DNA of 64,000 bases from Lentisphaerota bacterium (lineage in GTDB: Bacteria; Verrucomicrobiota; Kiritimatiellia; RFP12; UBA1067). The notes beneath the pieces were generated by a model, which made no database searches, was not told the DNA's origin, and saw nothing but the letters and a program-made list of their open reading frames with translations. The stretch spans positions 17,275-81,274 of the forward strand of contig SUWC01000004.1 of the NCBI GenBank assembly GCA_015061665.1. The letters are read 5' to 3'. Both the position numbers and the translations under genes were made by a program. Within the stretch, counting starts at the first letter, position 1. Every line of letters starts with the position of its first letter. Below are positions 1 to 64,000 of this stretch, in pieces.

Positions 1-809
1 ACTATGACCTTGTTGGACGCCTTCCTCTTCGCGCGGGTCTTGCCGCCCTTGGCGAGCTTGCCCCACGGGGAACGAGGATTGCTGCCGCCGGACGTGCGGC
101 CTTCGCCGCCGCCCATCGGGTGGTCGACAGGGTTCATCGCGACGCCGCGCACCGTCGGGCGGATGCCCATGTGGCGCTTGCGTCCGGCCTTGCCGAGCTT
201 GATGGAAGACCAGTCCTTGTTGCCGACAGAACCGACCGTCGCGAGGCAGCGGCCGCTGAAGATGCGGACTTCGCCGGAAGGCATCTTGAGCGTGACCTTG
301 TCGCCGTCGCGGGCCATGATCTGGCAGGCGTTGCCGGCCGAGCGGGCGACCTTGGCGCCTTCGCCGGGGACGAGCTCGATCGCGTGGACCATGAGCCCGA
401 GCGGAATCTGGGCGAGAGGCAGGCAGTTGCCGACAGTGGCCTCGGCGTTGAGACCGCTCTTGACCTTCATTCCCGGCTTGAGCCCCTCGGGCGCAAGAAT
501 GTAGCTCTTGACGCCGTCAGTGTACTCGATGAGGGCGAGGTAGGCGCTGCGGGTAGGATCGTACGCGATGTCCTTGACCGTCGCCTCGACGTCGAACTTC
601 GTGCGCTTGAAGTCGACGATGCGCAGACGCTGCTTCGCTCCGCCGCCGTGGTGGCGCGTCGTGATGCGGCCCTGGTTGTTGCGGCCGGCCTTCTTGCGCA
701 GTGCCTTCGTCAGGCTCTTGACCGGGCGCTTTTCGGTTATCTCCTCGAACGTGGCGGACTGGCGGAACCGCTGGCCGCACGAACGGGCGTTGTATGTCTT
801 GAGTGCCAT
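1..809 (-). CDS. rplB: 50S ribosomal protein L2 (uL2), C-terminal end cut by window edge
   Basis: Absent from the ORF track because the frame is open to position 1. My minus-strand translation from ATG (complement of 807-809, AAGGAG upstream) reads MALKTYNARSCGQRFRQS...TTRHHGGGAKQRLRIVDFKR...GRKRHMGIRPTVRGVAMNPVDHPMGGGEGR, the conserved uL2 core. It follows rplW as in S10 operons. Confidence 0.95.
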   Translation of the reverse strand, partial: MALKTYNARSCGQRFRQSATFEEITEKRPVKSLTKALRKKAGRNNQGRITTRHHGGGAKQRLRIVDFKRTKFDVEATVKDIAYDPTRSAYLALIEYTDGVKSYILAPEGLKPGMKVKSGLNAEATVGNCLPLAQIPLGLMVHAIELVPGEGAKVARSAGNACQIMARDGDKVTLKMPSGEVRIFSGRCLATVGSVGNKDWSSIKLGKAGRKRHMGIRPTVRGVAMNPVDHPMGGGEGRTSGGSNPRSPWGKLAKGGKTRAKRKASNKVI

Positions 810-822
810 TGCTTAAGTCTCC

Positions 823-1101
823 TTAGACCTGCTCGATGCGCTCGCCGTCCTTGAGGGTGACGATCGCCTTCTTCCAGGTGGACTCCGCAACGGCGCGGCG
901 CGTGCCGCGGATATAGCGAAGACCGCCCTTGACGTTTATGGTGCGGACCGCGAGGACATGCACGCCGAACTTCTTCTCGACGGCCTCAGCGATCTGCGGC
1001 TTGCGGGCGTCAGGCGCGACTTCAAGAGCATAGCGGTTCTGAAGCGCAAGGCCGGTACCCTTCTCTGTAACGAGAACCTTCTTGATGATTTCCTTCGTCA
1101 T
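823..1101 (-). CDS. rplW: 50S ribosomal protein L23 (uL23)
   Basis: 92-aa ORF (KKVLVTEKG...YALEVAPDARKPQIAEAVEKKFGVHVLAVRTINVKG) located between rplD and rplB. Confidence 0.95.
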   Translation of the reverse strand: MTKEIIKKVLVTEKGTGLALQNRYALEVAPDARKPQIAEAVEKKFGVHVLAVRTINVKGGLRYIRGTRRAVAESTWKKAIVTLKDGERIEQV

Positions 1102-1112
1102 TGCGTTTCCCC

Positions 1113-1706
1113 TTACTTGGCGATTCGCGCAACGAGCGCATCATATCCGGCCTGGTCGCAGACGAGCTTGCGGTTCGCGAGAACCGTGTAGACGTCAAGC
1201 GCCTGGGCCGTGCAGTAGTCGATGCGCGGCAGGTTGCTGGTGGCGAGAACGACGGTGTCGTCGACCTCCTTCTGGACGATGACGGCCGTGCGGTCGATGC
1301 CGAGCGACTTCAGAAGCGCCGCCATGAGCTTGGTCTTGGGCGCCTCGAACTCGAACTTGTCGACGACGATCACGTCGCCCGAGACGAGCTTGTCGGAGAC
1401 GGCGCGCGCGAACGCGAGCTTCATCACCTTCTTGTTGACCTTCTGCGAGTAGTCGCGCGGCTTGGGACCATGCGCAACACCGCCGCCGCGCCAGACCGGG
1501 GACTGGCGGAAGCCGGCGCGCGCATTGCCCGTGCCCTTCTGCTTCCACGGCTTCTTGTTCGAGCCGGCGACCTCGCCCTTGGACTTCGTGCACGCAGTGC
1601 CCGCGCGCATCGCGTTGCGGATCGCGGTGACCGCGTCCTTGACGGCCTGCTCGCCCTTGTCGAGCGTCAGCACGGACTGGTCGACTGTAATGTCAATCTT
1701 CCTCAT
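1113..1706 (-). CDS. rplD: 50S ribosomal protein L4 (uL4)
   Basis: 197-aa ORF with the uL4 core GSNKKPWKQKGTGNARAGFRQSPVWRGGGVAHGPKPRDY. S10-operon position. Confidence 0.95.
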   Translation of the reverse strand: MRKIDITVDQSVLTLDKGEQAVKDAVTAIRNAMRAGTACTKSKGEVAGSNKKPWKQKGTGNARAGFRQSPVWRGGGVAHGPKPRDYSQKVNKKVMKLAFARAVSDKLVSGDVIVVDKFEFEAPKTKLMAALLKSLGIDRTAVIVQKEVDDTVVLATSNLPRIDYCTAQALDVYTVLANRKLVCDQAGYDALVARIAK

Positions 1707-1708
1707 GA

Positions 1709-2377
1709 TTACTTAGCCCCCTTCTGCGCCTTGAAGGCGATCACGTTGTTCTTCAGGGACTTGCGGACGAACACCGTCCCGTTGCGAGCTCCGGGAATCG
1801 AACCCTTGACGAGCAGCGCGTTGTCCTCAGGACGAACCTGGACGACCTCGAGGTTCATCGCCTTGCGGCTGACATCGCCCATGTGGCCGGGCATCTTCTT
1901 GCCCTTCTCGATCCAGCCGGGGAGGTCGCGCGCCGCAAGACCGCCCGTGCGGCGCTTGGAGTGGCCGCCGTGCGTCATGTTGCCGCCCGCGAAGTTGTAG
2001 CGCTTGAGAACGCCCGCGAAACCGCGGCCCTTCGTCGTGCCGGTCACGTCGACGTACTTGACGCCCTCGAAGTTCTTGACCGTGATGACGTCGCCGACCT
2101 TGACTTCCTCGCCGGCCTCGGGAGCGAACTCCTTGAGGATGCGAAGACCGCCTTCAAGCCCGCCCGTCTTCTTGAGATGACCCGCAACCGCCTTCGTAAG
2201 GCGCTTGACCTTCTGCTCGCCGAAGCCAAGCTGGGCCGCGACGTAGCCGTCGTTCTCGAGTGTCTTGACCTGGACAACGGGGCACGGACCAACCTCGATG
2301 ACGGTGACCGTCGTGCGCTTGCCGTCCGCGTCGTAGACCTGGGTCATTCCGACCTTCTTGCCTATCAATCCTTCCAT
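1709..2377 (-). CDS. rplC: 50S ribosomal protein L3 (uL3)
   Basis: The ORF-track start at 2470 would overlap rpsJ. The internal ATG at 2377, preceded by GAGGAGG, gives [16 protein letters not shown], the canonical uL3 N-terminus. Also carries the [19 protein letters not shown] block. Confidence 0.93.
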
Positions 2378-2387
2378 GTCAACCTCC

Positions 2388-2696
2388 TCAGACCCTGATG
2401 GTGATGTCGACGCCCGCAGGAAGATTGAGCTTCTTGAGCTCGTCGATCGTCTGCGCGGTCGGGTTGACAATGTCGAGAAGGCGCTTGTGCGTCCTCATCT
2501 CGAACTGATCCATGGACTTCTTGTCGACGTTCGGCGAACGGTTCACCGTGAAACGCTCGACACGCGTGGGGAGCGGAATCGGCCCCACCACCTGCGCACC
2601 CGTCCCCCTGGCAGTGTCTATGATCCCGCCGACTGCCTGGTCGAGCACGCGGTGATCATACGCCTGAAGGCGAATGCGGACTTTCTGCTGCTGCAT
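2388..2696 (-). CDS. rpsJ: 30S ribosomal protein S10 (uS10)
   Basis: 102-aa ORF: [17 protein letters not shown]...[39 protein letters not shown]. Confidence 0.97.
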
Positions 2697-2856
2697 CTTT
2701 TGTTCCTTAACTTTTTAGTTTCGCCCTCGCGGGCCCTTTCATTCCTGCGCCTCCACGGTCGCGAAATGCCCGCTCACCTTGTTCAAGGAGTTGGCGGACC
2801 CGGATCCATGCTGCGGCATCCGACGCTCGCGACTGAGTTTCAGCCCAGTCCACCCT

Positions 2857-2894
2857 GCAAAAACAAGGCTCGCGGCTACACCGTAACCGCGAGC
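2857..2894 (-). terminator. Hairpin + U-tract inside the rpsJ upstream region (attenuator candidate, or terminator of the upstream SNF2 gene)
   Basis: On the minus strand an 8-bp GC stem GCTCGCGG/CCGCGAGC (2868-2894, 11-nt loop) is followed directly by CTTGTTTTTG (2867-2857). Confidence 0.4.
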
Positions 2895-2969
2895 TTTACC
2901 CGACGGTCACGACGCGACGGGGTGTTTCTCGCCCGTATCGCAACCCTCCTTTTGCAAAGAGTAAAAGGT

Positions 2970-2998
2970 AGTATATCAAAAATCGGAGTAGCGCGCAA
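2970..2998 (-). promoter_or_regulatory. Sigma70-like promoter candidate TTGCGC-17 nt-TATACT upstream of the S10 operon
   Basis: On the minus strand: TTGCGC (2998-2993), 17-nt spacer, TATACT (2975-2970). It lies in the 341-nt non-coding gap before rpsJ. Confidence 0.35.
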
Positions 2999-3037
2999 TG
3001 GGGTAAATTCGCTTTTTTACAACCGGGGGGCAGTGCC

Positions 3038-5431
3038 TCAGTCGAGGCGCACGCTGCGCTCGAACTCGTCGCGCGGGAGGGACGCGAGGAACGACTCGCC
3101 GCTCTCGACGAGGTTCAGCGCGGCGGCGGACTTGCGCTCCAGAATCGCGTCGACTCGCTCCTCCAGCGTACCGCCCGATATGAACTTGTGGACGAACACC
3201 GTGCCCGTCTGGCCGATGCGGTGCGCACGGTCCGTCGCCTGGGCCTCGACGGCGGGATTCCACCAGCGGTCGAAGTGTATGACGTGCGTCGCCTTGACGA
3301 GGTTGAGCCCGTAGCCGCCCGTCTTGAGCGACAGGACGAACACCCTGCACCCGCTCTGCCTGAAGCGAGCTATCTCCTCCTCGCGCCTCGCCGCCGAAAG
3401 CCCGCCGTGCATGAACGAGACGCGCGAGCCGTACTTCGCGGACAGCTCGTCGGACAGCATCGCGCCGACCTTCGCGTACTGCGTGAACACGAGCGCGCTC
3501 TCGCCCGCGGCAAATATCTCGTCCATAAGGCCCGAAAGTCGGGCGAGCTTCGAACCGCGCGCAAAGTCGTCTACGCCGTCGCAGACGAGCTTGAGCCGCG
3601 TGATAAGCGCAAACACGTCGCCCTGCCTCTTCTCGCCGGCACGGTAGTCCGCTAGCGCCGCCTCGTACGCCGCGCGCTCGGTCTTCGTCAGGTCGCAGTA
3701 TTCTCGTATCTCGCGCTTCTCGCCCAGCTCGGCCGCTATCGCGGGATCGCTCTTCAGCCGCCTGAGTATGAACGGCTCTAGCGCATGGCGCAGCCTCCTG
3801 CCCGTAGGCGAAAGGGGGTCGGACGAAAGCGGCTTGACGAACCTGTCGGCGAACGCCTTGCGGTCAGGAAGGAACCCGGGGTTGAGGAACTCCTCCAGGC
3901 TCCAGAGGTCCGCGACCGAATTCTCCACGGGCGTGCCCGTAAGCGCAACGCGCCTCCTCACGCCAAGTGCGCACACCGCCGACGCAGCGCGGGTGTCGGG
4001 GTTCTTTATCGCCTGCGCCTCGTCAAGTACGATCGCCCCCCATTCCGTCTCCGCGAACTCCCGGTGGTCCTTCACGAGAAGCGTGTAGCTCGTCAGCACG
4101 ACGTCCGACTCCGCCGCAGCACGCCTGAATCCGCTCGCAAGGTGGCGCATGTCGCCCTGATGGACGTATACCCTGAGCGACGGGGCGAACGCGGCGATTT
4201 CGTGCCGCCAGTTGCCCAGAAGCGTGAGTGGCGCGACGACGAGCGTGCGCACCCTGTTCGCCACGGCCCACGCAATCGCCTGCACCGTCTTGCCAAGCCC
4301 CATGTCGTCCGCAAGCAGCGCACCGAATCCGTTGTCGGTCAGCATCTTCATCCACGCGAAGCCACGCTTCTGGTAGTCGCGCAGCTCGCCGCTGAAGCCG
4401 TCGATCCTCGCCGCGCCGGAGAGGTCCGGCAGTCGCCCCGACTCCGCAAGCCGCCCCAGCAGGCCCCGTAGCCATCCGTGCGCCTTCGCCTCCTCGATCT
4501 CCAGCCGCCCGAACGCCCCGATCCCTCGCATGAACGCAATCGCCGCCGTACGCGAAATGCGCCCGCCCGCGCCCTTCTCCAGCGCGCTGAGCGCCTCGCG
4601 GAGAAGCGCACGGTCGACCTCGATCCAGCGGTCTCGGAAATACACCAGGGACGACCCCTGCTCGAGCATGAACCTGATCTCCTCTGCGGTTGCGGTCTCG
4701 CCGTCGATCCTGACGGACACCCTTGCCCTTAGGTCCGCATCCTCCCCGCCGTCTTCCTGCCGCCGGCCTCCTTCATCAGTCTGGAGATCGAACACCTCCG
4801 CCTCGGCGGTTATCTTCGCCTCGAGGTCGCATCCCTCGACGCAATAGCCTGCGTTTTCAAGGTCGCGCGCGCCTGTCCGCAGAAAAGCCTCCGCCTCGCC
4901 TCTTGAAAGCGCGACGCGAAGCGTAGCCGAGCCGTCGCCTTCCTCGCCGCGCTGCGCCGAAAGCGCGCGCAGCGGACCGTACACATACGCGGCCTGCCCG
5001 AGTGCGCGCAAGGCGCGCCTTCCCCTCGGGGCGTCGCACTCTATTCCAAAGCCATCCTCGCCCACCACGGCGAAGCGGAACACGATCGACCTTCTTGCCT
5101 CGACGTCTAGCGTCGCCGCTCCGCTCCACTCCTCGAGCTCGGCCGCGAACTTCTCGCATTCGGCGTCGGACCAGACCACCAGCCCCGTCTCGCTCCTGAG
5201 CGCCATCATCCACGCGTCGTGCAGGGTTTCGTGGCGCTGTTTCTCGGCGTCGCGCGTCAAAGGCGTCGCAGACGCGGTGCGGACGATTTCGTCCAGCCAG
5301 ATGTTTTCCGTCCCGTCGTCGGGGCGCCACCGCGCGTGCCATCCGTCGTCCTCCCGAACTAGGCATGGCACGAAGCGTCCGGCGGCGACGAGCCGCAGCG
5401 CCTCAAGTTGCTGCGGACTCCGCTTCGGCAT
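3038..5431 (-). CDS. SNF2-family helicase/ATPase (RapA/HepA-like)
   Basis: Motifs LADDMGLGKT, DEAQAIKN and LTGTPVENS, plus the HELICc block FVLSLKTGGYGLNLVKATHVIHFDRWWNPAVEAQATDRAHRIGQ. I moved the start from the TTG at 5467 to the ATG at 5431, which has AGGAGGG 5 nt upstream. Confidence 0.9.
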   Translation of the reverse strand: MPKRSPQQLEALRLVAAGRFVPCLVREDDGWHARWRPDDGTENIWLDEIVRTASATPLTRDAEKQRHETLHDAWMMALRSETGLVVWSDAECEKFAAELEEWSGAATLDVEARRSIVFRFAVVGEDGFGIECDAPRGRRALRALGQAAYVYGPLRALSAQRGEEGDGSATLRVALSRGEAEAFLRTGARDLENAGYCVEGCDLEAKITAEAEVFDLQTDEGGRRQEDGGEDADLRARVSVRIDGETATAEEIRFMLEQGSSLVYFRDRWIEVDRALLREALSALEKGAGGRISRTAAIAFMRGIGAFGRLEIEEAKAHGWLRGLLGRLAESGRLPDLSGAARIDGFSGELRDYQKRGFAWMKMLTDNGFGALLADDMGLGKTVQAIAWAVANRVRTLVVAPLTLLGNWRHEIAAFAPSLRVYVHQGDMRHLASGFRRAAAESDVVLTSYTLLVKDHREFAETEWGAIVLDEAQAIKNPDTRAASAVCALGVRRRVALTGTPVENSVADLWSLEEFLNPGFLPDRKAFADRFVKPLSSDPLSPTGRRLRHALEPFILRRLKSDPAIAAELGEKREIREYCDLTKTERAAYEAALADYRAGEKRQGDVFALITRLKLVCDGVDDFARGSKLARLSGLMDEIFAAGESALVFTQYAKVGAMLSDELSAKYGSRVSFMHGGLSAARREEEIARFRQSGCRVFVLSLKTGGYGLNLVKATHVIHFDRWWNPAVEAQATDRAHRIGQTGTVFVHKFISGGTLEERVDAILERKSAAALNLVESGESFLASLPRDEFERSVRLD

Positions 5432-5972
5432 TCTGTCCCTCCTGCTCGTCCTGGGCGATTTCGCCAAGCGTCTTTGTGCCGGAGAGGAGAGCCACGACCT
5501 GCTGCTGCACGCCGCCGATGTTCTCCAGCCTCAGGCGCGGGTCCAGTATGACGAACGTGTCGCCGTTCTTGCGGTCTTCGTAGACGCGCCTGATCGTTCC
5601 GTCCTCAAGTTCCTTTGAATCCCTCTCGACGAGTATCTTCGCGCGCTCGAGCATGACGGTGAGCACGTATATGACGTTCTTCATCGCGGGGTCGTCCAGA
5701 GTCATGAGCTTGCGCAGGAGCTCGCCCGCGTCCTCCTTCTTGAGCGGCTCCTTCTTCTCTTCCCTGACGGGCGCGAAGTAAACCCCGTCCCACTGCGAGA
5801 ACGGCGTCCAGTCCCTCTCGGCCGCCTTCCAGCACTCGGGATGGCAGTCGAAGCGCTCGTATCCGCTCGGCGTCTCCTTTAGCGCGCTGACGACCGGCGC
5901 ACGGTCCACTAGCGGCTTCTGGCAGAAGCTGCACACGTGCGCGCGGGACTTGATGTTCCATTCCTGTGACAT
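5403..5972 (-). CDS. Hypothetical protein with N-terminal Cys/His zinc-ribbon-like motif
   Basis: 189-aa ORF with a GAGGG SD. N-terminal C-x2-C ... C-x3-C-like pattern (HVCSFCQKP...FDCHPECW). Its 3' end overlaps the SNF2 start by 29 nt. No family recognised. Confidence 0.6.
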   Translation of the reverse strand: MSQEWNIKSRAHVCSFCQKPLVDRAPVVSALKETPSGYERFDCHPECWKAAERDWTPFSQWDGVYFAPVREEKKEPLKKEDAGELLRKLMTLDDPAMKNVIYVLTVMLERAKILVERDSKELEDGTIRRVYEDRKNGDTFVILDPRLRLENIGGVQQQVVALLSGTKTLGEIAQDEQEGQNAEAESAAT

Positions 5973-5994
5973 TGATTTACCCTCTGCGTTCAGC

Positions 5995-6998
5995 TCAGCG
6001 TTTCTTTGTCTTTATCTCGATCGGCACGAAAGTTTCCGGATCGGAGGCGCGCTTCACTATCTTTTCGGAATATTCCTCGGAGTACCACCTGTCCGTCGCC
6101 GTGCGGTCGCGGCGTCCGTTGTAGCGCTGCAGCGCCCTCGGCCAGCCGTCGAAGAAGCCCTTGGGACGCTCCGCCGCGGGGCGCGCGCTGGCGCCGAACC
6201 CCTTGCGCGACAGGTACTTTATCGCGGCGCGGATGTTGTTCTCGACGCTGCCCTCGTTGCGTTTCGACGGCTTGGTCAGTCCGACAAGCTCCTTCTCACG
6301 CCCCCAGTCGCCCGGCACGTTCACCTGAAGCGGGTCGACGAGCCACGCGGCCTTGGAGGAGGGTCCGTTCCCTCCGGATTCCTCGATCATGTGCGCCTTT
6401 ACAAGGGCGGCGGTGACGTTTGCGACTCCCTTCGCCTGCTCCGGCGTGCCTCCGCACCACTCGGCCTTGTTCGCGTTGAAGTCCGCCACCATCTTCGCTA
6501 TCAGCGCGTCGTGCTGCTGGTAGCGCGCGTCCTCGAACCCGCGGAACACCGGAAGCCCCTTCCCGCCGGCCCTGGCGCGCGGCGGCGGGGGCTTTATGCC
6601 GGAGGCCTGCTGGAATGGCTGGATCAAGTGCTTGCGGACGAACAGCTCGATCTTGCGGACCGTCTGCATCTCCTCCTTCGTGATGAAGCGCCTGTCGATG
6701 TATATCTCACCCCATTCGTCGAAAAGGAGGTTGCCCGCAAGGCCTGTGTTGACGGAGTAGCGAAGGGCAGCCTTGGACGCCGGCTCCTCGGCTATGCCGC
6801 GCTTCGCGAGCTCGGCATCGTGCTCGGCCATGCGGCGGTTGACATTAGCGAAGATCTGAAGCCCCTCCACGATCAGCGGCACCGCCTCCGCAGCGGCAAC
6901 CGGGTCGAAGCGGAGGTTCGCGTAGTCCACGGACTGCTCCGCCGCCGATGCGAAAAGCGCAGCGGCGGAGCAGATCGAGGCGAGAATGCCGCGCAGCG

Positions 6999-7002
<4 letters not shown>
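5995..7002 (-). CDS. Secreted protein, possible SLT/lysozyme-like domain
   Basis: 335-aa ORF with a signal-like N-terminus ([24 protein letters not shown]). The block [10 protein letters not shown]...DPLQVN...AAIKYL...LQRYNG loosely resembles the E-S / GLMQ / AYNAG blocks of lytic transglycosylases (by eye only). ATGA overlap with the gyrA stop. Confidence 0.55.
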
Positions 7003-9617
<2,615 letters not shown>

Positions 9618-9625
9618 AGTATTAT

Positions 9626-9634
9626 ATTATACCA
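9626..9634 (-). promoter_or_regulatory. Extended -10 box TGGTATAAT, 8 nt upstream of the gyrA ATG (leaderless-type)
   Basis: Forward attatacca at 9626-9634. Only ATAATACT separates it from ATG 9617. No SD. Confidence 0.5.
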
Positions 9635-9662
9635 TTTTTCAGCGCACTATGCCTGCTGGCGG

Positions 9663-10250
9663 CTATCGCGCTGAAGCGGAAGCGTCGGGGCGGAGTTCGG
9701 GCATGGTGTCGGAGGCGGAGGAATTGACGCCGGAGCGGCGCAGGACGCCAAACACCGTCATGAACAGTATCTTCGCGTCGAGCCACAGCGAACGGTGGTC
9801 CACGTACCACACGTCAAGCGCGAACTTCTCCTCCCACGAGATGGCGTTGCGCCCGTTCACCTGCGCCCAGCCCGTGATCCCCGGCCGCACCTCGTGGCGC
9901 CGTGCCTCGTCCCCGATGTAGCGCGGCAGATACGCCGCGGGAAGCGGGCGCGGACCGACCAGCGACATCGCGCCGGTCAGGACGTGGAAAAGCTGCGGCA
10001 GCTCGTCCAGCGACGTCGCGCGCAGAAACGCGCCAAGCCTCGTCGTGCGCTCGCGGTCCGTCCCCGCGCCCGGCCGCATCGTCCGCAGCTTCGCCATGCG
10101 GAAGACCCGTCCGCCAAGCCCCGCGCGCTCCTGGAAGAACATGGCGGGGCGTCCGTCGAAAACCGCCACCGCCGCCGCGCAGACCACAAGGAGCGGAAGC
10201 CACAGCGGCATGAACAAGAGAACAAGCAAAATGTCTGCGAGGCGCTTCAT
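9663..10250 (-). CDS. Undecaprenyl-phosphate sugar phosphotransferase (bacterial sugar transferase family, WbaP/PglC-like)
   Basis: The start was moved to ATG 10250 (MKRLADILLVLLFMPLWLPLL...) because the longer ORF overlaps mutL. Motifs RPAMFFQERAGLGGRVFRMAKLRTM, DELPQLFHVL and RPGITGWAQVNGRN. Confidence 0.85.
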   Translation of the reverse strand: MKRLADILLVLLFMPLWLPLLVVCAAAVAVFDGRPAMFFQERAGLGGRVFRMAKLRTMRPGAGTDRERTTRLGAFLRATSLDELPQLFHVLTGAMSLVGPRPLPAAYLPRYIGDEARRHEVRPGITGWAQVNGRNAISWEEKFALDVWYVDHRSLWLDAKILFMTVFGVLRRSGVNSSASDTMPELRPDASASAR

Positions 10251-10252
10251 CT

Positions 10253-12088
10253 CTACTCCTGCGCAAAGCGGCGACGCAGCTCCCGCGTCGAACGGAAAAG
10301 CATGATCGGCTTGCCGCGCGGCGTGACGTAGGGGGAACGGCATGCGGAGAGCTCCTCGACGAGCTTGACGCCAAGTTTTTCGTCGAGCTTCGCGATGCGC
10401 CCCGCACAGCTCTTCGCGACGGACTTCGCGACGAGGTCGCTGCGCCACGTCTCCCCCGTGCGCCTGCCAGGGTTCTCGGCAAGGTCGCGCGCAATCGCGG
10501 AAAGCGCGTCCGAAACGGACACGTCCTGCAGCTCCAGCGGCACCGCGTCGACCTTGAAAACGTCGCGCCCGAACTCCTCAATGGCGAACCCCGTCGACGC
10601 CACGGCGTCCAGCGACGCCTTGATGCGCGCCGCCTCGGCAGGCGGAAGCTTCACCGTCTCGGGAATGAGCAGCGTCTGGGAAATTGGCGCGCCGCGCGAA
10701 TCCTGGAGGCGCTCGTAGACTATCCTCTCGCGAGCGGCAACAGGGTTGACGGTGACGATTCCGGCGTCCGTCTCGACAAGCAGATAGCCCGAATCCGTAT
10801 AGGCGAGATAGCGGAAGTACTTCCACGGCTTCGCCGTCGCAGAGCCTGGGTCGACCGCGAACTCGACCTGCACAGGCGCCGGCGCTGGCGATGGAACGGA
10901 TGGAGCCGGGGCTGCTGGCGTCGCCAGCTCGCGTCCAGTCGAAAAAGGCACAAGCGAAGGAACATGCGAGGGCGACGATGTCGGTGCAGGCGACTGGGCT
11001 TGCGCAGACGTTGGCGCCGATGCAGGCACCGGTGCTGGCGCAGGCGCCGGCGTTGGCGCCGTTGCTGGCACATGGGCCTGCGAAGGCGCAGCCGGGCGTA
11101 TCGCCGCCTCGACTGCGGCGGAAAGCGCGTTCTTCACGGCGCTGTTGTCGCGGAAACGGACTTCGCGCTTCGTGGGATGGACATTGACGTCGACTGCGGA
11201 AGGATCGGTGTCGATGAAGATGATCGCGGCGGGACGCACGTCGCCCTGCTGGCGCGGGTAGGACGTCTTGAGCGCATACGCGACGGATGGCGCGGTTGCG
11301 GGGCGGCCGTTGATGAAGACGTACTGCTCGCGGCGCGATGGCGCGGCGGGGTTGGGGCGCTCGATGTAGCCGCGCACCCTCACGCCGTCGACGTCCGTCT
11401 CGGGGAGGACGGACATCATGCCGAGATAGTCGTCGCCGAACATCTCGCGTATGCGCTCGGCAAGCGTAGCGGAAGGCGCGAGGCGGTAGAGCTCGCGTCC
11501 GTCTACCGCAAGCGAAAATCCGATCTGCGGATACGCGAGCGCGTGGACGGTGAAAATCGACTTGACGTGCATTTCCTCCGTCGCGTAGGCGCGCAGGAAC
11601 TTGCGCCTGGCGGGGACGTTGCAGAAGAGGTCCCGCACCTCGACGAGAGTCCCCGGCGGGCACCCTGCCGCGCGCACTTCCGCCAGAGTCCCCGCGTTTA
11701 CCTGCACGAAAGTCCCCTCGTCCGCCTCCGCGCGGCGCGTCGTGATCGTGAAGCGCGAGACGGACGCGATGGACGGTATTGCCTCTCCCCTGAAGCCGAG
11801 CGTGTCGATGCGCTCTATGTCGTCGACGTCGAGTATCTTGGAAGTGGCCTGGCGCTCTAGCGAAAGGACGGCGTCGTCGCGCGTCATCCCGCATCCATCG
11901 TCCTGAACGGATACGAGGCGGCGCCCTCCTTGGGTAATCGTGATGCGGATGTTGCGCGCGCCCGCGTCGATCGAGTTCTCGACGAGTTCCTTGACGACGG
12001 ATGCGGGGCGCTCCACGACCTCTCCCGCCGCGATCTTGTTCGCGACGTGGATCGGAAGAACCCTGACATGTCCGTCTCTCGCGCCCAT
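10253..12088 (-). CDS. mutL: DNA mismatch repair protein MutL
   Basis: 611-aa ORF with VANKIAAGEVVERPASVVKELVENSIDAG and DVNVHPTKREVRF, a Pro/Ala-rich linker, and a C-terminal dimerisation region. Confidence 0.95.
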   Translation of the reverse strand: MGARDGHVRVLPIHVANKIAAGEVVERPASVVKELVENSIDAGARNIRITITQGGRRLVSVQDDGCGMTRDDAVLSLERQATSKILDVDDIERIDTLGFRGEAIPSIASVSRFTITTRRAEADEGTFVQVNAGTLAEVRAAGCPPGTLVEVRDLFCNVPARRKFLRAYATEEMHVKSIFTVHALAYPQIGFSLAVDGRELYRLAPSATLAERIREMFGDDYLGMMSVLPETDVDGVRVRGYIERPNPAAPSRREQYVFINGRPATAPSVAYALKTSYPRQQGDVRPAAIIFIDTDPSAVDVNVHPTKREVRFRDNSAVKNALSAAVEAAIRPAAPSQAHVPATAPTPAPAPAPVPASAPTSAQAQSPAPTSSPSHVPSLVPFSTGRELATPAAPAPSVPSPAPAPVQVEFAVDPGSATAKPWKYFRYLAYTDSGYLLVETDAGIVTVNPVAARERIVYERLQDSRGAPISQTLLIPETVKLPPAEAARIKASLDAVASTGFAIEEFGRDVFKVDAVPLELQDVSVSDALSAIARDLAENPGRRTGETWRSDLVAKSVAKSCAGRIAKLDEKLGVKLVEELSACRSPYVTPRGKPIMLFRSTRELRRRFAQE

Positions 12089-12095
12089 GCCCGAA

Positions 12096-13229
12096 CTAGA
12101 ACTCCAGAGTTATGCCCTGACGCAGGTACGTCGGCGTGTCGAGGTCCATGCCGTGCCATATCGTCGGCGCGACGTTGTTGAACCTCCCGCGCCCCTGCGG
12201 ACCCTGGCTGAGCGGATTCTTCGCGGCCCTGCGCGACGGGCGCGAAGGCTGCGGCTTGCGATCCTCTGCCGAGAGCGCGAAAGGCGACGCATCCGCCTCG
12301 GGGCGCGGCGCGAAGCCGGCCTCGAAGAGCATCGCGACGACGGAGATGCGCCCCGAGAAAGTCGCCTCGTCGTTTACCGTCGCCAGCTCGAACACGCTCT
12401 TCTCGCCGAAGGCGGTCTGGAGTCCGCCAGCAATCTTGCCGACTTCGGAAAGGCGCAGGTCGTCTCCGGCGAGGATTCCGCAGAGGATCGACCTCACGGG
12501 CGACGACCCAAAAGCGAGGAACGGCGACTGCGTCAGCGAAACGACGATTTTGTCGGCGCGGTGCTCGCCGTTCGCGGTCGCGACGGCGAAGCGGCCGCGT
12601 CCAGCGCCCTTCACGAGCTTGCGCAGGCGCTCGACGTCGAGCCTTATGTAGCCTGGCTTGCCGACGAGCCGCCAGAAGAGAGTGACCGCCGATGCAAGCG
12701 TGTCGACGGCGCGCTTCAGGGCCTCGGCCATGTTGTCCTCTCCGGCGACAAGGTCGTTGAGCGGCATGAAGAACGTCGACGCGGCGAACTCGGAGACTTG
12801 CGACATTACGCCGCGCGCGTTGCGCAGGCGGTCCTCGCCCTCGAATGTGAACGGCGTGGTCGCGAAAACGACGACGGGGATTCCAAGCGAGTCAAGGTGC
12901 TTTACGATCTCGCTCGTTGCGCCTCCGCCCGTGCCGCCGCCGAGCGCCGTGACGACTACGGCGAGCCGCACGCCCTCGATGTGCTGGTCGAGGGAAGATG
13001 CCGACTCCTCCGCGGAGAGGCTGGCCGCGACGGTGTCTCCGCCGGCGCCGTGACCCGCGAGGCGACCGCCCCCGAGCAGCACGAACGGCTCGCCCTCGCG
13101 CCCCGTCGACGCATCCGTGTCGACGAGAAGGTAGCGTAGGCCCTCGCCGAACGCGCGCCTGACGCCCCTGGCCATCGCGGAGCCCGCTCCGCCGACCCCT
13201 ATCAGAAGTATCGTCGATTCAGAGTTCAT
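12096..13229 (-). CDS. ftsZ: Cell division GTPase FtsZ (divergent)
   Basis: 377-aa ORF with IGVGGAGS, ALGGGTGGGAT, TTPFTFEG and the C-terminal peptide DLDTPTYLRQ. It lies directly downstream of ftsA (ATGA overlap). Confidence 0.85.
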   Translation of the reverse strand: MNSESTILLIGVGGAGSAMARGVRRAFGEGLRYLLVDTDASTGREGEPFVLLGGGRLAGHGAGGDTVAASLSAEESASSLDQHIEGVRLAVVVTALGGGTGGGATSEIVKHLDSLGIPVVVFATTPFTFEGEDRLRNARGVMSQVSEFAASTFFMPLNDLVAGEDNMAEALKRAVDTLASAVTLFWRLVGKPGYIRLDVERLRKLVKGAGRGRFAVATANGEHRADKIVVSLTQSPFLAFGSSPVRSILCGILAGDDLRLSEVGKIAGGLQTAFGEKSVFELATVNDEATFSGRISVVAMLFEAGFAPRPEADASPFALSAEDRKPQPSRPSRRAAKNPLSQGPQGRGRFNNVAPTIWHGMDLDTPTYLRQGITLEF

Positions 13230-14422
13230 TTCTTGAAGACCCCCAAAAGTGACTGGAAGAAGCTCTTCTCCTCGTAGTTGCGGTGGGCGTACATGAGCGC
13301 GCCGGCTATGGCGGCGAACGACGACGCGTTGCCGAGGCGGTCGAGTCCGTCGACGTTGGACGGCACGCCGACCCGCGTCGTCATGCCGAGCTCGCGCGAA
13401 AGGAGTTCGGCGAAGCCTGACATCTCGGCGCCGCCTCCCGTGAGCACGATGTCGCCGTGGAGGCGGTGGTCCAGCCCGTGGTATTCGAGCGCCTCGCGTA
13501 TCATCTCGGCTATCTCGCGGCAGCGCGCGTTCACGACTGTGTCGAGCGCGTGGCGCGAGATCGTGCGCTTTTCGAGAAGCGGGGTCGAGCCAGGTATCCT
13601 CACCCTTCCCGTCCCGTTGCGCCCGATCGCGGCGGACGCCTCGGTCACCTTCAGCTCCTCGGCCTGGGCGTTTGTCGTCTGGAACGCATGGGAAATGTCG
13701 TTCGTGATGTGGTCTCCGCCGACGCCCAGCACGCCGGCCGCGGCAAGGTACGAGTCAGAGTAGACGGCGTATCCCGTCGATCCGCCGCCCAGGTCGAGCA
13801 CGAGAGTCCCGTTGCGCCTGTCGGCGTCCGTAAGCGTCGCGTCCGCTGCGCACGTCGCGGCGAACAGGGGGTCGCGCAGCTCGAGGTGCGCCTCGCCCGC
13901 GGCAGTCCTCGCGTCGTTGATGCGGTTGGCGTCGGCGTGAATCTGGAGCGTGTCGAGCTTGAGGACGCGCCCCGTCATGCCCTTCGGGGACTGTATGCCG
14001 CCGAGCTCGTCGAGCGAGTAGGCGCGCTCCACGATGTCGAGGAGCTCGCGGTCGCGCCCGATCGGCATCGAGCGGACGGCGCGCGCGACGTTCTCAAGGT
14101 CCTCGCCCGTGACCTTTGCGCCTACGACCTGCACCGAACCCTGGCAGGGCTCGACCTGGACGTGCTGCCCTGACACTACGAGGAAGGCGTTTCCGATCGT
14201 GATGGAAAGACCGTGCTCCTGCTGGTTGCGCTCGATCTCCTTCAGGACGCTGCGAACCGACACCGTAGCCTGCGAGAGGTCGAGTATCTGGCTTTTCCTG
14301 ACACCGGTGGACGGAATGCGCGCGTGGCACGTGACCTTGAGGCGACCGCCCGTCTCGGCCTCGCCGATCGCAAGCGTCGTGTGGGAAGTCCCTATCTCCA
14401 GTGCTGCGTAGATGTTCGTCAT
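13226..14422 (-). CDS. ftsA: Cell division protein FtsA
   Basis: The start was moved to ATG 14422 (MTNIYAALEIGTSHTTLAIGE), which overlaps the ftsQ stop by 4 nt. Actin-fold motifs LVLDLGGGSTG and IVLTGGGAEMSG. Confidence 0.9.
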   Translation of the reverse strand: MTNIYAALEIGTSHTTLAIGEAETGGRLKVTCHARIPSTGVRKSQILDLSQATVSVRSVLKEIERNQQEHGLSITIGNAFLVVSGQHVQVEPCQGSVQVVGAKVTGEDLENVARAVRSMPIGRDRELLDIVERAYSLDELGGIQSPKGMTGRVLKLDTLQIHADANRINDARTAAGEAHLELRDPLFAATCAADATLTDADRRNGTLVLDLGGGSTGYAVYSDSYLAAAGVLGVGGDHITNDISHAFQTTNAQAEELKVTEASAAIGRNGTGRVRIPGSTPLLEKRTISRHALDTVVNARCREIAEMIREALEYHGLDHRLHGDIVLTGGGAEMSGFAELLSRELGMTTRVGVPSNVDGLDRLGNASSFAAIAGALMYAHRNYEEKSFFQSLLGVFKK

Positions 14423-15282
14423 TTTATCGGATCCTTCGTGTCCGCGAATACCTTGTTTGGCACGGTGGCGTTGAACGACATGGCGCCTCCGTCGAGCCTC
14501 GACGTCAGGACATGGTGGACGTTCTGGAGCGTCTTGCGCAGGTAGGCCTGCGAGGTCGGCGAAGAGTCGTCCATCCCCTCCCACTTGATCTTGACCGTCG
14601 CCGAGTTGCCGAGGGTCGCCACGAGGTAGTCCTGGTGCGTGGCGTCGACCTCGGCAAGGCGCATGTCGGCGAATTCGCTCTCGGCGCACATGCAGACGAG
14701 CTTCAGCGCCGCCAGGAGGCGCCCGGTCAGGCGCGTCCCCTTCTGGCTCAGCGCGGTCTTCCGCTCGCGGATGCAGGGCAGTATCTTCGTCCCAGGTATG
14801 CGCCGGAACACCACGCCGGCCGTGTCGACGACCCTGCCGGGCTGGTTTCCGTCCTTGACGTCGATGCGCGCGATCGGGATTCGCTCCTCGACGGTGACGA
14901 GTACGTGGTCAGGCATGCGGCGCTCGACGGATATGGTGCGAAGCTCGGGATAGTCCTCAAGTATCTTCTCCCTCCTCGCCGCGAAGTCGATGCGCGCAAG
15001 GTTGACGCCGTTGGTAAGGGAAAGTTTCCTGAGAAGGACGTCGACGGGCACCTTGGAGCACCCCGAGACGTGGACCTGCCGCGTGTAGTCGAGCAGCACG
15101 CACTGGCTCTCCCACGCGTCGCGGAGCCTGAGGTACGCACAAGAGCACCCGATGGCTAGCGCGGTCAGGAAGACGAAGGACACCACGCCAATGACAATGC
15201 GCTGGGTTGAGCCGTACTCGCCGAAGCGGAGCGGACGCCACATCGAGTTGAAAAGTGTGCTGTTCTTCCTGTTCTTCTTCAT
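14419..15282 (-). CDS. ftsQ: Cell division protein FtsQ (POTRA domain)
   Basis: The start was moved to ATG 15282 (MKKNRKN..), a 4-nt overlap with the ddl stop. One TM (IVIGVVSFVFLTALAIG) is followed by the POTRA-like segment VHVSGCSKVPVDVLLRKLSL...LRTISVERRMPDHVLVTVEER. Confidence 0.75.
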   Translation of the reverse strand: MKKNRKNSTLFNSMWRPLRFGEYGSTQRIVIGVVSFVFLTALAIGCSCAYLRLRDAWESQCVLLDYTRQVHVSGCSKVPVDVLLRKLSLTNGVNLARIDFAARREKILEDYPELRTISVERRMPDHVLVTVEERIPIARIDVKDGNQPGRVVDTAGVVFRRIPGTKILPCIRERKTALSQKGTRLTGRLLAALKLVCMCAESEFADMRLAEVDATHQDYLVATLGNSATVKIKWEGMDDSSPTSQAYLRKTLQNVHHVLTSRLDGGAMSFNATVPNKVFADTKDPIK

Positions 15283-16226
15283 CGCCTGTCGAAAGTTGCA
15301 GCGGAAAGTATGCGCTCGCATACCTCCGCAAAGGTAAGCCCGGTCTTCATCCCTGCCTTGGGCACGAGCGAATGCGAAGTGAAGCCGGGGGAAGTGTTGA
15401 GTTCGAGGACGAATGGACGCCCCTCGCCGTCGACCCTGAAGTCAGCGCGCGCCACGCCGCGGCATCCAAGGGCGTCATAGGCGGCGAGGGCGACCTTCTT
15501 CAGAGTCTCCTCGAGCGCGGCGTCGGAAGCGTTGCCGCTGTCGGAGAGGAACGGATAGCGTGTCTCGTCCGAATTGTACTTCTCGTCGTATCCGTACCAT
15601 CCGCCCTTGGCGACGATTTCGATCGCGGGCAGAGCCTCGCCGTCTATCACGCCGACCGTGGTCTCGCGTCCGTCGACATACCGCTCGACAATCGCCTCGC
15701 CGGCGTTGCCAGCCGCTGCGTCAATGCGCCTTGCATCCTCGACGGCCTTTGCGAACTGCGCGTCGTCCATGCACTTGTATACGCCGACCGAGCTGCCGTC
15801 GCGAGGGGCCTTTACGACGACGGGATAGCCGAAGGGAGAGGCCGTCATCACGTCATCCCTGCCGAGCGCGATCCATTCCGCCGTCGGCACGCCGGCAGCG
15901 TCGAGCGCACGCTTCGTCGCAATCTTGTCCATGGCCCTGCGCGAGCACTCCGCGCCAGGTCCGGTATATGGTATGCCGAGGCGGTCCAGCGCCTCCTGAA
16001 CGCCGCCGTCCTCGCCCCAGCCGCCGTGAAGCGCGATGTAGGCGGCATCTATCCCCTGCGGAACGGCGGAAATATCCTCGGAATCAAGCACCACATCGAC
16101 GACGTCGTACTTTCCGGTCGATTTCAGGGCCTTGGACACATTGGCGCCGCTTACTAGCGACACCTCCCTCTCGTTTGACACGCCGCCCATCAGGACGGCC
16201 ACCCTTTTCTTGCTGTCGTTGTTCAT
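15279..16226 (-). CDS. ddl: D-alanine--D-alanine ligase
   Basis: 315-aa ORF with VAVLMGGVSNEREVSLVSG, ALHGGWGEDGGVQ and FVLELNTSPGFTSHS. Confidence 0.95.
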   Translation of the reverse strand: MNNDSKKRVAVLMGGVSNEREVSLVSGANVSKALKSTGKYDVVDVVLDSEDISAVPQGIDAAYIALHGGWGEDGGVQEALDRLGIPYTGPGAECSRRAMDKIATKRALDAAGVPTAEWIALGRDDVMTASPFGYPVVVKAPRDGSSVGVYKCMDDAQFAKAVEDARRIDAAAGNAGEAIVERYVDGRETTVGVIDGEALPAIEIVAKGGWYGYDEKYNSDETRYPFLSDSGNASDAALEETLKKVALAAYDALGCRGVARADFRVDGEGRPFVLELNTSPGFTSHSLVPKAGMKTGLTFAEVCERILSAATFDRR

Positions 16227-16255
16227 CTTTTGCGGAAATTCCTACTTTGATTGAT

Positions 16256-16264
16256 ATTATACCA
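16256..16264 (-). promoter_or_regulatory. Extended -10 box TGGTATAAT for ddl (29 nt to ATG 16226)
   Basis: Forward attatacca at 16256-16264 in the divergent ddl/dgkA intergenic region. Confidence 0.45.
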
Positions 16265-16301
16265 CAAAATGACCCTGAAAAACCGCGTCGGCGCGGCATT
16301 G

Positions 16302-16310
16302 TGGTATAAT
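16302..16310 (+). promoter_or_regulatory. Extended -10 box TGGTATAAT, 6 nt upstream of the dgkA ATG (leaderless-type)
   Basis: gTGGTATAATattggcATG. The ATG is at 16317. Confidence 0.5.
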
Positions 16311-16316
16311 ATTGGC

Positions 16317-16781
16317 ATGGGAAAGCATCAACAGCACAGGCTGATCGACAACATCAAGACGGTCACGGGCAACATAAAGACGGTTACCGACAACATCAAG
16401 ACGGTAACCGAGCTGAAGTCGCCCGAAGAACTGAGGAGGGCCACGGAATACTCTGTCCGCGGCTTCCGCGCCGTCCTCTTCGGCGAGAAGGCGTTCCGAA
16501 CGGACATCGTCGTCTTCGTCGCCGCAACGGTCGCAGCCGCGCTCATGCCCGTCACGTGGTGCGAGCGCGCGCTGCTCATCTACTCCGTCTTCATGGTGCT
16601 GATGGCCGAAATCATCAACACCGCGATCGAGACCGTCGTAAACCGCATCTCCCTCGAATACCACGAGCTCTCGGGCCGCGCCAAGGACATCGGCTCGGCG
16701 CTCGTGTTCTGCACCTTCTTCGGCGCGGGGATTTGCTGGGCTCTCGTCGTCACGGGGATCCTCGTCAGGAAATACGCATGA
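16317..16781 (+). CDS. dgkA: Diacylglycerol kinase (DgkA family) with N-terminal heptapeptide-repeat extension
   Basis: Core AEIINTAIETVVNRIS..HELSGRAKDIGSA plus three TM segments. I chose the start at ATG 16317 because a perfect TGGTATAAT box sits just upstream of it. ATGA overlap with maf. Confidence 0.8.
   Translation: MGKHQQHRLIDNIKTVTGNIKTVTDNIKTVTELKSPEELRRATEYSVRGFRAVLFGEKAFRTDIVVFVAATVAAALMPVTWCERALLIYSVFMVLMAEIINTAIETVVNRISLEYHELSGRAKDIGSALVFCTFFGAGICWALVVTGILVRKYA
16350..16412 (+). repeat. 3 x 21-bp in-frame tandem repeat (NIKTVT-G/D/E) in the dgkA 5' region
   Basis: The three units are aacatcaagacggtcacgggc / aacataaagacggttaccgac / aacatcaagacggtaaccgag. Differences are mostly at wobble positions. 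Confidence 0.9.
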
Positions 16782-17308
16782 AACTGACACTGGCAAGCGG
16801 AAGCCCCAGAAGAGCGAAGATCCTCGCCTCGCTCGGAGTCGACTTCTCCGTCGCAAGGACGGATGCGCCGGAATCGAGCATTCCGTCAGATCCTGAGCGC
16901 ACCGTGCGCGAAAACGCCCTCGCAAAGGGCGCCGCAGCCCCGGCGGGCGCGAAAAACGTCCTCAGCGCGGACACAATAGTCTGGTTCGACGGCAAGATAT
17001 ACGGCAAGCCCCGCGACCTCGACGAAGCGCGGCGGTTCCTTTCAGAACTCGCAGGGCAGACCCACACCGTCTTCACAGGCGTCGCGTTCGACGGGAAGTC
17101 CGCCGTATGCCGCTCCGACGTGACGTTCCGACCGCTCTCGCCGTCCGAAATCGAAGCCTACATCGCGCGCGTGAAGCCGCTGGACCGCGCTGGCGCGTAC
17201 GACATAGACGTTAGCGGCGACATGCTGATCGAATCCTTCACGGGCGAGCGCGAGAACATAATGGGGCTCCCCGTCGCGCCGCTCAGGGAATGGGGCATCG
17301 TGAAATGA
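16778..17308 (+). CDS. maf: Maf-like nucleoside triphosphate pyrophosphatase
   Basis: The start at ATG 16778 (MKLTLASGSPRRAKIL) overlaps the dgkA stop. Also carries GKPRDLDEARRFL and AGAYDI. Confidence 0.9.
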   Translation: MKLTLASGSPRRAKILASLGVDFSVARTDAPESSIPSDPERTVRENALAKGAAAPAGAKNVLSADTIVWFDGKIYGKPRDLDEARRFLSELAGQTHTVFTGVAFDGKSAVCRSDVTFRPLSPSEIEAYIARVKPLDRAGAYDIDVSGDMLIESFTGERENIMGLPVAPLREWGIVK

Positions 17309-17832
17309 AAGTCCTGCTCCACACTTGCTGCGGACCCTGCGCAAGCGCATGCGCGCCGAGGCTCAAGGCGGAGGGACACTCCGTCAAGCTCTTCTTCGCG
17401 AACTCCAACATCGACACGAAGGAGGAGTACGAGCGGCGCCTTGACTCCGCGCGCATCCTCGCCAACGCCGAGTCGGCGGAGCTGGTCCCCCTTCCCTACG
17501 ACCACGAGGAATGGCTGCGCGAAGTCGCGCAGGGGTATGAAAACGAACCCGAGCGCGGCGAGCGGTGCAGGCGCTGCTTCCGCTACAACCTCGCGAAGAC
17601 GGCCGAGGCCGCCGAGCGCCTCGGGTGCGACGCATTCACAACATCCCTCACCGTCTCGCCGCACAAGCCAAGCCAGGTCGTATTCTCTTCAAGCGACGAC
17701 AAGCGCTTCCTCAAGATCGACTTCAAGAAACGCGAGGGCTTCAAGCTCTCGGTAAGGCGCGCTGCGGAACTCGGGCTCTACCGCCAGAGCTACTGCGGAT
17801 GCGAGTTCTCTCGCGCAAGGAGCGGAAGATAA
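17305..17832 (+). CDS. queH: Epoxyqueuosine reductase QueH (DUF208)
   Basis: MKVLLHTCCGPCAS near the N-terminus and YRQSYCGCEFS near the C-terminus are the DUF208/QueH cysteine signatures. ATGA overlap with maf. Confidence 0.8.
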   Translation: MKVLLHTCCGPCASACAPRLKAEGHSVKLFFANSNIDTKEEYERRLDSARILANAESAELVPLPYDHEEWLREVAQGYENEPERGERCRRCFRYNLAKTAEAAERLGCDAFTTSLTVSPHKPSQVVFSSSDDKRFLKIDFKKREGFKLSVRRAAELGLYRQSYCGCEFSRARSGR

Positions 17833-18176
17833 TGGAACTTTCCATCAACGGAATCGAAGTGGACTGCATCATCGGCGAGCGCGACTACGAGCGGACGATG
17901 ATCCAGCGGCTTTCAGTGGACGCGAAGCTTCAGGTCTGCGACCGCGCGGCCGAGACTGACGAACTGGCGGACGCAGTCGACTACGTCGCCCTTGCGGACA
18001 CTGTGCGCAGCGCGCTGGTCGACGCCAAGTGCAAGCTCATCGAACGCGCCGCGCTGATAGCGGCAAGGGCCTGCCTCTCCTTCGACGGCGTGCTTTCGGC
18101 AGAGGTCTCAGTGACAAAATCAGGCGCGATCCCAGGCATCGGCTCGGCGTGCGCAAGGAACAGGCTCGAGAAATGA
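17832..18176 (+). CDS. folB: Dihydroneopterin aldolase
   Basis: 114 aa: IEVDCIIGERDYERTMIQRLSVDAKL...DELADAVDYVALADTV...LIERAALIAA...VSVTKSGAI. The start overlaps the queH stop (TAATG). Confidence 0.8.
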   Translation: MELSINGIEVDCIIGERDYERTMIQRLSVDAKLQVCDRAAETDELADAVDYVALADTVRSALVDAKCKLIERAALIAARACLSFDGVLSAEVSVTKSGAIPGIGSACARNRLEK

Positions 18177-18928
18177 ACGCCGCGCCGGTAGGTTTCTTCG
18201 ACTCGGGCTACGGCGGACTCTGCATCCACGCGGCTTTTCTGCGGCGATGCCCCGGCGAATCCACCGTCTACATCGCGGACAGCGCGAACTGTCCCTACGG
18301 CAACCGCCCTTCCGCCGAAATCATCCGCCTGTCGGAGGAGAACACGCGCCGCCTCCTCGGCGAATTCGGGTGCAAGATGATCGTGGTAGCGTGCAACACC
18401 GCGACGGCAGCCGCCATCGACTTCCTGCGCGAGAAGTTCGCCCCCTTGCCGTTCATCGGACTCGAACCCGCCGTCAAGCCCGCGGCCCTAAAGTCCAAGA
18501 CCGGCATCGTCGGCGTCCTCGCGACGGCAGGCACCTTCGGCGGCAGGCTCTACCGCGAGACGAAGGACAAGTTCGCGAAGGACGTCACGGTCATCGCGAC
18601 GGTAGCGGACGAATTCGTAACCGAAGTGGAGAACCTTCGCGGCAGGCGCGTCGAGGATCTCCCGGCGGACGAATACAGCCGCGTCGAAGACATCGTCCGG
18701 CGGAAAATCGAGCCCCTGATGGCGGCTGGGGCGGACAAGATCGTGCTCGGATGCACGCACTTTCCGCACCTGAAGTCCGTCATAGAGAAGGTCGCTTCCG
18801 GCAAGGCAGAAGTCATAGAGCCGTCCGAGGCCGTCGCCAGGCAGGCCGCGCGAGTGCTGGCGAAGCTTGGGCTTGAGGCGCCGGACGGCGCCAGCGCAAA
18901 GCACGTATTCATTTCGACGTCAGACTAG
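18173..18928 (+). CDS. murI: Glutamate racemase
   Basis: The start at ATG 18173 (MNAAPVGFFDSGYGGL) overlaps the folB stop. Motifs VVACNTATA and LGCTHFP. Confidence 0.9.
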   Translation: MNAAPVGFFDSGYGGLCIHAAFLRRCPGESTVYIADSANCPYGNRPSAEIIRLSEENTRRLLGEFGCKMIVVACNTATAAAIDFLREKFAPLPFIGLEPAVKPAALKSKTGIVGVLATAGTFGGRLYRETKDKFAKDVTVIATVADEFVTEVENLRGRRVEDLPADEYSRVEDIVRRKIEPLMAAGADKIVLGCTHFPHLKSVIEKVASGKAEVIEPSEAVARQAARVLAKLGLEAPDGASAKHVFISTSD

Positions 18929-20260
18929 CTTTATCTTCCGCCAGCCGCCGAGCCGCCACCTTGCGTACGAGCCGACGAACAGCACCAGCACGTAGACGAC
19001 CGTCGTCGACCACAGCATGGGCATCGTGAAGCGGAACGCGGAGACGACCCACACGAGCGGCAGCCAGACGCCAAACGCGCACAGCGTCATCCACCACATC
19101 ACGAACTTCGTGTCGCCCGCGCCACGCAGCGCACCGCAAAGAACCGTGTCCACCGCGTCAAGCACAAGCCAGCATCCCATCAGAAGGAACAACTTGAACC
19201 CGAGCGACATGAACTGCCCCAGCGCAGCGGGATCCGACGGGGCGAAGAGATGGAGGATCGGGCGGCACAGCACAAGCGTGGCGACGGCGAAAAAGACGGC
19301 TATTCCAGCCGCAAGCAGAACGGTCCGCCGCGCGGACACCAGAGCGCGCCTGTTGTCCCCGCGTCCGCGGGCCTGTCCGACAAGAGTCTGCGCGCCGATG
19401 GCAAATCCCTCCATCGGAGCATAGAGAAGGTAGTTCACTGTGAAAACGGCGTTCGAGGCGGAAAATGCGACGTCTCCGACCTTTTCCGTCACGAAGACGA
19501 AGACCGTGAAGGACAGCATGCCAAGGATGCTGTAGGCGCCGGACGGCACGCCGTAGCGCAGGATGCGCCAAATCAACCGGTGCAGCGGCTCTGTCGCTTC
19601 GCCATCCTTGTCGCGGCGGATCTGCCGCGCCGCGGCGACCGAGAGCGCGATCCACTGGACGGCCATCGAGAAGACGGTCGCATACGCGGCACCTGCTATG
19701 CCGAGGCGGGGGAGTCCGCACCACCCGAATATGAGGAACGGATCGAGCACTATGTTGAGAACGTTGCCCAGCAGGTTGACCCAGAAAACGATCGCCGTGC
19801 GTCCGCGTCCGGTGAAATATGACGCGGCGGACATCTGGGCGCAGACGAAGACGCCTCCCGCCATGCAGATTCCGCAGTATGTCCGCTCCATCTCCAGCAG
19901 TTCCTGCGACGGCGCGGTCTTGAAGAGTATCCAGTTCGCGACAGGCAGAAGGCAGAGCAGCAACGCGCCTGATGCAAACGCTATCATCGTCGCCGCCCTG
20001 TGGCTTGCTGCGCACATGCGAGGGTTCCGCGCCCCATGGTACTGCGCGACGAACACGCCAGAATAAGCCACAATGGACTGGAAGAACCCGACGAAGACCC
20101 AGGAGAGCGTGCAGGCCGGGAGGACCGACTCGAATGCGGCCATCGAGTGCTTGGCGAGGAACGCGCGGTCGACGAACTGCATCGCCGCGTTGTTGACCAT
20201 GCCCATCGCCAGCGGCCATGACAGCTTGAGGATTTCAATATATGGACGTACTGATTTCAC
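18920..20260 (-). CDS. MATE-family efflux transporter
   Basis: 446-aa polytopic ORF: LKLSWPLAMGMVNNAAMQFVDRAFLA, with a 12-TM-like hydrophobic pattern. The start codon at 20260 is GTG. Confidence 0.85.
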   Translation of the reverse strand: MKSVRPYIEILKLSWPLAMGMVNNAAMQFVDRAFLAKHSMAAFESVLPACTLSWVFVGFFQSIVAYSGVFVAQYHGARNPRMCAASHRAATMIAFASGALLLCLLPVANWILFKTAPSQELLEMERTYCGICMAGGVFVCAQMSAASYFTGRGRTAIVFWVNLLGNVLNIVLDPFLIFGWCGLPRLGIAGAAYATVFSMAVQWIALSVAAARQIRRDKDGEATEPLHRLIWRILRYGVPSGAYSILGMLSFTVFVFVTEKVGDVAFSASNAVFTVNYLLYAPMEGFAIGAQTLVGQARGRGDNRRALVSARRTVLLAAGIAVFFAVATLVLCRPILHLFAPSDPAALGQFMSLGFKLFLLMGCWLVLDAVDTVLCGALRGAGDTKFVMWWMTLCAFGVWLPLVWVVSAFRFTMPMLWSTTVVYVLVLFVGSYARWRLGGWRKIKLV

Positions 20261-20268
20261 AGCCTGTC

Positions 20269-20277
20269 ATTATACCA
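20269..20277 (-). promoter_or_regulatory. Extended -10 box TGGTATAAT, 8 nt upstream of the MATE GTG start
   Basis: Forward attatacca at 20269-20277. Confidence 0.45.
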
Positions 20278-20311
20278 AATGCACAGCGGCTTGGACAAAC
20301 GGGCCGCATTT

Positions 20312-20320
20312 TGCTAGAAT
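20312..20320 (+). promoter_or_regulatory. Extended -10 box TGCTAGAAT (with TTGGAC 18 nt upstream), 7 nt before ATG 20328
   Basis: ttggac-18 nt-tagaat gtaggat ATG. Confidence 0.5.
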
Positions 20321-20327
20321 GTAGGAT

Positions 20328-20825
20328 ATGAGATCAAGAATATACAGGTCAATCGTCTTGGCGGGGGCTGTCGTAGCTTCCGCCTCAGGGCTGTTTGGGC
20401 GCGAACTCAGCTCCGCGGAGGGCAAAGGTCCGCTCCTGTCCGCGCGCGAATGGGCCATGATCCGCCAGATCGCAGTGAACTACGACCTCGACAACGAATC
20501 GACGTGGCTGCTAGCCGCCATACGCAGGCACGAGAACGGACGCCCCGGCCTTGAGTTCGGCATCGGGGGCCCGATGAACAGCGGGCACCCTGCGCACCGC
20601 TACCAGGACGGCTTCAAGTCGTTCTATGTGCAGGGCTCGTGGGCGGCGGGAACTGTCCGAAACAACTACAAGGGCGATATCTACGCATTTGGCAAGCGGT
20701 ATTGTCCAGGCGGCTGGAAGAAATGGGCCGAGTCCGTCACGCGGGTCGTCTCGCGGCTCAAGGTTGAAAACAACTTCCGCCTCCCTGGAAAGAAACCGCC
20801 GAAGCGCCCCGTTGACTTTCCGTAA
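20328..20825 (+). CDS. Hypothetical secreted protein
   Basis: 165-aa ORF with a signal-like N-terminus (IVLAGAVVASASG) and the block RRHENGRPGLEFGIGG. No confident family. Confidence 0.6.
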   Translation: MRSRIYRSIVLAGAVVASASGLFGRELSSAEGKGPLLSAREWAMIRQIAVNYDLDNESTWLLAAIRRHENGRPGLEFGIGGPMNSGHPAHRYQDGFKSFYVQGSWAAGTVRNNYKGDIYAFGKRYCPGGWKKWAESVTRVVSRLKVENNFRLPGKKPPKRPVDFP

Positions 20826-20863
20826 GGGCGCTTCGGCGTTCATGAGCAGCTGTAGCTGGCGCG

Positions 20864-22618
20864 CTAGTCGAGCCAGGTCCAGAAGTAGGCGTACGCGGCA
20901 ACCACGCAGCCGACGACGACCGTCGATCCAAGGACGTCGATCCAGTTCCAGCTCGCGCGGTTCTCCTTCTTGAACTCGGGATCGAGTCCGGCGAAGGTAA
21001 GGCCCGTCGTATGGGCGGCGTCAGGAGCCGGAGCCGTGAGGGACGCGACGACGACGATGAGAATCGAGACCGCAAGGAGGATTCCCGAGAAGTAGAAGTC
21101 CTGGATGAACGCAAAGCCGTCGGCGCCGCCCCAGATGATGTTTGCGCCGAGCTTGCACATGCCGAGGATGAAGCCGAGGGAGAGTCCCCAGACGGCGCCG
21201 CGGAGGTTCATGCGCTTCCAGGCAAGGCCCATGACGAACACAGCGACGATAGGCGGCGCGAGGAACGACTGGACGGCCTGGATGTACTGGTAGAGACCGC
21301 CTCCCGCGATGGCCTTCATGATCGGCAGCCAGAGGAGTCCGAGCGCGGTCATGACGACGGTCGTCGTGCGTCCGATCGTGACAAGCTTGCGCTGCGGGGT
21401 GTCGGGCTTGAGCTTCTGGTAGACGTCGACGGTGAAGAGCGTCGAGACGGAGTTGAAGAGCGAGGCGAGCGAGCTCATGAGGGCCGCGATCATTCCGGCG
21501 ACGACGAGTCCGCGGAAGCCGACGGGGAGGAGGTTCTGGACGAGCGTCGGGAACACCTTGTCGCCGTCGATGACCTTCGCGCCGTCGACCATCTTGTACA
21601 TGAGGGACTGGAACTCGACGCCGCCGATCTTGACGTTGTTCTGCCAGAGAGCGAAGCCGAGCATGCCGGGCACGAGGAAGAGGAAGACAGGGCAAAGCTT
21701 GAGCGCGCCGCCCCAGATCGCGCCGCGGCGGGCGTTGGTGAGGTTCTTCGCGGCAAGCGTGCGCTGGATGATGAACTGGTCGGTGCACCAGTACCAGACG
21801 CCGATCGTGGCGGACGCGATGGCAACGCCGAGCCACGGGAACGTCTTGTGGGTGAGCGAGTGCCAGAGGCCGAACTGCTCGACGTTGCCCGTCGACTTGA
21901 TCGTCTGCTTCAGAACGGCCCAGCCGTCCAACATGCCCTGCGCCGTCGAGCCGTCTGCAAGCGCCACGCCCGAGTTGCCGAGGTGGTAGAGAGCGAAGGC
22001 CGTCACGGAAAGAGTGCCGGCGAGGATGATGCCCGTCTGCACGAGGTCCGTGTAGACGACCGCGGAAAGTCCGCCGATCGAGGAATACACGCCCGCTAGG
22101 ATGACCGTCGCAATCGCGCCGATCCAGAACGAGGTGATCGTCGTTCCGCCGATTGTCAGCTGGACCTCGGGCATCATCACCTCGAAGAAGAGCGCACCCG
22201 CGAACACAGTCACGGAAATCTTGGTTAGGACGTACGCCGCAAGCGAGACGAGCGAGAGAATCCAGCGCGCCCTCGCGCCGAATCGACGCTCAAGGAACTC
22301 GGGCATCGTGGATACGCCGCTCTTGTAGTAGAATGGAAGGAACACCCAGCTCATCATTACGAGTACCCACGCGTGGAGCTCCCAGTGGGCCTGGGAAAGG
22401 CCGGCAGCCGCTCCGGAGCCCGCAAGGCCAATCAGATGCTCGGACCCGATGTTAGCCGCAAAGATCGACGCGCCGATTGCGAGCCATCCGACCGAGCGCC
22501 CGCCAAGGAACAAGTCCTCGCCGCTCTGTATCTTCTGCCGCATCATAGTGAAGACGACTACGCCGCCCAGCAGGGCGAAATATCCCGCAATCATCAGCCA
22601 ATCGATCCATGTTAGCAT
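20864..22618 (-). CDS. Sodium:solute symporter (SSF/SGLT-like)
   Basis: 584-aa polytopic ORF: LGGRSVGWLAIGASIFAANIGSEHLIGLAGSGAAAG and STMPEFLERRFG. Confidence 0.9.
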   Translation of the reverse strand: MLTWIDWLMIAGYFALLGGVVVFTMMRQKIQSGEDLFLGGRSVGWLAIGASIFAANIGSEHLIGLAGSGAAAGLSQAHWELHAWVLVMMSWVFLPFYYKSGVSTMPEFLERRFGARARWILSLVSLAAYVLTKISVTVFAGALFFEVMMPEVQLTIGGTTITSFWIGAIATVILAGVYSSIGGLSAVVYTDLVQTGIILAGTLSVTAFALYHLGNSGVALADGSTAQGMLDGWAVLKQTIKSTGNVEQFGLWHSLTHKTFPWLGVAIASATIGVWYWCTDQFIIQRTLAAKNLTNARRGAIWGGALKLCPVFLFLVPGMLGFALWQNNVKIGGVEFQSLMYKMVDGAKVIDGDKVFPTLVQNLLPVGFRGLVVAGMIAALMSSLASLFNSVSTLFTVDVYQKLKPDTPQRKLVTIGRTTTVVMTALGLLWLPIMKAIAGGGLYQYIQAVQSFLAPPIVAVFVMGLAWKRMNLRGAVWGLSLGFILGMCKLGANIIWGGADGFAFIQDFYFSGILLAVSILIVVVASLTAPAPDAAHTTGLTFAGLDPEFKKENRASWNWIDVLGSTVVVGCVVAAYAYFWTWLD

Positions 22619-22654
22619 CTTGGTTTGCTCCTTGTTGATTTTTAGTTTTCCAAT

Positions 22655-22663
22655 ATATTACCA
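22655..22663 (-). promoter_or_regulatory. Extended -10 box TGGTAATAT for the symporter (36-nt leader containing AAGGAG)
   Basis: Forward atattacca at 22655-22663. Confidence 0.4.
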
Positions 22664-22699
22664 AATTATTCCGTTCCGCGCCATCACCCAAATGGGGAA

Positions 22700-23248
22700 T
22701 TACAAAAATTGCTCGGACAGGAGGTCCGCGAGCACGGGGCTTTTTTCGCGTATCTCGTCCTTCGTCAGGCCCTCTATCTCGTGGGGGAACACGACCCACT
22801 CGCTGCCTACGTCGCGGACGAAGTAGTCGGGCTTCATCGACGTCTCGTTGCGCTCCGGCTTCCAGTAGACCGTGGCGATGCGGAAGTCGACGCCAAGCGG
22901 ACGCAGCCGCTCGGCAAGCGCCTCGGCCGTCCGCCCAGTGTCAAACACGTCGTCCACGGCCAATATTCTCTCCCCGGGGGCGAACTTGGCGAATGTCTCC
23001 GCAGCGAAGGTAAGCTCGACCGTCCCCGTTCTGGCGTCGATCCCAGAGTAGCTGGAGCACTTCAGGGGAAGGTGACGGACGTCCCAGCCGGACACCTTGA
23101 GATACTCGTGCACCGACACGCACGCAAATGCTCCGCCGCGCCAGAGTCCGACAATCCAGTCGGGACGCCACCCGCCGACGCGGATTGCCTTGGCCAGCCG
23201 CCAGCTGTCCGCCAGGAAATCATCTGCCGAAACATATGTCTTTGACAT
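22700..23248 (-). CDS. Phosphoribosyltransferase (Gpt/xanthine-guanine PRT-like)
   Basis: 182 aa with the PRPP-binding motif ILAVDDVFDTGRTAE. The overall layout parallels E. coli Gpt (by eye). Confidence 0.8.
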   Translation of the reverse strand: MSKTYVSADDFLADSWRLAKAIRVGGWRPDWIVGLWRGGAFACVSVHEYLKVSGWDVRHLPLKCSSYSGIDARTGTVELTFAAETFAKFAPGERILAVDDVFDTGRTAEALAERLRPLGVDFRIATVYWKPERNETSMKPDYFVRDVGSEWVVFPHEIEGLTKDEIREKSPVLADLLSEQFL

Positions 23249-23250
23249 TG

Positions 23251-23994
23251 TCAGCCCTCCTTGCTTGTGCCTGCATCAGTTGTTTGGAATGAAGTTTGCC
23301 CCGCCGCCCGCAATATCGCCTCGTCTATCCTCTCGGGGATCGTCACGGGAAGCGCATGCTCGGTTCCCTCGACCATCTCCACGACTGCCTGCGGGAAGAC
23401 ACGGGCAAGGAACGCAGCGTTTTCGGGGCGCACTATCCCGTCGCGGAGGCTTTGGAAGACGTGGACTGGGAAGTCCGCCCTGCCGGACGCCGCCAGCGCG
23501 ACAAGCCGCCGCCTGAGGTCCGTCTCGCGCAGATACGAAATGCCGCGCGCAAGGTTCTGCTCGCTATCGACCATGAACGGGTTCGGGCGCCCTTCCGGCA
23601 GGCCGAAGAAGCCAGCGCCTTTCGTCATCTTCAGCCCCGCCTCGAGCGCGGCGAGTCGCCGCTCGCTCATTCCTCGCCAGACGCAGCCGTCGGCGTTGGA
23701 GAGCTCTTCGCTCGCACAGGCCCTCTCCTCCATCATGCGCGGAGTCGCCGCGACGAGGACGAGCGCTCCAATCTTCTCGGGGCACCGCAGCGCAAGCCTC
23801 AGCGCACCGGAGCCGCCCATCGACCATCCGACGACAACCGCCCTGCTGTCAAGCAAATCCATAAACCGCTCGGGCTCGCCGTCCATCTGCTCCACATAAG
23901 AGAAAACCCTCGCGGCCGCATTGCCGCAGAGCGACCTGCAAAGGCTCCATGCCGCAGGACTCGCGGCCCAGCCGTTAAGGACGACTATCCTCAT
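23251..23994 (-). CDS. Alpha/beta hydrolase, BioH-like carboxylesterase
   Basis: VVLNGWAASPAAW, nucleophile elbow VVGWSMGG, C-terminal DG...H. It is collinear with E. coli BioH by eye. ATGA overlap with dapF. Confidence 0.7.
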   Translation of the reverse strand: MRIVVLNGWAASPAAWSLCRSLCGNAAARVFSYVEQMDGEPERFMDLLDSRAVVVGWSMGGSGALRLALRCPEKIGALVLVAATPRMMEERACASEELSNADGCVWRGMSERRLAALEAGLKMTKGAGFFGLPEGRPNPFMVDSEQNLARGISYLRETDLRRRLVALAASGRADFPVHVFQSLRDGIVRPENAAFLARVFPQAVVEMVEGTEHALPVTIPERIDEAILRAAGQTSFQTTDAGTSKEG

Positions 23995-24791
23995 TCCGAA
24001 ACCAGGTCGAGGGAGTCCCAGTCGAATTCACCGGCGAAAACGCGCTTGACCGGTCCGGTAAGCGCAACATCGGAAAACTCGTCGCCATCGAACTTTCCAT
24101 CGACCACGAGCTCGTATCCCTTGGCCGTGGTGACCTTGACCGGGAACGAAAGCCCGTAGTCCGCGACTCCGATGACGGCGGACGCGATCGCGCCCGTTCC
24201 GCACGCGCCCGTCTCCGCCTCCACGCCGCGCTCGTAGGTCCTAACCGTAGCCCTGTCAGGCTGGCGGTAAGACACGAAATCGACGTTCGTTCCGTCCGGC
24301 GCGAACTCCTCGTCGTTCCGTATGGCGCGCCCCTCGCCGTCAACGTCGACCTTCGCGAGGTTCTTGACCGGGACGATCTTGTGCGGCACACCCGCGACGA
24401 CGAAGTCCTCCCTGCGGTCCTTTGGCGGCGGCATGGCGACGCGAACGAGCCCAGGCTCGACGATCTCCGCCTCCACGTCGCCGGCAGCAGTCTCGAACTT
24501 CATCGACGGACCCTTCGCCGCGCCTATCTCGACGGCGAATGCGGCGACGCAGCGCGCACCGTTTCCGCAGAGGTCGGCTTCGGTCCCGTCCGGGTTGAAG
24601 AACCGCATCCTGAAGTCGGCCCGCGCCGATTTCTGCACAAGGATGACTCCTTCGCAGCCGATTCCGTCGGGGCGCGTCGCAAGCGCCGCGATCCTGCGGT
24701 GGTCCTCGATGGGGAAGGACCCGTCGAGGTCGTTGACGAGGACAAAGTCATTGCCCGCGCCGTGCATCTTGACAAAAGGGATCATCTTCAT
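23991..24791 (-). CDS. dapF: Diaminopimelate epimerase
   Basis: FVKMHGAGNDFVLV, FFNPDGTEADLCGNGARC, and a second catalytic Cys in ETGACGTG. Confidence 0.93.
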   Translation of the reverse strand: MKMIPFVKMHGAGNDFVLVNDLDGSFPIEDHRRIAALATRPDGIGCEGVILVQKSARADFRMRFFNPDGTEADLCGNGARCVAAFAVEIGAAKGPSMKFETAAGDVEAEIVEPGLVRVAMPPPKDRREDFVVAGVPHKIVPVKNLAKVDVDGEGRAIRNDEEFAPDGTNVDFVSYRQPDRATVRTYERGVEAETGACGTGAIASAVIGVADYGLSFPVKVTTAKGYELVVDGKFDGDEFSDVALTGPVKRVFAGEFDWDSLDLVSE

Positions 24792-24794
24792 GGC

Positions 24795-27002
24795 TCAGTA
24801 CCCCAGAAAGGCTTCATACCAGTCGAACTTCGGCAAGGGCATCGACTCGCCGCCTGTCATGTCGATCAGGTCGAACAGTATCTCGAAAGCCTCGTCCAGG
24901 ACGATGTCGTCGTCCTTCGTCTTGTTTTTGCGGAAGCGCGACCTGGACTCTTCCTTGTCCTTGCCGTCCTTCTTCTCGTCTAGCTCGCGTATTTCGCGGT
25001 CCGCCCGCATCATCGCCTTGCGCGCACCGCGCTCGAGCGAGACGAACTCGCGGTCTCCCACGGCCTTCATCGCGGCGACGTTCTCCATGTGCTTCTTGAA
25101 CCTCTCGTCGTTCATGCGGCGCGCCTCGGAAAGCGCCGAAAGCCTCGCGATGTATTCGTCGACGTTCCATGCCTTCGAGTAGCCGAGCTTCGCTATGCGC
25201 GTGAAGGGCAGGGCGTAGGTCAGCTTGTCCTCGCCGATGTCGAGCGTGTCGAGAAGCGACGGCAGGCAGATGTCGGACGCAACGCCGTTTAGCTGGGTCG
25301 AGCGCCCGTCGATCCTGTAGAAGCGGGACGTCGTGATCTTCATCGAGCCGAAGTGAGGATTGCCGAGCTCCATCACGGACTGCACCGTCCCCTTCCCGTG
25401 CGTCGTGTGGTCGCCGAGAACAATTGCGCGCCCCGTGTCGCGAAGGTGCCCGGCGGCGATTTCGGACGCGCTGGCGCTGGCACGGTCCACAAGGACCACG
25501 AGGGGCTTGCGGAACGCGGCCTCGTTGCCGCGCTCGATGTAGAGCGGATGGACGCGCAGGTCGCATGTCTGGACGACAGGCCCCTTGTCCACGAACACGC
25601 CCGCAAGGCGAAGCGCCTCTATGAGCGCGCCGCCGCCGTTTCCGCGCAGGTCGAGGACTAGCCCCTCGATTCCCTCGTAGTCGTAGGCCAGCACGAGTCG
25701 CCGCACGTCCTCCGCGGAGCTGCGCGAGCCCTCCTCGCCCGGCCTCTTGTCCATCGTCCCGTAGAATGCGGGAAGATACACGTAGCCGAGCTTGCGGCTC
25801 ACCTCCGCGCCGTCTATCTCGCGCGTGACGGTCTCGACGCGCCCCGTCGCCGCCTGGTCCTCGAGCTTGATCTCGTCGCGCACGAGCTCGATCAGCTTGC
25901 GCGTCATGCCGGAGGGATCGGAGCGCGGCTGGATCTCAAGCGTGACGCGCGTGCCCTTGGGGCCGCGTATCTTCTTGATGGACTTCTTCATCGGCTGCCA
26001 CATGATGTCCTCGACCTTGCCGCCCTCCTGTCCGACGCCGGTGATCTTGTCCCCCTTCTTGATCCGTCCGTCCGTCGCCATCGGGCCGCCCGGCATGACT
26101 TCGGAAATCTTCAACGCCCCGTCGTCCATCGAAAGCACCGCGCCCACGCCGCACAGCGTGAGGTTCATGCCCATGTCGAAGTCCTCCTTCGTCGTCGGGG
26201 ACATGTAGTCCGTATGCGGGTCGTACGCGCGCGACACGGCGGAGAGGTAGTGCTGTAGGACAGCCTCCTCGTCCGGCTCGGTGAGCACGGTTATGTACTG
26301 GCGGTATTTCTTGATGAGGTTCTGCTCGGGAGTCAGCTTCGGGTCGATCTCCTCGCCGTCTTCATCCACGGGAGCCGCGGCCTCCGCGCCTTCCACCGCG
26401 TTCGTCGCGCACCCGACGGCGTTGGTCGTCGCATCGCCCTTGGCGGACTCCTCCGCCTCCTTGGCCTTCTCGCGCGCATCGTCCTCCGCATCGAGTTCGC
26501 GCGACAGTATCTGCGCAAGGACCTCGTTCTTCATGCGCTTGCGCCAGTGGGCCTCCGCGTCCTCGCGCGTCTCGGGCCAGGGGGCGTCCTTGCGCTTGAA
26601 GCGGTAGTCTTCGTCGACCGTGAAGTCCCATTCCGCCGCCATCAGCAGGTTCGTCGCGAAGTCGATCCGCTCGTGCAGGCGCTCGCAGTAGACGCGGTAG
26701 ACGTCGAATCCGAACGAGACGTCGCCCTCCTTCAGCTCGTCGTCGAGCAGCGTCTCGCGCTTGGCGAACTCGTCGAGGTCGGACTTCAGGAACACCGAGT
26801 GGTCGAAGTCGTAGTACGTGACCAGGTTGGTCCATGCCCTTCGGGACATTTCGTCGTCGAACGGCTCGTGCAGGACGTGCAGGTTCGGCAGCATCGCCGC
26901 GACGCGCTGCGCGATGCGCCCGTAGTACGGCTGCGGCTTGACCTCGGCCGCGTTCGCGAGGGCCGCGACGGCCATCGCAAGGACAAATGAGATATTCTTC
27001 AT
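24795..27002 (-). CDS. prc: Tail-specific / C-terminal processing protease (S41, Prc-like)
   Basis: The start was moved to ATG 27002 (MKNISFVLAMAVAALANAAE, a signal peptide). The longer ORF overlaps the upstream gene. A PDZ-like segment is followed by LVDRASASASEIAAG...HGKGTVQS. Confidence 0.85.
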   Translation of the reverse strand: MKNISFVLAMAVAALANAAEVKPQPYYGRIAQRVAAMLPNLHVLHEPFDDEMSRRAWTNLVTYYDFDHSVFLKSDLDEFAKRETLLDDELKEGDVSFGFDVYRVYCERLHERIDFATNLLMAAEWDFTVDEDYRFKRKDAPWPETREDAEAHWRKRMKNEVLAQILSRELDAEDDAREKAKEAEESAKGDATTNAVGCATNAVEGAEAAAPVDEDGEEIDPKLTPEQNLIKKYRQYITVLTEPDEEAVLQHYLSAVSRAYDPHTDYMSPTTKEDFDMGMNLTLCGVGAVLSMDDGALKISEVMPGGPMATDGRIKKGDKITGVGQEGGKVEDIMWQPMKKSIKKIRGPKGTRVTLEIQPRSDPSGMTRKLIELVRDEIKLEDQAATGRVETVTREIDGAEVSRKLGYVYLPAFYGTMDKRPGEEGSRSSAEDVRRLVLAYDYEGIEGLVLDLRGNGGGALIEALRLAGVFVDKGPVVQTCDLRVHPLYIERGNEAAFRKPLVVLVDRASASASEIAAGHLRDTGRAIVLGDHTTHGKGTVQSVMELGNPHFGSMKITTSRFYRIDGRSTQLNGVASDICLPSLLDTLDIGEDKLTYALPFTRIAKLGYSKAWNVDEYIARLSALSEARRMNDERFKKHMENVAAMKAVGDREFVSLERGARKAMMRADREIRELDEKKDGKDKEESRSRFRKNKTKDDDIVLDEAFEILFDLIDMTGGESMPLPKFDWYEAFLGY

Positions 27003-27682
27003 GAATTGTTCTCCATTATGCCGACGAGCCGTGCCAGCTCGGCTGGCGGTATGACGACTCGCTCGGCGTCGAAACTCCTGAGCAGCTCGCTGGAATTCAG
27101 TATCACCGCGCCCTTGACCTCGGCTATGTGTGCGCGGAACGTGTCGCTGGCGAACGCCAGCACCGGCGTGACATCGCCGTCCCAGCCGAACTTGGCGAGC
27201 TTCGCCTTGACGAGCTGCGCCTCGCGGCGCACCTGCCTTAGTGGCGAGCGGTCGGGCAGCCTTCCGTTGATAAGGACATTGCCCTCCTCGACCGTCACCG
27301 AGCCGTTCCAGCACTTCGTCTCGACGGCGAATACGCCCGCAGGCCCGACGACGACATGGTCGACGTGGACGCGGGGCGAGACGACGTAGTCGTTGAAGAC
27401 GTGGTATCTGTCAGGAAGCCGCGCGAGCATCCCAGCGACGCGCTCCTCTCCGCGCGCGCCGACGTAGAAGCGCTTGACGCACGTAACGCCCCTTGCCGCG
27501 CTGACCGCGATGACCGCAAACGCCGCGGCGAGCAGCAGCGCGCCCCATGCGTGCCCCGCGACGAACCACGTGGCTATCGCGAACCCCGCAAGGAACGAGC
27601 CAAGGAACACGGGCCAAAGGCCCATGACGACCCCCTGTGCGCGAGCCCACTCGCCAGGTACTCCATGTACGTGCGCAGCCAT
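26999..27682 (-). CDS. NERD-domain membrane protein
   Basis: Two N-terminal TM segments are followed by YHVFNDYVV...HVDHVVVGPAGVFAVETKCWNG (NERD motif). ATGA overlap with prc. An alternative start is at 27625. Confidence 0.7.
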   Translation of the reverse strand: MAAHVHGVPGEWARAQGVVMGLWPVFLGSFLAGFAIATWFVAGHAWGALLLAAAFAVIAVSAARGVTCVKRFYVGARGEERVAGMLARLPDRYHVFNDYVVSPRVHVDHVVVGPAGVFAVETKCWNGSVTVEEGNVLINGRLPDRSPLRQVRREAQLVKAKLAKFGWDGDVTPVLAFASDTFRAHIAEVKGAVILNSSELLRSFDAERVVIPPAELARLVGIMENNS

Positions 27683-27685
27683 CCG

Positions 27686-29506
27686 TCAATCCCTCCCGTC
27701 CTTGCAGTTCAACATCTTTCCGACCGACGCGGCGACGCCGGCCTCGTCAAGCCCGTACTTCGCCGCAAGCTCCGCCTGGGAGCCATGCGGGATGAACTCG
27801 TCAGGCCAGCCGAGCTTGAGGTCCGCGCCGATAAGCTCCCCGAACCCGCCCGCGACCGAGCCGTTCTCGAGCGAGACAATCTTCATGCCCCGCGCGCGCT
27901 GCCGCGCGAGAAGCTCCGCGTCGAAGGGCTTGATGTAGCGCGCATGGACGGCGACGCCGCCAAGCGCACGTGCGACGGACTCCGCGACGCCAAGCCAGTC
28001 GCCCGTCGCCCATATCGCGAACCTGGGCGAAGCGCAGTCCGCGCCGACGGTTTCCACGGCAAGGACCGTCTCCCCGCCCTTCGCGGGAGCGGAAGCGGAC
28101 TCAGCCGCGCCTCGCGCGACCTTGCCGCGGGGGTAGCGGATGACGGTCGGTCCCCTGCGCCCCAGCGCCTCTTCGAGGAGCTTCGCCATGTCTTCCGCGT
28201 CGCGCGGCTGCGCGATTGCGACGCCGGGGATGGAGCGGACCATCGAAATGTCGAAGACGCCCTGGTGCGTCTTGCCGTCCGCCCCGACTACTCCGGCGCG
28301 GTCAACCGCAAAGACGACGGGCACTTTCGCGATTGCGCAGTCGTGCGCTATGTGGTCGACAGCCCTCTGGAGGAACGTCGAATAGACCGCGACGACAGGC
28401 TTCATGCCGCCCTGCGCGAGGCCCGCTGCGAACGAGACCATGTGCCCCTCGGCGATGCCGACGTCGAAAAAGCGGCTCGGAAAGCGGGACGCGAACTCGG
28501 CGAGGCCCGTTCCGTCCTTCATGCCGGCCGTCAGCGCGACGACGCGTCCATCTCGTTCCGCCGCCGCGACGAGCGCGCCGCCGAACGCGTCGCTCCACGA
28601 AATCTGCGCCGACGCCCGGTCCCCCGGCTTTGCCGCGGAGGATGCGCCCGTGGAAGCGGCTTCCGCCGCAGCGCGGTCGAACGGACCCACGCCGTGCCAC
28701 TTGGTCGGATTGTCCTCGGCCGGCTTCCAGCCCTTGCCCTTGCGCGTAACGACATGGACGATCACCGAGCCCTGCTCCGCCTTCGCGACCTCGAACGCCG
28801 CCTTTAGCGCGGCTACGTCATGCCCGTTCACAGGCCCGAGGTAGCGGAAGCCGAACTTGTTGAAGAAGCCGTCGCCGAGGAAGAAGGACTTGATGCGGCC
28901 CTTGATGCGGTGGGCCACTCCGTGCAGGAACGAAAGCCCGATTGCGCGCCCGGCCGCGCGCGCGGCGTTTTTGACGCGGTTGTAGCGCGTTCCCGCGATC
29001 AGGCGCCCCAGGAACCTGGAGAAGCTGCCGGACGGCTTGGATATGCTCATCCCGTTGTCGTTCAGCACGAGGATCACCTTGCTCGCCGAGGCGGCGAAGT
29101 TCATCGCCTCGAAGCTCGTCCCGTTGACGAGCGACGAATCGCCGACGACCGCGACGACATGCTCGTCCGTCCCCTTTAGGCTGCGCGCGGACGCGTAGCC
29201 CTCCGCGACGGAGAGCGCTACGCCTGCATGGCCCGCGACAGCCGCATCGCACGGCGACTCAAGCGGCGTCGTGAAGCCGGAGAGCCCTCCAAGGGTGCGG
29301 ATCGTCCCAAACTCGGCGTCTCGCCCCGTAAGAAGCTTCCAGGCGTACGCCTGGTGCCCTACGTCCCACACTATGCGGTCCTTCTCGGGATCGAAGGCCT
29401 CGCGCAGCGCCATTGCGATCTCGACAGCGCCGAGAGACGGAGAAAGATGTCCTCCGTTCGACGCCACCGTCGCGATTATCCTTTCCCTTATTTCCTCTGC
29501 CGTCAC
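27686..29506 (-). CDS. dxs: 1-deoxy-D-xylulose-5-phosphate synthase
   Basis: 606 aa: GGHLSPSLGAVEIAMAL, VWDVGHQAYAWKLLTGR, VVGDSSLVNG. GTG start. The N-terminus is shorter than in E. coli Dxs. Confidence 0.95.
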   Translation of the reverse strand: MTAEEIRERIIATVASNGGHLSPSLGAVEIAMALREAFDPEKDRIVWDVGHQAYAWKLLTGRDAEFGTIRTLGGLSGFTTPLESPCDAAVAGHAGVALSVAEGYASARSLKGTDEHVVAVVGDSSLVNGTSFEAMNFAASASKVILVLNDNGMSISKPSGSFSRFLGRLIAGTRYNRVKNAARAAGRAIGLSFLHGVAHRIKGRIKSFFLGDGFFNKFGFRYLGPVNGHDVAALKAAFEVAKAEQGSVIVHVVTRKGKGWKPAEDNPTKWHGVGPFDRAAAEAASTGASSAAKPGDRASAQISWSDAFGGALVAAAERDGRVVALTAGMKDGTGLAEFASRFPSRFFDVGIAEGHMVSFAAGLAQGGMKPVVAVYSTFLQRAVDHIAHDCAIAKVPVVFAVDRAGVVGADGKTHQGVFDISMVRSIPGVAIAQPRDAEDMAKLLEEALGRRGPTVIRYPRGKVARGAAESASAPAKGGETVLAVETVGADCASPRFAIWATGDWLGVAESVARALGGVAVHARYIKPFDAELLARQRARGMKIVSLENGSVAGGFGELIGADLKLGWPDEFIPHGSQAELAAKYGLDEAGVAASVGKMLNCKDGRD

Positions 29507-29507
29507 C

Positions 29508-31148
29508 TCAGGAAGCCTCTTTCTTCTCTTCTGTTTCCGGCAGGGACATAAAGCCCCTGCGCTTTCTTGGGAGGTTTTCGCGCGGACCGGAGAACCTGTC
29601 GTGCAGGCGTTGCTCGGCCTTCTTGCGCCCCTCCTCGTTTCTTCTAAGCAGCAAAAGCGTCGTCGCGTTCTGCCCGAACGCGTCTTCCTTCAGCACAAGC
29701 TCGTAGTCCTTCTTCAGCAGCTCCCAGTACGCCATCTGCTGCTCAAGCGGACGCTCGACGCACGTGGGCGGCATTATGGCGAAGCTGTAGCCGCTGAGGG
29801 CCGCGATTTCGCATGGGGCGGACGAAAGGAGCTCGCGCCATTCCTCGTCAGTCATCATGCTGAACGGACCCATCTCAAGCCCCTGCGGGACGCGTCGGTT
29901 CGTCTCGATGGCGAGGTAGAGGTCCTGCGTCAGGATGCGGCGCCCGCCTGGGTCGAGCTTCTCGACCATTTGCGCGACATCGCGGAGCTGGGCAAGCTCG
30001 CTCTTCTGCTTCTTTAACGGCCAGAAGCGGTCCTGCCCGTTGACCGACCACTTCTCCAGCAGCGGGGACGAAAACGAAGACGCGAAGGCCAGCCCGAGGA
30101 CAAGCAGGACCTTCAGGTTGCGGTCGCCGTCGTCAAACCCCGCGCTGTCTACGGCGAAGCGAGGGCGCGAACCGACGAAGCAGGCGGACGCGACGGCGGC
30201 CAGAAGGCCCATCACCGGAACGTGGTAGTCCTCGTAGGGGAACGGCGCGAGCATCTGAACGGCAAAGACGGCCACGAAGCCCCAGGCCGTCAGCCGGCAC
30301 GGAAGCGTCGCAACGCCGTCGGCGCGGCAGAACCGCCGCGCGAAGACGGCGAGCCCCAGGATGACGAAAAGCGGCATGTACCAGCGGACCAGGCGCGAAA
30401 GGCTGCCGATGGTGAAGACGACGTCGTGTCCGCCGCGCGCCGCGTGGTAGCGCTGGGCAAGGACAATGCCGTTGCGGAAGGCCGGGTCGATGAGGAACGG
30501 ACCATATATCGCCGCGAGCCCGATTGCGCCGCCGATGCCAAACCAGACGAAGTCGAAGCGGCGCGTCCGCCACGCCATGAGCAGCCCTATCCCGCCGACC
30601 GCCAGGAGCGCGCCTAGGCTTATGCGCACGCCGCACGCAAAGGCGAGCGAGAGACCAGAGGCGAAGAGTATCCCGCGGTGAAGGCGGAAGTTCGGCCTCA
30701 CGACGGCGAATGCCAGCAGGTAGAAGCCGATGGACGTGAAGAAGCTCGCAAGGGCGTATGTCTTAGGGATCGCCTCGAAGTAGACGTGGTAGAGGTTGCA
30801 GCCGAGCAGCATGAAGGCGATCACGCCGGCCTCCTTGCGCCTGTTCTCGGGAACCATCAGCCGCGCGAGGGCGGCGGAGAACAAGATGCCGACAAGGCCG
30901 ATGCCGCACGTCAGCACGCGCGCGCCCAGAAGGCCGAAGACATGCCATACCCAGGAGAAGGATGAATACATGAGCGGCATGAGGGGGCCCTGGGTAAAGA
31001 AGAAGTCGCGATAGGGGACCTTCCCTTCGCCCACAAGGTTCGCGGCATAGAGGTACCAGCCTTCATCCTGGTTCAGCCCGCCAAGCCAAACCGCGGCGAA
31101 GGCGAGGACCGCAAACGCAAAGCCCGCCAATGCTTCATATCGCTTCAT
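29508..31148 (-). CDS. Polytopic membrane glycosyltransferase, GT-C fold (ArnT/PMT-like)
   Basis: 546 aa. The first-loop acidic motif LNQDEGWYLYAA is followed by about 11-12 hydrophobic spans and a soluble C-terminal domain. Confidence 0.6.
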   Translation of the reverse strand: MKRYEALAGFAFAVLAFAAVWLGGLNQDEGWYLYAANLVGEGKVPYRDFFFTQGPLMPLMYSSFSWVWHVFGLLGARVLTCGIGLVGILFSAALARLMVPENRRKEAGVIAFMLLGCNLYHVYFEAIPKTYALASFFTSIGFYLLAFAVVRPNFRLHRGILFASGLSLAFACGVRISLGALLAVGGIGLLMAWRTRRFDFVWFGIGGAIGLAAIYGPFLIDPAFRNGIVLAQRYHAARGGHDVVFTIGSLSRLVRWYMPLFVILGLAVFARRFCRADGVATLPCRLTAWGFVAVFAVQMLAPFPYEDYHVPVMGLLAAVASACFVGSRPRFAVDSAGFDDGDRNLKVLLVLGLAFASSFSSPLLEKWSVNGQDRFWPLKKQKSELAQLRDVAQMVEKLDPGGRRILTQDLYLAIETNRRVPQGLEMGPFSMMTDEEWRELLSSAPCEIAALSGYSFAIMPPTCVERPLEQQMAYWELLKKDYELVLKEDAFGQNATTLLLLRRNEEGRKKAEQRLHDRFSGPRENLPRKRRGFMSLPETEEKKEAS

Positions 31149-31156
31149 GAAATAAT

Positions 31157-31165
31157 ATTATATCA
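31157..31165 (-). promoter_or_regulatory. Extended -10 box TGATATAAT, 8 nt upstream of ATG 31148 (leaderless-type)
   Basis: Forward attatatca at 31157-31165. Confidence 0.5.
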
Positions 31166-31241
31166 AAAAGGGGCTCGCTATGGGACAGGGACTTCTCGCT
31201 TGGAGGTTCCCCATCTTCCCTTTCGCTTTTTTTGTCTGGTC

Positions 31242-32180
31242 TCACAACGGCGGAGCAAAGAGCGAAGTCGAGTATAACGCCGTTTCCACAAGCCAGTTCT
31301 CGCGCGGGATTGCGCGATAGTCCGGCGGGGGCGAAACCATGCGCCCGACTTTCTCGCCGTACATGACGCGGAAATCGCACGCAGCCTCCGCGGCGAATCC
31401 GCCGTGTCCGATCTTCATGGCATCTGCGACGGGCGTTCCGGCGGGAACGGCGAACAGAAGCTCGTATTCGCCGACTCCGCCGACGAGCGCCCAGCCCTTC
31501 TCCACGCCGGGCGGAAGCCCCCTCGCGACTTCCGGCGAAACGGCGCGCTCCGCATCCAGCTCAAGCCACATTCCATTATTGACGCGGCGGAAGTTCTCCA
31601 GCGCGTCGAAAAGCCCGCCGCTCGTGTCCGTCGCGAAAAGCGCCGAACTCGGCACGGGTGCACGAAGCTTCGGTTCGGGGAACGTGCGACCAAGAAACAC
31701 AGCCGCGTTCGCCGCGCCGAGCGGACCTGTCGCATACAAATCGAAATCTACGCGCTGCGATGCAACGCGGCGAACGGGCGTTTTGCATGTCGCGAAAACC
31801 GTTGCCGTCCAGCACCACTCCTTCGCCGTGCCGATGTCACCGCCGATGACTTTCGCTCCGTAGTGCGACACCACCTGCTGGACGCCCTGCGCGACGCGCT
31901 CATAGAACCGTTCGTCGTGCGAGTCGTCTATGTTCCACACCTGGACGAGAAAGTCCGGCTTCGCCCCGCATGCGAGGATGTCCGAAATCGCGCCATACGC
32001 CATTACCCTTCCCATGGCCTCCGGCTCAAGGCCGGAGAGGAAATCCTCGCGCTCGGAAAAGGAATCCGTCGAGACGAGCAGATTCGTTCCTCCAAACGGA
32101 ACAATCTCCGCATCCGCCCCAAACGGCCGCGTACCGTGCACGCGGGAGAAGATATCTATCAATGACTGTTCTGACGTCAT
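31242..32180 (-). CDS. AIR-synthase-related (PurM/ThiL/HypE superfamily) protein, ThiL-like
   Basis: 312 aa: ADAEIVPFGGTNLLVSTDSFSEREDF, GAISDILACGAKP, KVIGGD. Confidence 0.7.
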   Translation of the reverse strand: MTSEQSLIDIFSRVHGTRPFGADAEIVPFGGTNLLVSTDSFSEREDFLSGLEPEAMGRVMAYGAISDILACGAKPDFLVQVWNIDDSHDERFYERVAQGVQQVVSHYGAKVIGGDIGTAKEWCWTATVFATCKTPVRRVASQRVDFDLYATGPLGAANAAVFLGRTFPEPKLRAPVPSSALFATDTSGGLFDALENFRRVNNGMWLELDAERAVSPEVARGLPPGVEKGWALVGGVGEYELLFAVPAGTPVADAMKIGHGGFAAEAACDFRVMYGEKVGRMVSPPPDYRAIPRENWLVETALYSTSLFAPPL

Positions 32181-32324
32181 ACTTTCTGTGACAATTGCAA
32201 AACCTCGCGAATTCGGCAGTGCGGGCTGACCCCAGCCCGTCGCGGCGGCGTGAGGACACGCCGCCCTACTTCCGCTACGTACACCTTGAGTTTCCTAGAC
32301 AGCGTACGGGTTTTCATGCGGTAT

Positions 32325-32333
32325 ATCATACCA
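32325..32333 (-). promoter_or_regulatory. Extended -10 box TGGTATGAT, 7 nt upstream of an ATG at 32317
   Basis: Forward atcatacca at 32325-32333. The downstream 46-codon ORF ends in an ATGA overlap with the ThiL-like start. Confidence 0.35.
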
Positions 32334-32472
32334 TCATTCAACCCGACCGTCAATGCAGATTTTACTTTCAAAGTAAAAATTACATATTGAGACAACGCGT
32401 CGACGCCGAGGCCCGAAAGTCGCGCAAAGCGCAAAACTTGCCGCCATGGACTATGCAGAGACGCTTGTCTCG

Positions 32473-32649
32473 TCAAAGTACGATTCGGTTCAGACACAAC
32501 AAGGCATTCGCCTTAGGTTCACCGCCCATGCTTGCTTTCAACAGCCATTCGCGAGCTAGCTCGTCATTCTTCTTTACGCATTCACCCTCGTAATACGCTG
32601 AACCTACAACAAACTGCATCAAAGCGACACAAGAGCCATATCCAACCAT
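32473..32649 (-). pseudogene. Single Sel1-like repeat ORF (58 codons), probably a remnant of a larger Sel1/TPR gene
   Basis: My translation is MVGYGSCVALMQFVVGSAYYEGECVKKNDELAREWLLKASMGGEPKANALLCLNRIVL. The YYEGxGVxKNxxxAxxWxxKAxxxG pattern is Sel1-like. Upstream frames are broken by stops. Confidence 0.3.
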
Positions 32650-32876
32650 CCTGAGACAGCAGTTTTTCGCGCCAAAGGCACGGCCTTTTCAGGTCGCCTG
32701 TCGGTTCAAATGCTGATAGTGCTGTTTGTATGAACACGACCACATTCACACAAACTCCCCAAGCTAAATTACGATGCTCGAACTTGTACATCATTTTGCG
32801 GCTGGCGTATCTGTCACACCCGTGCTCCGTTCAGCAATGAGGTGAGGTGATTTTCATTATTTCTCCTGTATTTGTC

Positions 32877-33644
32877 TTACCACACGAACCCTGGCGCGCC
32901 CGGCTTGGAATGCTTGCTGGTTTTGATCGGATTCTTCGGATGCGCCGCGTTATATTCTCTCACGCGGTCTATCCCGAAGCGTCCCGCGATTTCATCGCCG
33001 CTCATTCCGCCTCGCTTCAGTTCCTCCATCTGACGGAAGTCTGAAGTCTGCGCCAGCGGGAGCTTCTTGCGATTCTTCTCGTACGCCTCGTTTGCTTCAC
33101 GAGCGTTCTTGAATGCGTCCTCGATATCGGCTTTCTTTCCCGGCGTAAGTTCAGGTTCCTTGTGCATTGGAGGCGGTTTCGGCTTCTTGCGACGGGCAGA
33201 CCTTGGCGGCCTTTTTCCCTTTTCAATTGACTCGACGCCGTCCTTCGTCTTATTTTTCCCTTTCCCAAGAACTAGTTCGTATTTCTGGATCAGGAGACGA
33301 TCTTGCATCAGGTCTTTGGCGACGCCCTTCGGCATCATGCGCGGCCATGAAATCTCGTCTGTTGCTCTGTAATATACAATCTGATACTTTGTCCAGCTTT
33401 GAACATCAAGCAGCATCAGGTCGCATATTCCGCTCGTCTCATCGAAGTACGATTCGGTGAGTCCGTAATGGTCGAGCTTGGCGCGATAGCGGCTCTTGAC
33501 ATTCGCCAACGCCCCCGCAATCGCCTCTTCAGCACTTCGCGGATAAGCATTGTTTAGACCATGCGCACTCCCCGCGCAAAGGCATGCGGCAAGCGACAAA
33601 ACCGCCGCCGCAGACCTCACACCTATCTTACACATGTTTTTCAC
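32877..33644 (-). CDS. Hypothetical lipoprotein (Lys/Pro-rich middle)
   Basis: 255 aa with a signal peptide and lipobox-like LSLAAC. GTG at 33644, or ATG at 33635. It starts 13 nt downstream of the preceding gene on the same strand. Confidence 0.6.
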   Translation of the reverse strand: MKNMCKIGVRSAAAVLSLAACLCAGSAHGLNNAYPRSAEEAIAGALANVKSRYRAKLDHYGLTESYFDETSGICDLMLLDVQSWTKYQIVYYRATDEISWPRMMPKGVAKDLMQDRLLIQKYELVLGKGKNKTKDGVESIEKGKRPPRSARRKKPKPPPMHKEPELTPGKKADIEDAFKNAREANEAYEKNRKKLPLAQTSDFRQMEELKRGGMSGDEIAGRFGIDRVREYNAAHPKNPIKTSKHSKPGAPGFVW

Positions 33645-33657
33645 TGCCTCTTATCAC

Positions 33658-34551
33658 TCAGTAAAGTTTCATACGACCCATGCGGTCGTAGATCTGCTCC
33701 GCATCGTGGTGGCGAGAGTCGTCCATCTGTTTCATACGATCGTAAATCTGCTCCGCATCGTGGTGCCGGGAGTCGTCAATCTGTTTCATACGATCGTAAA
33801 CCTGTGACGCATCGTGGTGACGTATGTCGTCATTCTCGACAATACGTGCAAAGCCATGCATCACGACAATGAATATGCAGAACAGAATGGCAGGGCATAT
33901 CCATTGCGTATCAATCTCCTTCCCGCACAGCAGATTCACGGATATGAACCTGAACATCAGGTAATCGACGACAATCCAGATTGTAAAGGCCCAAACAATA
34001 TACCCATAAACGCCAAGGGCTGCTATTTGCAGCCCCATCGGCATCAGCAAGGACAGCGCAATATTGACGAAAATCGGAATCATCCAAGATGAACGCATGT
34101 TAGATGCTGAAAGTTCGGGAAGAAGATTGCCGACGGCAAATCTCTTATAACCCCACCATGCAAGACGCCAAGACATATATATACCGCCTATCCATGCGGC
34201 ATATACTACAATATGCGCCATGCGCTCCGGGAAATCCTTTGGCCAGTCCGCAAACGGCGCGCAACCAATGAGGCTTCCGACAAAACCACCGAGTAATCCC
34301 AAAACGAACGACACAACAAAGACAATCAGCAGTCGCGCAAACCAATACTTCGCCCATGCTTTAAGGCATGCAGATTCAGGCGGGACGTCCACTTGTTCGG
34401 ACGTCTCATTGTCAGGTCTCACCATTTGCGCTCTCGTTTGCCGCGCTCCAGCGACAAACCCTTTGCCGCAAACCTGGCAAGTGACGTACTTGCCAAATTC
34501 GCGCTGTTCTATATCATACTCCGTTCCGCAGTGCGGGCAATTGATGTTCAT
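33658..34551 (-). CDS. Zinc-ribbon polytopic membrane protein with C-terminal His-rich repeats
   Basis: 297 aa with an AAGGAGG SD. The N-terminus MNINCPHCGTEYDI...VTCQVCGKGF carries two CxxC motifs, followed by about 6 hydrophobic spans and 3.6 x 14-aa repeats. Confidence 0.7.
   Translation of the reverse strand: MNINCPHCGTEYDIEQREFGKYVTCQVCGKGFVAGARQTRAQMVRPDNETSEQVDVPPESACLKAWAKYWFARLLIVFVVSFVLGLLGGFVGSLIGCAPFADWPKDFPERMAHIVVYAAWIGGIYMSWRLAWWGYKRFAVGNLLPELSASNMRSSWMIPIFVNIALSLLMPMGLQIAALGVYGYIVWAFTIWIVVDYLMFRFISVNLLCGKEIDTQWICPAILFCIFIVVMHGFARIVENDDIRHHDASQVYDRMKQIDDSRHHDAEQIYDRMKQMDDSRHHDAEQIYDRMGRMKLY
33679..33831 (-). repeat. 42-bp in-frame tandem repeat (about 3.6 copies) encoding DDxRHHDA(E/S)Q(I/V)YDRMKQ(I/M)
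   Basis: The repeated unit ctgtttcatacgatcgtaaatctgctccgcatcgtggtg... is visible in the forward sequence at 33679-33831. Confidence 0.9.
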
Positions 34552-34562
34552 TTGTTTCCTCC

Positions 34563-36938
34563 TTATTGAAGAGCTGTTTCAGCTGGTATATCTTCTGGCT
34601 CAATTCTAATCAACAATTCTTGAGTAAGAGGCGCGACAGTGGATAGGCGTGTTGCCTGTCGTTCTATCGTCTTTTCAAAAAGATTTCGCACATATCTTCC
34701 ATTCCCAAAGTGACTGTCTTTCCTTGACAAGGCCGATGAAACTACAGTATGCAATTTTTCTATCGCGGCCTTCGTCATTTCATACTGATTAGACGTAACA
34801 GATGCCATGTAAATTTCGCACAACTCTTCCTCTGTGTAGTCAGGAAAATTTATGTAGCGATTGAATCGCGATCTCAACCCAGGATTAGCATTGATGAAAC
34901 ACTCCATTTCTCCAGTATAACCAGCAAGGACAACAACGAGTCTATCTCTATCGTCCTCCATCCGTTTAAGCAAAGTATTTATCGCCTCTTTGCCGTAATC
35001 TTCTTTGCCGCCATCTACAAGAGAATATGCCTCATCAATAAACAATACGCCATCTAACGCTTCATCAACAATTTTATTCGTCTTAATTGCAGTCTGCCCA
35101 ACATATTCCCCCACGAGTCCTGAACGATCGGTTTCAACAAGATGGCCCTTCTTCAACACGCCCAACTCCCCAAAAATCCGAGCAAGAATTCGTGCAACGG
35201 ACGTTTTCCCCGTTCCCGGATTTCCTGTGAAAACACAATGACATGAAATATTGGCTACTTTTAGCCCGCTATTTTCTCTGGATTTCTGTATGCGTATGAA
35301 ATTTGAGAGTCTTATAACCTCGTTTTTAACAGAACTCAATCCAATTAATTTATCTAACTCGTCGAAGGCGGAAGTAACGGCGAAATTCTTTATCGAGTTT
35401 GCACATAATCCTGCTGCAGGCGAGTATAAGATTTGACCATCGCTAAATTTCATTAGAGATGCAAGGCAATCGCTTTCCTCGGCAGTGATTTTACCATCAG
35501 CCTTAGCAATGATTGACGCGAGACGATATGTCAGAACAGCATGTCGCCTACAAATATCTTGAGCACATGACGAGAACAGAGTTTGAAATAAAGGCGGCTC
35601 GTTCAACTTGTTGATTATCCCGTGAAGTGAACATATTGTATCCGCAGCCCATATGGAGAGTTCCTCTCGCACTTTACTGTTCTGCAACTCTTTTAATCCG
35701 ACATCATATGCTATCATCTTACACAGCACCAATATGACACCCAATCCTTCCAAGTTGGAATAATCGTCAATCGCATATCCTAACCGCAAGTATGTTTGCA
35801 ACAAATCTTCTATCGCTACATAGAACATTCTGCGATGCTGACATACCAAGCCTTCTATCTCTATCTTGTCGGCGAGATCTATCGCTTTGCTGGCAGACAA
35901 GACCTTGTTGGCATCTTCGTTCTCATCAAGCTCTTTGAAAAAGCTTACCAGTTCATGAGCTGCCCTGTTTATCACCTCAAAATATGCCGGTTCAATCGTA
36001 CTCTTCAGTTCTTTAAGCCGAGAAGGTCGTTTATTTGTTCGTACAAAATTTGGCGGGTCTTCTTCATCCCGTGATAACAATACAGATATCCAGTTGGGAA
36101 TTTTCGCAGAATCCATAAATGACAATGCATTACATATCACGGGCGCCAATACATTTCCAAACTTGTACGTTTTATTTCCATTGGGCGAATCTGTATTTAT
36201 TGTCAATATTATATTATTGGCACTTGCGCTTGAAATCTCTTCTATTGCCGTTTCCATTTCCCTGTGTTCATTTTTAAAACACATCCGATAATCGGTCAAC
36301 AAGAGGTCTCCTTTTTCTTCGCTGTCTCCATGAACGAACGCAGCCTGATCCTGACAATACAACACGCGTTCCTCATCATAGACCCTTATATTTGTTGTAT
36401 TCTCCATCACATGGCATTTGCCACAATTCAACAAATCCTGATACCATTCACCGTACGCATTCAAGAGAGAATGTATTAGCTCTGCCGTTTCACTTGGAAC
36501 AACGCCGTCATTAACAGCGCGTTCAATAAGTTCATGTTCTTCTTTCGCATGATTTTTCGTATCGAAGCCCTGTCTCACATATTTTGCCCCATCGATACGT
36601 TTTAGTAGCCCAATACAGGTGTACATTATATTTCCGTTTCCCCCAACATGTACACTTGCAGTTCCTTGGGTTATTTCAATCCCGTCAGGGCCAATGTAAT
36701 TGACATTAATATCCGATAGCGGTATGTCCGTAATTCCATGAGTGGTGATGTCAAACACCACTCTCTTGTTTGTAATAAAAAACTTCCCAACGGTCTCTGC
36801 TATCGAGCTGTTAGCGTCATAGTAAAACACAAACTCATTGGGCATGCATTTCAGCGGCGCATTTCTGACCGTCCGAAAGGACTCATGTGCCTCAAAGTCA
36901 TTCATCCATTTTTTAAATTCCAATTCTAAGTTATTCAT
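34563..36938 (-). CDS. Multidomain AAA+ ATPase: two PH/GRAM-like modules + TerB-like module + SpoVK/CbbX-type AAA+
   Basis: 791 aa with an AAGGAGG SD. The C-terminus reads LDKLIGLSSVKNEV...FTGNPGTGKTSVAR (Walker A), VLFIDEAYSL (Walker B), NPGLRSRF and GNGRYVRN. The middle carries IAKADGKITAEESDCL (TerB-like). The N-terminus carries GKFFITNKRVVF and GDLLLTDYRMCF. Confidence 0.85.
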   Translation of the reverse strand: MNNLELEFKKWMNDFEAHESFRTVRNAPLKCMPNEFVFYYDANSSIAETVGKFFITNKRVVFDITTHGITDIPLSDINVNYIGPDGIEITQGTASVHVGGNGNIMYTCIGLLKRIDGAKYVRQGFDTKNHAKEEHELIERAVNDGVVPSETAELIHSLLNAYGEWYQDLLNCGKCHVMENTTNIRVYDEERVLYCQDQAAFVHGDSEEKGDLLLTDYRMCFKNEHREMETAIEEISSASANNIILTINTDSPNGNKTYKFGNVLAPVICNALSFMDSAKIPNWISVLLSRDEEDPPNFVRTNKRPSRLKELKSTIEPAYFEVINRAAHELVSFFKELDENEDANKVLSASKAIDLADKIEIEGLVCQHRRMFYVAIEDLLQTYLRLGYAIDDYSNLEGLGVILVLCKMIAYDVGLKELQNSKVREELSIWAADTICSLHGIINKLNEPPLFQTLFSSCAQDICRRHAVLTYRLASIIAKADGKITAEESDCLASLMKFSDGQILYSPAAGLCANSIKNFAVTSAFDELDKLIGLSSVKNEVIRLSNFIRIQKSRENSGLKVANISCHCVFTGNPGTGKTSVARILARIFGELGVLKKGHLVETDRSGLVGEYVGQTAIKTNKIVDEALDGVLFIDEAYSLVDGGKEDYGKEAINTLLKRMEDDRDRLVVVLAGYTGEMECFINANPGLRSRFNRYINFPDYTEEELCEIYMASVTSNQYEMTKAAIEKLHTVVSSALSRKDSHFGNGRYVRNLFEKTIERQATRLSTVAPLTQELLIRIEPEDIPAETALQ

Positions 36939-36999
36939 CCTACTAATCCTCCTTGATTGACTCTCAGTAATGACCGATCTTCATTTTACTAATCGGCGC

Positions 37000-37467
37000 T
37001 TACGACTTACCGATATCTTGATAATGTTGAAGCCCAGCCTTATGTATGCCATAGCTGGCCATGGCACATATAGTAAAAAGAATGACACTTGTCCCTGTAT
37101 TCTCTATAAAGTACTTTCCCACCCAAAAGCCAAGGTATCCCCATGAAACGGAGGCGAGGATACAGAAGAACGCTGACAGCTTAGGGATGCACACACCCAC
37201 AGCTAATAATAATAGAACTGCACCAAAACACCACCATGAACTTGCGGCAAAACCAGCCGCAATAGACAACAACAATATTTCACACCAAACAAAGCCTGCC
37301 ATCTCTTCATTAAGCTTGGCGTCCGTGATGCCTCTGCGGACTGAACTTGACATTGACGCAGGCTTTCCCACAAACACCTTACTACAAGCGCCGCAAATGA
37401 TATTCTGACCGTACAGTGAATCATCAAACGTATTTTCTACCCCGCAATATGGACAATTCAATTTCAT
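37000..37467 (-). CDS. Zinc-ribbon membrane protein (4 TM), paralogous N-terminus to 33658-34551
   Basis: 155 aa: MKLNCPYCGVENTF...IICGACSKVF followed by four hydrophobic spans. It starts 3 nt after the FRG gene stop. Confidence 0.7.
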   Translation of the reverse strand: MKLNCPYCGVENTFDDSLYGQNIICGACSKVFVGKPASMSSSVRRGITDAKLNEEMAGFVWCEILLLSIAAGFAASSWWCFGAVLLLLAVGVCIPKLSAFFCILASVSWGYLGFWVGKYFIENTGTSVILFTICAMASYGIHKAGLQHYQDIGKS

Positions 37468-37470
37468 AGT

Positions 37471-38493
37471 TTACCTCGGCTTTCCATCTTTTAAATCGCA
37501 CAAGTTTTGCCTCTCCCTAAGCCCCAATATTCTGTCGTTGTACCGTACACTCTTCGCTATTCCATCTATATCAGGGTAGATGGTTGCCGCGTTGATGTTC
37601 GCCTGATTAAGCATACGCCACGCATCATCCTCCATTTCAGGATCAAACACAAACTTTATGATCGAACTAGGGAAAAGGATTTCCTCGCAAGGAGTTTTCG
37701 AGACCGACCCCATCCTAACCTCAGGCGGATCGTCGATATCTTTAATCGGCACGTCGAATACCGCTGCAAGATTTTTTGTGAATCCGTCAAATGTGCAAGG
37801 CATCAATTCAATACCTGACTGCGCCATCTGACGCATGTTGAAGCGTGCCTTGTATAGCGGGATGATTCCCATGCCTTTATCGCCATTACCATTGTTTATG
37901 TTTTCTTCCGCCAGTTGCAGCATAAACTTGTGAAAATAATAATTGTCAATCTGTGACTCAATCTCCCACCAGACCTCTTCATCGCCTCGCTTCATCAAAT
38001 CAGAACGCTTTGCGTCCTTCAGATACCTACCTTTCCAGCCGCTTCGTTCTATCAGCATTTTATAGTTGATTGCATATATGGCACGCCCCTCACCCGTCAT
38101 CTTCTCCTCGTACGCAAAGAACAAGGCAACCATTATTGATGTCGTAAAATCCAGAAGCCTTGTTTTAGCTCCATAATGCTGCATGGCCAGAAGCGCGGAA
38201 GTATTCGTTGTCCATCCCTCAAATTCGTGGGCCTTTGCCCTAAAATTGGCAACGGCAAAATGCTCCGCCCTTGGCAATGTGAGCGCAAAAGACTTTACAT
38301 CAGTTTTCATTCCGCGCTTTTCTCGGGCGGTAACAATATCTGCAATATACCTGTCAAGGCCACTATCAAGATGATACGAAACCGACTTATGGCCTCTGAA
38401 AATCCAGCGACCATCACCCATGATCTTCATGACTTTAGTGAAGTCACGCCAATTGTGCAGTTTTATTGTACCTGTCTTCGGTCGTTCAGTCAT
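37471..38493 (-). CDS. FRG-domain protein
   Basis: 340 aa: RWIFRGHKSVSYHLDSGLDR, LLAMQHYGAKTRLLDFTTSIMVALFFA and FNMRQMAQSGIEL match the FRG-domain blocks. Confidence 0.85.
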   Translation of the reverse strand: MTERPKTGTIKLHNWRDFTKVMKIMGDGRWIFRGHKSVSYHLDSGLDRYIADIVTAREKRGMKTDVKSFALTLPRAEHFAVANFRAKAHEFEGWTTNTSALLAMQHYGAKTRLLDFTTSIMVALFFAYEEKMTGEGRAIYAINYKMLIERSGWKGRYLKDAKRSDLMKRGDEEVWWEIESQIDNYYFHKFMLQLAEENINNGNGDKGMGIIPLYKARFNMRQMAQSGIELMPCTFDGFTKNLAAVFDVPIKDIDDPPEVRMGSVSKTPCEEILFPSSIIKFVFDPEMEDDAWRMLNQANINAATIYPDIDGIAKSVRYNDRILGLRERQNLCDLKDGKPR

Positions 38494-38506
38494 AGCTCTT
38501 CCTCTC

Positions 38507-38564
38507 CCGCGCCTACCCTACTGGGAGCCGCCGCTTTGGCGCGGAAAAGGAAAGCGGCGCACCC
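38507..38564. repeat. 58-nt structured repeat, copy 1 (in the divergent region between the FRG operon and the ATPase gene)
   Basis: ccgcgcctaccctactgggagccgccgctttggcgcggaaaaggaaagcggcgcaccc. It is 53/58 identical to 39859-39916. Confidence 0.9.
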
Positions 38565-38613
38565 ATATCGTCCGAAATTTCCAGACAAAAATTGAAAATG
38601 TATCTTCGCCCCA

Positions 38614-38642
38614 TTGACTGGGGACAGCGAATATGATATATT
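38614..38642 (+). promoter_or_regulatory. Sigma70 promoter TTGACT-17 nt-(TGa)TATATT for the 38694 ATPase gene
   Basis: TTGACT at 38614-38619, 17-nt spacer, TATATT at 38637-38642 with TG at -14/-15. Confidence 0.5.
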
Positions 38643-38654
38643 TATCCGTGTAAT

Positions 38655-38673
38655 TTCAACAGTAAATGTTGAA
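38655..38673. promoter_or_regulatory. Perfect 7-bp inverted repeat TTCAACA-5 nt-TGTTGAA between promoter and SD (operator candidate)
   Basis: ttcaaca gtaaa tgttgaa at 38655-38673. Confidence 0.3.
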
Positions 38674-38693
38674 TTTGCAAGAATGGAGGCGGT

Positions 38694-39839
38694 ATGGCAT
38701 ACATAAAACGACGACTTGAAGAAAGCGTACGGCGGGCACTTGAGAGGAATCCGGTGGCTGCCGTGATAGGTCCGCGCCAGTGTGGAAAATCCACATTGGT
38801 GAAGCATCTCCGCGAAGATACGGTGCCATCCGTCTACCTCGACCTTGAACGGCCGTCCGACCTTGCAAAATTGTCCGATCCGGAATTGTTCTTTTCCCGT
38901 CACAAGGACAAACTTATTTGCATTGACGAAATACAGCGCAGAGGCGATTTGTTCCCGGTCATAAGAAGCCTTTGCGACGATTGGGGCGGCAACGGACATT
39001 TTCTTGTGCTCGGCTCCGCCTCGCGCGATCTCATCCGCCAGAGTTCCGAATCCCTGGCCGGACGCATCCGCTATGAACGGCTGACTCCGTTCCTTATTTC
39101 CGAACTTGACGGCGCAGACTGGACAAAGTGCCTTTCCCGAGGCGGATTTCCCCGCGCCTATCTCGCATCCGACGACGATGAATCGAATGAGTGGCATGAG
39201 TCTTTCATCCAGACGTTTCTCGAACGGGATCTTCTGTTCTGGCGTGACTTCGTACCGGAGACGATGCGGCGTCTCTGGAAGATGCTTGCGCACGAAAACG
39301 CCCAGATGATCAACTACTCTCGTCTTGCGGCATCGCTTGGCGTGTCCGACATGACAATCAGGCGATATGTCGATCTTCTCAAAGAGACTTTCATGGTAGA
39401 TGTCGTTCCGCCGTACATATCCAATCTCGGCAAGCGGCTCGTGAAAACGCCAAAAGTCTATCTCTGCGACACAGGGCTGACGTGCGCCCTCCTTGGACTC
39501 AAGTCTTTCGACGAACTTTACGCGCATCCCGCATTCGGAGGATGCTGGGAACAGATGGTTCTGGCAAATGTCAGGGGACTTTATCCAGACGCAGACGTCT
39601 CTTTCTACCGGACATCCGCCGGAGCCGAAATGGATTTTGTCGTCAAGAAAGGCCAGCGGACGGTGGCGCTCGAGTGCAAGGCGTCGTCTGCGCCCTCTGT
39701 CGGAAGGGGCACCTACAGCGCGCTTGACGCGATTCGCCCGGACGCAGCGTATGTCGTGGCACCTGTCGAAGAGACCTACGCGCTCAACGACAGAATCACG
39801 GCTATCCCGCTGTCCGGGCTTGGCGACATATTCGCTTGA
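38694..39839 (+). CDS. COG1373-type ATPase (AAA_14 + DUF4143)
   Basis: 381 aa with a GGAGG SD. Walker A GPRQCGKST, Walker B-like LICIDEIQ, and a C-terminal DUF4143-like region (YxxLLxxxF..., GAEMDFVV). Confidence 0.85.
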   Translation: MAYIKRRLEESVRRALERNPVAAVIGPRQCGKSTLVKHLREDTVPSVYLDLERPSDLAKLSDPELFFSRHKDKLICIDEIQRRGDLFPVIRSLCDDWGGNGHFLVLGSASRDLIRQSSESLAGRIRYERLTPFLISELDGADWTKCLSRGGFPRAYLASDDDESNEWHESFIQTFLERDLLFWRDFVPETMRRLWKMLAHENAQMINYSRLAASLGVSDMTIRRYVDLLKETFMVDVVPPYISNLGKRLVKTPKVYLCDTGLTCALLGLKSFDELYAHPAFGGCWEQMVLANVRGLYPDADVSFYRTSAGAEMDFVVKKGQRTVALECKASSAPSVGRGTYSALDAIRPDAAYVVAPVEETYALNDRITAIPLSGLGDIFA

Positions 39840-39858
39840 CGGCACCTTCATCTCCTTT

Positions 39859-39916
39859 CCGCGCCTACCTGACTGGGTGCTGCCGCTTTGGCGCGGAAAA
39901 GAAAAGCGGCGCACCC
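39859..39916. repeat. 58-nt structured repeat, copy 2 (20 nt after the ATPase stop)
   Basis: ccgcgcctacctgactgggtgctgccgctttggcgcggaaaagaaaagcggcgcaccc. Confidence 0.9.
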
Positions 39917-40474
39917 TCGAAATCCCGTCTCGTGGCAGGTGCCGCTAAGAACCTTAACGAAAAACGAGAAAGGAGGGTACGCCGCGTGATTGCCACGCGA
40001 CGCACCATCGTATTCGGTTTTTCGTTGTGTAAAGTTAGCGGCTTTGCCACGAAACCCAATACGCTGATGTTGCGTACATGCTGCGGGCGTCGGATGCGTT
40101 TCCGCAACTCCCTGGAACGGCGCGCTCGGTGATCGCGCCCTGCCAACGGCGACACGACGATCTTCTCGCGGCCTACCGTCGGCGGCGGCTTTATCGAAAC
40201 GGCCCTGCCGGGGTTTTGGCCAGCACACGGATGCGCCGGCCCGAAGGTTCTCCAAACATTGCAAAATAGGTCAGACCTTCTGTGCAGTGTTAGCGAACCA
40301 ATGACAAAGAACAAGTCGCCCCGCTTGCGCGGAACACCTATATTGTAGCAAAAAAACTTTCTTTTGTGCGCTTCGAAATTATCCACAAGAGTTTCCTCCA
40401 CATGGATATTTCCTGAAAATGCAAAAATCTGACAGGGGAATGTTAAAACACTCAGGACGTAATGCAAAAAAAAC

Positions 40475-41587
40475 TCAATACCAAGGTAGAAGACCCTGTT
40501 TCATGAGCTCCTTGGCTGCTTCCCTGTCGAGCAGTACGGACTCCCCCACCTCGTTCGTCGTTTCTATCATTGCGTCACGATACATGTCATACGTAGCGTC
40601 CAGCAACGCCTCGGCAATCGTATCCTTGATCAACGTCCTGTTTTCATTCTCTGTGCCCTCGATGACGCCCCGGTTCTCTTGCAGAGCTTCCGGCTGTGAA
40701 CACGACCAATCCTTTCGCGTCAATGCAGCTAAAATCGCCGATACGCCTACCGCCGCCAACACCACCGCGGCTGCACATGTCCACCATCTGGCCTCATGGC
40801 GGTGGCGCACTGCCCGCGCGAATTCGGAGACTGACGCATACCGCTGTTCGGGAATCGAACTTGTCGAACGCCTGATAATCCTGGCCCATGCCTTCGGCGG
40901 CTTCCCGTCAAAGCAGACATTCGCCAACATCCCGAGTGCATGGATGTCCGTCGCGGGGCCAATCTTGCCGCCCGCAAACTGCTCAGGCGCCGAAAACCCT
41001 GGAGTTCCGACGCCTACGGCACGCCCATCGACAACGGACACAGTGTCGCTGCACATCTGCGACACGTCCTCGTCTTCCTTCGCAAGCCCCAAGTCGATAA
41101 GAACGCATTCGCCGGTCGAAGGCCGCATCATCACATTGCGCGGCTTGATGTCACGATGGATGAATCCGCGCTTATGCAATTCCTCCACGGCGCGCGCCAC
41201 GCCGAGCACATAGGCGGCAACCGCCGCATCGCCGCGAGGGAGTTCCATCGGCTCAAGCAGTTCTTCGGTCAGGTAAAGACGCCCCGAATCTTCGCCCGCG
41301 TCATAGAACTTCGGGAACGCCGTGCCGGACAGCTCCGCCGCGAGCCGGGCCTCCCGCCTGAATCGCACACGGGCCTTGTCGCCGGCGCGATAAAGCACCT
41401 TCAATGCGCCGACAATTCCTGTTGCGGCATTTTCGGCGCGATATACTTCCGCGCTTCCGCCGCGGCCAAGGAAAGCAAGGGCCTTCCAGCCGCCGACTGC
41501 GGAACCGGGCGCCGCGCCCGGCGGCGGCTCGAAGCGCCCATGCTGGCGCAGGCGCCGCTCAAGCTCGCTTTCCGTCGCATCAGGCAT
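40475..41587 (-). CDS. Ser/Thr protein kinase with C-terminal TM anchor and short extracytoplasmic tail
   Basis: 370 aa: GRGGSAEVY, ALK, HRDIKPRNVMM, DLGLA, GTPGFSAPE, then the TM segment WWTCAAAVVLAAVGVSAILAAL. Confidence 0.9.
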   Translation of the reverse strand: MPDATESELERRLRQHGRFEPPPGAAPGSAVGGWKALAFLGRGGSAEVYRAENAATGIVGALKVLYRAGDKARVRFRREARLAAELSGTAFPKFYDAGEDSGRLYLTEELLEPMELPRGDAAVAAYVLGVARAVEELHKRGFIHRDIKPRNVMMRPSTGECVLIDLGLAKEDEDVSQMCSDTVSVVDGRAVGVGTPGFSAPEQFAGGKIGPATDIHALGMLANVCFDGKPPKAWARIIRRSTSSIPEQRYASVSEFARAVRHRHEARWWTCAAAVVLAAVGVSAILAALTRKDWSCSQPEALQENRGVIEGTENENRTLIKDTIAEALLDATYDMYRDAMIETTNEVGESVLLDREAAKELMKQGLLPWY

Positions 41588-42167
41588 CGCCAGCCTCCTC
41601 CAGTGTGCGCACGATTTCGCGGAGCCGTGCGAGCATGCGGCTCTTTGTCTTGTCGACGTTGTTGCGGTTTGTGCCGTATTCGGCAGCTACCTCGTCAGGC
41701 GAAACACCGTCAACAGTCAGCCGCTGGAATATCTGCTTCGACTTTTCGGGTATCTTGTCATCGTCCAGAATCTGCCGCATGGCGATTTCAAGAACCGCGT
41801 CCTTCCAGGAGTCCGAATCGTCCGGCGTGCCGAACGCCTCGCCTGCCTCAGCCAGTTCCTTTAATTCTGCCTTTGCAGTTCTTTCCTTAGTCGCTTTTTC
41901 GCACTGCTTCAGAGCCTTCCTGCGGAGAATGCCAGTGAGATAGTTCCTGAAGCGACCGGTCTCGTCCGGAGCGTACCGATAGCCGTGTATCACATTCGAA
42001 AGCGCAATCAACGTCTCCTGCACCGTGTCGTCGGCATCGACAGCCGGAAAATGTGACTTCATGTACGCCTGCATCATTGGTCGGTACCGGGCGACAAACT
42101 CCGTCCAGCGCGCATTCTCACCGTTTGCAATGCCTTTCAGAAGCGTAGTTGACGTTTCGGGTATCAT
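41580..42167 (-). CDS. ECF-type RNA polymerase sigma factor
   Basis: 195 aa: TSTTLLKGIANGENARWTEFVARYRPMM, region 2 DDTVQETLIAL, and a region 4 HTH. Its stop overlaps the kinase start by 8 nt. Confidence 0.9.
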   Translation of the reverse strand: MIPETSTTLLKGIANGENARWTEFVARYRPMMQAYMKSHFPAVDADDTVQETLIALSNVIHGYRYAPDETGRFRNYLTGILRRKALKQCEKATKERTAKAELKELAEAGEAFGTPDDSDSWKDAVLEIAMRQILDDDKIPEKSKQIFQRLTVDGVSPDEVAAEYGTNRNNVDKTKSRMLARLREIVRTLEEAGDA

Positions 42168-42289
42168 AGATGTTTCCCCTTATTGCGGGCCACAAGACGC
42201 GGGCAGACTGGAGACAAATCGGCCGAATCCGACAGCCGCCGTGCGGTCGCTTGCCTCCCATGACGACGACGGTAGCTGGGCGCGACGCT

Positions 42290-43591
42290 TCATTGCGGCT
42301 CCAAAATCCATTTCCAGACAGGTACTATCCTGATTCCGTCGGACTCGCGTTCTTCGTCCCATGTTACGACAGTGCAGTCTTGTACCTTGATTTCGCCTCT
42401 CGCATCTTTCAGCGCCGTCAACTCGCGCCGCACGGTCTCAGAATCCGAAAGCTCCCATGAAACTTGCACAAGACGGCGTTTCTTCGTCACCCTGTCAGTC
42501 ACAAGGAAGTCTACCTCGTCTCCTTTCCGGGTGTTGTAGTATTCGATCTTGTTGAACCCTCGCCGCAAGGCCATGAATACGAGATTCTCAAGAAGCCATC
42601 CACGGGACGCATCGCTCTTTGGTGTCACCGCGCGGGCAAGCCCGGTGTCGACGAGATAGAACTTGTCGGGGTTCATCCTCCGCACGGCAAGCGAATCCGT
42701 GCGAATCGGGACTCTGTAAACGAGATAGGCCTGCTCAAGCCAGTCGAGATAGTCCGCAATGTACTCACGGCTGTCGGAGAGCCCCAGTCCCTTCAAGACT
42801 CCGGATATCGCGCGAGTCGATATCTTATGCGCAAAATTATGCTTGATGTAATCCAGTGTGTAGCGAAGCGACTGCACGCTCGGCACATCATGACGCTCGA
42901 TAATATCCCGATAGAGCACGGCGTCAACATATCCCTGCAGCGTCTTCACGCGGATGCGGAAATCGTCGCCTTGTACATCCGGGAAACCGCCTTCTTCCAA
43001 GTATCGCTGCATCGCATGCCGCAGCACACCGGCCATCCGCGATGAGTATGGGGCCACCGGAATCTCCCCAACAAGGGCATTAAAGCGCAAGAACTCGGCA
43101 AAGGACAGCGGGAACACCTCGACGTCAATTGAACGGCCGCGCATTTGAGTCGCAATCTCGCCCGAGAGCATCTTCGACGACGATCCTGTCAGGCAGAGCT
43201 GCACCAAGTGCGAATCCAAAAGCCTGCGGGCATATAGCTCCCACCCGTCGATGTCTTGAAGTTCATCAAGAAAATACCAGCACCTCTCCCTTGCCGCCTC
43301 CGGAAACATCTCGGCATGGACGCCGCCAATCAGCTTCAGATGCTCAAGCTTGACGCCTTTTAGCCGATCGTCGTCAAAATTGACGTGGACAATCCGCTCC
43401 AGCGGAACGCCTTCCTCGACAAGCGCGCGCATCCTCTGGTATGTGACGTATGTCTTCCCCGTTCGCCGCATTCCAGTGACAACAGTCGCAGAATTACGCT
43501 TTTCAAAATAATCGACATCGCGAGGGCGAACGTCTTCGGGTATTCCGAATTCGTAAAACTCGCGCATTATCTCTCCAATGACTGCTTTCAT
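42290..43591 (-). CDS. COG1373-type ATPase (AAA_14 + DUF4143), second copy
   Basis: 433 aa: Walker A GMRRTGKT, WYFLDELQ, and a C-terminal GDEVDFLV block. Confidence 0.85.
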   Translation of the reverse strand: MKAVIGEIMREFYEFGIPEDVRPRDVDYFEKRNSATVVTGMRRTGKTYVTYQRMRALVEEGVPLERIVHVNFDDDRLKGVKLEHLKLIGGVHAEMFPEAARERCWYFLDELQDIDGWELYARRLLDSHLVQLCLTGSSSKMLSGEIATQMRGRSIDVEVFPLSFAEFLRFNALVGEIPVAPYSSRMAGVLRHAMQRYLEEGGFPDVQGDDFRIRVKTLQGYVDAVLYRDIIERHDVPSVQSLRYTLDYIKHNFAHKISTRAISGVLKGLGLSDSREYIADYLDWLEQAYLVYRVPIRTDSLAVRRMNPDKFYLVDTGLARAVTPKSDASRGWLLENLVFMALRRGFNKIEYYNTRKGDEVDFLVTDRVTKKRRLVQVSWELSDSETVRRELTALKDARGEIKVQDCTVVTWDEERESDGIRIVPVWKWILEPQ

Positions 43592-43598
43592 ACCATGA

Positions 43599-43607
43599 AT
43601 TATATCA
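43599..43607 (-). promoter_or_regulatory. Extended -10 box TGATATAAT, 7 nt upstream of ATG 43591 (leaderless-type)
   Basis: Forward attatatca at 43599-43607. Confidence 0.5.
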
Positions 43608-43646
43608 CGCCTTCGACTCCACCGTCAACAGTTCTGGCAAACTTTT

Positions 43647-43674
43647 TTAGCCATATCATATCTATTATGGCTAA
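43647..43674. promoter_or_regulatory. 9-bp perfect inverted repeat TTAGCCATA-10 nt-TATGGCTAA
   Basis: Located in the 213-nt intergenic region between the lipid-kinase stop and the ATPase promoter, flanked by T-runs. Confidence 0.25.
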
Positions 43675-43804
43675 ATTTCTTTGCCACGATGCAAACTCGT
43701 CTCGCTGCGAAACCGCCACCGAAAAGCAACCACGGGAAGCACAAACGGAATTTGCAACATCGCTACAGTAAAATTTGCACCCAATTTTACGGCGGCAATG
43801 TGAA

Positions 43805-44647
43805 TTAGGCAATCATCGCGAGGGAACGAGACGCAAAGGAAATTTCGACCGGCAATGCGCCGTGAGGGTCGCCGTCGTATTCAAGCGCGACTGACAAATT
43901 GGACGAGATGGCCGTTTTGCCGCGAAGGACGCGGATTTCTCCGCAGGGCTTGCCGCGATACAGATTCCAGACAATCCGCAAGCATCCGAAACGCGACACA
44001 TCCTTCGCAAACCAAAGCGCGTACTCGTCGTCGGCAAGCGGAGGGGGCGCAATCTTGAGTCCGCCGGCGATCCGCGATATCCGCGTAACGAGGGCATGGG
44101 CGACGTTGCAGATTTCCTCGCCGTTCACCATGATGTCATAGCGTCTGCCGCGCACGACTTCGCGCAGAACAGCCCAGAGCGTTCCAATGAAATCGCCGAA
44201 CTTCGGACGTAGCCGATTGGCAGATTCCGCAACCGCCGCGCCCATCCCCAGATTCATCGAACAAAAGAACGGCATGCCATTTGCCGCAAGAACGGGAATC
44301 TCTCGGACCGCGCCATTGCGCAAGACGGCGACTGCCTGTTCCGCATTCGTCGGGATGCCATGCGCACGGCAGAAATCCGGACTCGTGCCGGCGTAGATGA
44401 CGCCGAACTTGAGCGACGTGTCCGAATTCTCCAGAACTCCGCCAGCCACGGCGTTGATCGTTCCGTCGCCTCCGCAAGCGACTACTGCTTCATATCCCTT
44501 TGCCTCGCGCGCAAGACGCGACGCTTCCTCGATGTTCTTAAGGACTACAAACTCCCCTTCCGGCAGCAACTCACGAAGGCGCGGCAAAATGCGGCCGGAG
44601 CGTCCGCCGTGCGAAAGCGGATTGACCAAAACGAGAAATCGTTTCAT
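43805..44647 (-). CDS. Lipid kinase, DAGK catalytic-domain family (YegS/BmrU/sphingosine-kinase-like)
   Basis: The start was moved to ATG 44647 (MKRFLVLVNPLSHGGRSG), an ATGA overlap with the upstream stop. GGDGT motif (VVACGGDGTINAV). Confidence 0.8.
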   Translation of the reverse strand: MKRFLVLVNPLSHGGRSGRILPRLRELLPEGEFVVLKNIEEASRLAREAKGYEAVVACGGDGTINAVAGGVLENSDTSLKFGVIYAGTSPDFCRAHGIPTNAEQAVAVLRNGAVREIPVLAANGMPFFCSMNLGMGAAVAESANRLRPKFGDFIGTLWAVLREVVRGRRYDIMVNGEEICNVAHALVTRISRIAGGLKIAPPPLADDEYALWFAKDVSRFGCLRIVWNLYRGKPCGEIRVLRGKTAISSNLSVALEYDGDPHGALPVEISFASRSLAMIA

Positions 44648-45888
44648 CTGTAGATTCCCATTTTGTCGTAAACCTTCGTCGGCGTGCCGCCCTTCCAGCC
44701 GGCGACGAGTTCCTCCGTCTCTGCCCAAGGAAGAGGAAGTCTATCGCCCGCCTTCATCGCAATCTCGACAGCGCGGCGCTCGCACGTCCACTCCTCGCAC
44801 GGCACGGCGAACGCCTTGCGCATCCGCGCATACGCAGTCTCGAACGGCACCTCGTTGAGATTCCCGAAGGAGATGTTAACGAACTCGCACGGCTGGACGT
44901 CTCCGTTCGCGCCTACGTAGAAGCGGTCGATTCCGCCGCAGCAGCATCCGAGCATCTCCGCGGACTCCTCGTAGACCTGCGCCGTGAGAATCGTCGGGAT
45001 GCGCGACTTGGCGGAATTGTAGTGCCGCTGCGCGGCGCATGCGACGCGGACGGCTTCTGCGTGGAGCGACTTGTCGAACGCCTTGCCCATCCACGCGCCG
45101 CATGCCTTCGGATGGATAAGCTGGATGTAGTCGCAGTTGTTTTCCGCGGCAAGGTCCATGATGCGGTCGATTCCGCCGTCAACGACTTCACGGTCGGAAA
45201 GCACCGTATTGAACCCGACAAGCATTCCCGCTGCGCGGCAGTCGCGCAGGAAATCGAGCGCACGGCGCCAAGATTCGGCGACTCCCGTGAACGCATCGTG
45301 CGCTTTCTCGTCTACGGAGTGAATGGACGACATCACGCCCGTCACCTTCAGTTCCGCTAGGCGGCGAATCTTCTCCAGCGTCGCGCCGTGTCCCGTCGAA
45401 TTGACCCACACCTCAAGTCCCGCAATCTCCGTGAGAACCGCCTCAAGTCGTTCGAATCGGAGAAGCGGTTCGCCGCCTTCGACAGCCCACGCGACAATGC
45501 CGAAGTCGCGCATCTTGCGGACGTTCTCGACGAGGACGGGCAGTGGCAACTCGTGCGGGTCGTCCTTGCGCTGGTAGCAGTGCGGGCATTTGTACGCACA
45601 CGCCTTTGAAATCGAGAGAACGACGCTGACGGGGCGCGGCGGACGGCAGACGACCTTGTCCTCAAGGGCTGTGAAGAACGCCTGGGACGGATAGCGCGGC
45701 AGATAGAAGTCGAGCTTGTATTCGCCGGTCGCGAGACGCTTCAACTTGTGCTTGAAGAAGATGCGCGTCAGCTGCGACGCCTTCATGAGCGCTGCGGGAT
45801 GACGCCAGTACCGCCACGCGCACGCAAGCGACATGCGCACATAGAACAAGAACTTGCGGACCCCAGTTATGTTCTCATTCCTTTTCAT
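44644..45888 (-). CDS. Radical SAM enzyme with C-terminal SPASM/twitch-like Cys cluster
   Basis: The start was moved to ATG 45888 (MKRNENITG). CxxxCxxC in SKACAYKCPHCY. C-terminal CCCGGIDRFYVGANGDVQPCEF...CEEWTC. Confidence 0.8.
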   Translation of the reverse strand: MKRNENITGVRKFLFYVRMSLACAWRYWRHPAALMKASQLTRIFFKHKLKRLATGEYKLDFYLPRYPSQAFFTALEDKVVCRPPRPVSVVLSISKACAYKCPHCYQRKDDPHELPLPVLVENVRKMRDFGIVAWAVEGGEPLLRFERLEAVLTEIAGLEVWVNSTGHGATLEKIRRLAELKVTGVMSSIHSVDEKAHDAFTGVAESWRRALDFLRDCRAAGMLVGFNTVLSDREVVDGGIDRIMDLAAENNCDYIQLIHPKACGAWMGKAFDKSLHAEAVRVACAAQRHYNSAKSRIPTILTAQVYEESAEMLGCCCGGIDRFYVGANGDVQPCEFVNISFGNLNEVPFETAYARMRKAFAVPCEEWTCERRAVEIAMKAGDRLPLPWAETEELVAGWKGGTPTKVYDKMGIYR

Positions 45889-46801
45889 CGTTGTACCAGA
45901 GAAAGAGAAGCTGGATGGCGACAAGGGAGGCAATTTCAAATGGCCATGTGTCATAGAACCAAAATGCATGGAGAGACGCAACGCAAAGCTGGCAGTTAAG
46001 GCAGGTCGCGGCATGGTAGTTCCGTTTCTGGATGCAAATGAAATGCACTGCCGCAAGCACAGCAACGGCCAATGGCTGAAGAAACACCCAGTACGACTCG
46101 CCAAAGCCCAAAGCCACAATGCACGACATCGCCACCGCCAGCAGCGCCAGAAGCAATGTAACAGCCTTGGAGACAACGGACGGGAAAACTGTCTGGAGCG
46201 TCCGAACGCCTGCCGCGCGGTCTCCTGCGATATCCTTGTAGTAGCTGTTGTGGCACATTAGGAAGTGCTGAGGGAGAACCATGATTGCGACAATAAGGAA
46301 CCAAGACCAGTACGGCCTTTCCCATTCGCCGTAGACACCTGCGATAGCGTACAGCGCACAGCATGATATCGACGCGGCATAGACGAGGCAATTCAACACA
46401 GGCACTCGCTTCAGACGCGAATAAAGTATATTAAGGCATCCGCCTAGAATCAGGAACGGAATCGTCCAAAATGACATCCACGCGCTCGTGCCTGCAATGA
46501 CGATCAATATCGCGGCAGAGAGTGCGAACGCAGGACGAGGCGCCAATGCGCCGGTCACCATCGGGCGGTGCGGCGCGTTGATTGCATCCTCTTTCCTGTC
46601 GCACCAGTCGCTGAATATCTGGTTTGCACCCCAGGCAAGGAATCCCAATGCAATCATCGTGATTTCTTGCGCCGTCATCGGAAAAAAGGGCTCATCGTTT
46701 GCAAAGCGGGCAATGCACAGCCCCACCAACACGGTCGTCGCGGTGACGAATCCGTAGTAGAGCCGCATCGAGCGAAAGTAGTAGTAGAGAAACCTCAGCA
46801 C
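45875..46801 (-). CDS. UbiA-family prenyltransferase (polytopic membrane)
   Basis: Asp-rich motifs NQIFSDWCDRKEDAIN and YYKDIAGDRAAGVRTL, with about 8 hydrophobic spans. I prefer the GTG start at 46801, which overlaps the upstream stop. An alternative ATG is at 46768. Confidence 0.8.
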   Translation of the reverse strand: MLRFLYYYFRSMRLYYGFVTATTVLVGLCIARFANDEPFFPMTAQEITMIALGFLAWGANQIFSDWCDRKEDAINAPHRPMVTGALAPRPAFALSAAILIVIAGTSAWMSFWTIPFLILGGCLNILYSRLKRVPVLNCLVYAASISCCALYAIAGVYGEWERPYWSWFLIVAIMVLPQHFLMCHNSYYKDIAGDRAAGVRTLQTVFPSVVSKAVTLLLALLAVAMSCIVALGFGESYWVFLQPLAVAVLAAVHFICIQKRNYHAATCLNCQLCVASLHAFWFYDTWPFEIASLVAIQLLFLWYNDEKE

Positions 46802-47979
46802 ACGAGGGCCTTTGCGATTACATCCGCGGCCTCGTCGATGATTTCGGTCGTATGCGCGGCGGTTACGCTGGTGCGGATCAGAGCGGCGCCCTCGGGTGTT
46901 GCAGGCGGAATGAACGGATTCACGAACACGCCTTCGTCGAACATCTTCCTTGCGGCCGCGCATGTCTCGTACGTGCCGCCAGCCTGTATCGGTATTATCG
47001 GCGTGAAGCGGCGCATGGCAGGCTCCAGCACCGGCAACCCGCGCGACGCGAACGCAGTGCGCGTGTATTCGGATATCGAACGCAGCTTCGCCACAAGCTC
47101 TGGATGCTGCTTCAGGTATCTCACCGCGGCGAGCGCTGCTGCCGCGCTCGCGGGAGGCACCGAGGCGGAGAACACGAACGGGTAGGACGAATGGCGCAGG
47201 AAGTCGATTACCTCGCGCTTCCCGGCCGCAAAGCCGCCGAGCGAGGCGAGGGACTTCGAGAACGTTCCCATGACAAGATCAACGTCCGCGTCAAGTCCGA
47301 AATGCGAAGCCGTGCCGCGTCCGCCCTTTCCGACAACGCCGAGTCCGTGCGCGTCGTCAACCATAACGGCTGCGCCGTACTTCTTCGCCAGTGCGCAGAT
47401 GTCTGGGAGGTTTGCGATGTCTCCGTCAACGGAGAACACACCGTCCACCACAACAAGCGCCCCCGAGCCGGACGGAACCGAGGCGAGGCGCGCCTCGAGC
47501 CCCGCCATGTCGTTGTGCTTGAAGCGGAGCATCTTGCCGAGGCACATGCGGGCCGCCGAATAGATGCTCGCGTGGTTGTCGACGTCGCAGACAAGATAGT
47601 CGTGGCGGCCTACGAGCGCGCTTATGACGCCGAGGTTCGTCTGGAAGCCGGTGCCGAACGTTATCGCGTCCTCCTTGCCGACGAAGTCCGCGAGCTCGCG
47701 CTCGAGTTCGAGGTGGAGGTCGAGCGTGCCGTTGAGGAAGCGCGAGCCGGAGCAGCCAGTACCATACTTCTCGACCGCCTTGACGGCAGCCTCCACGACT
47801 TCCGGACATGTCGTGAGTCCAAGGTAGTTGTTGGAGCCAAGCATGATGCGGCGCTTGCCCTCCATCACCACGACGGCGTCCTGTCTGGACTCAAGCCGAT
47901 GGAAATACGGATAGACCCCTGCCCTGCGTGCGTCCTCCGCACGCGTGTCGGCCACGCATTTTTCAAATACCTGCTTCAT
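46795..47979 (-). CDS. PLP-dependent alpha-oxoamine synthase (serine palmitoyltransferase / KBL / BioF family; SPT-like)
   Basis: Start at ATG 47979 (MKQVFEK, SD AAGGGGG). Motifs IMLGSNNYLGL, GSRFLNGT, VMVDDAHG, the Lys motif GTFSKS, and IPPATPEGAALIRTSVTAAHT. Confidence 0.9.
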   Translation of the reverse strand: MKQVFEKCVADTRAEDARRAGVYPYFHRLESRQDAVVVMEGKRRIMLGSNNYLGLTTCPEVVEAAVKAVEKYGTGCSGSRFLNGTLDLHLELERELADFVGKEDAITFGTGFQTNLGVISALVGRHDYLVCDVDNHASIYSAARMCLGKMLRFKHNDMAGLEARLASVPSGSGALVVVDGVFSVDGDIANLPDICALAKKYGAAVMVDDAHGLGVVGKGGRGTASHFGLDADVDLVMGTFSKSLASLGGFAAGKREVIDFLRHSSYPFVFSASVPPASAAAALAAVRYLKQHPELVAKLRSISEYTRTAFASRGLPVLEPAMRRFTPIIPIQAGGTYETCAAARKMFDEGVFVNPFIPPATPEGAALIRTSVTAAHTTEIIDEAADVIAKALVC

Positions 47980-48003
47980 GTCATACCCCCTTTCGACGAG
48001 AAT

Positions 48004-48012
48004 ATTATACCA
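48004..48012 (-). promoter_or_regulatory. Extended -10 box TGGTATAAT for the four-gene cluster (24 nt to ATG 47979)
   Basis: Forward attatacca at 48004-48012. The ORF-track start at 48015 would place this box inside the coding sequence, so I rejected it. Confidence 0.5.
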
Positions 48013-48039
48013 CAAAAACGTCTATACCACAAAAACGTC
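48006..48039. repeat. Perfect 2 x 17-bp tandem direct repeat tataccacaaaaacgtc overlapping the promoter
   Basis: 48006-48022 and 48023-48039 are identical. Confidence 0.9.
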
Positions 48040-48092
48040 ATGTGTGCAGGCAATGGCTTGACGGGCGACATGTCGCCGCCGCACTCCCTCCG

Positions 48093-48746
48093 CTAAAGCT
48101 CGTTGTCGTCGTCGATTGCGGAGAAGATCGACTCGGCGGTGAGCGGCTCTCCCTTCTTGCGCAGGACGAGGATGCGGCTGATGAGCGCACTCTCGAAGTC
48201 CGTAAGCCTCACGCCGTCCTTGCGGTCCTGGAGAATGCGCAGCAGCTCGTTCGCAGAGACCTTGTACTTGGGCTCGGACTTCTTCATGAACTTGCGGATG
48301 ATGAAAGTGGCCACGGAGGATATCGGACTCAGCACGCCGGCGATGACGCCGTATATCGGGACGACCTTCAGCATGCGGCTGAGGGGGCGCGACGACGCGA
48401 ACAGCTTTGGCATGAACTCGCCGACGTACAGCATCAGCATGGCGGCGCAGAACGACCACACGGCCTGCGCGGACGAGGAATCGGCCAGTATCCTCGCGCA
48501 AAGCGCAGCGGATGCGCTGGAAAAGACAACCGTTCCGACGTTGTTGCCGATGAGGAGCGTGGCGATCGTCCGCGTCATGTCCGAGAGCGCTGACGCAATC
48601 GCGCCTGCGGCCTTGCTTCCCTCGCGCGCGAGGTGCACGACGCGTCCGCGGTTGAGCGAGAGGAAGCCTGTCTCCATCCCCGCGCAGAGCGCGGCGAGGG
48701 CGAGCGAGGCAAGCATGGCAAGCGCGAGAAGGATTGAGACCATCAT
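48093..48746 (-). CDS. DUF21 (CNNM transmembrane domain) protein lacking CBS/CorC modules
   Basis: 217 aa: CAGMETGFLSLNR...LLIGNNVGTV. ATGA-type overlap with the upstream CNNM gene. Confidence 0.7.
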   Translation of the reverse strand: MMVSILLALAMLASLALAALCAGMETGFLSLNRGRVVHLAREGSKAAGAIASALSDMTRTIATLLIGNNVGTVVFSSASAALCARILADSSSAQAVWSFCAAMLMLYVGEFMPKLFASSRPLSRMLKVVPIYGVIAGVLSPISSVATFIIRKFMKKSEPKYKVSANELLRILQDRKDGVRLTDFESALISRILVLRKKGEPLTAESIFSAIDDDNEL

Positions 48747-50008
48747 CTGTTCTCCTCCTCCGTCTTCTCAACCGCCTCGTCGGTCTCGGCAATCAGCTCG
48801 TCGTCGGTATCCGTCTCGGGATACTTGAGGACTTCGAGCTTCACGAGCGTCACCCTCCTGCGTCGGCGCTTGAGGATAGTCGCGCGGCATCCGTCCGCCT
48901 CGATCTCCTGTCCGACATGCGGAATGCGCTCGGCGTGCGAGGCGATCCAGCCGGCAAGGCGGTCGGCATCCTCCGCTTCGAGCTCGATTCCGAGCTCGCG
49001 GTTGATCTCGTCCAGGGACGCGCGCGCGTCGATCTTCCAGGTGCGAGGCGCGATCCTCGCTATGACCGGCTCGTCCCTGCGGTCGCCGAACACGCTCGGC
49101 CCGACGACGAGCTCCATGATGTCGTTGGGCGTTATGATGCCTGCGGTGCCGCCGTATTCGTCGAGCACGATCGCCATGGGCTTGCCGGACTTCCTGAATG
49201 TTATCGCGAGGTCGTCGAGGGTGACCTGCTCTGGCACGAAAAGCGCATCCTCGATATGCCCGGTGTCGCGGTCGATTATTCCCTCGATGGCGTCGGGCGA
49301 ACGCCTGAAGACGGGAAGGTAGCGGTGGCGCGCCTTTGCGAGCGTCGCGGAGCGGACGGAGTCAGGATAGTCGCAGTCGAGACCCTCCATGTCCACGCGC
49401 GGCGTCATCTCGTCGTTTGCGTGAAGTTCCGATAGGCGCAGCACGCCCTCGATCATCTCCGCGTCGGCCGCGGCAAAATCGCCGCTCTCCGCGGCGGACT
49501 CCAGGACCGAGACGAGCTCCGCGTCGGAAAGCGCGCGGCGTTCGCGCTCAAGGGCGGGCGCGAATGCGCGGGAGGAGAATCGGAAAGCCAGGTTGAACGG
49601 GGTGAGGAGCGCGCGCCAGAAGAGGAGCAATGCCGCGCACGGCGGGGCGAGGCGCTCCGCGTTGCGAAGCGCGATCTGCTTCGGGGTTATCTCGCCGAAG
49701 ACGAGCAGCAGCGCAGTTATGACCGGAACCGCCGCGACGCCGCCCCACGTCGGAAAGGCGCGGTCGAACAGCTTGTAGCCGAGAGTCGCGATCGCGAAGT
49801 TGACGAGCGTGTTGCCGACGAGAAGCGTCGAAAGGAGCATCGCGGAATCGCCGATGCACCGCGATATCCTGCGGTCGGCGCGGGCGCTGCGCGATCGGAT
49901 GCGCGCGCGCTGCGCGTCGGTGAGCGAAAAAAGAAGAGTCTCGGCGCCTGAGAAGAACGCCGAGAGCGCGAACAGAAAAACCTCGCCGACTGCCAGAAGC
50001 CAGAGCAT
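48743..50008 (-). CDS. CNNM/HlyC-CorC family protein (DUF21 + CBS pair + CorC_HlyC)
   Basis: 421 aa: FFSGAETLLFSL, LLVGNTLVN, a CBS-like middle region, and the C-terminal GWIASHAERIPHVGQEIEADG. Confidence 0.85.
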   Translation of the reverse strand: MLWLLAVGEVFLFALSAFFSGAETLLFSLTDAQRARIRSRSARADRRISRCIGDSAMLLSTLLVGNTLVNFAIATLGYKLFDRAFPTWGGVAAVPVITALLLVFGEITPKQIALRNAERLAPPCAALLLFWRALLTPFNLAFRFSSRAFAPALERERRALSDAELVSVLESAAESGDFAAADAEMIEGVLRLSELHANDEMTPRVDMEGLDCDYPDSVRSATLAKARHRYLPVFRRSPDAIEGIIDRDTGHIEDALFVPEQVTLDDLAITFRKSGKPMAIVLDEYGGTAGIITPNDIMELVVGPSVFGDRRDEPVIARIAPRTWKIDARASLDEINRELGIELEAEDADRLAGWIASHAERIPHVGQEIEADGCRATILKRRRRRVTLVKLEVLKYPETDTDDELIAETDEAVEKTEEENR

Positions 50009-50334
50009 CAGAAGTGCTTGACCTTCGGCGCGAAGCCTTTCGCCTCTTCGGGGGACATCCTTGCGAACGCCATGACGATGAGCCTGTCGCCGACCTTGCC
50101 CTTGTGGGCCGCAGCGCCGTTGAGGCAGCAGACGTGGCTTCCGCGGCGTCCTTCGATCGCGTAGGTCTCGAAGCGGTTGCCGTTCTCGACGTCAGCGCAG
50201 AGGATCTTCTCGAACGGAAGGATGCCAACTGCCTCCATGTCGTCGGGGTCGAGCGAAAGCGAGCCTTCGTAGTCAAGGCAGGCTTCGGTGACCCTGATGC
50301 GGTGGAGCTTGGACTTAAGAATCTCGATTTCCAT
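50008..50334 (-). CDS. panD: Aspartate 1-decarboxylase
   Basis: MEIEILKSKLHRIRVTEACLDYEGSLSLD (a Gly-Ser self-cleavage site). I prefer the ATG at 50334 over the TTG at 50352. Confidence 0.9.
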   Translation of the reverse strand: MEIEILKSKLHRIRVTEACLDYEGSLSLDPDDMEAVGILPFEKILCADVENGNRFETYAIEGRRGSHVCCLNGAAAHKGKVGDRLIVMAFARMSPEEAKGFAPKVKHF

Positions 50335-50335
50335 T

Positions 50336-51607
50336 TCAAACACCCTTTTCAAGGCGCTCCTTGATGGTTTCCCTGGTCACGACGACCTTCTTCATCTCCG
50401 AGTTGCCCGGCGCGTCGAACATGACGTCCATCATCAGACGCTCCATCTCGGCGCGGAGTCCGCGCGCGCCCGTCTTGCGGCGAAGAGCAGCCTTCGCGAG
50501 TTCGCGCAGGGCGTCCTTCTCGAACGACAGCTCGACGCCGTCCATCGAAAGGAGCTTCTGGTACTGGCGCACGATCGAGTTCCTGGGCTCTGTCAGAACG
50601 CGCACAAGGTCGTCCTCGGAAAGCTCCTGCATCGTCGTGATGACGGGGAGTCGTCCCGTGAACTCGGGGATCAGGCCGAACTTGACGAGGTCCTCGGGAC
50701 GCACGTCGAGCGGGGCAGAGGACTTGGACTCGCCGTCACTGGACTTGGCTCCGCCCTTTTCCGCGTCCTCGTTGCGGAAGCCGATGGTGCGCTTGTCGGC
50801 GCGAGAGGCCACGATCTTGTCCAGCCCGACGAACGCGCCGCCGCAGATGAAAAGGATATTGGACGTGTCGACCTCGATGTACTCCTGGTCGGGGTGCTTG
50901 CGACCGCCCTTCGGGGGGATGCGGCACGTCGTGCCCTCGACGATCTTCAGGAGGGCCTGCTGGACGCCTTCGCCGGAAACGTCGCGGGTGATGGAAACGT
51001 TGTCCGTCTTCGACGCGATCTTGTCGATTTCGTCGACGTAGATGATGCCGCGCTTTGCGAGCTCGACGTTGCCGTCAGCGTTCTGGAGGAGGTAGCGGAC
51101 CAGGTTCTCCACGTCTTCGCCGACGTAGCCGGCCTGCGTGAGCACCGTGGCGTCGCCGATTGCGAACGGAACGCCAAGCATCTTCGCCAAGGTCTTCGCG
51201 AGAAGCGTCTTGCCCGTTCCCGTGGGGCCGATGAGCAGGATGTTGGACTTCTCGATCTCGACGTCGTCGAACTTTCCGCCGTCGGACGCCTTGCGCCCCT
51301 TGGCGCCTGCGGACTTCTCAGCCGCCTCAAGGCGACGGTAATGGTTGTGGACTGCGACGGAAAGGACCTTCTTGGTCTCGTCGTGCCCTATCACGTACTT
51401 GTCGAGGAAAGCCTTGATCTCGCGCGGAGTGGGCGTAGGAGGGAGCTTGGGGACGGCGGGGGACGCCTTCTTCTCGGCCTTCTTGATCATCTCGTTCGCC
51501 TGCTGCACGCAGTCGACGCAGATGTTGCCGTCAACGCCTGGAAGGACGGGGACCTCGCGCGAGGAGCGTCCGCAGAACGAACATGTCAGGTCGGATTCTT
51601 TTCTCAT
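50336..51607 (-). CDS. clpX: ATP-dependent Clp protease ATP-binding subunit ClpX
   Basis: N-terminal zinc motif CSFCGR...C..C, Walker [19 protein letters not shown]. Confidence 0.97.
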
Positions 51608-52209
51608 TACGCTTCAATGACCTTGTCGATTAGTCCCCAGTCCTTCGCCTCCGCCGCGGACATGAAGTGGTCGCGGTCGGTATCGCGAACGACCTCGTCG
51701 AGGCTCCTGCCGGAGTGCTTTGCGAGTATCTCGTTGAGCTTTGCCTTGAGGCGGAGGATTTCGCGGGCCGTGATCTCGATGTCGCTCGCCTTGCCCTCGG
51801 CGCCGCCCCACGGCTGGTGGATCATTATGCGGGCGTTTGGGAGCGAGTGGCGCAGCCCCGCGCGGCCGGCCGTAAGCAGAACGGCGCCCATGGAGGCGGC
51901 CTGCCCGATGCAGTAGGTCGCGACGGGGCACTTGATGAACTGCATCGTGTCGTAGATCGCCAGGCCCGCCGTGACGGACCCGCCAGGCGAGTTGATGTAG
52001 ACGTCGATCTGCTTCTTCGGGTCCTGCGACTGGAGGAAAAGCAGCTGCGCCACGACGGCGTTTGCCATCTCGTCGTTGACTTCACCGGAGATGAACACGA
52101 TTCGGTCCAGCAGAAGGCGCGAGTAGATGTCGTAAGACCTTTCGCCCTTGCCGGTCTGCTCTACGACGTAGGGAATAAGATAGCTGCTTGCCATGGCGCT
52201 TTGCTCCAT
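51607..52209 (-). CDS. clpP: ATP-dependent Clp protease proteolytic subunit ClpP
   Basis: [39 protein letters not shown]. An alternative start is at ATG 52194. Confidence 0.95.
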
Positions 52210-52225
52210 TTCCTGTAGTTGCCGA

Positions 52226-53410
52226 TTACTTCTCGCTGGAGGCGATGATCAGGTCGATTACCTTGCGGCCCTTGTCCTTGTCGTCCTCGGCGATGCCCTC
52301 TGCCTTCGCAATGGCGTCGATGATGTACCAGAGGCGGACCTGGCGCGCGGCGTTCTCCTGGGCGTCGGCGTAGATCTTCTCGCGGTTCTTCTCGAAATAC
52401 TCGGCGTTGAGGCCAGAATACTGCGCGCGCTCGGCGAGCTGCTGGAGGATGCCGTCCGCCGTGCGGGAGACCTGCGAGCCGGGGACCGCGAAGTCGGCGC
52501 CCTTGAGGATCTGCTCGACCGCCTCGTTCTCGCGGCGGGTCTTCTCGTCCTCGTCTGCGCGCTTCTGCATGGCCTCGCGCGTCGTCTCGCGCATCTTGTC
52601 CATCGACTCGACCTTCGCCCTCTCGATGAGCTCGGCGTCGGTCGGGAGAATGCGGCGGCGCAGGCCCTTGAGCGTCACGGTGTAGACCGCTTCCTTGCCC
52701 TTGAGGGGCTCCGGGGCGGCCTCGGGGTGGAACTTGGCGTTCACGCCCTCCTTCGTCTCACCGATCTTCATGCCCTTGACGGCGTCGATGATCTCGGGGA
52801 GGAAGCGGCCCTCCTCCATCTGGAACCAGAATCCCGTGCCCTGCGCGACGATCTTGGCGTCAGGCGCAATCTCGAGGATGGACTTGCCGTCGATCGTGCC
52901 GGAGTAGTCGATCTGGACGAAATCGCCGTCGGAAGCGGCCTCGCCCTCCTTGGCGTCCTCGAACTTGGCGTACGCCGCGCGGATCGCCTCGATGCGCTCG
53001 TTGAGCATCTCGTCCGTCACCTTGACGTCGTTGGACGCAATCTTGAGCCCCTTGTACTTGGGGAGGTCGAACGTCGGCTTGACCTCGATGACTGCCGTGA
53101 AGCCGCCGCCCTCGGACGTGCAGGTGATGTCGCGCACGTCGGCGATCGCGACCTCTTCGATCTTCTCCGCCTTGACGGCCTCGGCGATGTTGCGCTGGAA
53201 GACGGTGCGCTTGACCTCGTTCTCGATTCCGTCGGCGAACTCCTTGCGGACGAGCGCCAAAGGCACCTTGCCACGGCGGAAGCCAGGGATCTGGACCTCG
53301 CGGACAAAGGCCTTTTCTACATCCTTTATTATCTTCTGGGCTTCCTCGGCGTCAAGAGTGACGGTAAGCTCAACCTGGCACTTCTCCATGCCCTTGCTTT
53401 CGGTCTTCAT
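52226..53410 (-). CDS. tig: Trigger factor
   Basis: 394 aa: [16 protein letters not shown], an FKBP-like middle region, and a position upstream of clpP-clpX. Confidence 0.9.
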
Positions 53411-53448
53411 GTGTAGTTTTCTCCTTGAATTGAAAATTCGAATAAACT

Positions 53449-53457
53449 ATTTTATCA
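53449..53457 (-). promoter_or_regulatory. Extended -10-like box TGATAAAAT upstream of tig (leader contains AAGGAG)
   Basis: Forward attttatca at 53449-53457. Confidence 0.35.
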
Positions 53458-53501
53458 TAAACGGAGGGGAAAATGGGAAAAAAGTGACGGACCGGGGGTC
53501 G

Positions 53502-55181
53502 TCACTTGATGCCCGCAAGGGTCTCCGCTATGTTGAGGTAGTAGGCGCGCACCCTGGCGTAGGCGTTGATGATGTCCAGCTCGCCGAGAACCCGCAGAGG
53601 CGAGCCCGAGTCGTCCGGGCCTATCCTGCCCAGCTGCGTCCTGCGGCATTCGCGCGAGAAGTCGTGCAGCTCGTGGGACTCGACGCGCAGCGCCGAAATG
53701 TCGATCACGGGGCGCGGGGAGCGGATCCACGGCGAGACCTTGTTGACGAAGGCCTCTATGCCGTCGTGGAGCTTGAGAATAAGGGTTTTGGAGGCTTCCG
53801 ACATCGTCTGGCCCTCGCGGCGCAGGCGCCTTACGACCTTGATGACCTGCGCGGCCTCGTCGGACGCCGACTCCAGCTCGTCCGTGATTCGCAGAAGCCT
53901 GCGCGAGCGGTTGGCGACGGACTCCGGCAGGCGCTTCTTCATGACGGAGCCCAGGTACTCCGTCACCTCGCGCTGGACGTTGTCGAGGACGTCCTCTCGG
54001 TGGATGATGTGGCGCTCGGTGTCTTCGTCCGCCTCGCCTGTCAATACCTTGCGCAGGCACGCGAAGAGGTCTATGTTGGAGTCGCGCATGAACTGCACCT
54101 CGATGAGCGCAAGGTCGCACGCGACGATCGGCGAGATGGTGCCGGACTTCAGGACCGACAGGTGGGGCTTCTCGTCCTCGGGCTGCGGGATGAGCTTCTC
54201 GACGAGGGCCACGAACGGCTTCGCGAGCGGGATGAAGAGGAGTCCGCGCAGGACGGAGAATATGGTGTCCGTCACCGCGATCGGCGCCATGACGCCGAGC
54301 AGCATGGGCCCCTTCGCCGTCTCGGTAACCGCGTTCCAGCCGGGGAAGAGCACCTGCCCGAGCGGGACGAGGACGTAGAGCCCGATAGGGAGGAACAGCA
54401 CCGAGCCGATGAGGTTGGAGAGGGTATGGGAAAGCGCGGTGCGCTTCGCGGCGGCCGTGGAGCCGATGGCGGCGAGCCACGCGGTCATGGTAGTGCCGAC
54501 GTTCGCGCCGAAAAGGACCGCTATAGCCATCTCGTACGTGATGAGCTGCTGGGAGGCGAGCGTCATGCCGATGGCGATGGACGCGGCGGAACTCTGTATC
54601 GCTGCGGTGAATATGGCCGCAACGAGCGCAACGAGCGCGAAGCCGCCGAACGAGGACGCGGACATGCGGGCGAACGCCTGCTGCATGGAGGGGTTCTGCC
54701 TTATGGGCATCACGCCCTTGGACATGAAGTACATCCCGAGGAAGACAAGACCGAGGCCCAGCATCGCGAAGCCGAGGTTGTGGGGACGCTCCTTGCGCGT
54801 GAAGAAGTAGAGGAGCCCGCCGAAGCCGAGACCGATGAGGCCGAGAATCTGCGGATCGGGCGCAAACGCCACGATCCAGACAGTCGCCGTCGTGCCGATG
54901 TTCGCGCCGATGATGACGTTGAAGGCCTGCTGCAGCGTCATGAAGCCCGAGGAGACGAAGCTGACGAGCATGACCGTTATGACCGAGGAGGACTGGACCA
55001 GAATCGTTGAGACGATGCCCGTTCCGACGCCGGCCGCGCGCCGTGTGGTCGCGAAGGACATAAAGCTCCTCAGCCCATGTCCGGCGACCGCCTGAAGTCC
55101 TTCGGAAAGGTTCTTCATGCCGAGGAGGAATATCCCCAGGCCGCCAAGGACCGTCACGATCACCATGATGATGTCATTCAT
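53502..55181 (-). CDS. Na+/phosphate cotransporter family protein with PhoU-like C-terminal domain
   Basis: 559 aa: GGLGIFLLGMKNLSEGLQ, ILVQSSSVITVMLV, IGANIGTT (duplicated), and a helical C-terminal half. Confidence 0.85.
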   Translation of the reverse strand: MNDIIMVIVTVLGGLGIFLLGMKNLSEGLQAVAGHGLRSFMSFATTRRAAGVGTGIVSTILVQSSSVITVMLVSFVSSGFMTLQQAFNVIIGANIGTTATVWIVAFAPDPQILGLIGLGFGGLLYFFTRKERPHNLGFAMLGLGLVFLGMYFMSKGVMPIRQNPSMQQAFARMSASSFGGFALVALVAAIFTAAIQSSAASIAIGMTLASQQLITYEMAIAVLFGANVGTTMTAWLAAIGSTAAAKRTALSHTLSNLIGSVLFLPIGLYVLVPLGQVLFPGWNAVTETAKGPMLLGVMAPIAVTDTIFSVLRGLLFIPLAKPFVALVEKLIPQPEDEKPHLSVLKSGTISPIVACDLALIEVQFMRDSNIDLFACLRKVLTGEADEDTERHIIHREDVLDNVQREVTEYLGSVMKKRLPESVANRSRRLLRITDELESASDEAAQVIKVVRRLRREGQTMSEASKTLILKLHDGIEAFVNKVSPWIRSPRPVIDISALRVESHELHDFSRECRRTQLGRIGPDDSGSPLRVLGELDIINAYARVRAYYLNIAETLAGIK

Positions 55182-55207
55182 GCAGTATGCTCCATTGATG
55201 AATTGAT

Positions 55208-55216
55208 ATTATATCA
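55208..55216 (-). promoter_or_regulatory. Extended -10 box TGATATAAT for the Na/Pi transporter (26-nt leader with GGAG)
   Basis: Forward attatatca at 55208-55216. Confidence 0.45.
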
Positions 55217-55303
55217 TTATTGTCGCCTGCGGGACAAGGGCGCAGCCTCCGCGCCATTTTTCCGGCTCATTTTCGGCCCCCAATAGCCATCCCACCCCTT
55301 TTT

Positions 55304-55312
55304 TGCTATAAT
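55304..55312 (+). promoter_or_regulatory. Extended -10 box TGCTATAAT, 6 nt upstream of ATG 55319 (leaderless-type)
   Basis: ttTGCTATAATagggacATG. Confidence 0.5.
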
Positions 55313-55318
55313 AGGGAC

Positions 55319-58300
55319 ATGAAGCCCACGGTCAACATATCTTCGGCGGCGTGCAGACTCGTCTGCGCAGCCATCTTCGCGCATGCCTTCACCGCTGCGT
55401 TCGCCCAGGCGAACGTCAAGGAGGACGACTGGTCCCGAATCTACCTAGGTTCGAACCCAAGCGTCAACAGGGACGGCTCGCAGTTCGTCTTCGAGTGGAA
55501 CGACCACCTCTGGTACGCCGACACGAAGGGCGGCTACGCCAAGAGGCTCGGCGCAAGCTCGTCCTCCGACTCCTGGCCCGTCATCAGCCCCGACGGAACG
55601 AAGATCGCGTTCGCGAGCGACCGCGACGGCGGGATGAAGGTGTTCGAGTTCGACATCCTCAACGACTCGGTCCGCCAGGTGACGTTCCACTCCGAGACCA
55701 CTTATCCGCGCTCGTGGACGCCCGACGGCAAGCGGCTGCTCTGCCAGGCCTTCCGCGACTCGTCCGGCCCTAAGACGTGCGAGCGCATCGTGATGGTGCA
55801 GACGAACAGGCGCTGCGCGGAGACGATGCCCTTCAACCTGGCGGCGACCGACCCCGCCATGAGCCCCGACGGAACCCGGATGCTCTTCACGAGGCGCGGC
55901 GACGAGCTCTACAGGCGGCGCCCCCACTCGACCGGCCCCGCGGCCGGGCAGATCTGGATGTACACCCTGGCGACTGGCGAGTTCACCCCTATGGTGACCC
56001 ATGAGACCGACTGCCGCAATCCGCTGTGGACGCCGGACGGCGCCGGGTTCTACTACCTCGACGCCGTCGGAGGGGCGAGAAACGTCTGGTACCACGACCT
56101 TGCGACGGGGAAGGAGCACCAGCTTACCTTCTTCACGGACGCGCACGTGTTCCAGCCGTCGCTCAGCGCCGACGGAAAGACACTGGTCTTCAGGCAGGAC
56201 TTCGACTTCTGGCGGCTCGAGGAGCCCCTGAAGCGCGGCTCGAAGCCGCAGAAGATACTCCTCAAGCCCGAGCAGGGCTACGTGGAGCGCGGAAAGTCGA
56301 AGCGCCGCAGGTATGAGGAATGCTGGAACAACGACTCCTCGGGCGACGTCTCCTTCTGCGACAACGGAACGCAGATCGCGTTCACCACCGGAGGCGACCT
56401 GTTCGTCATGGACACCGTAATCTGCGAGCCCACGCTCGTCCACGGCGAGACGCGGACGCATGAGCGCGAGTGCGCGTTCTCCGTCGACGGGAAGTCGCTC
56501 TACTACCTGAGCGACCGCGGCGACATGTCCTACGTCATCAAGGCGGAGCCGAGCGACCCGATGCTGCCGTGGTGGGAAAACTCGTCCTTCACCAAGACGA
56601 CCGTCGTCGACGGCGGCTCCCAGAAGCAAGGGCTCAGCACAAGCCCCGACGGCTCGCTGATCGCATGGCAGGACCCGAGCGGAATCTTCACGTTCGCGAC
56701 GACGAACGGAGTCGTCGTCGGCAATGGGCCGAACGCAACCGCCGGTGGCTCTTACGCATGGAGCCCCGACGGAAAATGGGTCGCCGCGCAGCTTTCGGAC
56801 GAGTTCGCCAACTGCGACGTGTGGATCATCTCCACGGACAACTCGGCGCCGCCCTACAACCTGTCGCGCAACTTCAAGTACGACGGCGAGCCCGCGTGGA
56901 GCCAGGACGGCAACATCATCGCCTTCGTGTCCGAAATGCCCGAGATCGGCAGCGGCAAGTACCTTCGCTACGTCTACCTCGACAAGTCGATAGAGGACGT
57001 CGAGACGTACGTCCTGGAGCTCGACAAGTCGCGCAAGCAGATCCGCGACAGCGCGGTCGTCCCCGGAAGGTACTCCGCCATCGAGCTGCCGGGCGAGAAG
57101 CTCGCCTCGGGCGAGAAGAAGGGAATCGACTTCACGGACCTCGCCGAGCGCGTGCGCACCGTCAAGGTGAACGCCTCGCTGCCGTTCATCGCATGGGATT
57201 CGCGCACCATCGCATACGCGGTGACCGACAACAGGACCGACACCGTGCACATACCGGACAGGCTAACGGGCAACAAGCTCTACGACTGCGCGGGAGTGCC
57301 GCGCGGATGGGTCCAGAAGGACGACAAGGTCCTCTGGCTCGTCAACCGCCACCCCGCCATCGGGCCGCGCATCCTCAACTTCAACGTGTACCAGAACACG
57401 AACTACGAGGACTACCAGGAACTAGCCTTCCGCAGCGCATGGGCGCACATCCGCGACATGTACTACGACCCCAATACGCACGGCGTCGACTGGCCCATGG
57501 TCGGAGAGCGCTACCTCAAGCCAGCGCGCCACGCGACGAGCTACTCGGTCTTCCTCCGCGTCATGAACATGGTGCTGGGAGAGCTCGATTCCTCGCACCT
57601 CGGATTCTATGCGGACAACAATTCCAACAAGGAATGGGTGCGCCGCTCGCCCAGCGCTGGATGGAACGACACGACGGCCCACCTTGGGCTTCGGTTCGAA
57701 AGCCCCAATGCGCCCGACGGCTGGATCGTCAAGGACATCATCCCCGGCGGCCCCGCAGACCGCGCGGGAATCGGCATCTCGCCCGGTGACGTCGTGATCG
57801 CCATAGACGGCACGAGCGTGGGCGGGAACATCGACCCCACAAGCGTGCTCAACGGCCCGTCCGGACGCAAGGTGCGCGTCACTTTCCGCCGCACGGGAGG
57901 AAACGTGGAGACGACGGTCATCCAGTCGACGACGTTCGGCGACGCGCGCGAGAAGATCGGGCAGGAGGAGCTGAAGTCGAAGCGCAGATACGTCCACGAG
58001 CGCAGCAACGGCGCTTTCGGATACCTGAACATCGACGCGATGAACTGGGAGTCGCTCTGGCGCTTCCAGCACGAGGTGTTCTCAGAGGGATACGGGCGCG
58101 ACGGGCTCGTCATCGACGTGCGCAACAACTACGGAGGGTTCACCGCCGACCAGATGCTCCAGATCCTGATGGGCGCGGACCACTCGCGCGCAGTGACGCG
58201 CACCTGCGGCGCCGGATACCTCTTCGGCTACTGGGGACGCCCCGTCTGGTCGAAGCCCATAGTCGTCCTCTGCAACGAGAACACCGGCTCGAACGGCGAG

Positions 58301-58618
58301 ATATTCTCCCACGCGATCAAGACGCTCAAGCGCGGCAAGCTCGTCGGACGCGAAACCGGCGGAGGCGTCATCGCGACATACGACGCGCCCCTCCTGGACC
58401 TCGGTTCGTTCCGCGACGCGCGCTACGGCTGGTTCGTCCTGGACGGAACAGACATGGAGCACCACGGGGCGAAGCCGGACTTCGAGGTGGACGACCTGCC
58501 TGGCGACCTGGTCAAGGGAATAGACGCCCAGCTCGACAAGGCAATTGAAGTCCTTGGAAAAGACATCGAGGAGTGGCGCAAGGCACACCCCCCGATCGAC
58601 TTCAAGTTTTCGCACTAA
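55319..58618 (+). CDS. Tricorn-protease-like secreted protein (beta-propeller repeats + PDZ + S41 peptidase)
   Basis: The start was moved to ATG 55319 (signal peptide MKPTVNISSAACRLVCAAIFAHAFTAAFA). Repeated SPDG/TPDG propeller motifs, a PDZ-like segment GISPGDVVIAIDG, and the S41 block LCNENTGSNGEIFSHAIK...GRETGGGV. Confidence 0.85.
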   Translation: MKPTVNISSAACRLVCAAIFAHAFTAAFAQANVKEDDWSRIYLGSNPSVNRDGSQFVFEWNDHLWYADTKGGYAKRLGASSSSDSWPVISPDGTKIAFASDRDGGMKVFEFDILNDSVRQVTFHSETTYPRSWTPDGKRLLCQAFRDSSGPKTCERIVMVQTNRRCAETMPFNLAATDPAMSPDGTRMLFTRRGDELYRRRPHSTGPAAGQIWMYTLATGEFTPMVTHETDCRNPLWTPDGAGFYYLDAVGGARNVWYHDLATGKEHQLTFFTDAHVFQPSLSADGKTLVFRQDFDFWRLEEPLKRGSKPQKILLKPEQGYVERGKSKRRRYEECWNNDSSGDVSFCDNGTQIAFTTGGDLFVMDTVICEPTLVHGETRTHERECAFSVDGKSLYYLSDRGDMSYVIKAEPSDPMLPWWENSSFTKTTVVDGGSQKQGLSTSPDGSLIAWQDPSGIFTFATTNGVVVGNGPNATAGGSYAWSPDGKWVAAQLSDEFANCDVWIISTDNSAPPYNLSRNFKYDGEPAWSQDGNIIAFVSEMPEIGSGKYLRYVYLDKSIEDVETYVLELDKSRKQIRDSAVVPGRYSAIELPGEKLASGEKKGIDFTDLAERVRTVKVNASLPFIAWDSRTIAYAVTDNRTDTVHIPDRLTGNKLYDCAGVPRGWVQKDDKVLWLVNRHPAIGPRILNFNVYQNTNYEDYQELAFRSAWAHIRDMYYDPNTHGVDWPMVGERYLKPARHATSYSVFLRVMNMVLGELDSSHLGFYADNNSNKEWVRRSPSAGWNDTTAHLGLRFESPNAPDGWIVKDIIPGGPADRAGIGISPGDVVIAIDGTSVGGNIDPTSVLNGPSGRKVRVTFRRTGGNVETTVIQSTTFGDAREKIGQEELKSKRRYVHERSNGAFGYLNIDAMNWESLWRFQHEVFSEGYGRDGLVIDVRNNYGGFTADQMLQILMGADHSRAVTRTCGAGYLFGYWGRPVWSKPIVVLCNENTGSNGEIFSHAIKTLKRGKLVGRETGGGVIATYDAPLLDLGSFRDARYGWFVLDGTDMEHHGAKPDFEVDDLPGDLVKGIDAQLDKAIEVLGKDIEEWRKAHPPIDFKFSH

Positions 58619-58627
58619 ATACGACGC

Positions 58628-59467
58628 CTATTCGTCGTCGTCATCTCCATCCCCGCCGGCGTAGAACGATTCGTCGTCCTCGTCGTCGGGGTTTTCCGCA
58701 AGCCACTTCTTAAGGGCCTCGGGCGTCGTGATGTCCTCTTCGCCCGTAAAGTCGGCGATCGACTCGACGATCCTCGACTTGACCTCTTCGGACCCCGACT
58801 CCCACACCTTGAGATACGTGTCGACGGCTATGCTGTTGCGCATGTCGGACTCAATCGCAAGGAACAGCGACTCGACGGCATCTTCGTCTGTCAGCGCCTT
58901 CGCAACCGATGTGAGGATGGCCGCAAGCTCCCTATCGCCCAGATCGGGGTCGTCAATCGCCTCCGAGAACTTGTCCATGACGTCCTCAAGAACCTCAGGA
59001 TCCGAATCCGCCATGAACGCAACGAGGTCCGCAAGCGACTCGGGCAGGAACCACCCGATCGCCTCGACGGCCTTGGAACGGACGTAGGGCGGCACGGAGT
59101 CGGGTCCGTTCTTCCTCTGTGTGACGAGTATCTGCTCGGCGAGCTTCGACACCTTCTTGGCGTCCTCCGCGTCCAGAGCGTCCTGAAGGTCGTCGATCAG
59201 CTTCTTCATCTCGGGAGTAAGCGAATCGTATTCGTCGTCCGTCAGCCGGATGTCGGGCCTCTTTTCCGAGCTGCTGAAGCTCTTGATCTTCGCAGCTCGC
59301 ACCCCTTTCTTGCCGCTCTGCGCCTGGCCCTTCTTCACTTTGACCGAAAGGGTCTTCTTGTCGGGCTCGCCGCCCCTTCCGTACGAAAGCCAGAAAGCGG
59401 TGCCAGAAGCCGCAACGACAAGCAGCACTGCAAGTATAACGATGTTTCTTTTCGTAGTCATGTTCAT
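58628..59467 (-). CDS. Membrane-anchored helical-repeat (HEAT-like) protein with polyacidic C-terminus
   Basis: The start was moved to ATG 59467 (MNMTTKRNIVILAVLLVVAASG) because the longer ORF overlaps folP. The tail is DDEDDESFYAGGDGDDDDE. Confidence 0.6.
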   Translation of the reverse strand: MNMTTKRNIVILAVLLVVAASGTAFWLSYGRGGEPDKKTLSVKVKKGQAQSGKKGVRAAKIKSFSSSEKRPDIRLTDDEYDSLTPEMKKLIDDLQDALDAEDAKKVSKLAEQILVTQRKNGPDSVPPYVRSKAVEAIGWFLPESLADLVAFMADSDPEVLEDVMDKFSEAIDDPDLGDRELAAILTSVAKALTDEDAVESLFLAIESDMRNSIAVDTYLKVWESGSEEVKSRIVESIADFTGEEDITTPEALKKWLAENPDDEDDESFYAGGDGDDDDE

Positions 59468-59487
59468 AATAATTAATATGCGGCAAA

Positions 59488-60255
59488 TCAACCCAAATGA
59501 CAGTTCGCGGACACGGCCTCGTCGCACGCGGCATAGACCTTCAATGCCTGAATTGTCTCGCCCACGTCGTGGACGCGGACAACCGACGCGCCGTGCACTG
59601 CGGCCCAGATGGCAACGCCAACGCTGCCGCCGACGTTTTTGCCGGCGACCTTCTCCCCTGTAAGCTTCTTCACTATCCGCTTGCGGCTTGCTCCTATCAG
59701 GACGCGCCCCAACTTAGACATCGTGGGGACAGACCCCAGCAGCGACAGGTCATCCTCCCTCGTCGTCCCGAAACCGATCATAGGATCGAGGTAGAGCGGA
59801 ACGTCCGTCTTCGGAATCTCCGTCAGCGCATCGCCGCTTTCAGCGGGGACAGACCCTGGGATCCTGAACGGGATCACGAGTTCGGCGTTCCTCCTTGCGC
59901 AAATCGGCAACATTTCGGCCACCGGTGCCGCGTAGACGCAGTTGACGATATTTGCACCGGCCTCAACTGCGCGCTCCGCCGTCTCGGGATGGTATGTGTC
60001 GACGGAGAGCGCAAAGCGCCCTCGGGCAAACGACGCCAGGCCCCTTATGACGGGCTCTATACGCGACCACTCCTCCTCCCATCCGACGGGGACAGCCCCT
60101 GGGCGCGTGGATTCACCGCCCAGATCGATGATTTCTGCGCCTTCGGCGGCAAGGTTCCTTGCGCGCCTTACCGCCTCGTCCGGACGGAAGTACTTACCTC
60201 CGTCCGAAAACGAGTCGGGGGTTACGTTGACAATCCCCATTACGCGGCAATCCAT
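59488..60255 (-). CDS. folP: Dihydropteroate synthase
   Basis: MGIVNVTPDSFSDGG, IIDLGGESTRPG, SVDTYHPE. I prefer the ATG at 60255 (SD AAGGGGTGGGG) over the GTG at 60264. Confidence 0.93.
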   Translation of the reverse strand: MDCRVMGIVNVTPDSFSDGGKYFRPDEAVRRARNLAAEGAEIIDLGGESTRPGAVPVGWEEEWSRIEPVIRGLASFARGRFALSVDTYHPETAERAVEAGANIVNCVYAAPVAEMLPICARRNAELVIPFRIPGSVPAESGDALTEIPKTDVPLYLDPMIGFGTTREDDLSLLGSVPTMSKLGRVLIGASRKRIVKKLTGEKVAGKNVGGSVGVAIWAAVHGASVVRVHDVGETIQALKVYAACDEAVSANCHLG

Positions 60256-60283
60256 GGTCCCCACCCCTTTTGACGCCGCCCGA

Positions 60284-63200
60284 TCAGGGAGCGACTAGAT
60301 TGAACTCTAGCGATGCCGGAGTGGAAAAACCGTTCACGCGACTCGAATAGAAGAACGTTCCGGTGGCGAACGGACGGACTGTCTGATCGTCGTCCCCGCA
60401 CCCGCAGTCGAGCCAGCCGGGGGTGACGACTCCCTTGAAGGAGGCAATGACCGTGCGACGGTCGATCGTCGTCTTGGCCTTGCCGGTGATGACGCCTGTG
60501 GCCTCGCTGAACTTCCAGGTCGCCTGAACCTCCTCGCCGTCAACCGTGGCGACAAGGTCATCCTCGGTGCCGAGGCCGAAAAGCGAGAGCCAGTCGGGAA
60601 TCTCGTTGCCAGGCGCATAGAAGCCGCCGTAGACGTTCATCGTCGCCTCAAGGGCGTTGTCCGCCGCGCTCGTCGTGCGCTTCCACAGCGAGCTGACGCC
60701 TTTGGGCGCAAGCACCACGCGGACCGTCTCGCTGTTGTCGTAAAGCGACTCGCCGTTCGCCTGTATGCGAAGTACCGCCGCAAGGTCGTCCTTCGCCGCA
60801 TACTTCTTCGAACCGTTGGAAAGCTTGCAGGACGAGCGCGTGTAGACGGGGAGTATCGCGTAGTCGGGATCGTCGGGATCCACGCCAAGATAGGCCGAGC
60901 CGCTTACGGCGATGCCGTTCGGGAGTGCGCCGGCGTATGTCACGAGCCCCTTGCTGGCGTTCATCGTGCTAGTCTTGAGCGAAAGATATCCTGCGCCGAA
61001 GGTGTAGTACCATGCCGTCGTCTCCTCGACGGGCATCGAGACCGTGTACGAGCCGGAGAAGCGCGCGTAGCCGGATGCGACGGACGACTTGCCCGAGGTG
61101 CTTCCAATGGACGCGGTGAGAATTCCGTCAAGCGTGAGCGTCACCTTGAGCGTCGTGCTCCCCGTCTTGATGGAGGACGTAAGCAGCCCACTCTCGGGAT
61201 CGAACTTCGTCCACTTGCCGGAGAACGACGTCGTGCCGCCGTTGAAGCGCTTTGCCGTGACGGCCTTCTTCGTCGTCTGCGCGACCTGAATCGCGGAGGA
61301 AAGCGTCGTCACACCCCAATCGTCCGTCTTGTAGAGCGGCACGGACGTCGTGAACGCAGAGGCGTAGAACGGATTTACCGTGCTCGGAGAGGCGACGATA
61401 AGCGTTGCCTTGGTGCTCTCGGTCGAGACGACCTTCTTGCCTGTCGAGTTCTTCACAGTCACCTTGTACGTGAAGCTGAACGTGCCAGTCACGGCCGTGG
61501 TGCCCTTTACCACGACGGACGACGTCGCGGCGTCCCATGCGAGCGAGAGCCCCTTGGGGAGCTTGCCCTTCGTAATGGCGACGGTTACCTTCTGTCCCTT
61601 GGCGACGACATAGGACGAAAGCGGCGTCTTCGTCGAGAAGTCCGCGTAGACATAGCCTTCGTCGGACGTGACGGCCTCGAAGGAGTTCGTTATGGTCGCG
61701 TCGAAGACCGTGCTGACGCCCTCGAAGCGCGTGACTGCGCTGGAGACCTCGGGAGACGTCACGCGGAGGACGAGCCTCTTCGCTGCAACGTCGATGCGCG
61801 TCAGCTCTGCCTCGAGCTCGCCTGACGTCGAAGTGGCGATTTCCACGCCGTCGCGCACGAGGGAGAGGTTGACCTGCCGTTCGACCGTCTTGTCAAGGAC
61901 CTCGAAGCGGACCTTGCCTCGCGACGGGTACTTGAGGAGATAGTGGTCCTTTGCGTCGTTGCACTGGAGCGTGGAGACGGCCGTGCCGCCGATCTCGAGC
62001 TCGTTGGTGGTCGTGGACGCATAGTCCTGCGCCTCGCTTCCGCGGTTCGCAAGCATAAGAAGGTCGTTGAGGCGTCCGATGTTCTCGGTCGGCTCGTAGT
62101 ACTTGTTGCCGAACGTGGCGTCGCCGTAGATGTTGTTGCGGTCGCGCCAGCTGTTGAAGCGTCCGACGACATTGTTGTTCGCGTCGATGAGAAGGACCGT
62201 CGGATTGCCGAGGCGAACGCCCGTCGCCTCTGGCGCAAGCCACTTCTTCGTGGAGTACTCGCGCGTCCGAGCGCGCACGGCGACGACATCGGGATCAGAG
62301 TCGGCGAGCCCGTGGCGCGAGAGGTAGGAAGCGCCTGTCACGACGTCGGTGTTCTTGATGTGGTCAACGCCCTTGACATAGGAGAGCTGCTGCGAACCAG
62401 CGCCGTTGGCATCCGTCTGCGCCTGGTCGAAGAGCGCGACCTGCACGCGGTTTGCCTCGCACCAGCCCTTGAATTCCGCCGACTCGAAGAATGTCTCGTC
62501 GATGCCGTAGCAGTAGGGGCACCACAGCGTGCCGGAGAAAACCGCGAGCGTGTAGTCCGCGCCTCCGTTGGCAACCTTTTGGCGGACGATGTCGTAGTCG
62601 TGGGTCCACTCCGAGAATCCGAGCGTGTCGGCTGTGCGCTCGCCGATCCAGTAGGGGTTTGTGTTGGAGTTCGCCTTCTGCGCGACGAACGTGATTCCGT
62701 TGGAGGCGACGACGTCGTTGGACGCGTCGAGAAGCTTGAGCTCGATGCGCTCGCCCTCTGCCGGATAGTCGATGCCGCCTGGAACCGTCACGTCGACATC
62801 CACGAACTTGTTCGTTTCAAGCGACGCCCACGTGAACATGTTCGTTTCCGTCGGCTTGATGGAGCCTGGCCACTCGACGACGAGCGAGCTGACCGTCTTG
62901 CCCGCGATTGCGCCAGTGCGCACAAGCGGGACGCGGACCACGGCGGTGGAAGGCTCCGCCTCAAGCCTGTCGTTGCGGTTCTTCAGGCCTGTGGTCCCTG
63001 CGGAATCCCCGCAGCGGAAGTCGACGGACGCCACTTCGTAGTTGGCGAAGTACTTCTCGATGCTCTTCTCGAACTGCGACGCGAGGCTGAGCCCGGCGGT
63101 CTTGACGGACATCGTCCCGTCGCGCCCGACAAAGGCCGTGGCCTTGACCGAGCCGTCCGCCTGGGGCCAGTAGAGACAGATGAACGGGAACTGCTTGAGC

Positions 63201-63601
63201 GCCTTGGTCGCGGAAAACTTGCCTGCGGCCGTGCGTGCGAACGTCACCGCCCCGGAGTCCTTGTTAGGCGCGACGTCCTTGCTGCTCTTACCCTGGACAT
63301 AGCAGTAGATATAGTCCGGGTGGGCGGCCTGCCAGTTCTTGAACTCGTCGGTGTTTACGACTTCCTCGAGCTTGCCGCACTCCGTGCAGCCTTCATTCGC
63401 CCAGAAAAGCACCATCGGGGCGGACGCCTTTTGCGCGAGGTTCGTGGCGGCGGAGAACTTCTCCATCCAAAACCCGGTTCCGACCTCGGAGGATACGGTG
63501 ACCGGCAAAGCAGCGAACAAGGCGCTAGAAGCCATGAACGCTGATGTGAATAACGTGGCCTTTACTTTGCTCGCCACGTGAAACTTCTTACAATTCATCA
63601 T
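60284..63601 (-). CDS. Large secreted protein with two thioredoxin-fold-like CxxC modules and beta-rich C-terminal two-thirds
   Basis: 1105 aa with a signal peptide. VLFWANEGCTECGKLEEVV and LAVFSGTLWCPYCYGIDETFF resemble Trx-like motifs. The remainder is Thr/Ser/Val-rich and Ig-like. No family recognised. Confidence 0.7.
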   Translation of the reverse strand: MMNCKKFHVASKVKATLFTSAFMASSALFAALPVTVSSEVGTGFWMEKFSAATNLAQKASAPMVLFWANEGCTECGKLEEVVNTDEFKNWQAAHPDYIYCYVQGKSSKDVAPNKDSGAVTFARTAAGKFSATKALKQFPFICLYWPQADGSVKATAFVGRDGTMSVKTAGLSLASQFEKSIEKYFANYEVASVDFRCGDSAGTTGLKNRNDRLEAEPSTAVVRVPLVRTGAIAGKTVSSLVVEWPGSIKPTETNMFTWASLETNKFVDVDVTVPGGIDYPAEGERIELKLLDASNDVVASNGITFVAQKANSNTNPYWIGERTADTLGFSEWTHDYDIVRQKVANGGADYTLAVFSGTLWCPYCYGIDETFFESAEFKGWCEANRVQVALFDQAQTDANGAGSQQLSYVKGVDHIKNTDVVTGASYLSRHGLADSDPDVVAVRARTREYSTKKWLAPEATGVRLGNPTVLLIDANNNVVGRFNSWRDRNNIYGDATFGNKYYEPTENIGRLNDLLMLANRGSEAQDYASTTTNELEIGGTAVSTLQCNDAKDHYLLKYPSRGKVRFEVLDKTVERQVNLSLVRDGVEIATSTSGELEAELTRIDVAAKRLVLRVTSPEVSSAVTRFEGVSTVFDATITNSFEAVTSDEGYVYADFSTKTPLSSYVVAKGQKVTVAITKGKLPKGLSLAWDAATSSVVVKGTTAVTGTFSFTYKVTVKNSTGKKVVSTESTKATLIVASPSTVNPFYASAFTTSVPLYKTDDWGVTTLSSAIQVAQTTKKAVTAKRFNGGTTSFSGKWTKFDPESGLLTSSIKTGSTTLKVTLTLDGILTASIGSTSGKSSVASGYARFSGSYTVSMPVEETTAWYYTFGAGYLSLKTSTMNASKGLVTYAGALPNGIAVSGSAYLGVDPDDPDYAILPVYTRSSCKLSNGSKKYAAKDDLAAVLRIQANGESLYDNSETVRVVLAPKGVSSLWKRTTSAADNALEATMNVYGGFYAPGNEIPDWLSLFGLGTEDDLVATVDGEEVQATWKFSEATGVITGKAKTTIDRRTVIASFKGVVTPGWLDCGCGDDDQTVRPFATGTFFYSSRVNGFSTPASLEFNLVAP

Positions 63602-63636
63602 CGGTTCTGTCCTTTCTTTTTGCTGAAAGAACAGAT

Positions 63637-63645
63637 ATTATACCA
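63637..63645 (-). promoter_or_regulatory. Extended -10 box TGGTATAAT for the 1105-aa protein gene (35-nt leader)
   Basis: Forward attatacca at 63637-63645. Confidence 0.45.
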
Positions 63646-63668
63646 AAAAATGGCCGACGTGTGCCGCG

Positions 63669-64000
63669 CTATCTGGCGTTGACGGCCTGCTTGCGGTGGC
63701 GCGTCCAGAACTTCAGGAAGTCGGACGCCATGTCCCGCTTGAGCTCGTAGATCTCCCTGAAGGCGATCGCGGTCGCCGTTGCGCTGTCGCTTCCGCCGGC
63801 CATCGCCTCGAGGTACCTCGGGACGACCTTCCTGTAGGGGGCGAAGTCCTCGTTCGTGTACGATCCCTTCTCAAGGAAGTAGACAAGCGCCCAGCTGGCG
63901 ACGTAGTGGTCGTTTATGTCGCCCGAATAGAAATCGTCGCGCGACATCGCGGCGACTGGGCCCAGCCTGCGCGCGACGGCCTCGGGCCTGCGGTCGACCC
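63669..64000 (-). CDS. Hypothetical protein, N-terminus beyond window end
   Basis: The frame stays open from 63947 to position 64000 (my translation is VDRRPEAVARRLGPVAAMSRDDFYSGDINDHYVASWALVYFLEKG...). No family call. Confidence 0.5.
   Translation of the reverse strand, partial: VDRRPEAVARRLGPVAAMSRDDFYSGDINDHYVASWALVYFLEKGSYTNEDFAPYRKVVPRYLEAMAGGSDSATATAIAFREIYELKRDMASDFLKFWTRHRKQAVNAR

Follow-up and report, generated by a model that had tools for sequence, protein, structure and literature searches.

What do five co-directional minus-strand genes in a gut Lentisphaerota genome do, and do they act together at all? A preliminary description of the locus had read an FRG-domain gene, genes for two small zinc-ribbon membrane proteins (here ZnTM155 and ZnTM297), a large AAA+ ATPase gene, and a lipoprotein gene as one candidate system. 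To answer the question, we compared the locus with about 20 related gut-metagenome contigs (L numbers below; 77 to 97% DNA identity), the one named record among them being a Lentisphaerota MAG. All of these loci were retrieved by searching with the ATPase or FRG, and this choice of bait biases what seems constant among them.

A horizontally acquired operon

In the window (the whole 64,000-nt stretch analyzed here), the five ORFs stand where they had been placed (Table 1), and their coordinates fix the intergenic gaps at 3, 61, 11, and 13 nt. As had been noted, the strong Shine-Dalgarno sequence AAGGAGG precedes the ATPase and ZnTM297 starts; purine-rich ribosome-binding sites lie ahead of the other three genes. 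Purifying selection is evident in all four testable genes (dN/dS 0.07 to 0.26), namely FRG (0.07 versus L001), the ATPase, ZnTM297 (0.26 versus L005), and the lipoprotein (0.19). Because of this tight spacing, the ribosome-binding sites, and the selection, we regard the operon as genuine. The composition is indeed foreign: from FRG to the lipoprotein the GC contents are 0.46, 0.44, 0.42, 0.50, and 0.54 (the last being the richest, as described); the set spans 41 to 54% against ~64%, most of the window having ~0.63 to 0.67 and the flanking DXS and AIRS genes 0.62 to 0.68. In every contig examined, the module has a GC content of 0.39 to 0.46 and the flanks 0.49 to 0.65 (mostly 0.57 to 0.65). IS and Y1 transposases adjoin the block in L030-35, and the flanks of L001, L004, L005, and L007 to L009 have nothing in common with the window, even by tblastx. 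The operon is foreign and mobile, given this GC drop, the unrelated flanks, and the adjoining transposases.

Table 1. Positions of genes, domains, and other features in the window.
Feature	Position	Strand	Size	Remarks
ECF-type sigma factor	41580-42167	-	195 aa	First gene of constant frame; Pfam Sigma70_r2 (5e-7) and r4_2
Membrane-anchored Ser/Thr protein kinase	40475-41587	-	370 aa	Pfam Pkinase (1.3e-26)
Leader, distal part	39853-40144	-	~290 nt	Conserved, structured, non-coding
Insertion	38565-39852	+		Outside module; AAA_14/DUF4143 ATPase gene at 38694-39839 (PADLOC PDC-S01, Pfam)
Leader, proximal copy	38494-38564	-		Hairpin with predicted pairing to FRG ribosome-binding site
FRG-domain protein	37471-38493	-	340 aa	FRG domain aa 29-132 (38098-38409)
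ZnTM155	37000-37467	-	155 aa	N-terminal zinc ribbon (37366-37467); about 3-4 TM segments
ATPase	34563-36938	-	791 aa	Pfam AAA and AAA_lid_6, both above cutoff
ATPase, PH-like 1	36564-36851	-	~aa 30-125	
ATPase, PH-like 2	36099-36416	-	~aa 175-280	
ATPase, orphan helical (middle) domain	35439-36041	-	aa 300-500	
ATPase, CbbX/SpoVK-type AAA+ and lid	34578-35381	-	aa 520-787	
ZnTM297	33658-34551	-	297 aa	Zinc ribbon (34450-34551); ~5 TM; three His-rich repeats
Secreted or lipoprotein-like protein	32877-33644	-	255 aa	GTG start; last gene of constant frame
Decayed remnants of alternative cassette	32463-32857	-		Sel1-protein and lipoprotein fragments (blastx)

Products of the five genes

The FRG call stands (Pfam 64.7 bits, cutoff 25; E 1.5e-17). 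Fifteen PDC-S15 models of PADLOC match the same protein, the best at 3.5e-32, although they cover its C-terminal ~200 aa only in part, and phrog_4962 aligns with aa 9 to 319 (4e-20). PDC-S15 is a single-gene candidate, whereas here the FRG gene comes first in a polycistronic array, and the zinc-ribbon membrane gene behind it is only 3 nt away. The earlier remark on its unknown biochemistry has been overtaken by the literature. Published work assigns FRG to the ART superfamily and considers it a potential NADase (Burroughs & Aravind 2020, via PMC9503650 and bioRxiv 10.1101/2024.07.30.605764), and PMC9503650 predicts an antiviral effector of the ART-like NADase type. The 340-aa protein is a candidate ART-like NAD+-consuming enzyme.

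The AAA+ call is equally sound: the module aligns with CbbX at 2e-62 and with EccA1 at 6e-58, and its Walker A, Walker B, YVG pore loop, arginine finger, and sensor 2 motifs are conserved. CbbX is a red-type Rubisco activase, and EccA1 belongs to ESX-1. The protein scores under the equivalog cutoffs of CbbX, SpoVK, and EccA alike (306 versus 423, 263 versus 467, and 240 versus 459 bits). It shares the AAA+ and AAA_lid_6 module of this clade, motifs intact, but carries a 520-aa N-terminal region, made up of the tandem PH-like part and the orphan helical domain, that CbbX, SpoVK, and EccA lack.

This region had been read as PH/GRAM followed by TerB. The first assignment survives in part: a low-confidence model of the N-module (pLDDT 46) matches tandem PH folds (BBS5, Rtt106, MTMR2, and Lam6), and relatives show weak CheF/Vps36-GLUE matches, but the window protein has no Pfam PH/GRAM match; tandem PH-like modules are thus supported at the fold level only. 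The TerB identity was not confirmed. The window ATPase has no Pfam TerB match, 4 of 30 relatives match at E values of at least 0.05, and the middle domain, although modelled with confidence (pLDDT 89), resembles no fold among solved or viral structures; an AKADG...E motif is its sole TerB-like feature. The N-module is rare, with ~6 among 1.84 billion cluster representatives. One distant protein, P0021, has the same architecture at 32% identity, on a 3.2-kb contig that does not resolve partner genes. A wider family with the middle domain and AAA+ occurs in Bacteroidales, with none of the partner genes nearby.

Both small membrane proteins carry the reported zinc ribbon, CxxC-x16-CxxC (C5/C8/C25/C28 in ZnTM155); in ZnTM297, Pfam Zn_ribbon_4 matches at 9e-6, below cutoff. 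Their membrane topology had been put at four and about six TM segments. A crude hydropathy scan of ZnTM155 gives only two segments above threshold, though about three to four can be seen by eye; for ZnTM297 it gives four, with a fifth by eye, and the L005 orthologue has five. The His-rich repeats of ZnTM297 are three 18-aa (54-nt) units at 33679 to 33840. The TM part of ZnTM155 matches phrog_15014 (2e-18), and its GenBank version is 117 aa, without the ribbon.

In the window, as in L001-3, L005, L006, and L027-35, the gene directly 3' of the ATPase encodes a ribbon protein; in L004 (64% identity) and L007 (69%) no such gene stands there. The ribbon is conserved while the body varies: in L001 it sits on a 337-aa, tail-anchored helical protein rather than on the multi-TM body of the window. 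Two further proteins join these parts in one chain. P0009 has the ATPase N-module fused to two ribbons and an L001-type body, although instead of working as a fusion it could be the artefact of a deletion in a locus under decay, and P0028, a member of the ATPase family, ends in Zn_ribbon_4.

The fifth product has the signal peptide and L-A-A-C lipobox expected from its description as a lipoprotein; Pfam, PADLOC, equivalog, and phrog profile searches gave no family match. Its orthologues in L005, L027-29, and L036 are 75 to 86% identical.

A constant frame around a swappable middle

Comparison of the loci shows a constant frame, consisting of the ECF sigma factor, membrane Ser/Thr kinase, structured leader, FRG, and the far-end secreted lipoprotein, around a swappable cassette in which every protein begins with the same MJ0042-type zinc ribbon. 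In the window, this middle is ZnTM155, the ATPase, and ZnTM297. L036/L037 retain sigma, kinase, leader (97%), FRG (97%), and lipoprotein (86%) but have no ATPase; Zn201, which contains a SHOCT domain, the Sel1-repeat protein p506, and Zn219 take the place of the three middle genes, Zn201 and Zn219 being ribbon proteins, and the recombination joint falls at the ribbon (window 34446-34563). Remnants of this second cassette persist in the window at 32463-32767. By blastx, 32491-32637 corresponds to p506 aa 312 to 360 (53%, E 1e-11), 32678-32767 to p506 aa 21 to 51 (E 6e-5), and 32463-32489 to lipoprotein aa 63 to 71 (9/9 identical, E 0.29). What may be the start of a ribbon at 32822-32857 lacks significance (E 0.9).

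The loci differ by frequent strain-level indels, IS insertions, and protein lengths. FRG, ZnTM155, the ZnTM297 tail, and the lipoprotein have each been lost independently, and the ATPase occurs without FRG in L004, L005, L009, L031, and L033. ZnTM155 is intact in L030-35, cut by deletion to a 58-aa product in L006 and L027-29, and absent from L001, L005, L009, and L036; intact ZnTM297 forms in its cluster have 275 to 299 aa, and those of L030/32/34/35 are IS-truncated at 241 aa. Since the parts separate even within close relatives, there is no obligate five-gene system: the five genes are one state of a fast-rearranging mosaic accessory locus, not the fixed unit first proposed. The combination does recur, but within a narrow lineage of related gut contigs and not beyond it. 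Almost all the co-occurrence evidence comes from one lineage, and shared ancestry, not selection, could therefore explain the linkage.

Regulatory genes and leader upstream of the operon

The preliminary description had passed over an upstream ECF sigma/Ser-Thr kinase pair and a conserved leader; in several backbones, both accompany the module. The two genes overlap by 8 nt, and the L036 kinase orthologue has one TM helix behind the kinase domain. The sigma gene lies directly upstream of the module in L027-L036, and three backbones (66 to 88% identity), far more divergent than the module, have the two genes next to it in the same orientation; the window kinase is 87.7% identical to that of L030-35 and 66 to 72% to that of L027-29, versus 92 to 97% for the module. 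ECF sigma/kinase pairs with control over neighboring loci are known, such as EcfK-PknS with a T6SS and EcfP-PknT with polymyxin resistance (PMC8999054, PMC13147305); as in the window, the sigma gene overlaps the membrane-kinase gene, and both lie immediately upstream of an effector operon and run in its direction. Those pairs control their loci; here we infer such control, and the pair is missing from L001, L005, and L009, L001 having an isocitrate/isopropylmalate dehydrogenase-family gene in its place. Unlike ECF43, the window sigma factor keeps an acidic DADD motif in region 2.2, and the ECF43 phosphorylation switch therefore does not simply apply.

The leader is 91 to 97% identical to those of L001, L030, and L036, 87% to that of L009, and 79% to that of L005, where it abuts FRG or its remainder; in L001 and L009 its identity exceeds that of the adjacent coding genes. 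Its consensus fold (-94 kcal/mol) has only three covarying pairs, no Rfam family matched, and a terminator-like hairpin lies at 40006-39976. In the window, the distal leader is separated from FRG by an insertion, which is flanked by 58-nt direct repeats (38507-38564 and 39859-39916, 91% identical) that are single-copy in L001, L005, L009, and L030-36. In the proximal copy, CUUUCCUUUUCCGCGCC is predicted to pair with GGCGCGGGAGAGGAAG; the statistics are weak, three loci giving z values of -2.5, -0.8, and +0.2.

Comparison with known systems

No named system had been recognized, and none has emerged: PADLOC finds no named multi-gene system, only FRG as PDC-S15 and weak generic AAA+ matches of the ATPase (IetA, DolB, and TRIP13, 26 to 29 bits), and NCBI annotates the genes as "AAA family ATPase," "FRG domain-containing protein," or "hypothetical." Accessory or defence-candidate genes do lie alongside, as described, in the form of two AAA_14/DUF4143 genes in or beside the locus that match PDC-S01. 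A published conflict locus similarly sets a SpoVK-family AAA+ beside a small membrane protein, possibly as a stand-alone cassette. The likeness is one of arrangement: its membrane partners carry glycine zippers, not zinc ribbons, and the window locus lacks VWA, McrBC, and CoCoNuT genes. Shango consists of a TerB-domain protein, an ATPase, and a helicase. The association of a TerB-like motif with an ATPase is a superficial likeness, for the window locus has no helicase gene and the TerB fold is not confirmed; no Shango model was among the PADLOC matches (version 2.0.0, assumed to include Shango).

Possible functions of the locus

We tentatively favor, at somewhat less than even confidence, a mosaic locus for conflict or envelope stress under sigma/kinase control, in which the ATPase would serve ribbon-tagged membrane proteins as their dedicated remodeller; from the sequences we infer phage defence or envelope stress as its candidate function. 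On sensing that the envelope is disturbed, for instance by a phage or by injury to the membrane, the kinase would activate the sigma factor, which would switch on the operon. The ATPase, as a CbbX/SpoVK-type hexamer threading substrates through its pore, would dock by its tandem PH-like N-module onto the cytoplasmic zinc ribbons of neighboring membrane proteins and spend ATP to assemble, activate, or extract them. The ART-like FRG protein, predicted to consume NAD+, and the ribbon-tagged proteins would be the effectors of an abortive-infection-like conflict response or of a membrane-stress response. An active remodeller is suggested because every AAA+ motif, the pore loop among them, has its counterpart in CbbX, and because a related ATPase, SpoVK, is described as a dedicated chaperone (PMC11513918); a ribbon-ATPase link is suggested because the ribbon gene follows the ATPase, the ribbon stays constant as the body varies, and P0009 and P0028 combine the two. 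The sigma/kinase link is drawn because the pair stays beside the module in three more divergent backbones and because such pairs control neighboring loci elsewhere, and the conflict flavor because of the PDC-S15 and PDC-S01 matches, the predicted antiviral role of FRG, and the frequent indels, IS insertions, and differences in protein length. Against this reading count the narrow lineage and the choice of bait, the loci with no ribbon gene behind the ATPase, those with no sigma/kinase pair, the acidic sigma motif, the insertion between distal leader and FRG, the low-confidence PH model, and the doubt over P0009.

A non-immune regulon for envelope stress or homeostasis seems rather unlikely. 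In such a regulon, the sigma/kinase pair would respond to a damaged membrane or cell wall by inducing the membrane proteins, the lipoprotein, and the AAA+ chaperone, which would repair or remodel the envelope; metal could be bound by the His-rich repeats and the zinc ribbons. The position of the pair and the mostly membrane, periplasmic (Sel1), or lipoprotein products would suit it, as would the AKADG...E motif. SpoVK, as a sporulation chaperone, activates MurG, a membrane-associated cell-wall enzyme (PMC11513918). In PSP-like envelope-stress neighborhoods, too, AAA+ ATPases occur together with zinc ribbons, SHOCT domains, and TM proteins, and regulators of their own control them (PMC11237479); in the alternative cassette, Zn201 has a SHOCT domain. 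Profile searches detected no PspA/Snf7, PspC, Toastrack, or LiaF domain in any of its genes. However, a foreign, patchy, mobile locus, heavily rearranged between strains, would be unusual for a homeostatic regulon; the locus is not conserved across Lentisphaerota genomes, and FRG families are reported in immune contexts.

More doubtful still is that the genes are unrelated neighbors, FRG being self-sufficient and the ATPase with its ribbon protein a separate two-gene unit, brought together merely by repeated insertion at one defence or accessory hotspot. PADLOC handles FRG proteins as a single-gene candidate, a DUF4143 gene has inserted in the same locus, FRG and ATPase each occur without the other, and between the window and L001 dS is 1.84 for FRG versus 0.90 for the ATPase, which indicates different histories. 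Against this stand the 3-nt gap between FRG and ZnTM155 and the single conserved leader ahead of the whole string; FRG and lipoprotein also keep their places at either end when the cassette between them is swapped, a pattern that speaks for a single transcription unit serving a common purpose. That all five products act together as one obligate defence system is very improbable: operonic packing, selection on all four testable genes, the five-gene order repeated in L027-29 (with the short ZnTM155) and in L006 as far as its short contig extends, and the four genes kept ahead of an IS element in L030/32/34/35 would fit it, but no co-occurrence is found beyond the lineage, each partner has been lost independently with the others intact, the ATPase persists without FRG, and FRG and lipoprotein persist with the ATPase-less cassette. 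A domain of that lipoprotein (aa 48 to 119) recurs at the C terminus of p506.

A mobile, mosaic operon

The five minus-strand genes at 32877-38493 encode an FRG-domain protein, ZnTM155, an ATPase, ZnTM297 and a predicted lipoprotein (340, 155, 791, 297 and 255 aa, respectively), ZnTM155 and ZnTM297 being zinc-ribbon membrane proteins named for their lengths. The layout in the preliminary description was recovered exactly, including the gaps of 3, 61, 11 and 13 nt and the AAGGAGG Shine-Dalgarno sequences ahead of the ATPase and ZnTM297 starts; the other three genes have purine-rich sites. FRG, 3 nt from the next gene, is the first in the polycistronic string. Gene GC is 0.42-0.54 versus 0.62-0.68 in the flanking housekeeping genes, in agreement with the foreign composition proposed earlier, and the lipoprotein gene is indeed the highest of the five. 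GenBank product names for this Lentisphaerota metagenome-assembled genome are limited to 'FRG domain-containing protein', 'AAA family ATPase' and 'hypothetical'.

Purifying selection acts on the intact genes: dN/dS is lowest for FRG (0.07), followed by the ATPase (0.12), the lipoprotein (0.19) and ZnTM297 (0.26). Between the window and the related locus L001, dS is 1.84 for FRG and 0.90 for the ATPase, a two-fold gap between neighbors, and the leader preceding FRG is 92% identical; together these values indicate recombination inside the locus. Island boundaries were sought: the window has no tRNA genes, and the ORFs scanned at 28-44 kb showed neither an integrase nor a transposase.

Related contexts were initially retrieved with the ATPase as bait. 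Full-length relatives, at 58-96% identity, were found only on metagenome contigs. In every contig examined, a low-GC module (0.39-0.46) lies within higher-GC flanks (mostly 0.57-0.65). For the more divergent contigs, not even tblastx finds anything in these flanks that is shared with the window, from which it follows that the module has moved between backbones. It is a real, foreign, mobile and mosaic operon, and its parts are separable. FRG, for example, has been lost independently of the other module genes in L005, L009, L031 and L033.

Gene content of loci and proteins related to the module
Locus or protein	Organization
L027-L029	Gene order as in the window; a deletion leaves a 58-aa ZnTM155 product
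L006	Gene order as in the window as far as the short contig reaches
L030, L032, L034, L035	FRG, ZnTM155, ATPase, and ZnTM297 cut at residue 240 by an IS; lipoprotein gone
L031, L033	FRG a 97-aa remnant
L005	Most of FRG and ZnTM155 deleted
L001-L003	ZnTM155 absent; downstream partner with the same ribbon and an entirely different body
L004, L007, L008	58-69% identity; no ribbon gene resolved
P0009	ATPase N-terminal module fused to two ribbons and an L001-type body

The body of the L001-L003 partner is a helical protein of ~280 aa with a single C-terminal transmembrane (TM) helix. Ribbon proteins recur as partners of the ATPase, both as neighbors and in two independent fusions, in the ATPase-family relatives P0009 and P0028.

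The locus occurs only in a narrow, uncultured gut lineage. GTDB species genomes gave only relatives of the ATPase middle domain, in Bacteroidales and lacking partner genes. A JGI metagenome scan yielded no contig beyond the known set, IMG/VR scans gave no match, and phage GenBank records held none for ZnTM155 and two weak matches for FRG. The best plasmid match, from a Bacteroides record, stands alone among housekeeping genes. An alignment-based search for relatives of another family member, P0021, returned the known set only; the P0021 contig is too short to inform on context.

A constant frame around a recombining middle

Because the ATPase-baited loci are biased, the search was rerun from the FRG side. 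This identified two contigs, L036 and L037, that retain the upstream sigma and kinase genes, the leader (97%), FRG (97%) and the lipoprotein (86%), with no ATPase between FRG and the lipoprotein. The three genes in the middle encode a ribbon protein of 201 aa (two TM segments, a SHOCT domain), a membrane-anchored protein of 506 aa with Sel1 repeats (p506 in L036) whose C-terminus resembles the lipoprotein domain, and a 219-aa ribbon protein with one TM segment. The DNA joint of the cassettes falls at the ribbon. Moreover, the window itself carries decayed debris of this alternative cassette: Sel1 fragments with 53% identity to p506 over 49 aa (E 1e-11), and a weak 9-aa lipoprotein-like match (E 0.29). 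Two ORFs listed in this debris, of 70 and 106 aa, are probably not genes. From the same frame with other genes in L036 and L037, and from the decayed Sel1 fragments in the window, it follows that the locus is a constant frame (ECF sigma, Ser/Thr kinase, leader, FRG and lipoprotein) around a recombining middle of proteins that share one zinc-ribbon 'handle'. As far as we could find, this frame-and-cassette organization with a shared ribbon tag is undescribed.

Features of the locus and its surroundings
Feature	Position	Strand	Remarks
Second AAA_14/DUF4143 gene	42290-43591	minus	PADLOC PDC-S01, 1.4e-100; directly upstream of sigma gene
ECF sigma gene	41580-42167	minus	
Membrane Ser/Thr kinase gene	40475-41587	minus	8-nt overlap with sigma gene
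Leader, ~290 nt	39853-40144 and 38494-38564	minus	Between kinase and FRG; structured, non-coding
Terminator-like leader hairpin	40006-39976		14 bp
AAA_14/DUF4143 insertion, 1.35 kb	38565-39852		PADLOC PDC-S01 gene; splits the leader
Direct repeats, 58 nt	38507-38564 and 39859-39916		Flank the insertion; 91% identical
474-aa ORF, judged spurious	38490-39914	minus	
ZnTM155 gene	37000-37467	minus	
Cassette joint	34446-34563		At the ribbon
His-rich repeats of ZnTM297	33679-33840		Three 18-aa repeats; 3 x 54-nt tandem
Alternative-cassette debris	32463-32857	minus	Decayed; just downstream of lipoprotein gene
Sel1 fragments	32491-32767		
Lipoprotein-like match	32463-32489		9 aa

A sigma/kinase pair and a conserved leader precede the module

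The preliminary description overlooked a sigma/kinase gene pair directly upstream of the module and co-directional with it. The same arrangement is present in L027 to L036. Between backbones the pair is only 66-88% identical, versus 92-97% for the module in those backbones. ECF sigma/kinase pairs control adjacent loci elsewhere, and phosphorylation-activated sigma factors of the ECF43 type have lost the acidic DAED motif of region 2.2 (PMC8999054). The sigma factor here is like ECF43 in its adjacent Ser/Thr kinase but unlike it in retaining the acidic motif, region 2.2 reading AVDADDTVQETL.

The leader is conserved at 87-97% across loci, with L005 at 79%. Its identity exceeds that of the adjacent coding genes in L001 (92% versus 77-80%) and L009 (87% versus 75%); in L005 it is not better kept than they are. 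The leader is strongly structured: besides the terminator-like hairpin, it has a second hairpin that is predicted to sequester the ribosome-binding site of FRG. Covariation is slight, with only three covarying pairs, and shuffle statistics are weak. No Rfam family matched the window, and the leader therefore does not belong to a known RNA family; inspection of the leader by eye revealed no convincing ECF promoter.

In the window, the leader is split by the DUF4143 insertion. The 58-nt repeat that flanks the insertion is single-copy in L001, L005, L009 and L030 to L036, and L027 to L029 carry an internally deleted remnant of the insertion. The DUF4143 gene family may be mobile as a cassette that makes a long target duplication, or it may move via recombination at the leader hairpin. 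At the site of the second DUF4143 gene, L030, L032 and L035 have a Y1 (IS200-like) transposase. The 474-aa ORF was rejected as almost certainly a high-GC artefact because it is antisense to the well-supported DUF4143 gene.

FRG, the ribbon proteins and the lipoprotein

The FRG assignment holds: the Pfam FRG profile, matched over positions 2-90 of 94, scores 64.7 bits (cutoff 25), and phrog_4962 spans nearly the whole protein. By its PADLOC match (3.5e-32), the protein is assigned to the known candidate family PDC-S15. FRG biochemistry had been called unknown, a view now somewhat dated: a prediction of the Aravind group, given in PMC9503650, assigns FRG to the ADP-ribosyltransferase superfamily, where it may act as an NADase and antiviral effector.

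ZnTM155 and ZnTM297, on either side of the ATPase gene, have CxxC-x16-CxxC ribbons, and all four Cys residues are invariant across six ribbons. The ribbons appear to be of the MJ0042 type and score slightly under cutoff (Zn_ribbon_4, 26.0 versus 30.3; TIGR02098, 20.0 versus 20.9). The membrane part of ZnTM155 matches phrog_15014 at 2e-18. Its GenBank entry, MBE6381684.1, has 117 aa from Met39 and omits the ribbon; the 155-aa start is supported by the conservation of the ribbon and by 155-aa forms in other contigs. For ZnTM297, the ribbon motif and the His-rich repeats proposed earlier were confirmed, and about five TM segments were found rather than about six. The repeats read DD(S/I)RHHDA(E/S)Q(I/V)YDRMKQ(M/I). 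Intact orthologues have 275-299 aa, which suggests that repeat number differs between strains; the IS elements in L030, L032, L034 and L035 cut the gene just ahead of the repeats. The predicted lipoprotein has a hydrophobic h-region and an L-A-A-C motif, read from the sequence, both kept in L036.

The ATPase has a known AAA+ module in a rare new architecture

The AAA+ call was borne out by Pfam (AAA and AAA_lid_6), with a C-terminus of the CbbX/SpoVK/EccA type that aligns with CbbX at 2e-62. Walker A, Walker B, the YVG pore loop, the arginine finger and sensor 2 are all intact, and the motifs GNPGTGKT, VLFIDEAY, EYVGQT, PGLRSRF and FGNGRYVRN each align with CbbX. The protein shares the domains and motifs of this clade but scores under the NCBIfam equivalog cutoffs for CbbX (306.4 versus 422.95 bits), SpoVK (262.6 versus 466.65) and EccA (240.1 versus 459.25), and since it falls below every one of them it is orthologous to none. 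The AAA+ module is thus of a known clade, in a rare new architecture.

Pfam gave nothing for residues 1-520 of the window protein even at E<=10, the proposed PH/GRAM region included. A full-length model shows two modules of seven strands plus a helix, a pattern that fits the proposal. This model came from a shallow alignment of eight sequences (pLDDT 46) and was used for fold-class hints only. Its Foldseek matches are overwhelmingly PH-fold (BBS5 at 3e-6, Rtt106, Pob3, MTMR2 and Lam6), many of them tandem-PH or PH-GRAM proteins, and relatives of the ATPase give weak CheF-arch and Vps36-GLUE profile matches. A PH/GRAM assignment for the N-terminus is plausible at the fold level. The tandem-PH N-terminal module is very rare, with about 6 in 1.84 billion cluster representatives.

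Known systems and a proposed mechanism

As the preliminary description suggested, no named system matches; multi-gene systems were rejected for all five proteins after PADLOC, NCBIfam, Pfam and PHROGs scans gave none. Shango comprises SngA (TerB), SngB (ATPase) and SngC (helicase). The locus differs in having no helicase gene, and no Shango models were among the PADLOC matches (version 2.0.0, assumed to include Shango). IetAS, an ATPase (IetA) with a protease (IetS), differs as well: IetA matches are only 14-29 bits, to the generic AAA+ core, and there is no protease gene.

In our preferred reading, which is somewhat less likely than not to be correct in full, the ATPase would, like CbbX or SpoVK, serve as a dedicated remodeller or activase, and its PH-like N-terminal module would dock on the ribbons of the membrane partners. 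The sigma/kinase pair would control the operon, and FRG and the membrane proteins would act as effectors of a conflict or envelope-stress response. A more novel reading, which we consider unlikely, is a new type of cassette-swapping membrane conflict system under sigma/kinase control. In this reading, the shared zinc ribbon would be a docking tag, and the interchangeable effectors bearing it would be loaded or activated by the PH-domain AAA+ protein or by the Sel1-repeat alternative. Such effectors range from single- or double-pass proteins to a multi-TM protein and a tail-anchored coiled-coil protein. The ART-like FRG and the lipoprotein would be invariant partners.

Alternatively, the genes may constitute an envelope-stress regulon, or they may be unrelated neighbors in a hotspot or, least probably, an obligate five-gene system. 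The single five-gene system first described is only partly supported: the operon is real, but its parts come and go separately in related loci.

If the proposed mechanism is correct, FRG (PDC-S15), an orphan defense candidate, would for the first time be placed in a genetic context, with ties to a sensor (ECF sigma and kinase) and to membrane effectors; the 'dedicated activase' clade of CbbX and SpoVK would gain a new class of client, zinc-ribbon-tagged membrane proteins; and the locus would show in nature how effectors can be swapped via a conserved N-terminal tag. The anatomy of the locus is intriguing and would be directly testable once cloned, with the narrow uncultured lineage tempering its weight.

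The middle domain belongs to a wider ATPase family

The middle domain of the ATPase (aa 300-500) had been called TerB-like. This fold assignment was rejected, as profile, PDB-sequence and two Foldseek searches were against it. Pfam TerB does not match the window ATPase even at E<=10 and matches only 4 of 30 relatives (best E 0.052). A middle-domain model built from 30 diverse sequences (pLDDT 89) had no PDB match at E<0.6, no TerB among the 50 matches listed, and no significant match among the viral structures of BFVD; the AKADGxIxxxE motif alone aligns to a TerB-like structure, 2ou3, at E 1.1. The middle domain is a confidently modelled helical fold without a solved or viral structural relative.

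Within the wider family, the middle domain is always N-terminal to the same AAA+ module. The N-termini that precede it vary, including HARE-HTH, FtsK-gamma, DUF4236, TM segments and PH modules. We found no published description of this family. It is widespread in Bacteroidales (L011, L012 and L026), as lone genes among housekeeping genes and often with a DUF4236 or TM N-terminus. One relative, P0038 (L024, 632-4990), has a TM segment, one PH-like module and the middle domain, without AAA+; next to its gene on the downstream side come a GmrSD_N (DUF262) gene and one for an ion channel, a defense-like context.

Follow-up and report, generated by a model that had tools for sequence, protein, structure and literature searches.

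A structured direct repeat around an ATPase-nuclease gene as the probable duplicated tail of a leader RNA

The expression platforms of riboswitches and attenuators combine interleaved, mutually exclusive helices with a strand that is shared by an upstream domain and a downstream helix. A U or pyrimidine tract follows the stem, one of the states blocks the ribosome site, and the platform lies right before the regulated start codon. The 58-nt direct repeat described here is predicted to resemble these platforms in its organization. The leader to which it belongs differs from them in that it has no known aptamer or Rfam match, its pyrimidine tract doubles as an anti-Shine-Dalgarno (anti-SD) sequence, and its targets are unrelated defence-like genes instead of one pathway.

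The gene enclosed by the two copies of the repeat invites comparison with known mobile units. Like an integron cassette, it is a single-gene unit bounded by a structured imperfect palindrome of about 60 nt, as in attC. Unlike such cassettes, it has its own promoter and comes without integrase, attI or array, and the 58-nt site, rather than being carried by the cassette, belongs to the host leader and stands duplicated at either end. IS1634 of Mycoplasma mycoides is an insertion sequence that reportedly makes long direct repeats of variable length; it has terminal inverted repeats and encodes a DDE transposase. The present case shares with it apparent long target duplications of tens to hundreds of bp whose length varies by insertion. 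The cassette has neither transposase nor inverted repeats, however, and its product is an AAA+ ATPase with a fused PD-(D/E)xK nuclease.

COG1373 ATPase-nuclease genes are very common. They have been listed among horizontally shared gut genes (PMC10782964). Our ATPase matches the profiles of their PADLOC type, PDC-S01, and sits with an FRG gene of type PDC-S15 and a PD-T4-6-like kinase; PDC-S01 itself is classed in PADLOC as a candidate defence gene only. None of the papers that we found on PDC-S01 genes mentions target duplications beside them, and repeat-flanked ATPase cassettes appear to be new to description.

The locus lies in a window of 64,000 nucleotides from a Lentisphaerota bacterium, all positions below being those of the window. 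We consider it probable that a structured 5' leader RNA, read from the minus strand, has the 58-nt unit as its expression platform, and that this unit was duplicated when the ATPase-nuclease cassette inserted.

The repeat pair and the leader RNA

A repeat search recovered a single family of 58-nt direct repeats, with copy 1 at 38507-38564 and copy 2 at 39859-39916, 91% identical (53/58), ungapped and spaced by 1352 nt. These are the same coordinates and identity that an earlier note, made from the sequence alone, had given. The four paired segments that it had described, in the order S1a-S2a-S1b-S2b, were also found in both copies on the plus strand: CCGCGCC (S1a) at 38507 and 39859, GCCGCTTT (S2a) at 38530 and 39882, GGCGCGG (S1b) at 38538 and 39890, and AAAGCGGC (S2b) at 38551 and 39903. 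Its observation that a purine-rich SD sequence and an ATG follow each copy on the minus strand holds as well, at 38493 for the FRG gene and at 39851 after copy 2.

The two copies differ by substitutions at offsets 12, 13, 20, 23 and 44. As the note had claimed, all five lie outside S1 and S2 as first defined (chance ~0.026). The claim fails once S2 is extended, since a 6-bp extension (GGGTGC/GCACCC) that is intact in copy 2 is mismatched in copy 1 at offset 20. Offset 44 falls in the SD-pairing pyrimidine tract.

Within the window, the 20-nt core of the repeat occurs twice against 0.03 occurrences expected. A similarity search of the whole 3.44-Mb genome returned only two full-length places (E=1e-26 and 1.8e-17), the remaining matches being 14-32 nt long with E>0.008; partial matches on two other contigs of the genome (C112 and C11) turned out to be coding or unrelated DNA. 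An exact 20-mer of the repeat, scanned against 185,579 species genomes, matched only twice, by chance, once in Micavibrio and once in Pacificibacter.

Copy 2 (39859-39916, minus strand) is the native 3' tail of a leader RNA, as seen from its continuity with the conserved leader in alignments, its inclusion in an RNA contig and its folds. Copy 1 (38507-38564, minus strand) is an isolated duplicate of this platform, with 13 nt between it and the start codon of FRG and with no leader body upstream. The conserved leader core, which we captured in a covariance model (R1), spans 39896-40079 on the minus strand and comprises a P1 hairpin, a rod P2-P5 (39927-40055), and a terminator-like 3' arm with its U tract; the model matches this locus with 175 bits (G000:C155:57170-57353). 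Leaders of the family measure ~180-460 nt, and the 58-nt repeat is only the tail of a leader RNA of ~250-465 nt.

The leader is conserved in 72 of the 221 genomes of the family, and in a sample of 401 genomes from the whole phylum, 51 gave a match to its core. Of 184 genera sampled, at least 28 have the leader, and a genome may carry up to six copies or more; the present one has three. A scan against Rfam 15, a check that the earlier note had proposed, was run and gave no family match for the leader, the top hits (E=2.2-4.2) scoring well under the gathering scores; the leader family appears to be new to description. Most loci have 62-82 nt between the terminator-like arm and the start codon. 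The genes behind the leader are heterogeneous and defence-like (FRG, SPFH, Zn-ribbon, helicases, PLD, kinases), and FRG orthologs follow it directly in three relatives (G014, G173 and G177). The suggestion that the repeat is part of the FRG operon's 5' leader is supported.

The leader is transcribed. A metatranscriptome contig of 465 nt (X25) covers 39851-40315 with 0 mismatches at a depth of 12.6, without strand or true ends, and two further RNA contigs span 39993-40318 (X27, depth 13.1) and 40008-40274 (X33). In the one sample carrying this strain, which is the only informative one, the leader exceeds every other transcript of the locus in abundance; the ATPase gene has an RNA depth of 2.4-4.2, and the FRG and kinase genes 0. 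Copy 2 lies inside the 465-nt contig. A block at the 5' side, GGAG..GCGGAAAC..CGCAGC, was considered as an ECF-sigma promoter and dropped, because the RNA contigs begin ~200 nt farther upstream and the block forms a hairpin that is swapped for other hairpins in other leaders.

Structure and covariation of the platform

Read along the minus strand, copy 2 consists of GGGUGCGCCGCUUU, which holds the terminator-like 3' arm and the S2 5' arm, followed by UCUUUU (the pyrimidine or anti-SD tract), CCGCGCC (S1 5' arm), AAAGCGGCAGCACCC (S2 3' arm), a loop and GGCGCGG (S1 3' arm). RNAalifold showed compensatory changes in 22 of the 50 leader pairs, and the leader fold has a z-score of -6.25. The fold contains many G-U pairs, which would read A-C on the opposite strand, and from this we infer that the leader is encoded on the minus strand.

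A hairpin sequestering the SD sequence is predicted in ~24 of 31 tails. Cognate 5' and 3' parts of the tails pair at -19.3 kcal/mol, compared with -15.3 kcal/mol for non-cognate parts, and none of 5000 permutations was as good. S1 is predicted to be lengthened through the pyrimidine tract, so that tract and S1 together cover the SD sequence. For S2, the complement of the terminator-like arm is found directly after S1a in 17 of 29 leaders, against ~1.5 expected, and changes of the arm between GGG, GAG and AAG are answered by CCC, CUC and CUU. Covariation thus supports both helices, and their recurrence with compensatory changes in homologous leaders upholds the view that the structure is selected. 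Pairing, fixed position and covariation, by which a cis-regulatory leader with an SD-sequestering helix can be recognized, were all found here in sequence and predicted folds.

The stem of the terminator-like helix, AGCGGYRC/GCGCCGCU together with UCUUCUUUU, is conserved, and it gains no support from covariation because its sequence is invariant. Its loop is long, a simple terminator scan made no call, and the X25 RNA contig continues through the U tract. Copy 1 retains the SD-sequestering fold (-37.8 kcal/mol), while its alternative S2 fold is weakened, at -26.5 kcal/mol versus -31.8 kcal/mol in copy 2.

In the mechanism that we propose, the leader has the P1 hairpin and the long covarying rod and ends in the strand GGGUGCGCCGCU and then the pyrimidine tract. 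Paired back onto the rod's 3' half, GGGUGCGCCGCU would form a terminator-like hairpin followed by a U tract; paired forwards with its complement just 3', it would form helix S2. Together with the 7 nt that come after it, which make up the S1 5' arm, the pyrimidine tract would pair with the SD sequence and the S1 3' arm, and on account of this pairing S1 and S2 may be two states of a switch, S1 blocking the ribosome site and S2 opening it. The choice between them would be linked to the folding of the upstream rod.

The ATPase cassette and its insertion

Between the two platforms lies a cassette of 1294 bp on the plus strand (38565-39858), comprising a promoter, a palindromic operator, the ATPase gene and a 19-nt tail. 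A promoter scan gave a sigma-70-like match, TTGACT-17-TATATT, at 38614-38642 (10/12, extended TG). The putative operator, an imperfect palindrome TAATTTCAACA-N5-TGTTGAATTTGCA at 38651-38679, is kept in the orthologous cassettes of three other genomes (G243, G220 and G208), and comparable palindromes precede distant homologs (L111, L114, L138). The ATPase gene (38694-39839) encodes 381 aa with the domains AAA_14 (PF13173, 87.1 bits, E=1.2e-24), wHTH and DUF4143 (PF13635, 142.1 bits, E=1.7e-41), the last of the PD-(D/E)xK type. It matches PADLOC PDC-S01 over the curated cut-offs (1.6e-89, 298.6 bits), and its Walker A (GPRQCGKS), Walker B (ICIDEIQ) and nuclease (EMDFV...LECK) motifs are all intact in the translation. 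The Pfam scan of the cassette returned AAA_14, HTH and DUF4143 only and no transposase, and the repeat search showed the ends of the cassette to be free of inverted repeats. The limits of the cassette derive from its homology to those of G243, over 38596-39931, and G220, over 38629-39850.

On the minus strand, the first gene of the neighbouring operon (37471-38493) encodes an FRG-domain protein (Pfam FRG, 1.5e-17; PADLOC type PDC-S15), which with the PD-T4-6-like kinase forms a defence-like island around the ATPase. Judging from the sequence, this operon is probably the unit that stood under leader control before the cassette arrived. A frame of 453 codons antisense to the ATPase gene (38490-39851, minus strand) opens at the SD-ATG behind copy 2 and closes at a TGA overlapping the FRG start codon (ATGA). 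It was predicted by one gene caller on a cut contig (L203), and the frame is broken in G243; it is probably no gene.

Comparison with genomes that carry the FRG operon and lack the ATPase gene, another check proposed in the note, revealed the uninterrupted arrangement. One relative (G014) has the leader, one platform and then FRG-CBS, and another (G173) has the leader, one platform and then an FRG gene with 90% identity; neither has the ATPase gene in between. The window is colinear with G014 on both flanks of a clean 1352-bp difference. The cassette can thus be read as inserted DNA whose arrival duplicated 58 bp of target, in line with the proposal that an ATPase gene bringing its own promoter had inserted and duplicated the element. 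Since recombination between the repeats restores an empty site exactly, the empty sites could also be revertants. The filled arrangement was present in 7/7 contigs with an identical FRG protein, 6/6 with an identical kinase and 3/3 with an identical ATPase, and excision joints sought in four DNA metagenomes were not found. A duplicated platform was seen at none of the other leader loci (28 loci checked).

The route that we envisage is that the cassette entered downstream of the platform, ahead of the ribosome site of FRG, and duplicated the 58-bp platform. Copy 2 would have stayed with the leader. Copy 1 would have stayed before the FRG gene, where it is still predicted to form the SD-sequestering hairpin but lacks the sensing body of the leader. 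The copies are 8.6% apart, the same divergence as between copy 2 and the platform of G014. The event is old, and exchange with other leader alleles through gene conversion may have obscured its record.

A less likely reading, which still deserves some weight, is that the repeats are the seams of a mosaic, in which recombination joined two platform-bearing segments in a fast-rearranging accessory locus. One segment would have had sigma, kinase, leader and platform with a convergent ATPase gene downstream, the other platform and FRG operon. In favour of a mosaic, a single leader allele occurs with a different downstream gene, a Zn-ribbon gene, in two genomes (G207 and G019), with homology stopping right at the SD sequence, and in a pig-gut metagenome (X11) copy 1 and the ATPase gene are followed by a different gene. 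In G243, moreover, the cassette is flanked by platform pieces offset by ~45 nt and with no rod attached, an arrangement that one simple insertion does not explain, and some variants of copy 1 (TTTCCTTTT, AGGGTAGG) are common to the G177 and G243 platforms and differ from copy 2. Over its whole length, however, copy 1 is closer to copy 2 than to any other platform, and the colinearity with G014 around the difference is exact. An independent paralog in the same genome provides a second filled/empty pair with an unrelated repeat, and unrelated repeats surround homologous cassettes in many other organisms, which also speaks against a mosaic.

These flanking repeats are local, 32-277 nt long and mutually unrelated, and they were found around 9 of 66 homologous cassettes against 0 of 398 control ORFs. 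One cassette (G208) has flanking repeats of 208 nt, whose sequence was sought in 117 genomes of the genus and not found; only the neighbouring core gene was recovered. The variable lengths, together with the lack of a transposase and of terminal inverted repeats, led us to reject a DDE-type insertion sequence.

The suggestion that the copies are attL- and attR-like, that is, flanks of a small integrative element moved by a tyrosine or serine recombinase in trans at a 58-nt structured core site, as in integron attC or cis-mobilisable elements, is largely refuted, and we regard it as very improbable. Direct repeats of att length do bracket a discrete single-gene unit, and the site is palindromic like attC. 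Yet the cassette encodes the ATPase alone and no recombinase, the 86-kb contig (C155) has no Phage_integrase (PF00589) match, the genome's four lying on other contigs, and cassette arrays are absent. Furthermore, the repeat is target sequence, single in the empty relatives and part of an RNA leader, the orthologous cassette of G220 carries no copy of the 58-nt site, related cassettes elsewhere have unrelated repeats of other lengths, and identical ATPase proteins occur in this one genomic context only. The note's own remark that the repeat is neither CRISPR nor integron attC holds, in the latter case because both a nearby integrase and a cassette array are missing. Finally, a generic dispersed REP/BIME-like or terminator element standing on both sides of the ATPase gene by chance, as its G+C-rich, palindromic sequence at gene ends might suggest, is refuted by copy number (two in the genome) and context, as its homologs elsewhere always lie at the 3' end of a leader, 62-82 nt before a start codon, and no T run follows the repeat on the plus strand.

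Meaning for defence genes and their movement

Insertion into the leader being the reading that we prefer, a broader one may be ventured, which we hold to be speculative: that COG1373-type genes (AAA_14 ATPase, wHTH and DUF4143 PD-(D/E)xK; PDC-S01) are autonomous single-gene mobile cassettes that make target duplications of ~30-280 bp, maybe through widely staggered cuts by their own ATPase-nuclease. The 58-nt repeat would then be one footprint of such movement, left in the tail of an undescribed riboregulator that serves defence genes across the phylum. Long local duplications surround COG1373 genes much more frequently than they do other genes, which, if the present account holds, would point to an unrecognised route of movement or capture.

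If the leader acts as proposed, one RNA switch common to an immune regulon would be a new mode of defence coordination in bacteria. The repeat would then show a cassette landing in such a switch, doubling its output module and severing the downstream operon from the sensor.

The repeat pair and the probable insertion of the ATPase cassette

The window contains a single direct-repeat family, two 58-nt copies at 38507-38564 (copy 1) and 39859-39916 (copy 2) that are 53/58 identical without gaps and spaced 1352 nt apart, as the earlier note had described. Two occurrences of a 20-nt core of the repeat were counted in the window, where 0.03 would be expected. When the search was extended to the whole 3.44-Mb assembly, these two remained the sole copies. 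The four complementary segments, which form two interleaved helices, S1 and S2, lie exactly where they had first been placed. Gene and domain calls confirmed the surrounding genes: an FRG-domain gene (37471-38493, minus strand), an AAA_14/HTH/DUF4143 ATPase gene of COG1373 (38694-39839, plus strand), a Ser/Thr kinase (40475-41587, minus), an ECF sigma factor (41580-42167, minus) and a second AAA_14/DUF4143 gene (42290-43591, minus). Since the sequencing runs with the locus stem from faeces, pig gut and bovine gut, the source is an uncultured gut bacterium.

We compared the locus with relatives that carry FRG without the ATPase gene. In genomes G014 and G173, a leader and one 58-nt element, hereafter the platform, are followed directly by a Shine-Dalgarno sequence (SD) and FRG (90% identical in G173, with one in-frame stop). 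To either side of a clean difference, made up of a 1294-bp cassette and the second platform, the window and G014 are colinear. An orthologous cassette in G220 (93% protein identity) is homologous over 38629-39850 only, and lies in a different context without platform or repeats. Another in G243 (91% identity) is homologous over 38596-39931, which includes one platform at the stop-codon end, where the junction is the same. As delimited by these two, the cassette comprises a plus-strand promoter (TTGACT-17-TATATT), the conserved palindrome at 38651-38679, the ATPase gene and ~15 nt. It is of the type TTGCAAAT.TCAA...TTGA.ATTTGCAA, and COG1373 genes from distant lineages have such a palindrome in their upstream regions as well, located after the promoter and before the start codon (loci L111, L114 and L138). 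The palindrome is probably an operator for the winged HTH domain of the COG1373 protein itself.

In the 28 other leader loci, no second platform follows downstream. The platform closest to copy 1 is copy 2, followed by that of G014 (50/58), which favours duplication in place. With 8.6% divergence between the copies, the duplication is old, and it is fixed in the species, every contig whose FRG, kinase or ATPase protein is identical showing the cassette-containing arrangement. The first interpretation is supported in part: insertion of a compact ATPase-nuclease cassette with duplication of the element is likely, but the element is neither a dispersed REP element, as only two copies exist in 3.44 Mb, nor an att site, as no tyrosine recombinase was found on the contig.

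A widespread leader RNA upstream of defence-like genes

A BLAST search with the kinase-to-FRG spacer revealed a conserved non-coding element of ~250 nt, which occupies 40125 to 39851 (minus strand) and was recovered from many genomes and contexts. In G014, of the same genus, the single platform lies between the FRG start codon and a long imperfect hairpin homologous to 39917-40060. By BLAST alone, the leader was present in 72 of 221 family genomes; an HMM and a covariance model located three copies in the own genome, one at this locus (contig C155, of which the window is 17275-81274) and two at C21:287-469 and C14:571-760. The covariance model of the leader core (181 positions, 47 pairs) matched 51 of 401 genomes drawn evenly across the phylum. 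The matched genomes come from 28 of 184 genera and carry at least 16 family labels, and some of them have six or more copies. The Rfam scan suggested in the earlier note returned no family, Rfam 15 giving no match to the leader at E<2 even with a search space of only 500 nt. The leader RNA family is undescribed and widespread.

RNAalifold of 29 copies predicted, besides a P1 hairpin (UACGC-AACA-GCGUA), four helices that make up a long rod, with compensatory double changes in 22 of 50 predicted pairs. Examples are CCGCUAA/UUAGCGG versus CGACCAA/UUGGUCG and the turnover of the whole P4 helix. G-U pairs are frequent on the minus strand (UG:21, GU:19, GU:16, UG:20 and others); as they would become A-C on the opposite strand, they indicate that the RNA is read on the minus strand, in the same sense as the genes that follow it. 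Folding of the single sequence gave a z-score of -6.25. The 5' block GGAGYUGCGGAAACGCAUCCGACGCCCGCAGC with P1 (40056-40149) also occurs alone, without the rod, in G239, G011, G202, G022 and G154, and its depth in gut DNA metagenomes spikes 5- to 8-fold, which makes it a module of its own that is repeated more widely.

The leader sequence is present in several gut metatranscriptomes. X25 contains exactly this strain, and one of its contigs, 465 nt long, matches 39851-40315 with 0 mismatches at a depth of 12.6; X27 covers 39993-40318 (depth 13.1) and X33 40008-40274. The ATPase gene reached depths of 2.4-4.2, while FRG and the kinase had zero coverage. The leader including copy 2 is thus the most abundant RNA of the locus. 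The X25 contig continues through the U tract and stops at the foot of the S1 hairpin, by the A of the ATG at 39851, although such contigs are strandless and do not mark the real termini of an RNA.

The genes downstream of the leaders are unrelated and defence-like: FRG and Zn-ribbon proteins (three each); Sel1, SPFH, DEAD/SNF2 helicases and PtuA-like ATPases (two each); and kinase, PLD, DO-GTPase2, SRA, trypsin-like and LRR_5 (one each). A strain in the pig gut metagenome X11 has copy 1 and the ATPase gene, with another gene after copy 1 (window 38505; loose end ...AGGAGAATGCGATAGCAATGTCAGAACC, minus strand), so the downstream cassettes are swapped right at the SD. In another strain, from metagenome X2, six substitutions are limited to the loop and the first S2 segment of copy 2 (39870-39889) and resemble the G207 allele, with copy 1 unchanged, which suggests allele exchange between leader copies.

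Competing helices in the platform

The 58-nt element is the output module of the leader RNA. Its start coincides exactly with the arm, the terminator-like strand that opens the platform. All leader cores end in GRGUGCGCCGCU, followed by a pyrimidine tract (UCUUCUUUU), past which the sequence is locus-specific; the start codon lies 62-82 nt beyond the arm. Three pairings compete for the arm. Backwards, it may pair with UUAGCGGYRCC...CACGAGA, which forms the 3' side of P2 and P3 in the rod, giving a terminator-like hairpin and then a U tract; because the sequence involved is invariant, we only infer this pairing. In the extended S1, the pyrimidine tract and S1 5' arm pair with the S1 3' arm and the SD (CUUUUCUUUUCCGCGCC with GGCGCGGAAAGGAG). 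RNAfold predicted such an SD-sequestering hairpin in ~24 of 31 tails, with varying S1 sequences (CCGCGCC, GCCGC, GCCUC, GCCUCUUCG, UGCCGCA and others). Cognate 5' and 3' leader parts pair better than non-cognate ones (-19.3 versus -15.3 kcal/mol; 0/5000 permutations as good). Finally, S2 joins the arm to a complementary stretch downstream, just past the S1 5' arm (GGGUGCGCCGCUUU with AAAGCGGC-A-GCACCC). Of 29 leaders, 17 have such a complement in this position (5% shuffle level); the arm's variable first bases GGG, GAG, AAG and AGG are matched there by CCC, CUC and CUU.

Being interleaved, S1 and S2 are either mutually exclusive or combined in an H-type pseudoknot with the 8-bp S2 core. We read the platform as an output with two states. 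A formed rod would leave the arm free, allowing S2 to form and freeing the SD; capture of the arm by the terminator-like helix would let extended S1 form and occlude the SD. The copies differ at offsets 12, 13, 20, 23 and 44 (p ~0.026 that all five avoid the 30 S1 and S2 positions as first defined). The claim that every mismatch lies outside the stems holds for the stems as first drawn but not for the full helices, since offset 20 falls in the S2 extension and offset 44 in the anti-SD tract. Extended S1 folds with equal stability in copy 2 (-38.2 kcal/mol) and copy 1 (-37.8), but for S2 the energy is -31.8 in copy 2 and -26.5 in copy 1, where offset 20 disrupts the GGGUGC/GCACCC extension. Around offset 44 the anti-SD tract reads UUUUCUUUU versus UUUCCUUUU, facing different SDs (AAAGGAGA versus GAGAGGAAGAG).

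Repeats around ATPase homologs and consequences for FRG

Homologous ATPase cassettes are often bracketed by direct repeats of local sequence. These are platform-derived, 52-64 nt long and shifted by ~45 nt in G243, and 208 nt long with 96% identity in G208, where the sequence is unrelated. In L094 (G148), a 38%-identical homolog lies within a tandem array of ~24-nt period on both sides (1219-1477, 2704-2818). Flanking repeats were found at 17 of 67 testable metagenome ATPase loci and, after removal of low-complexity, REP-like and operator repeats, at 9 of 66 (32-277 nt). Control ORFs of the own genome gave 5 of 398, all 15-31 nt, and 0 under the strict criteria (Fisher p = 1.1e-11; strict 1.5e-8). 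The strongest two own-genome hits were the ATPase gene itself and a 25%-identical paralog (C79:23872-25155). Neighbour genes at the same metagenome loci scored 2 of 75, against 9 of 66 for the ATPase (p = 0.024); strong neighbour hits were two more AAA_14 paralogs, one PDDEXK_2 gene and one Fic gene. The PDDEXK_2 ('PD-(D/E)XK nuclease family transposase') and Fic/DOC genes beside ATPase homologs (L123:5491-6354, same as L124, and L177:1245-2771) have repeats of 44 and 111 nt.

The C79 paralog lies between ~45-nt repeats (CATGAGCCAWTTTAAGKCGTTRTCCGC.AAAAATGAGCC) at 23775-23813 and 25301-25346. In G254 a single repeat lies between the left segment and the right flank without the ATPase gene, and the two loci form a second filled and empty pair. 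At C79:23372-23470, a third partial repeat copy joined to a cassette-end fragment hints at a decayed second insertion. The repeats are heterogeneous: that at L163 resembles a copied part of the 5' end of the gene that follows more than a simple target duplication, and G220 has none. For the locus in the window, we accordingly consider it likely that the cassette was inserted with a long target duplication; candidates for the general mechanism are staggered cutting by the PD-(D/E)xK nuclease that the cassette encodes, a circle integrating through short homology, and template switching. DUF4143 belongs to the PD-(D/E)xK superfamily (PMC3424549), and COG1373 is listed among gut genes shared horizontally (PMC10782964); the papers retrieved do not speak of flanking repeats.

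A 453-codon frame antisense to the ATPase gene (38490-39851, minus) opens at the SD-ATG behind copy 2, and its TGA overlaps the FRG ATG (ATGA). The ATPase gene lacks TTA, CTA and TCA codons, as do only 2 of 99 homologs; the nearest relatives have one each. On one contig that is cut off (L203), the antisense frame was called as a gene by a gene caller. As it is broken in G243, its openness is probably due to chance.

The insertion cuts the FRG operon off from the sensing part of the leader and orients the ATPase gene against leader transcription. The A+T-rich end of the cassette contains a weak outward promoter (TTGAAA-18-CATATT, 38659-38630). FRG could be expressed from this promoter or via read-through across the cassette, and on a read-through transcript the antisense frame could hold ribosomes.

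Follow-up and report, generated by a model that had tools for sequence, protein, structure and literature searches.

The genes for a serine palmitoyltransferase (SPT)-like synthase, a UbiA-family transferase, a radical SAM enzyme and a lipid kinase form the promoter-proximal end of a conserved set of six to seven genes. Judging from the encoded protein families, we put at roughly even (about 0.5) the probability that this module makes an undescribed membrane lipid, a phosphorylated sphingoid–isoprenoid hybrid formed without ceramide synthase. The module is a strong lead and not a solved pathway. The gene set is described in no library family and in none of the literature searched, which agrees with the sequence-only reading that had known of no such pathway.

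Gene organization and start signals

The analysed window is a 64,000-nt stretch of DNA; its source genome is a rumen-type Kiritimatiellae. An ORF check found four minus-strand ORFs where the sequence-only reading had put them, and all coordinates and overlaps hold:

43805..44647, minus strand: soluble lipid kinase of the DAGK_cat/YegS_C type (280 aa; start overlaps the radical SAM stop in an ATGA)
44644..45888, minus strand: radical SAM enzyme (414 aa; C-terminal domain SPASM/twitch-like, N-terminal extension of ~85 aa)
45875..46801, minus strand: integral membrane transferase of the UbiA family (308 aa; its GTG start overlaps the AOS stop)
46795..47979, minus strand: AOS1, SPT-like PLP-dependent alpha-oxoamine synthase (394 aa)
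48004..48012, minus strand: promoter-like extended -10 element TGGTATAAT, read from the sequence

The three junctions can be read directly. The AOS stop TGA (46797-46795) overlaps an in-frame GTG for UbiA at 46801, the UbiA stop (45875) lies beyond the radical SAM ATG (45888) to give a 14-nt overlap, and the ATGA at 44647-44644 is common to the radical SAM and kinase genes. The GTG start is favoured because the first 11 residues that it adds (LRFLYYYFRSM) include columns that are invariant in distant homologues. Both predicted start signals are present: a GGGGG Shine–Dalgarno sequence (~47990-47986) 5' of the AOS ATG at 47979, and TGGTATAAT (48012-48004), an extended -10 element and candidate promoter of the four-gene unit, which a two-hexamer promoter scan did not list because it has no -35 match. 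The motifs YPYFHRLES, IMLGSNNYLGL, GTFSKS and GGDGT all occur in the translated ORFs. The observation of four overlapping genes is thus confirmed; its interpretation is partly supported.

Conservation of the module

Relatives of the radical SAM protein are encoded in 168 species-representative genomes. The carriers are anaerobic bacteria of the PVC group (Kiritimatiellia, Lentisphaeria/Victivallales and some Planctomycetota) and a few others, from gut and sediment and also from lake, groundwater and digester genomes. In all 42 related loci with enough flank, the UbiA, radical SAM, DAGK-type and ThiL-like kinase genes are colinear; an AOS gene of either type is adjacent in 38 of these loci and 39 have an extended SDR of 3-beta-HSD/epimerase type (both counts corrected for L007 and L041). 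Wide co-occurrence of the genes, a check set beforehand, was therefore found, and the claim of one coupled unit stands, since the start/stop overlaps are kept: the same overlaps recur in ~80 related loci (counted as more than chance), in which aligned gene ends are spaced by a median of -11 nt at UbiA/radical SAM and +2 nt at radical SAM/kinase. Annotated genes of L002, L004 and L007 have the 14-nt UbiA/radical SAM overlap seen here, and in ~20 protein clusters the two proteins are fused into one of 706-787 aa.

A unit of only four genes proved too narrow a description, as the conserved module also has the ThiL-like kinase and the extended SDR besides AOS, with or without an FMN reductase, which is a frequent extra. 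One locus (L090) is complete, with AOS1, UbiA, radical SAM, DAGK, AIRS, SDR and Fd-nitroreductase in one row. Other recurrent flank genes encode OYE (18 loci), Fd-nitroreductase (17), MarR (10) and an inserted DUF4143 ATPase (7); flank clustering revealed no further recurrent genes. The SDR is absent from three loci and from this window, and the close relatives L013, L017 and L036 have no AOS adjoining UbiA. The reported absence of a CerR-type reductase accordingly holds for this window and fails elsewhere.

The cluster is split in this window by an insertion, identified by comparison with relatives:

31242..32180, minus strand: ThiL-like (PurM/AIRS superfamily) ATP-dependent kinase, the displaced fifth gene (312 aa)
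32181..43804, no strand assigned: 11.6-kb insertion between the lipid kinase gene and the ThiL-like gene
32325..32353, minus strand: promoter-like site, TTGACG, 17-nt spacer and TATGAT preceded by TG (consensus match)
~32.9-39.9 kb: low-GC island with FRG-domain and AAA proteins (GC and Pfam)
40475-41587: Ser/Thr kinase (Pfam)
41580-42167: ECF-type sigma factor (Pfam)
42290-43591: DUF4143/AAA_14 ATPase (Pfam)

When the AIRS proteins from the L002, L004 and L005 clusters served as tblastn queries, a single place in the window was hit, the 31242-32180 gene, which the sequence-only reading had overlooked; its DNA is 82-92% identical to the gene 3' of the kinase in L009-L036. In the closest relatives (L009 and L010), ~25 nt separate the kinase gene from the ThiL-like gene; in L011, L013 and L017 the DUF4143 gene alone occupies the insertion place (98-99% identity). 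GC content drops to 0.43-0.53 at 32-40 kb of the window. The promoter-like site upstream of the ThiL-like gene suggests that its expression may still be possible after the insertion.

Enzyme assignments

The families named in the sequence-only reading were right. AOS1 matches PF00155 (177 bits) and is, by sequence, clearly SPT-like: its best NCBIfam match is NF047600 (SPT, CFB type; 496.6 bits, below the cut-off of 640), compared with 369 bits for KBL and 356 bits for BioF, and a PDB search gave 404 bits to the Sphingobacterium (S. multivorum) SPT 3A2B, to which it aligns with long runs of identical residues, ahead of ThAOS (273), KBL (260) and BioF (184 bits). The alignment shows conservation of the Lys motif GTFSKSLASLGGF and of the HAS and DDAH motifs. 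Related clusters use two non-orthologous AOS types (34-35% identical) that occur in different lineages and never both in one cluster; that two exchangeable types are found, one per cluster, argues for an AOS step integral to the pathway. AOS2, the commoner of the two, is not separable from KBL/BioF-type enzymes by its scores (274 versus 265 bits), which leaves the use of serine and a long-chain acyl group insecure for most clusters.

UbiA (PF01040, 100.8 bits versus a cut-off of 34.2) carries both Asp-rich motifs, SDWCDRKEDAINAPHRPM and YKDIAGDRAAGVRTL, and ~8-9 predicted hydrophobic helices; among named families and structures it comes nearest to DGGGPS and (bacterio)chlorophyll synthase (ChlG), with all scores far below cut-offs. 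The radical SAM enzyme matches PF04055 (61.1 bits) and SPASM PF13186 (22.3 bits versus a cut-off of 21.5), with a CAYKCPHC motif and invariant C97, C101, C104, C315, C334 and C369, and reaches no named NCBIfam family (best, GeoRSP, 96 bits versus a cut-off of 400). Its AF2 model (pLDDT 85.5) retrieved SkfB, SuiB, PqqE, DesII and anSME with Foldseek; the modelled fold is too generic to hint at the reaction.

The lipid kinase combines DAGK_cat (PF00781, 80.1 bits) with YegS_C (PF19279, 33.1 bits) and a CGGDGT motif; its closest structures are DgkB, YegS and BmrU, and it falls below every NCBIfam cut-off. The ThiL-like protein scores 89.9 bits against TIGR01379 thiL (cut-off 184), and its family profile matches ThiL 1VQV over residues 3-261 (E = 4e-22) and, more weakly, SelD (8e-7), HypE (2e-6) and PurM (1e-4). 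ThiL is the one PurM-superfamily member that phosphorylates a phosphate monoester, taking a monophosphate on to the diphosphate. A kinase of this type in the module suggests a step through a diphosphate, which the earlier scheme did not include.

Proposed pathway and alternatives

We infer every substrate, because all the enzymes score below the curated cut-offs of functionally defined families. The SPT-like PLP enzyme would form a 3-keto sphingoid base by condensing a long-chain acyl thioester with serine or a close analogue, as the close similarity of AOS1 to characterised SPT suggests; the extended SDR of the relatives would then reduce the ketone. From family chemistry and invariant adjacency, the DAGK-type kinase would phosphorylate a lipid alcohol, and the ThiL-like kinase would add a second phosphate to the monoester or activate it otherwise. 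UbiA, placed with DGGGPS and chlorophyll synthase in a branch responsible for O-prenylation of lipids that bear a phosphate or carboxyl group, could attach an isoprenoid to the phosphorylated sphingoid. The physically coupled radical SAM partner is a candidate for altering the membrane-bound product, and in many lineages an FMN reductase of the OYE or ferredoxin-nitroreductase type may complete a C=C or redox step. The order of the kinase, UbiA and radical SAM steps and the end product are our proposal. The isoprenoid donor is assumed, as flank clustering found no polyprenyl-diphosphate synthase, GGGPS or prenyl reductase recurrent nearby. It counts against this main reading that a UbiA enzyme would not usually take a saturated sphingoid diphosphate as its donor.

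The kinases might instead act on the donor and not on the sphingoid base, a possible but rather unlikely route to the same hybrid lipid. Here the DAGK-type and then the ThiL-like kinase would turn a free isoprenoid alcohol (phytol, geranylgeraniol or farnesol) into the diphosphate, and UbiA would move the chain onto the AOS/SDR amino-alcohol. These alcohols are abundant in the rumen and in anoxic detritus, and in plants phytyl-PP reaches chlorophyll synthase and VTE2 in this way, through VTE5 and VTE6. The two kinases are always mutually adjacent, beside UbiA–radical SAM; ThiL chemistry yields a diphosphate, the defining substrate of UbiA enzymes; and salvage would fit the lack of a recurrent polyprenyl-PP synthase. 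However, we know of no prenol kinase of the DAGK_cat or ThiL type, the MEP pathway is present (Dxs, 27686-29506) and could provide prenyl diphosphates de novo, and carriers of the cluster include lake, groundwater and digester genomes.

We consider it improbable that the product is a small prenylated nitrogen heterocycle, serving as cofactor or signal. The amino-ketone would be cyclised or dimerised, for example by PurM-superfamily ATP-dependent ring closure, and oxidised by a flavoprotein, before UbiA prenylation and radical SAM tailoring to a lipoquinone-like carrier or signal molecule. In its favour, aromatic rings are the acceptors of many UbiA enzymes, most members of the PurM superfamily work by activating a carbonyl oxygen before cyclisation or dehydration (PurM and HypE being among the weaker matches), nitroreductase-type or OYE flavoproteins and a MarR regulator lie near the cluster, and AOS2 is not specifically SPT-like. 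Yet AOS1 is far closer to a long-chain-specific SPT than to other AOS types, DAGK_cat plus YegS_C is a lipid-kinase architecture, UbiA is nearest to O-prenylating lipid enzymes and not to UbiA, MenA or MqnP, and the AIRS protein matches ThiL much better than PurM.

Still less probable is ordinary bacterial sphingolipid synthesis, leading to a long-chain base and its phosphate or a ceramide phosphate, with UbiA, radical SAM and ThiL-like proteins as mere neighbours in unrelated housekeeping roles. AOS, SDR and DAGK-type kinase do resemble SPT, keto-reductase and sphingoid/ceramide kinase, but the unbroken core consists of UbiA, radical SAM, DAGK and ThiL-like genes, the first two overlapping or fused, whereas AOS is exchangeable and at times absent. 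Moreover, flank clustering of ORFs of at least 110 aa found no recurrent N-acyltransferase or ACP; as for smaller ORFs, the intergenic gaps inside the cluster leave no room for an ACP gene.

The reading of the synthase as BioF or KBL, in biotin or threonine metabolism, is effectively refuted: it draws on the shared AOS family, on substantial BioF and KBL scores and on a BioH-like gene (23251-23994) that the sequence-only reading had linked to biotin, but SPT scores far higher in both searches, AOS1 is below every BioF and KBL cut-off, in a close relative (UBA3761, L006) a BioW-BioF fusion, BioA and BioD are encoded separately, 2 kb from the cluster, L005 has a separate Tdh-KBL pair, and the 'BioH' match is a weak, generic alpha/beta-hydrolase one (49 bits versus a cut-off of 207) that spans the nucleophile elbow only and carries no information on biotin. 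Neither clustering of the synthase with BioF or KBL, nor a lack of co-occurrence, nor a match in the literature searched was thus encountered.

Comparison with known systems

The ThiL-like family differs from ThiL itself in having DTSGG in place of DISDG, so that one Asp conserved in ThiL sequences is missing, a point against the main reading. The UbiA protein is ChlG-like, which speaks for prenol salvage, and plant chlorophyll synthase uses phytyl-PP from VTE5/VTE6.

Gene anatomy of the cluster

The cluster is encoded on the minus strand and is interrupted by an insertion. The sequence-only reading had recognized four of its genes, and open reading frames at the claimed coordinates together with a Pfam scan (PF00155, PF01040, radical SAM, and DAGK_cat with YegS_C) bear out both their positions and their families. 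A fifth gene, for a ThiL-like protein with an AIRS domain (PF00586), lies on the far side of the insertion.

46795–47979, minus strand: AOS1, the alpha-oxoamine synthase (AOS) of the window (PF00155)
45875–46801, minus strand: UbiA-family membrane protein (PF01040, 100.8 bits)
44644–45888, minus strand: radical SAM enzyme (PF04055; SPASM marginal)
43805–44647, minus strand: lipid kinase (DAGK_cat and YegS_C)
32181–43804: insertion splitting the cluster, 11.6 kb in total
31242–32180, minus strand: ThiL-like AIRS protein

The gene overlaps proposed earlier can be read directly in the sequence. The AOS1 stop codon (TGA, 46797–46795) is accompanied by a GTG in frame at 46801. A 14-nt overlap links the end of UbiA (stop at 45875) with the radical SAM ATG at 45888, and an ATGA at 44647–44644 is common to the radical SAM stop and the kinase start. 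Judged by alignment, the GTG at 46801 is the correct UbiA start, because the added residues LRFLYYYFRSM include columns that are invariant in homologues only 31–45% identical overall. Upstream of AOS1, the sequence reads as a promoter-like TGGTATAAT at 48012–48004 followed by a GGGGG ribosome-binding site. A simple two-hexamer promoter scan did not pick up the 48012–48004 site because there is no −35 box. The same region (48004–48040, minus strand) holds a tandem direct repeat, GTTTTTGTGGTATAG then ACGTTTTTGTGGTATAAT, so that the −10-like element is duplicated in degenerate form.

Conservation across relatives

Gene neighbourhoods and a tblastn survey of 88 loci reveal a constant gene order of UbiA, radical SAM enzyme, DAGK-type kinase and then the AIRS protein. 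This core is accompanied by an alpha-oxoamine synthase and an extended SDR of the 3-beta-HSD/epimerase type, which is OleD/HpnA-like. Counts were limited to the 42 loci with enough flanking DNA, and were corrected for two (L007 and L041) in which the AOS overlaps the AIRS gene. All 42 of these loci contain the four-gene core, an AOS adjoins it in 38 and 39 have an SDR; in core order, the aligned gene ends are separated by median gaps of −11, +2 and +22 nt. Synteny in about 80 loci rules out chance juxtaposition. The coupled set recognized in the window is therefore widely conserved, but the unit is larger than the four genes first proposed, as it also takes in the AIRS protein, the SDR and often an FMN reductase.

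Clustering of all other flanking ORFs at about 85 loci returned only four recurrent extras: an OYE-type FMN oxidoreductase between the AIRS gene and the AOS (18 loci, mostly environmental), a ferredoxin–nitroreductase fusion after the SDR (17 gut loci), a MarR regulator upstream (10 loci) and an inserted DUF4143 ATPase (7 loci). Ceramide synthase or N-acyltransferase, ACP, GGGPS, G1P dehydrogenase and polyprenyl synthase are not recurrent in these flanks. A GNAT–aminotransferase fusion upstream of UbiA at one locus (L071) was considered as a ceramide synthase–Spt fusion and rejected, being CobD/HisC-like and a single occurrence.

Nearly all carriers are anaerobes of the PVC group, among them Kiritimatiellae and Victivallales that abound in rumen and gut. 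MAGs from these habitats, under the labels Kiritimatiellae or Verrucomicrobia, are the closest species-representative genomes; their radical SAM proteins are 88–96% identical to that of the window. Radical SAM homologues in general come mostly from Lentisphaeria, Victivallales and Kiritimatiellae. The synthase sequence of the window is also present on a JGI metagenome contig. A MAG labelled Victivallis vadensis (L041) carries the cluster.

A split and incomplete copy in the window

By tblastn, the AIRS proteins of the cluster match the window solely at 31242–32180, on the same strand as the other cluster genes. In DNA, the gene there is 82–92% identical to the one next after the kinase in the nearest relatives, and a promoter-like site lies ahead of it. 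The spacing between kinase and AIRS gene is about 25 nt in two relatives (L009 and L010); in three others (L011, L013 and L017) a DUF4143 ATPase gene, 98–99% identical to window positions 42290–43591, lies between them. The insertion in the window contains genes for a DUF4143/AAA_14 ATPase, an ECF-type sigma factor and a Ser/Thr kinase, besides a low-GC island (GC 0.43–0.53). This island, which may be a defence or mobile element, codes for an FRG-domain protein, an AAA ATPase of 791 aa, a zinc-ribbon protein and proteins without a family.

Synteny with the closest relatives breaks off right behind the ThiL-like gene. A search of the whole 64-kb window gave no homologue of the SDR or the nitroreductase, even at E = 10. 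Some relatives likewise have no SDR at this position, which is occupied by unrelated or defence-type genes. Given these foreign genes and the insertion in the window, cluster junctions seem to be favoured insertion points.

Other genes border the ThiL-like gene on its downstream side. In the window, a 546-aa protein with about 10–12 predicted transmembrane helices is encoded between it and Dxs (29508–31148 and 27686–29506, respectively; the former on the minus strand). This protein matches nothing in Pfam or NCBIfam, and none of the related loci encodes a homologue; its N-terminal NQDEGWY motif may be a faint echo of GT-C glycosyltransferases. In L023 (5858–11123) the ThiL-like gene is followed by a Dcm-type methylase, an SNF2 helicase and an ATPase-like gene set, read by eye from the translations, and in L017 (12713–16601) by a peptidase U32-like protein, also read by eye, and a large secreted protein.

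The synthase

Sequence comparison places AOS1 closer to characterised SPT than to KBL, BioF, ALAS or CqsA, by a wide margin. Searched against the PDB, it scores 404 bits with Sphingobacterium multivorum SPT (3A2B), 273 with the next-best AOS, a thermophilic AONS/KBL enzyme (ThAOS), 260 with E. coli KBL, 184 with BioF and 175 with ALAS. The corresponding NCBIfam scores are 496.6 for SPT-CFB, 369 for KBL, 356 for BioF, 248 for ALAS and 190 for CqsA. Every aligned catalytic motif of 3A2B is retained, and GTFSKSLASLGGF (with the PLP lysine in its GTFSKS motif), NHASI and DDAHGLG, the latter two supplying the PLP-holding His and Asp-x-x-His residues, are identical to the aligned residues. The earlier description of the enzyme as SPT-like is thus upheld. 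We keep that name and do not file AOS1 as an SPT because it falls below the curated SPT equivalog cut-offs (NF047600, 496.6 versus 640; NF047599, 385.8 versus 500).

Most clusters carry a second, non-orthologous type, AOS2, which is 34–35% identical to AOS1, is longer at the N terminus by about 60 residues and has scores that do not separate an SPT, KBL or BioF assignment. AOS1 and AOS2 are never found together in a cluster and therefore appear to fill the same step. A role of the synthase as BioF or KBL is rejected on the basis of the scores and of separate bio and kbl genes in relatives: one near relative has a BioW–BioF fusion, BioA and BioD beside the cluster, and another relative has a Tdh–KBL pair. 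A ‘BioH-like’ gene of the window, on account of which the sequence-only reading asked for a biotin role to be excluded, comes down to a 49-bit match that covers the nucleophile elbow only.

At L006:16485–20469 (GCA_002371135, UBA3761) the BioW–BioF fusion is 617 aa long and lies with BioA and BioD about 2 kb from the cluster. At L089:5622–9191 (GCA_045599105) an AOS1-type synthase, 65% identical to that of the window, occurs in a different context, with an SDR, a small unknown protein, an FAD/Fe–S (DHODB-type) protein and a MatE exporter as neighbours and another AOS at a distance of 4 kb. PVC bacteria may thus have a separate locus for sphingoid lipids here.

UbiA and its radical SAM partner

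The UbiA protein belongs to the UbiA superfamily (PF01040, 100.8 bits against a gathering threshold of 34.2), with about 8–9 predicted hydrophobic helices and the Asp-rich motifs SDWCDRKED and KDIAGDRAAG. Among named families it stands nearest to DGGGPS and (bacterio)chlorophyll synthase (ChlG), with UbiA, MenA and MqnP further away, and no solved structures other than those of DGGGPS and chlorophyll synthase type were matched. All specific cut-offs lie well above its scores (PRK12884, 72.1 versus 269; DGGGPS, 63.9 versus 296; ChlG, 57.4 versus 313), and on sequence similarity DGGGPS and ChlG are the nearest branch only, not families to which it belongs. A CxxCxxC near the C terminus was rejected as an Fe–S site, as it is not kept in distant homologues.

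About 20 protein clusters are UbiA–radical SAM fusions of about 715 aa, which implies that the C terminus of UbiA is cytoplasmic. An AlphaFold2 (AF2) model of a natural fusion reached a pTM of 0.48, with pLDDT below 50 in the linker and SPASM region, and is for that reason unusable for how the active sites face.

Natural fusions of 706–787 aa (radical SAM homologues P0055–P0075, and L005:10001–12175) join exactly at the 14-nt overlap of the unfused genes. On the low-confidence fusion model, DSSP assigns ten long helices to UbiA, perhaps corresponding to ten transmembrane helices. In five related genomes (L009, L010, L016, L021 and L036) the counterparts of the window UbiA (45875–46801) are only 56–72% identical to it; the flanking AOS1 and radical SAM proteins are mostly 93–97% identical, with the exceptions that L016 and L021 have an AOS1 of only 76% identity and L036 has none. 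The catalytic loops of UbiA are nearly invariant and its transmembrane helices are rewritten, a pattern that looks, from these alignments, as if the lipid-binding part had undergone diversifying selection or allelic exchange.

The radical SAM enzyme has the CX3CX2C motif as CAYKCPHC and scores 61.1 bits with PF04055 (threshold 29.5) and a marginal 22.3 with SPASM (threshold 21.5). Only three C-terminal cysteines are invariant (C315, C334 and C369), and the C-terminal domain may therefore be twitch-like and not a full SPASM domain. Its N-terminal domain is unique, with the conserved motif YKLDFYxPxYPSxAFF. None of the named families GeoRSP, NirJ, AhbD, PqqE, MoaA and Tes is reached (best NCBIfam score 96.3 against a cut-off of 400), and Foldseek with a model of pLDDT 85.5 returns only generic SPASM/twitch enzymes at a TM score of about 0.5. 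Kinship to a lipid enzyme such as Tes was rejected, there being no signal in the PDB profile search or Foldseek. Distant relatives from a search of 1.84 billion proteins are also unnamed; some of them, at 150–180 bits (P0410 and P0438), are fused to BioC-like or CpaM-like methyltransferase domains.

The two kinases

The first kinase falls within DAGK_cat (80.1 versus 23.6 bits) and YegS_C (33.1 versus 27), and carries the motif CGGDGTINAV. Its family takes in DgkB, YegS and BmrU as well as sphingosine and ceramide kinases. DAGK-type kinases phosphorylate lipid alcohols; this one, a predicted lipid kinase, lies below all NCBIfam equivalog cut-offs. The AIRS protein is ThiL-like over its full length in a profile search (E = 4e-22 over residues 3–261), with SelD, HypE and PurM much weaker. 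It scores below the ThiL membership threshold (89.9 versus 184.15 bits), and its gene context is always the lipid cluster. The invariant D23, D39, D67, GGD115 and D185 of its family align with conserved Asp and GG positions of ThiL, which is the sole superfamily member known to phosphorylate a phosphate monoester. In a search for ThiL-like homologues in other contexts, all 120 matches listed have the AIRS domain only, and the few with a source-given name are called ‘hypothetical protein’.

Proposed pathway

Starting from the observed anatomy, conservation and fusion, and taking substrates from family chemistry, we consider a module for a sphingoid–isoprenoid hybrid lipid to be the best mechanistic reading, with a probability of about 0.5. 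The SPT-like enzyme would make a long-chain amino-ketone, which the SDR would reduce to a sphingoid base. The DAGK-type and then the ThiL-like kinase would phosphorylate in succession to give a lipid diphosphate; two successive phosphorylations are the most economical reading because of the chemistries of the kinase families and the constant adjacency of the genes. UbiA enzymes use diphosphates, and the UbiA protein would join a prenyl chain to an oxygen nucleophile of an amphiphile; by analogy, sphinganine 1-phosphate would resemble the glycerol-phosphate ether acceptor of DGGGPS. As it is coupled or fused to UbiA, the radical SAM enzyme would be expected to act in the membrane on the UbiA substrate or product. 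The FMN reductases of the cluster suggest an activated C=C at some stage.

The first rival is prenol salvage, in which the kinases act on the prenol donor instead of the sphingoid unit. Plant VTE5/VTE6 kinases supply chlorophyll synthase or VTE2, and the logic of the cluster is the same (alcohol to monophosphate to diphosphate to UbiA-family transferase), with kinases that adjoin a ChlG-like UbiA. The kinase families, however, are unrelated, being soluble DAGK_cat and ThiL-like proteins here and membrane CTP-dependent enzymes in plants. We regard prenol salvage as the less likely of the two readings.

A more specific form of the sphingoid–isoprenoid reading is offered tentatively, as a possibility with the odds somewhat against it. 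PVC-group anaerobes may make an unrecognised class of membrane lipid, with a phosphorylated sphingoid base instead of glycerol phosphate. A DGGGPS-like UbiA would prenylate this base, so that the lipid would be the sphingoid counterpart of archaeal DGGGP; the radical SAM partner would then remodel it, and a ThiL-derived kinase would create a lipid diphosphate. We know of no such activation in lipid metabolism. If true, bacterial sphingoid lipids would be built without ceramide synthase, with an isoprenoid replacing the N-acyl chain, and the boundary between sphingolipids and archaeal-type isoprenoid lipids would be blurred. The widespread UbiA–radical SAM pair and the ThiL paralogue would gain first functions, and a lipid-modifying radical SAM reaction would be added. 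The cluster is compact (six to seven genes), and metagenomes of the rumen and the human gut commonly contain its carriers; sphingolipids of bacterial origin are known to enter the host and to act on it.

Comparison with known systems

The cluster resembles bacterial SPT and sphingolipid pathways in the score and catalytic motifs of AOS1 and, in relatives, in its extended-SDR NAD(P)-dependent reductase and DAGK-type kinase. Unlike those pathways, such as the Caulobacter set Spt–ACP–bCerS–CerR, it has no recurrent ceramide synthase or N-acyltransferase and no dedicated ACP, and most clusters use the unclassified AOS2 in place of AOS1. A canonical ceramide pathway, with ceramide synthase or N-acyltransferase and an ACP alongside Spt, was found neither in the window cluster nor in the flanks of about 85 loci, and the G1P dehydrogenase and GGGPS of archaeal ether-lipid synthesis were not found in the flanks.

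With DGGGPS and ChlG, the UbiA protein shares motifs of the same form, D-x2-D-x3-D then INAPxRP, then KDxxGDxxxG. DGGGPS prenylates the hydroxyl of a glycerol phosphate ether and ChlG a carboxylate, and in both cases the acceptor is an oxygen nucleophile of an amphiphile. In contrast to true members, the cluster UbiA has tiny scores (57–72 bits against cut-offs of 269–313), no G1P dehydrogenase or GGGPS nearby and, in the environmental clade, a middle Asp of motif 1 that is not conserved. Unlike this UbiA, neither DGGGPS nor ChlG is known to be linked with a radical SAM enzyme by gene coupling or fusion.

Lipid-modifying radical SAM enzymes include the tetraether synthase Tes/GDGT-MAS, the GrsA/B ring synthases and bacterial Mss (PMC9433317). 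Set beside these, the cluster enzyme has auxiliary-cluster cysteines and, on the sphingoid–isoprenoid reading, would act on a membrane-embedded lipid made by UbiA. It has no detectable specific similarity to Tes/GDGT-MAS; PDB profile and Foldseek searches give SkfB, SuiB, PqqE, DesII, anSME, viperin and MoaA. The ThiL-like kinase differs from ThiL in having DTSGG in place of DISDG, and its gene always lies within a lipid cluster instead of beside thiamine genes.

None of the cluster proteins reaches NCBIfam equivalog level, and no described pathway for sphingolipids, ether lipids, quinones or tetrapyrroles includes the invariant core of UbiA, radical SAM enzyme and two kinases. The gene set is not described in a 2026 review of lipid-modifying radical SAM enzymes or in the full-text literature within reach of our search, which leaves out most subscription papers. 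By sequence, the trio of SPT, reductase and kinase resembles known bacterial sphingolipid steps. What appears to be new is the proposed prenyl, radical and diphosphate extension of a bacterial sphingoid-lipid cluster, and there is a real chance that its product is a new lipid class.
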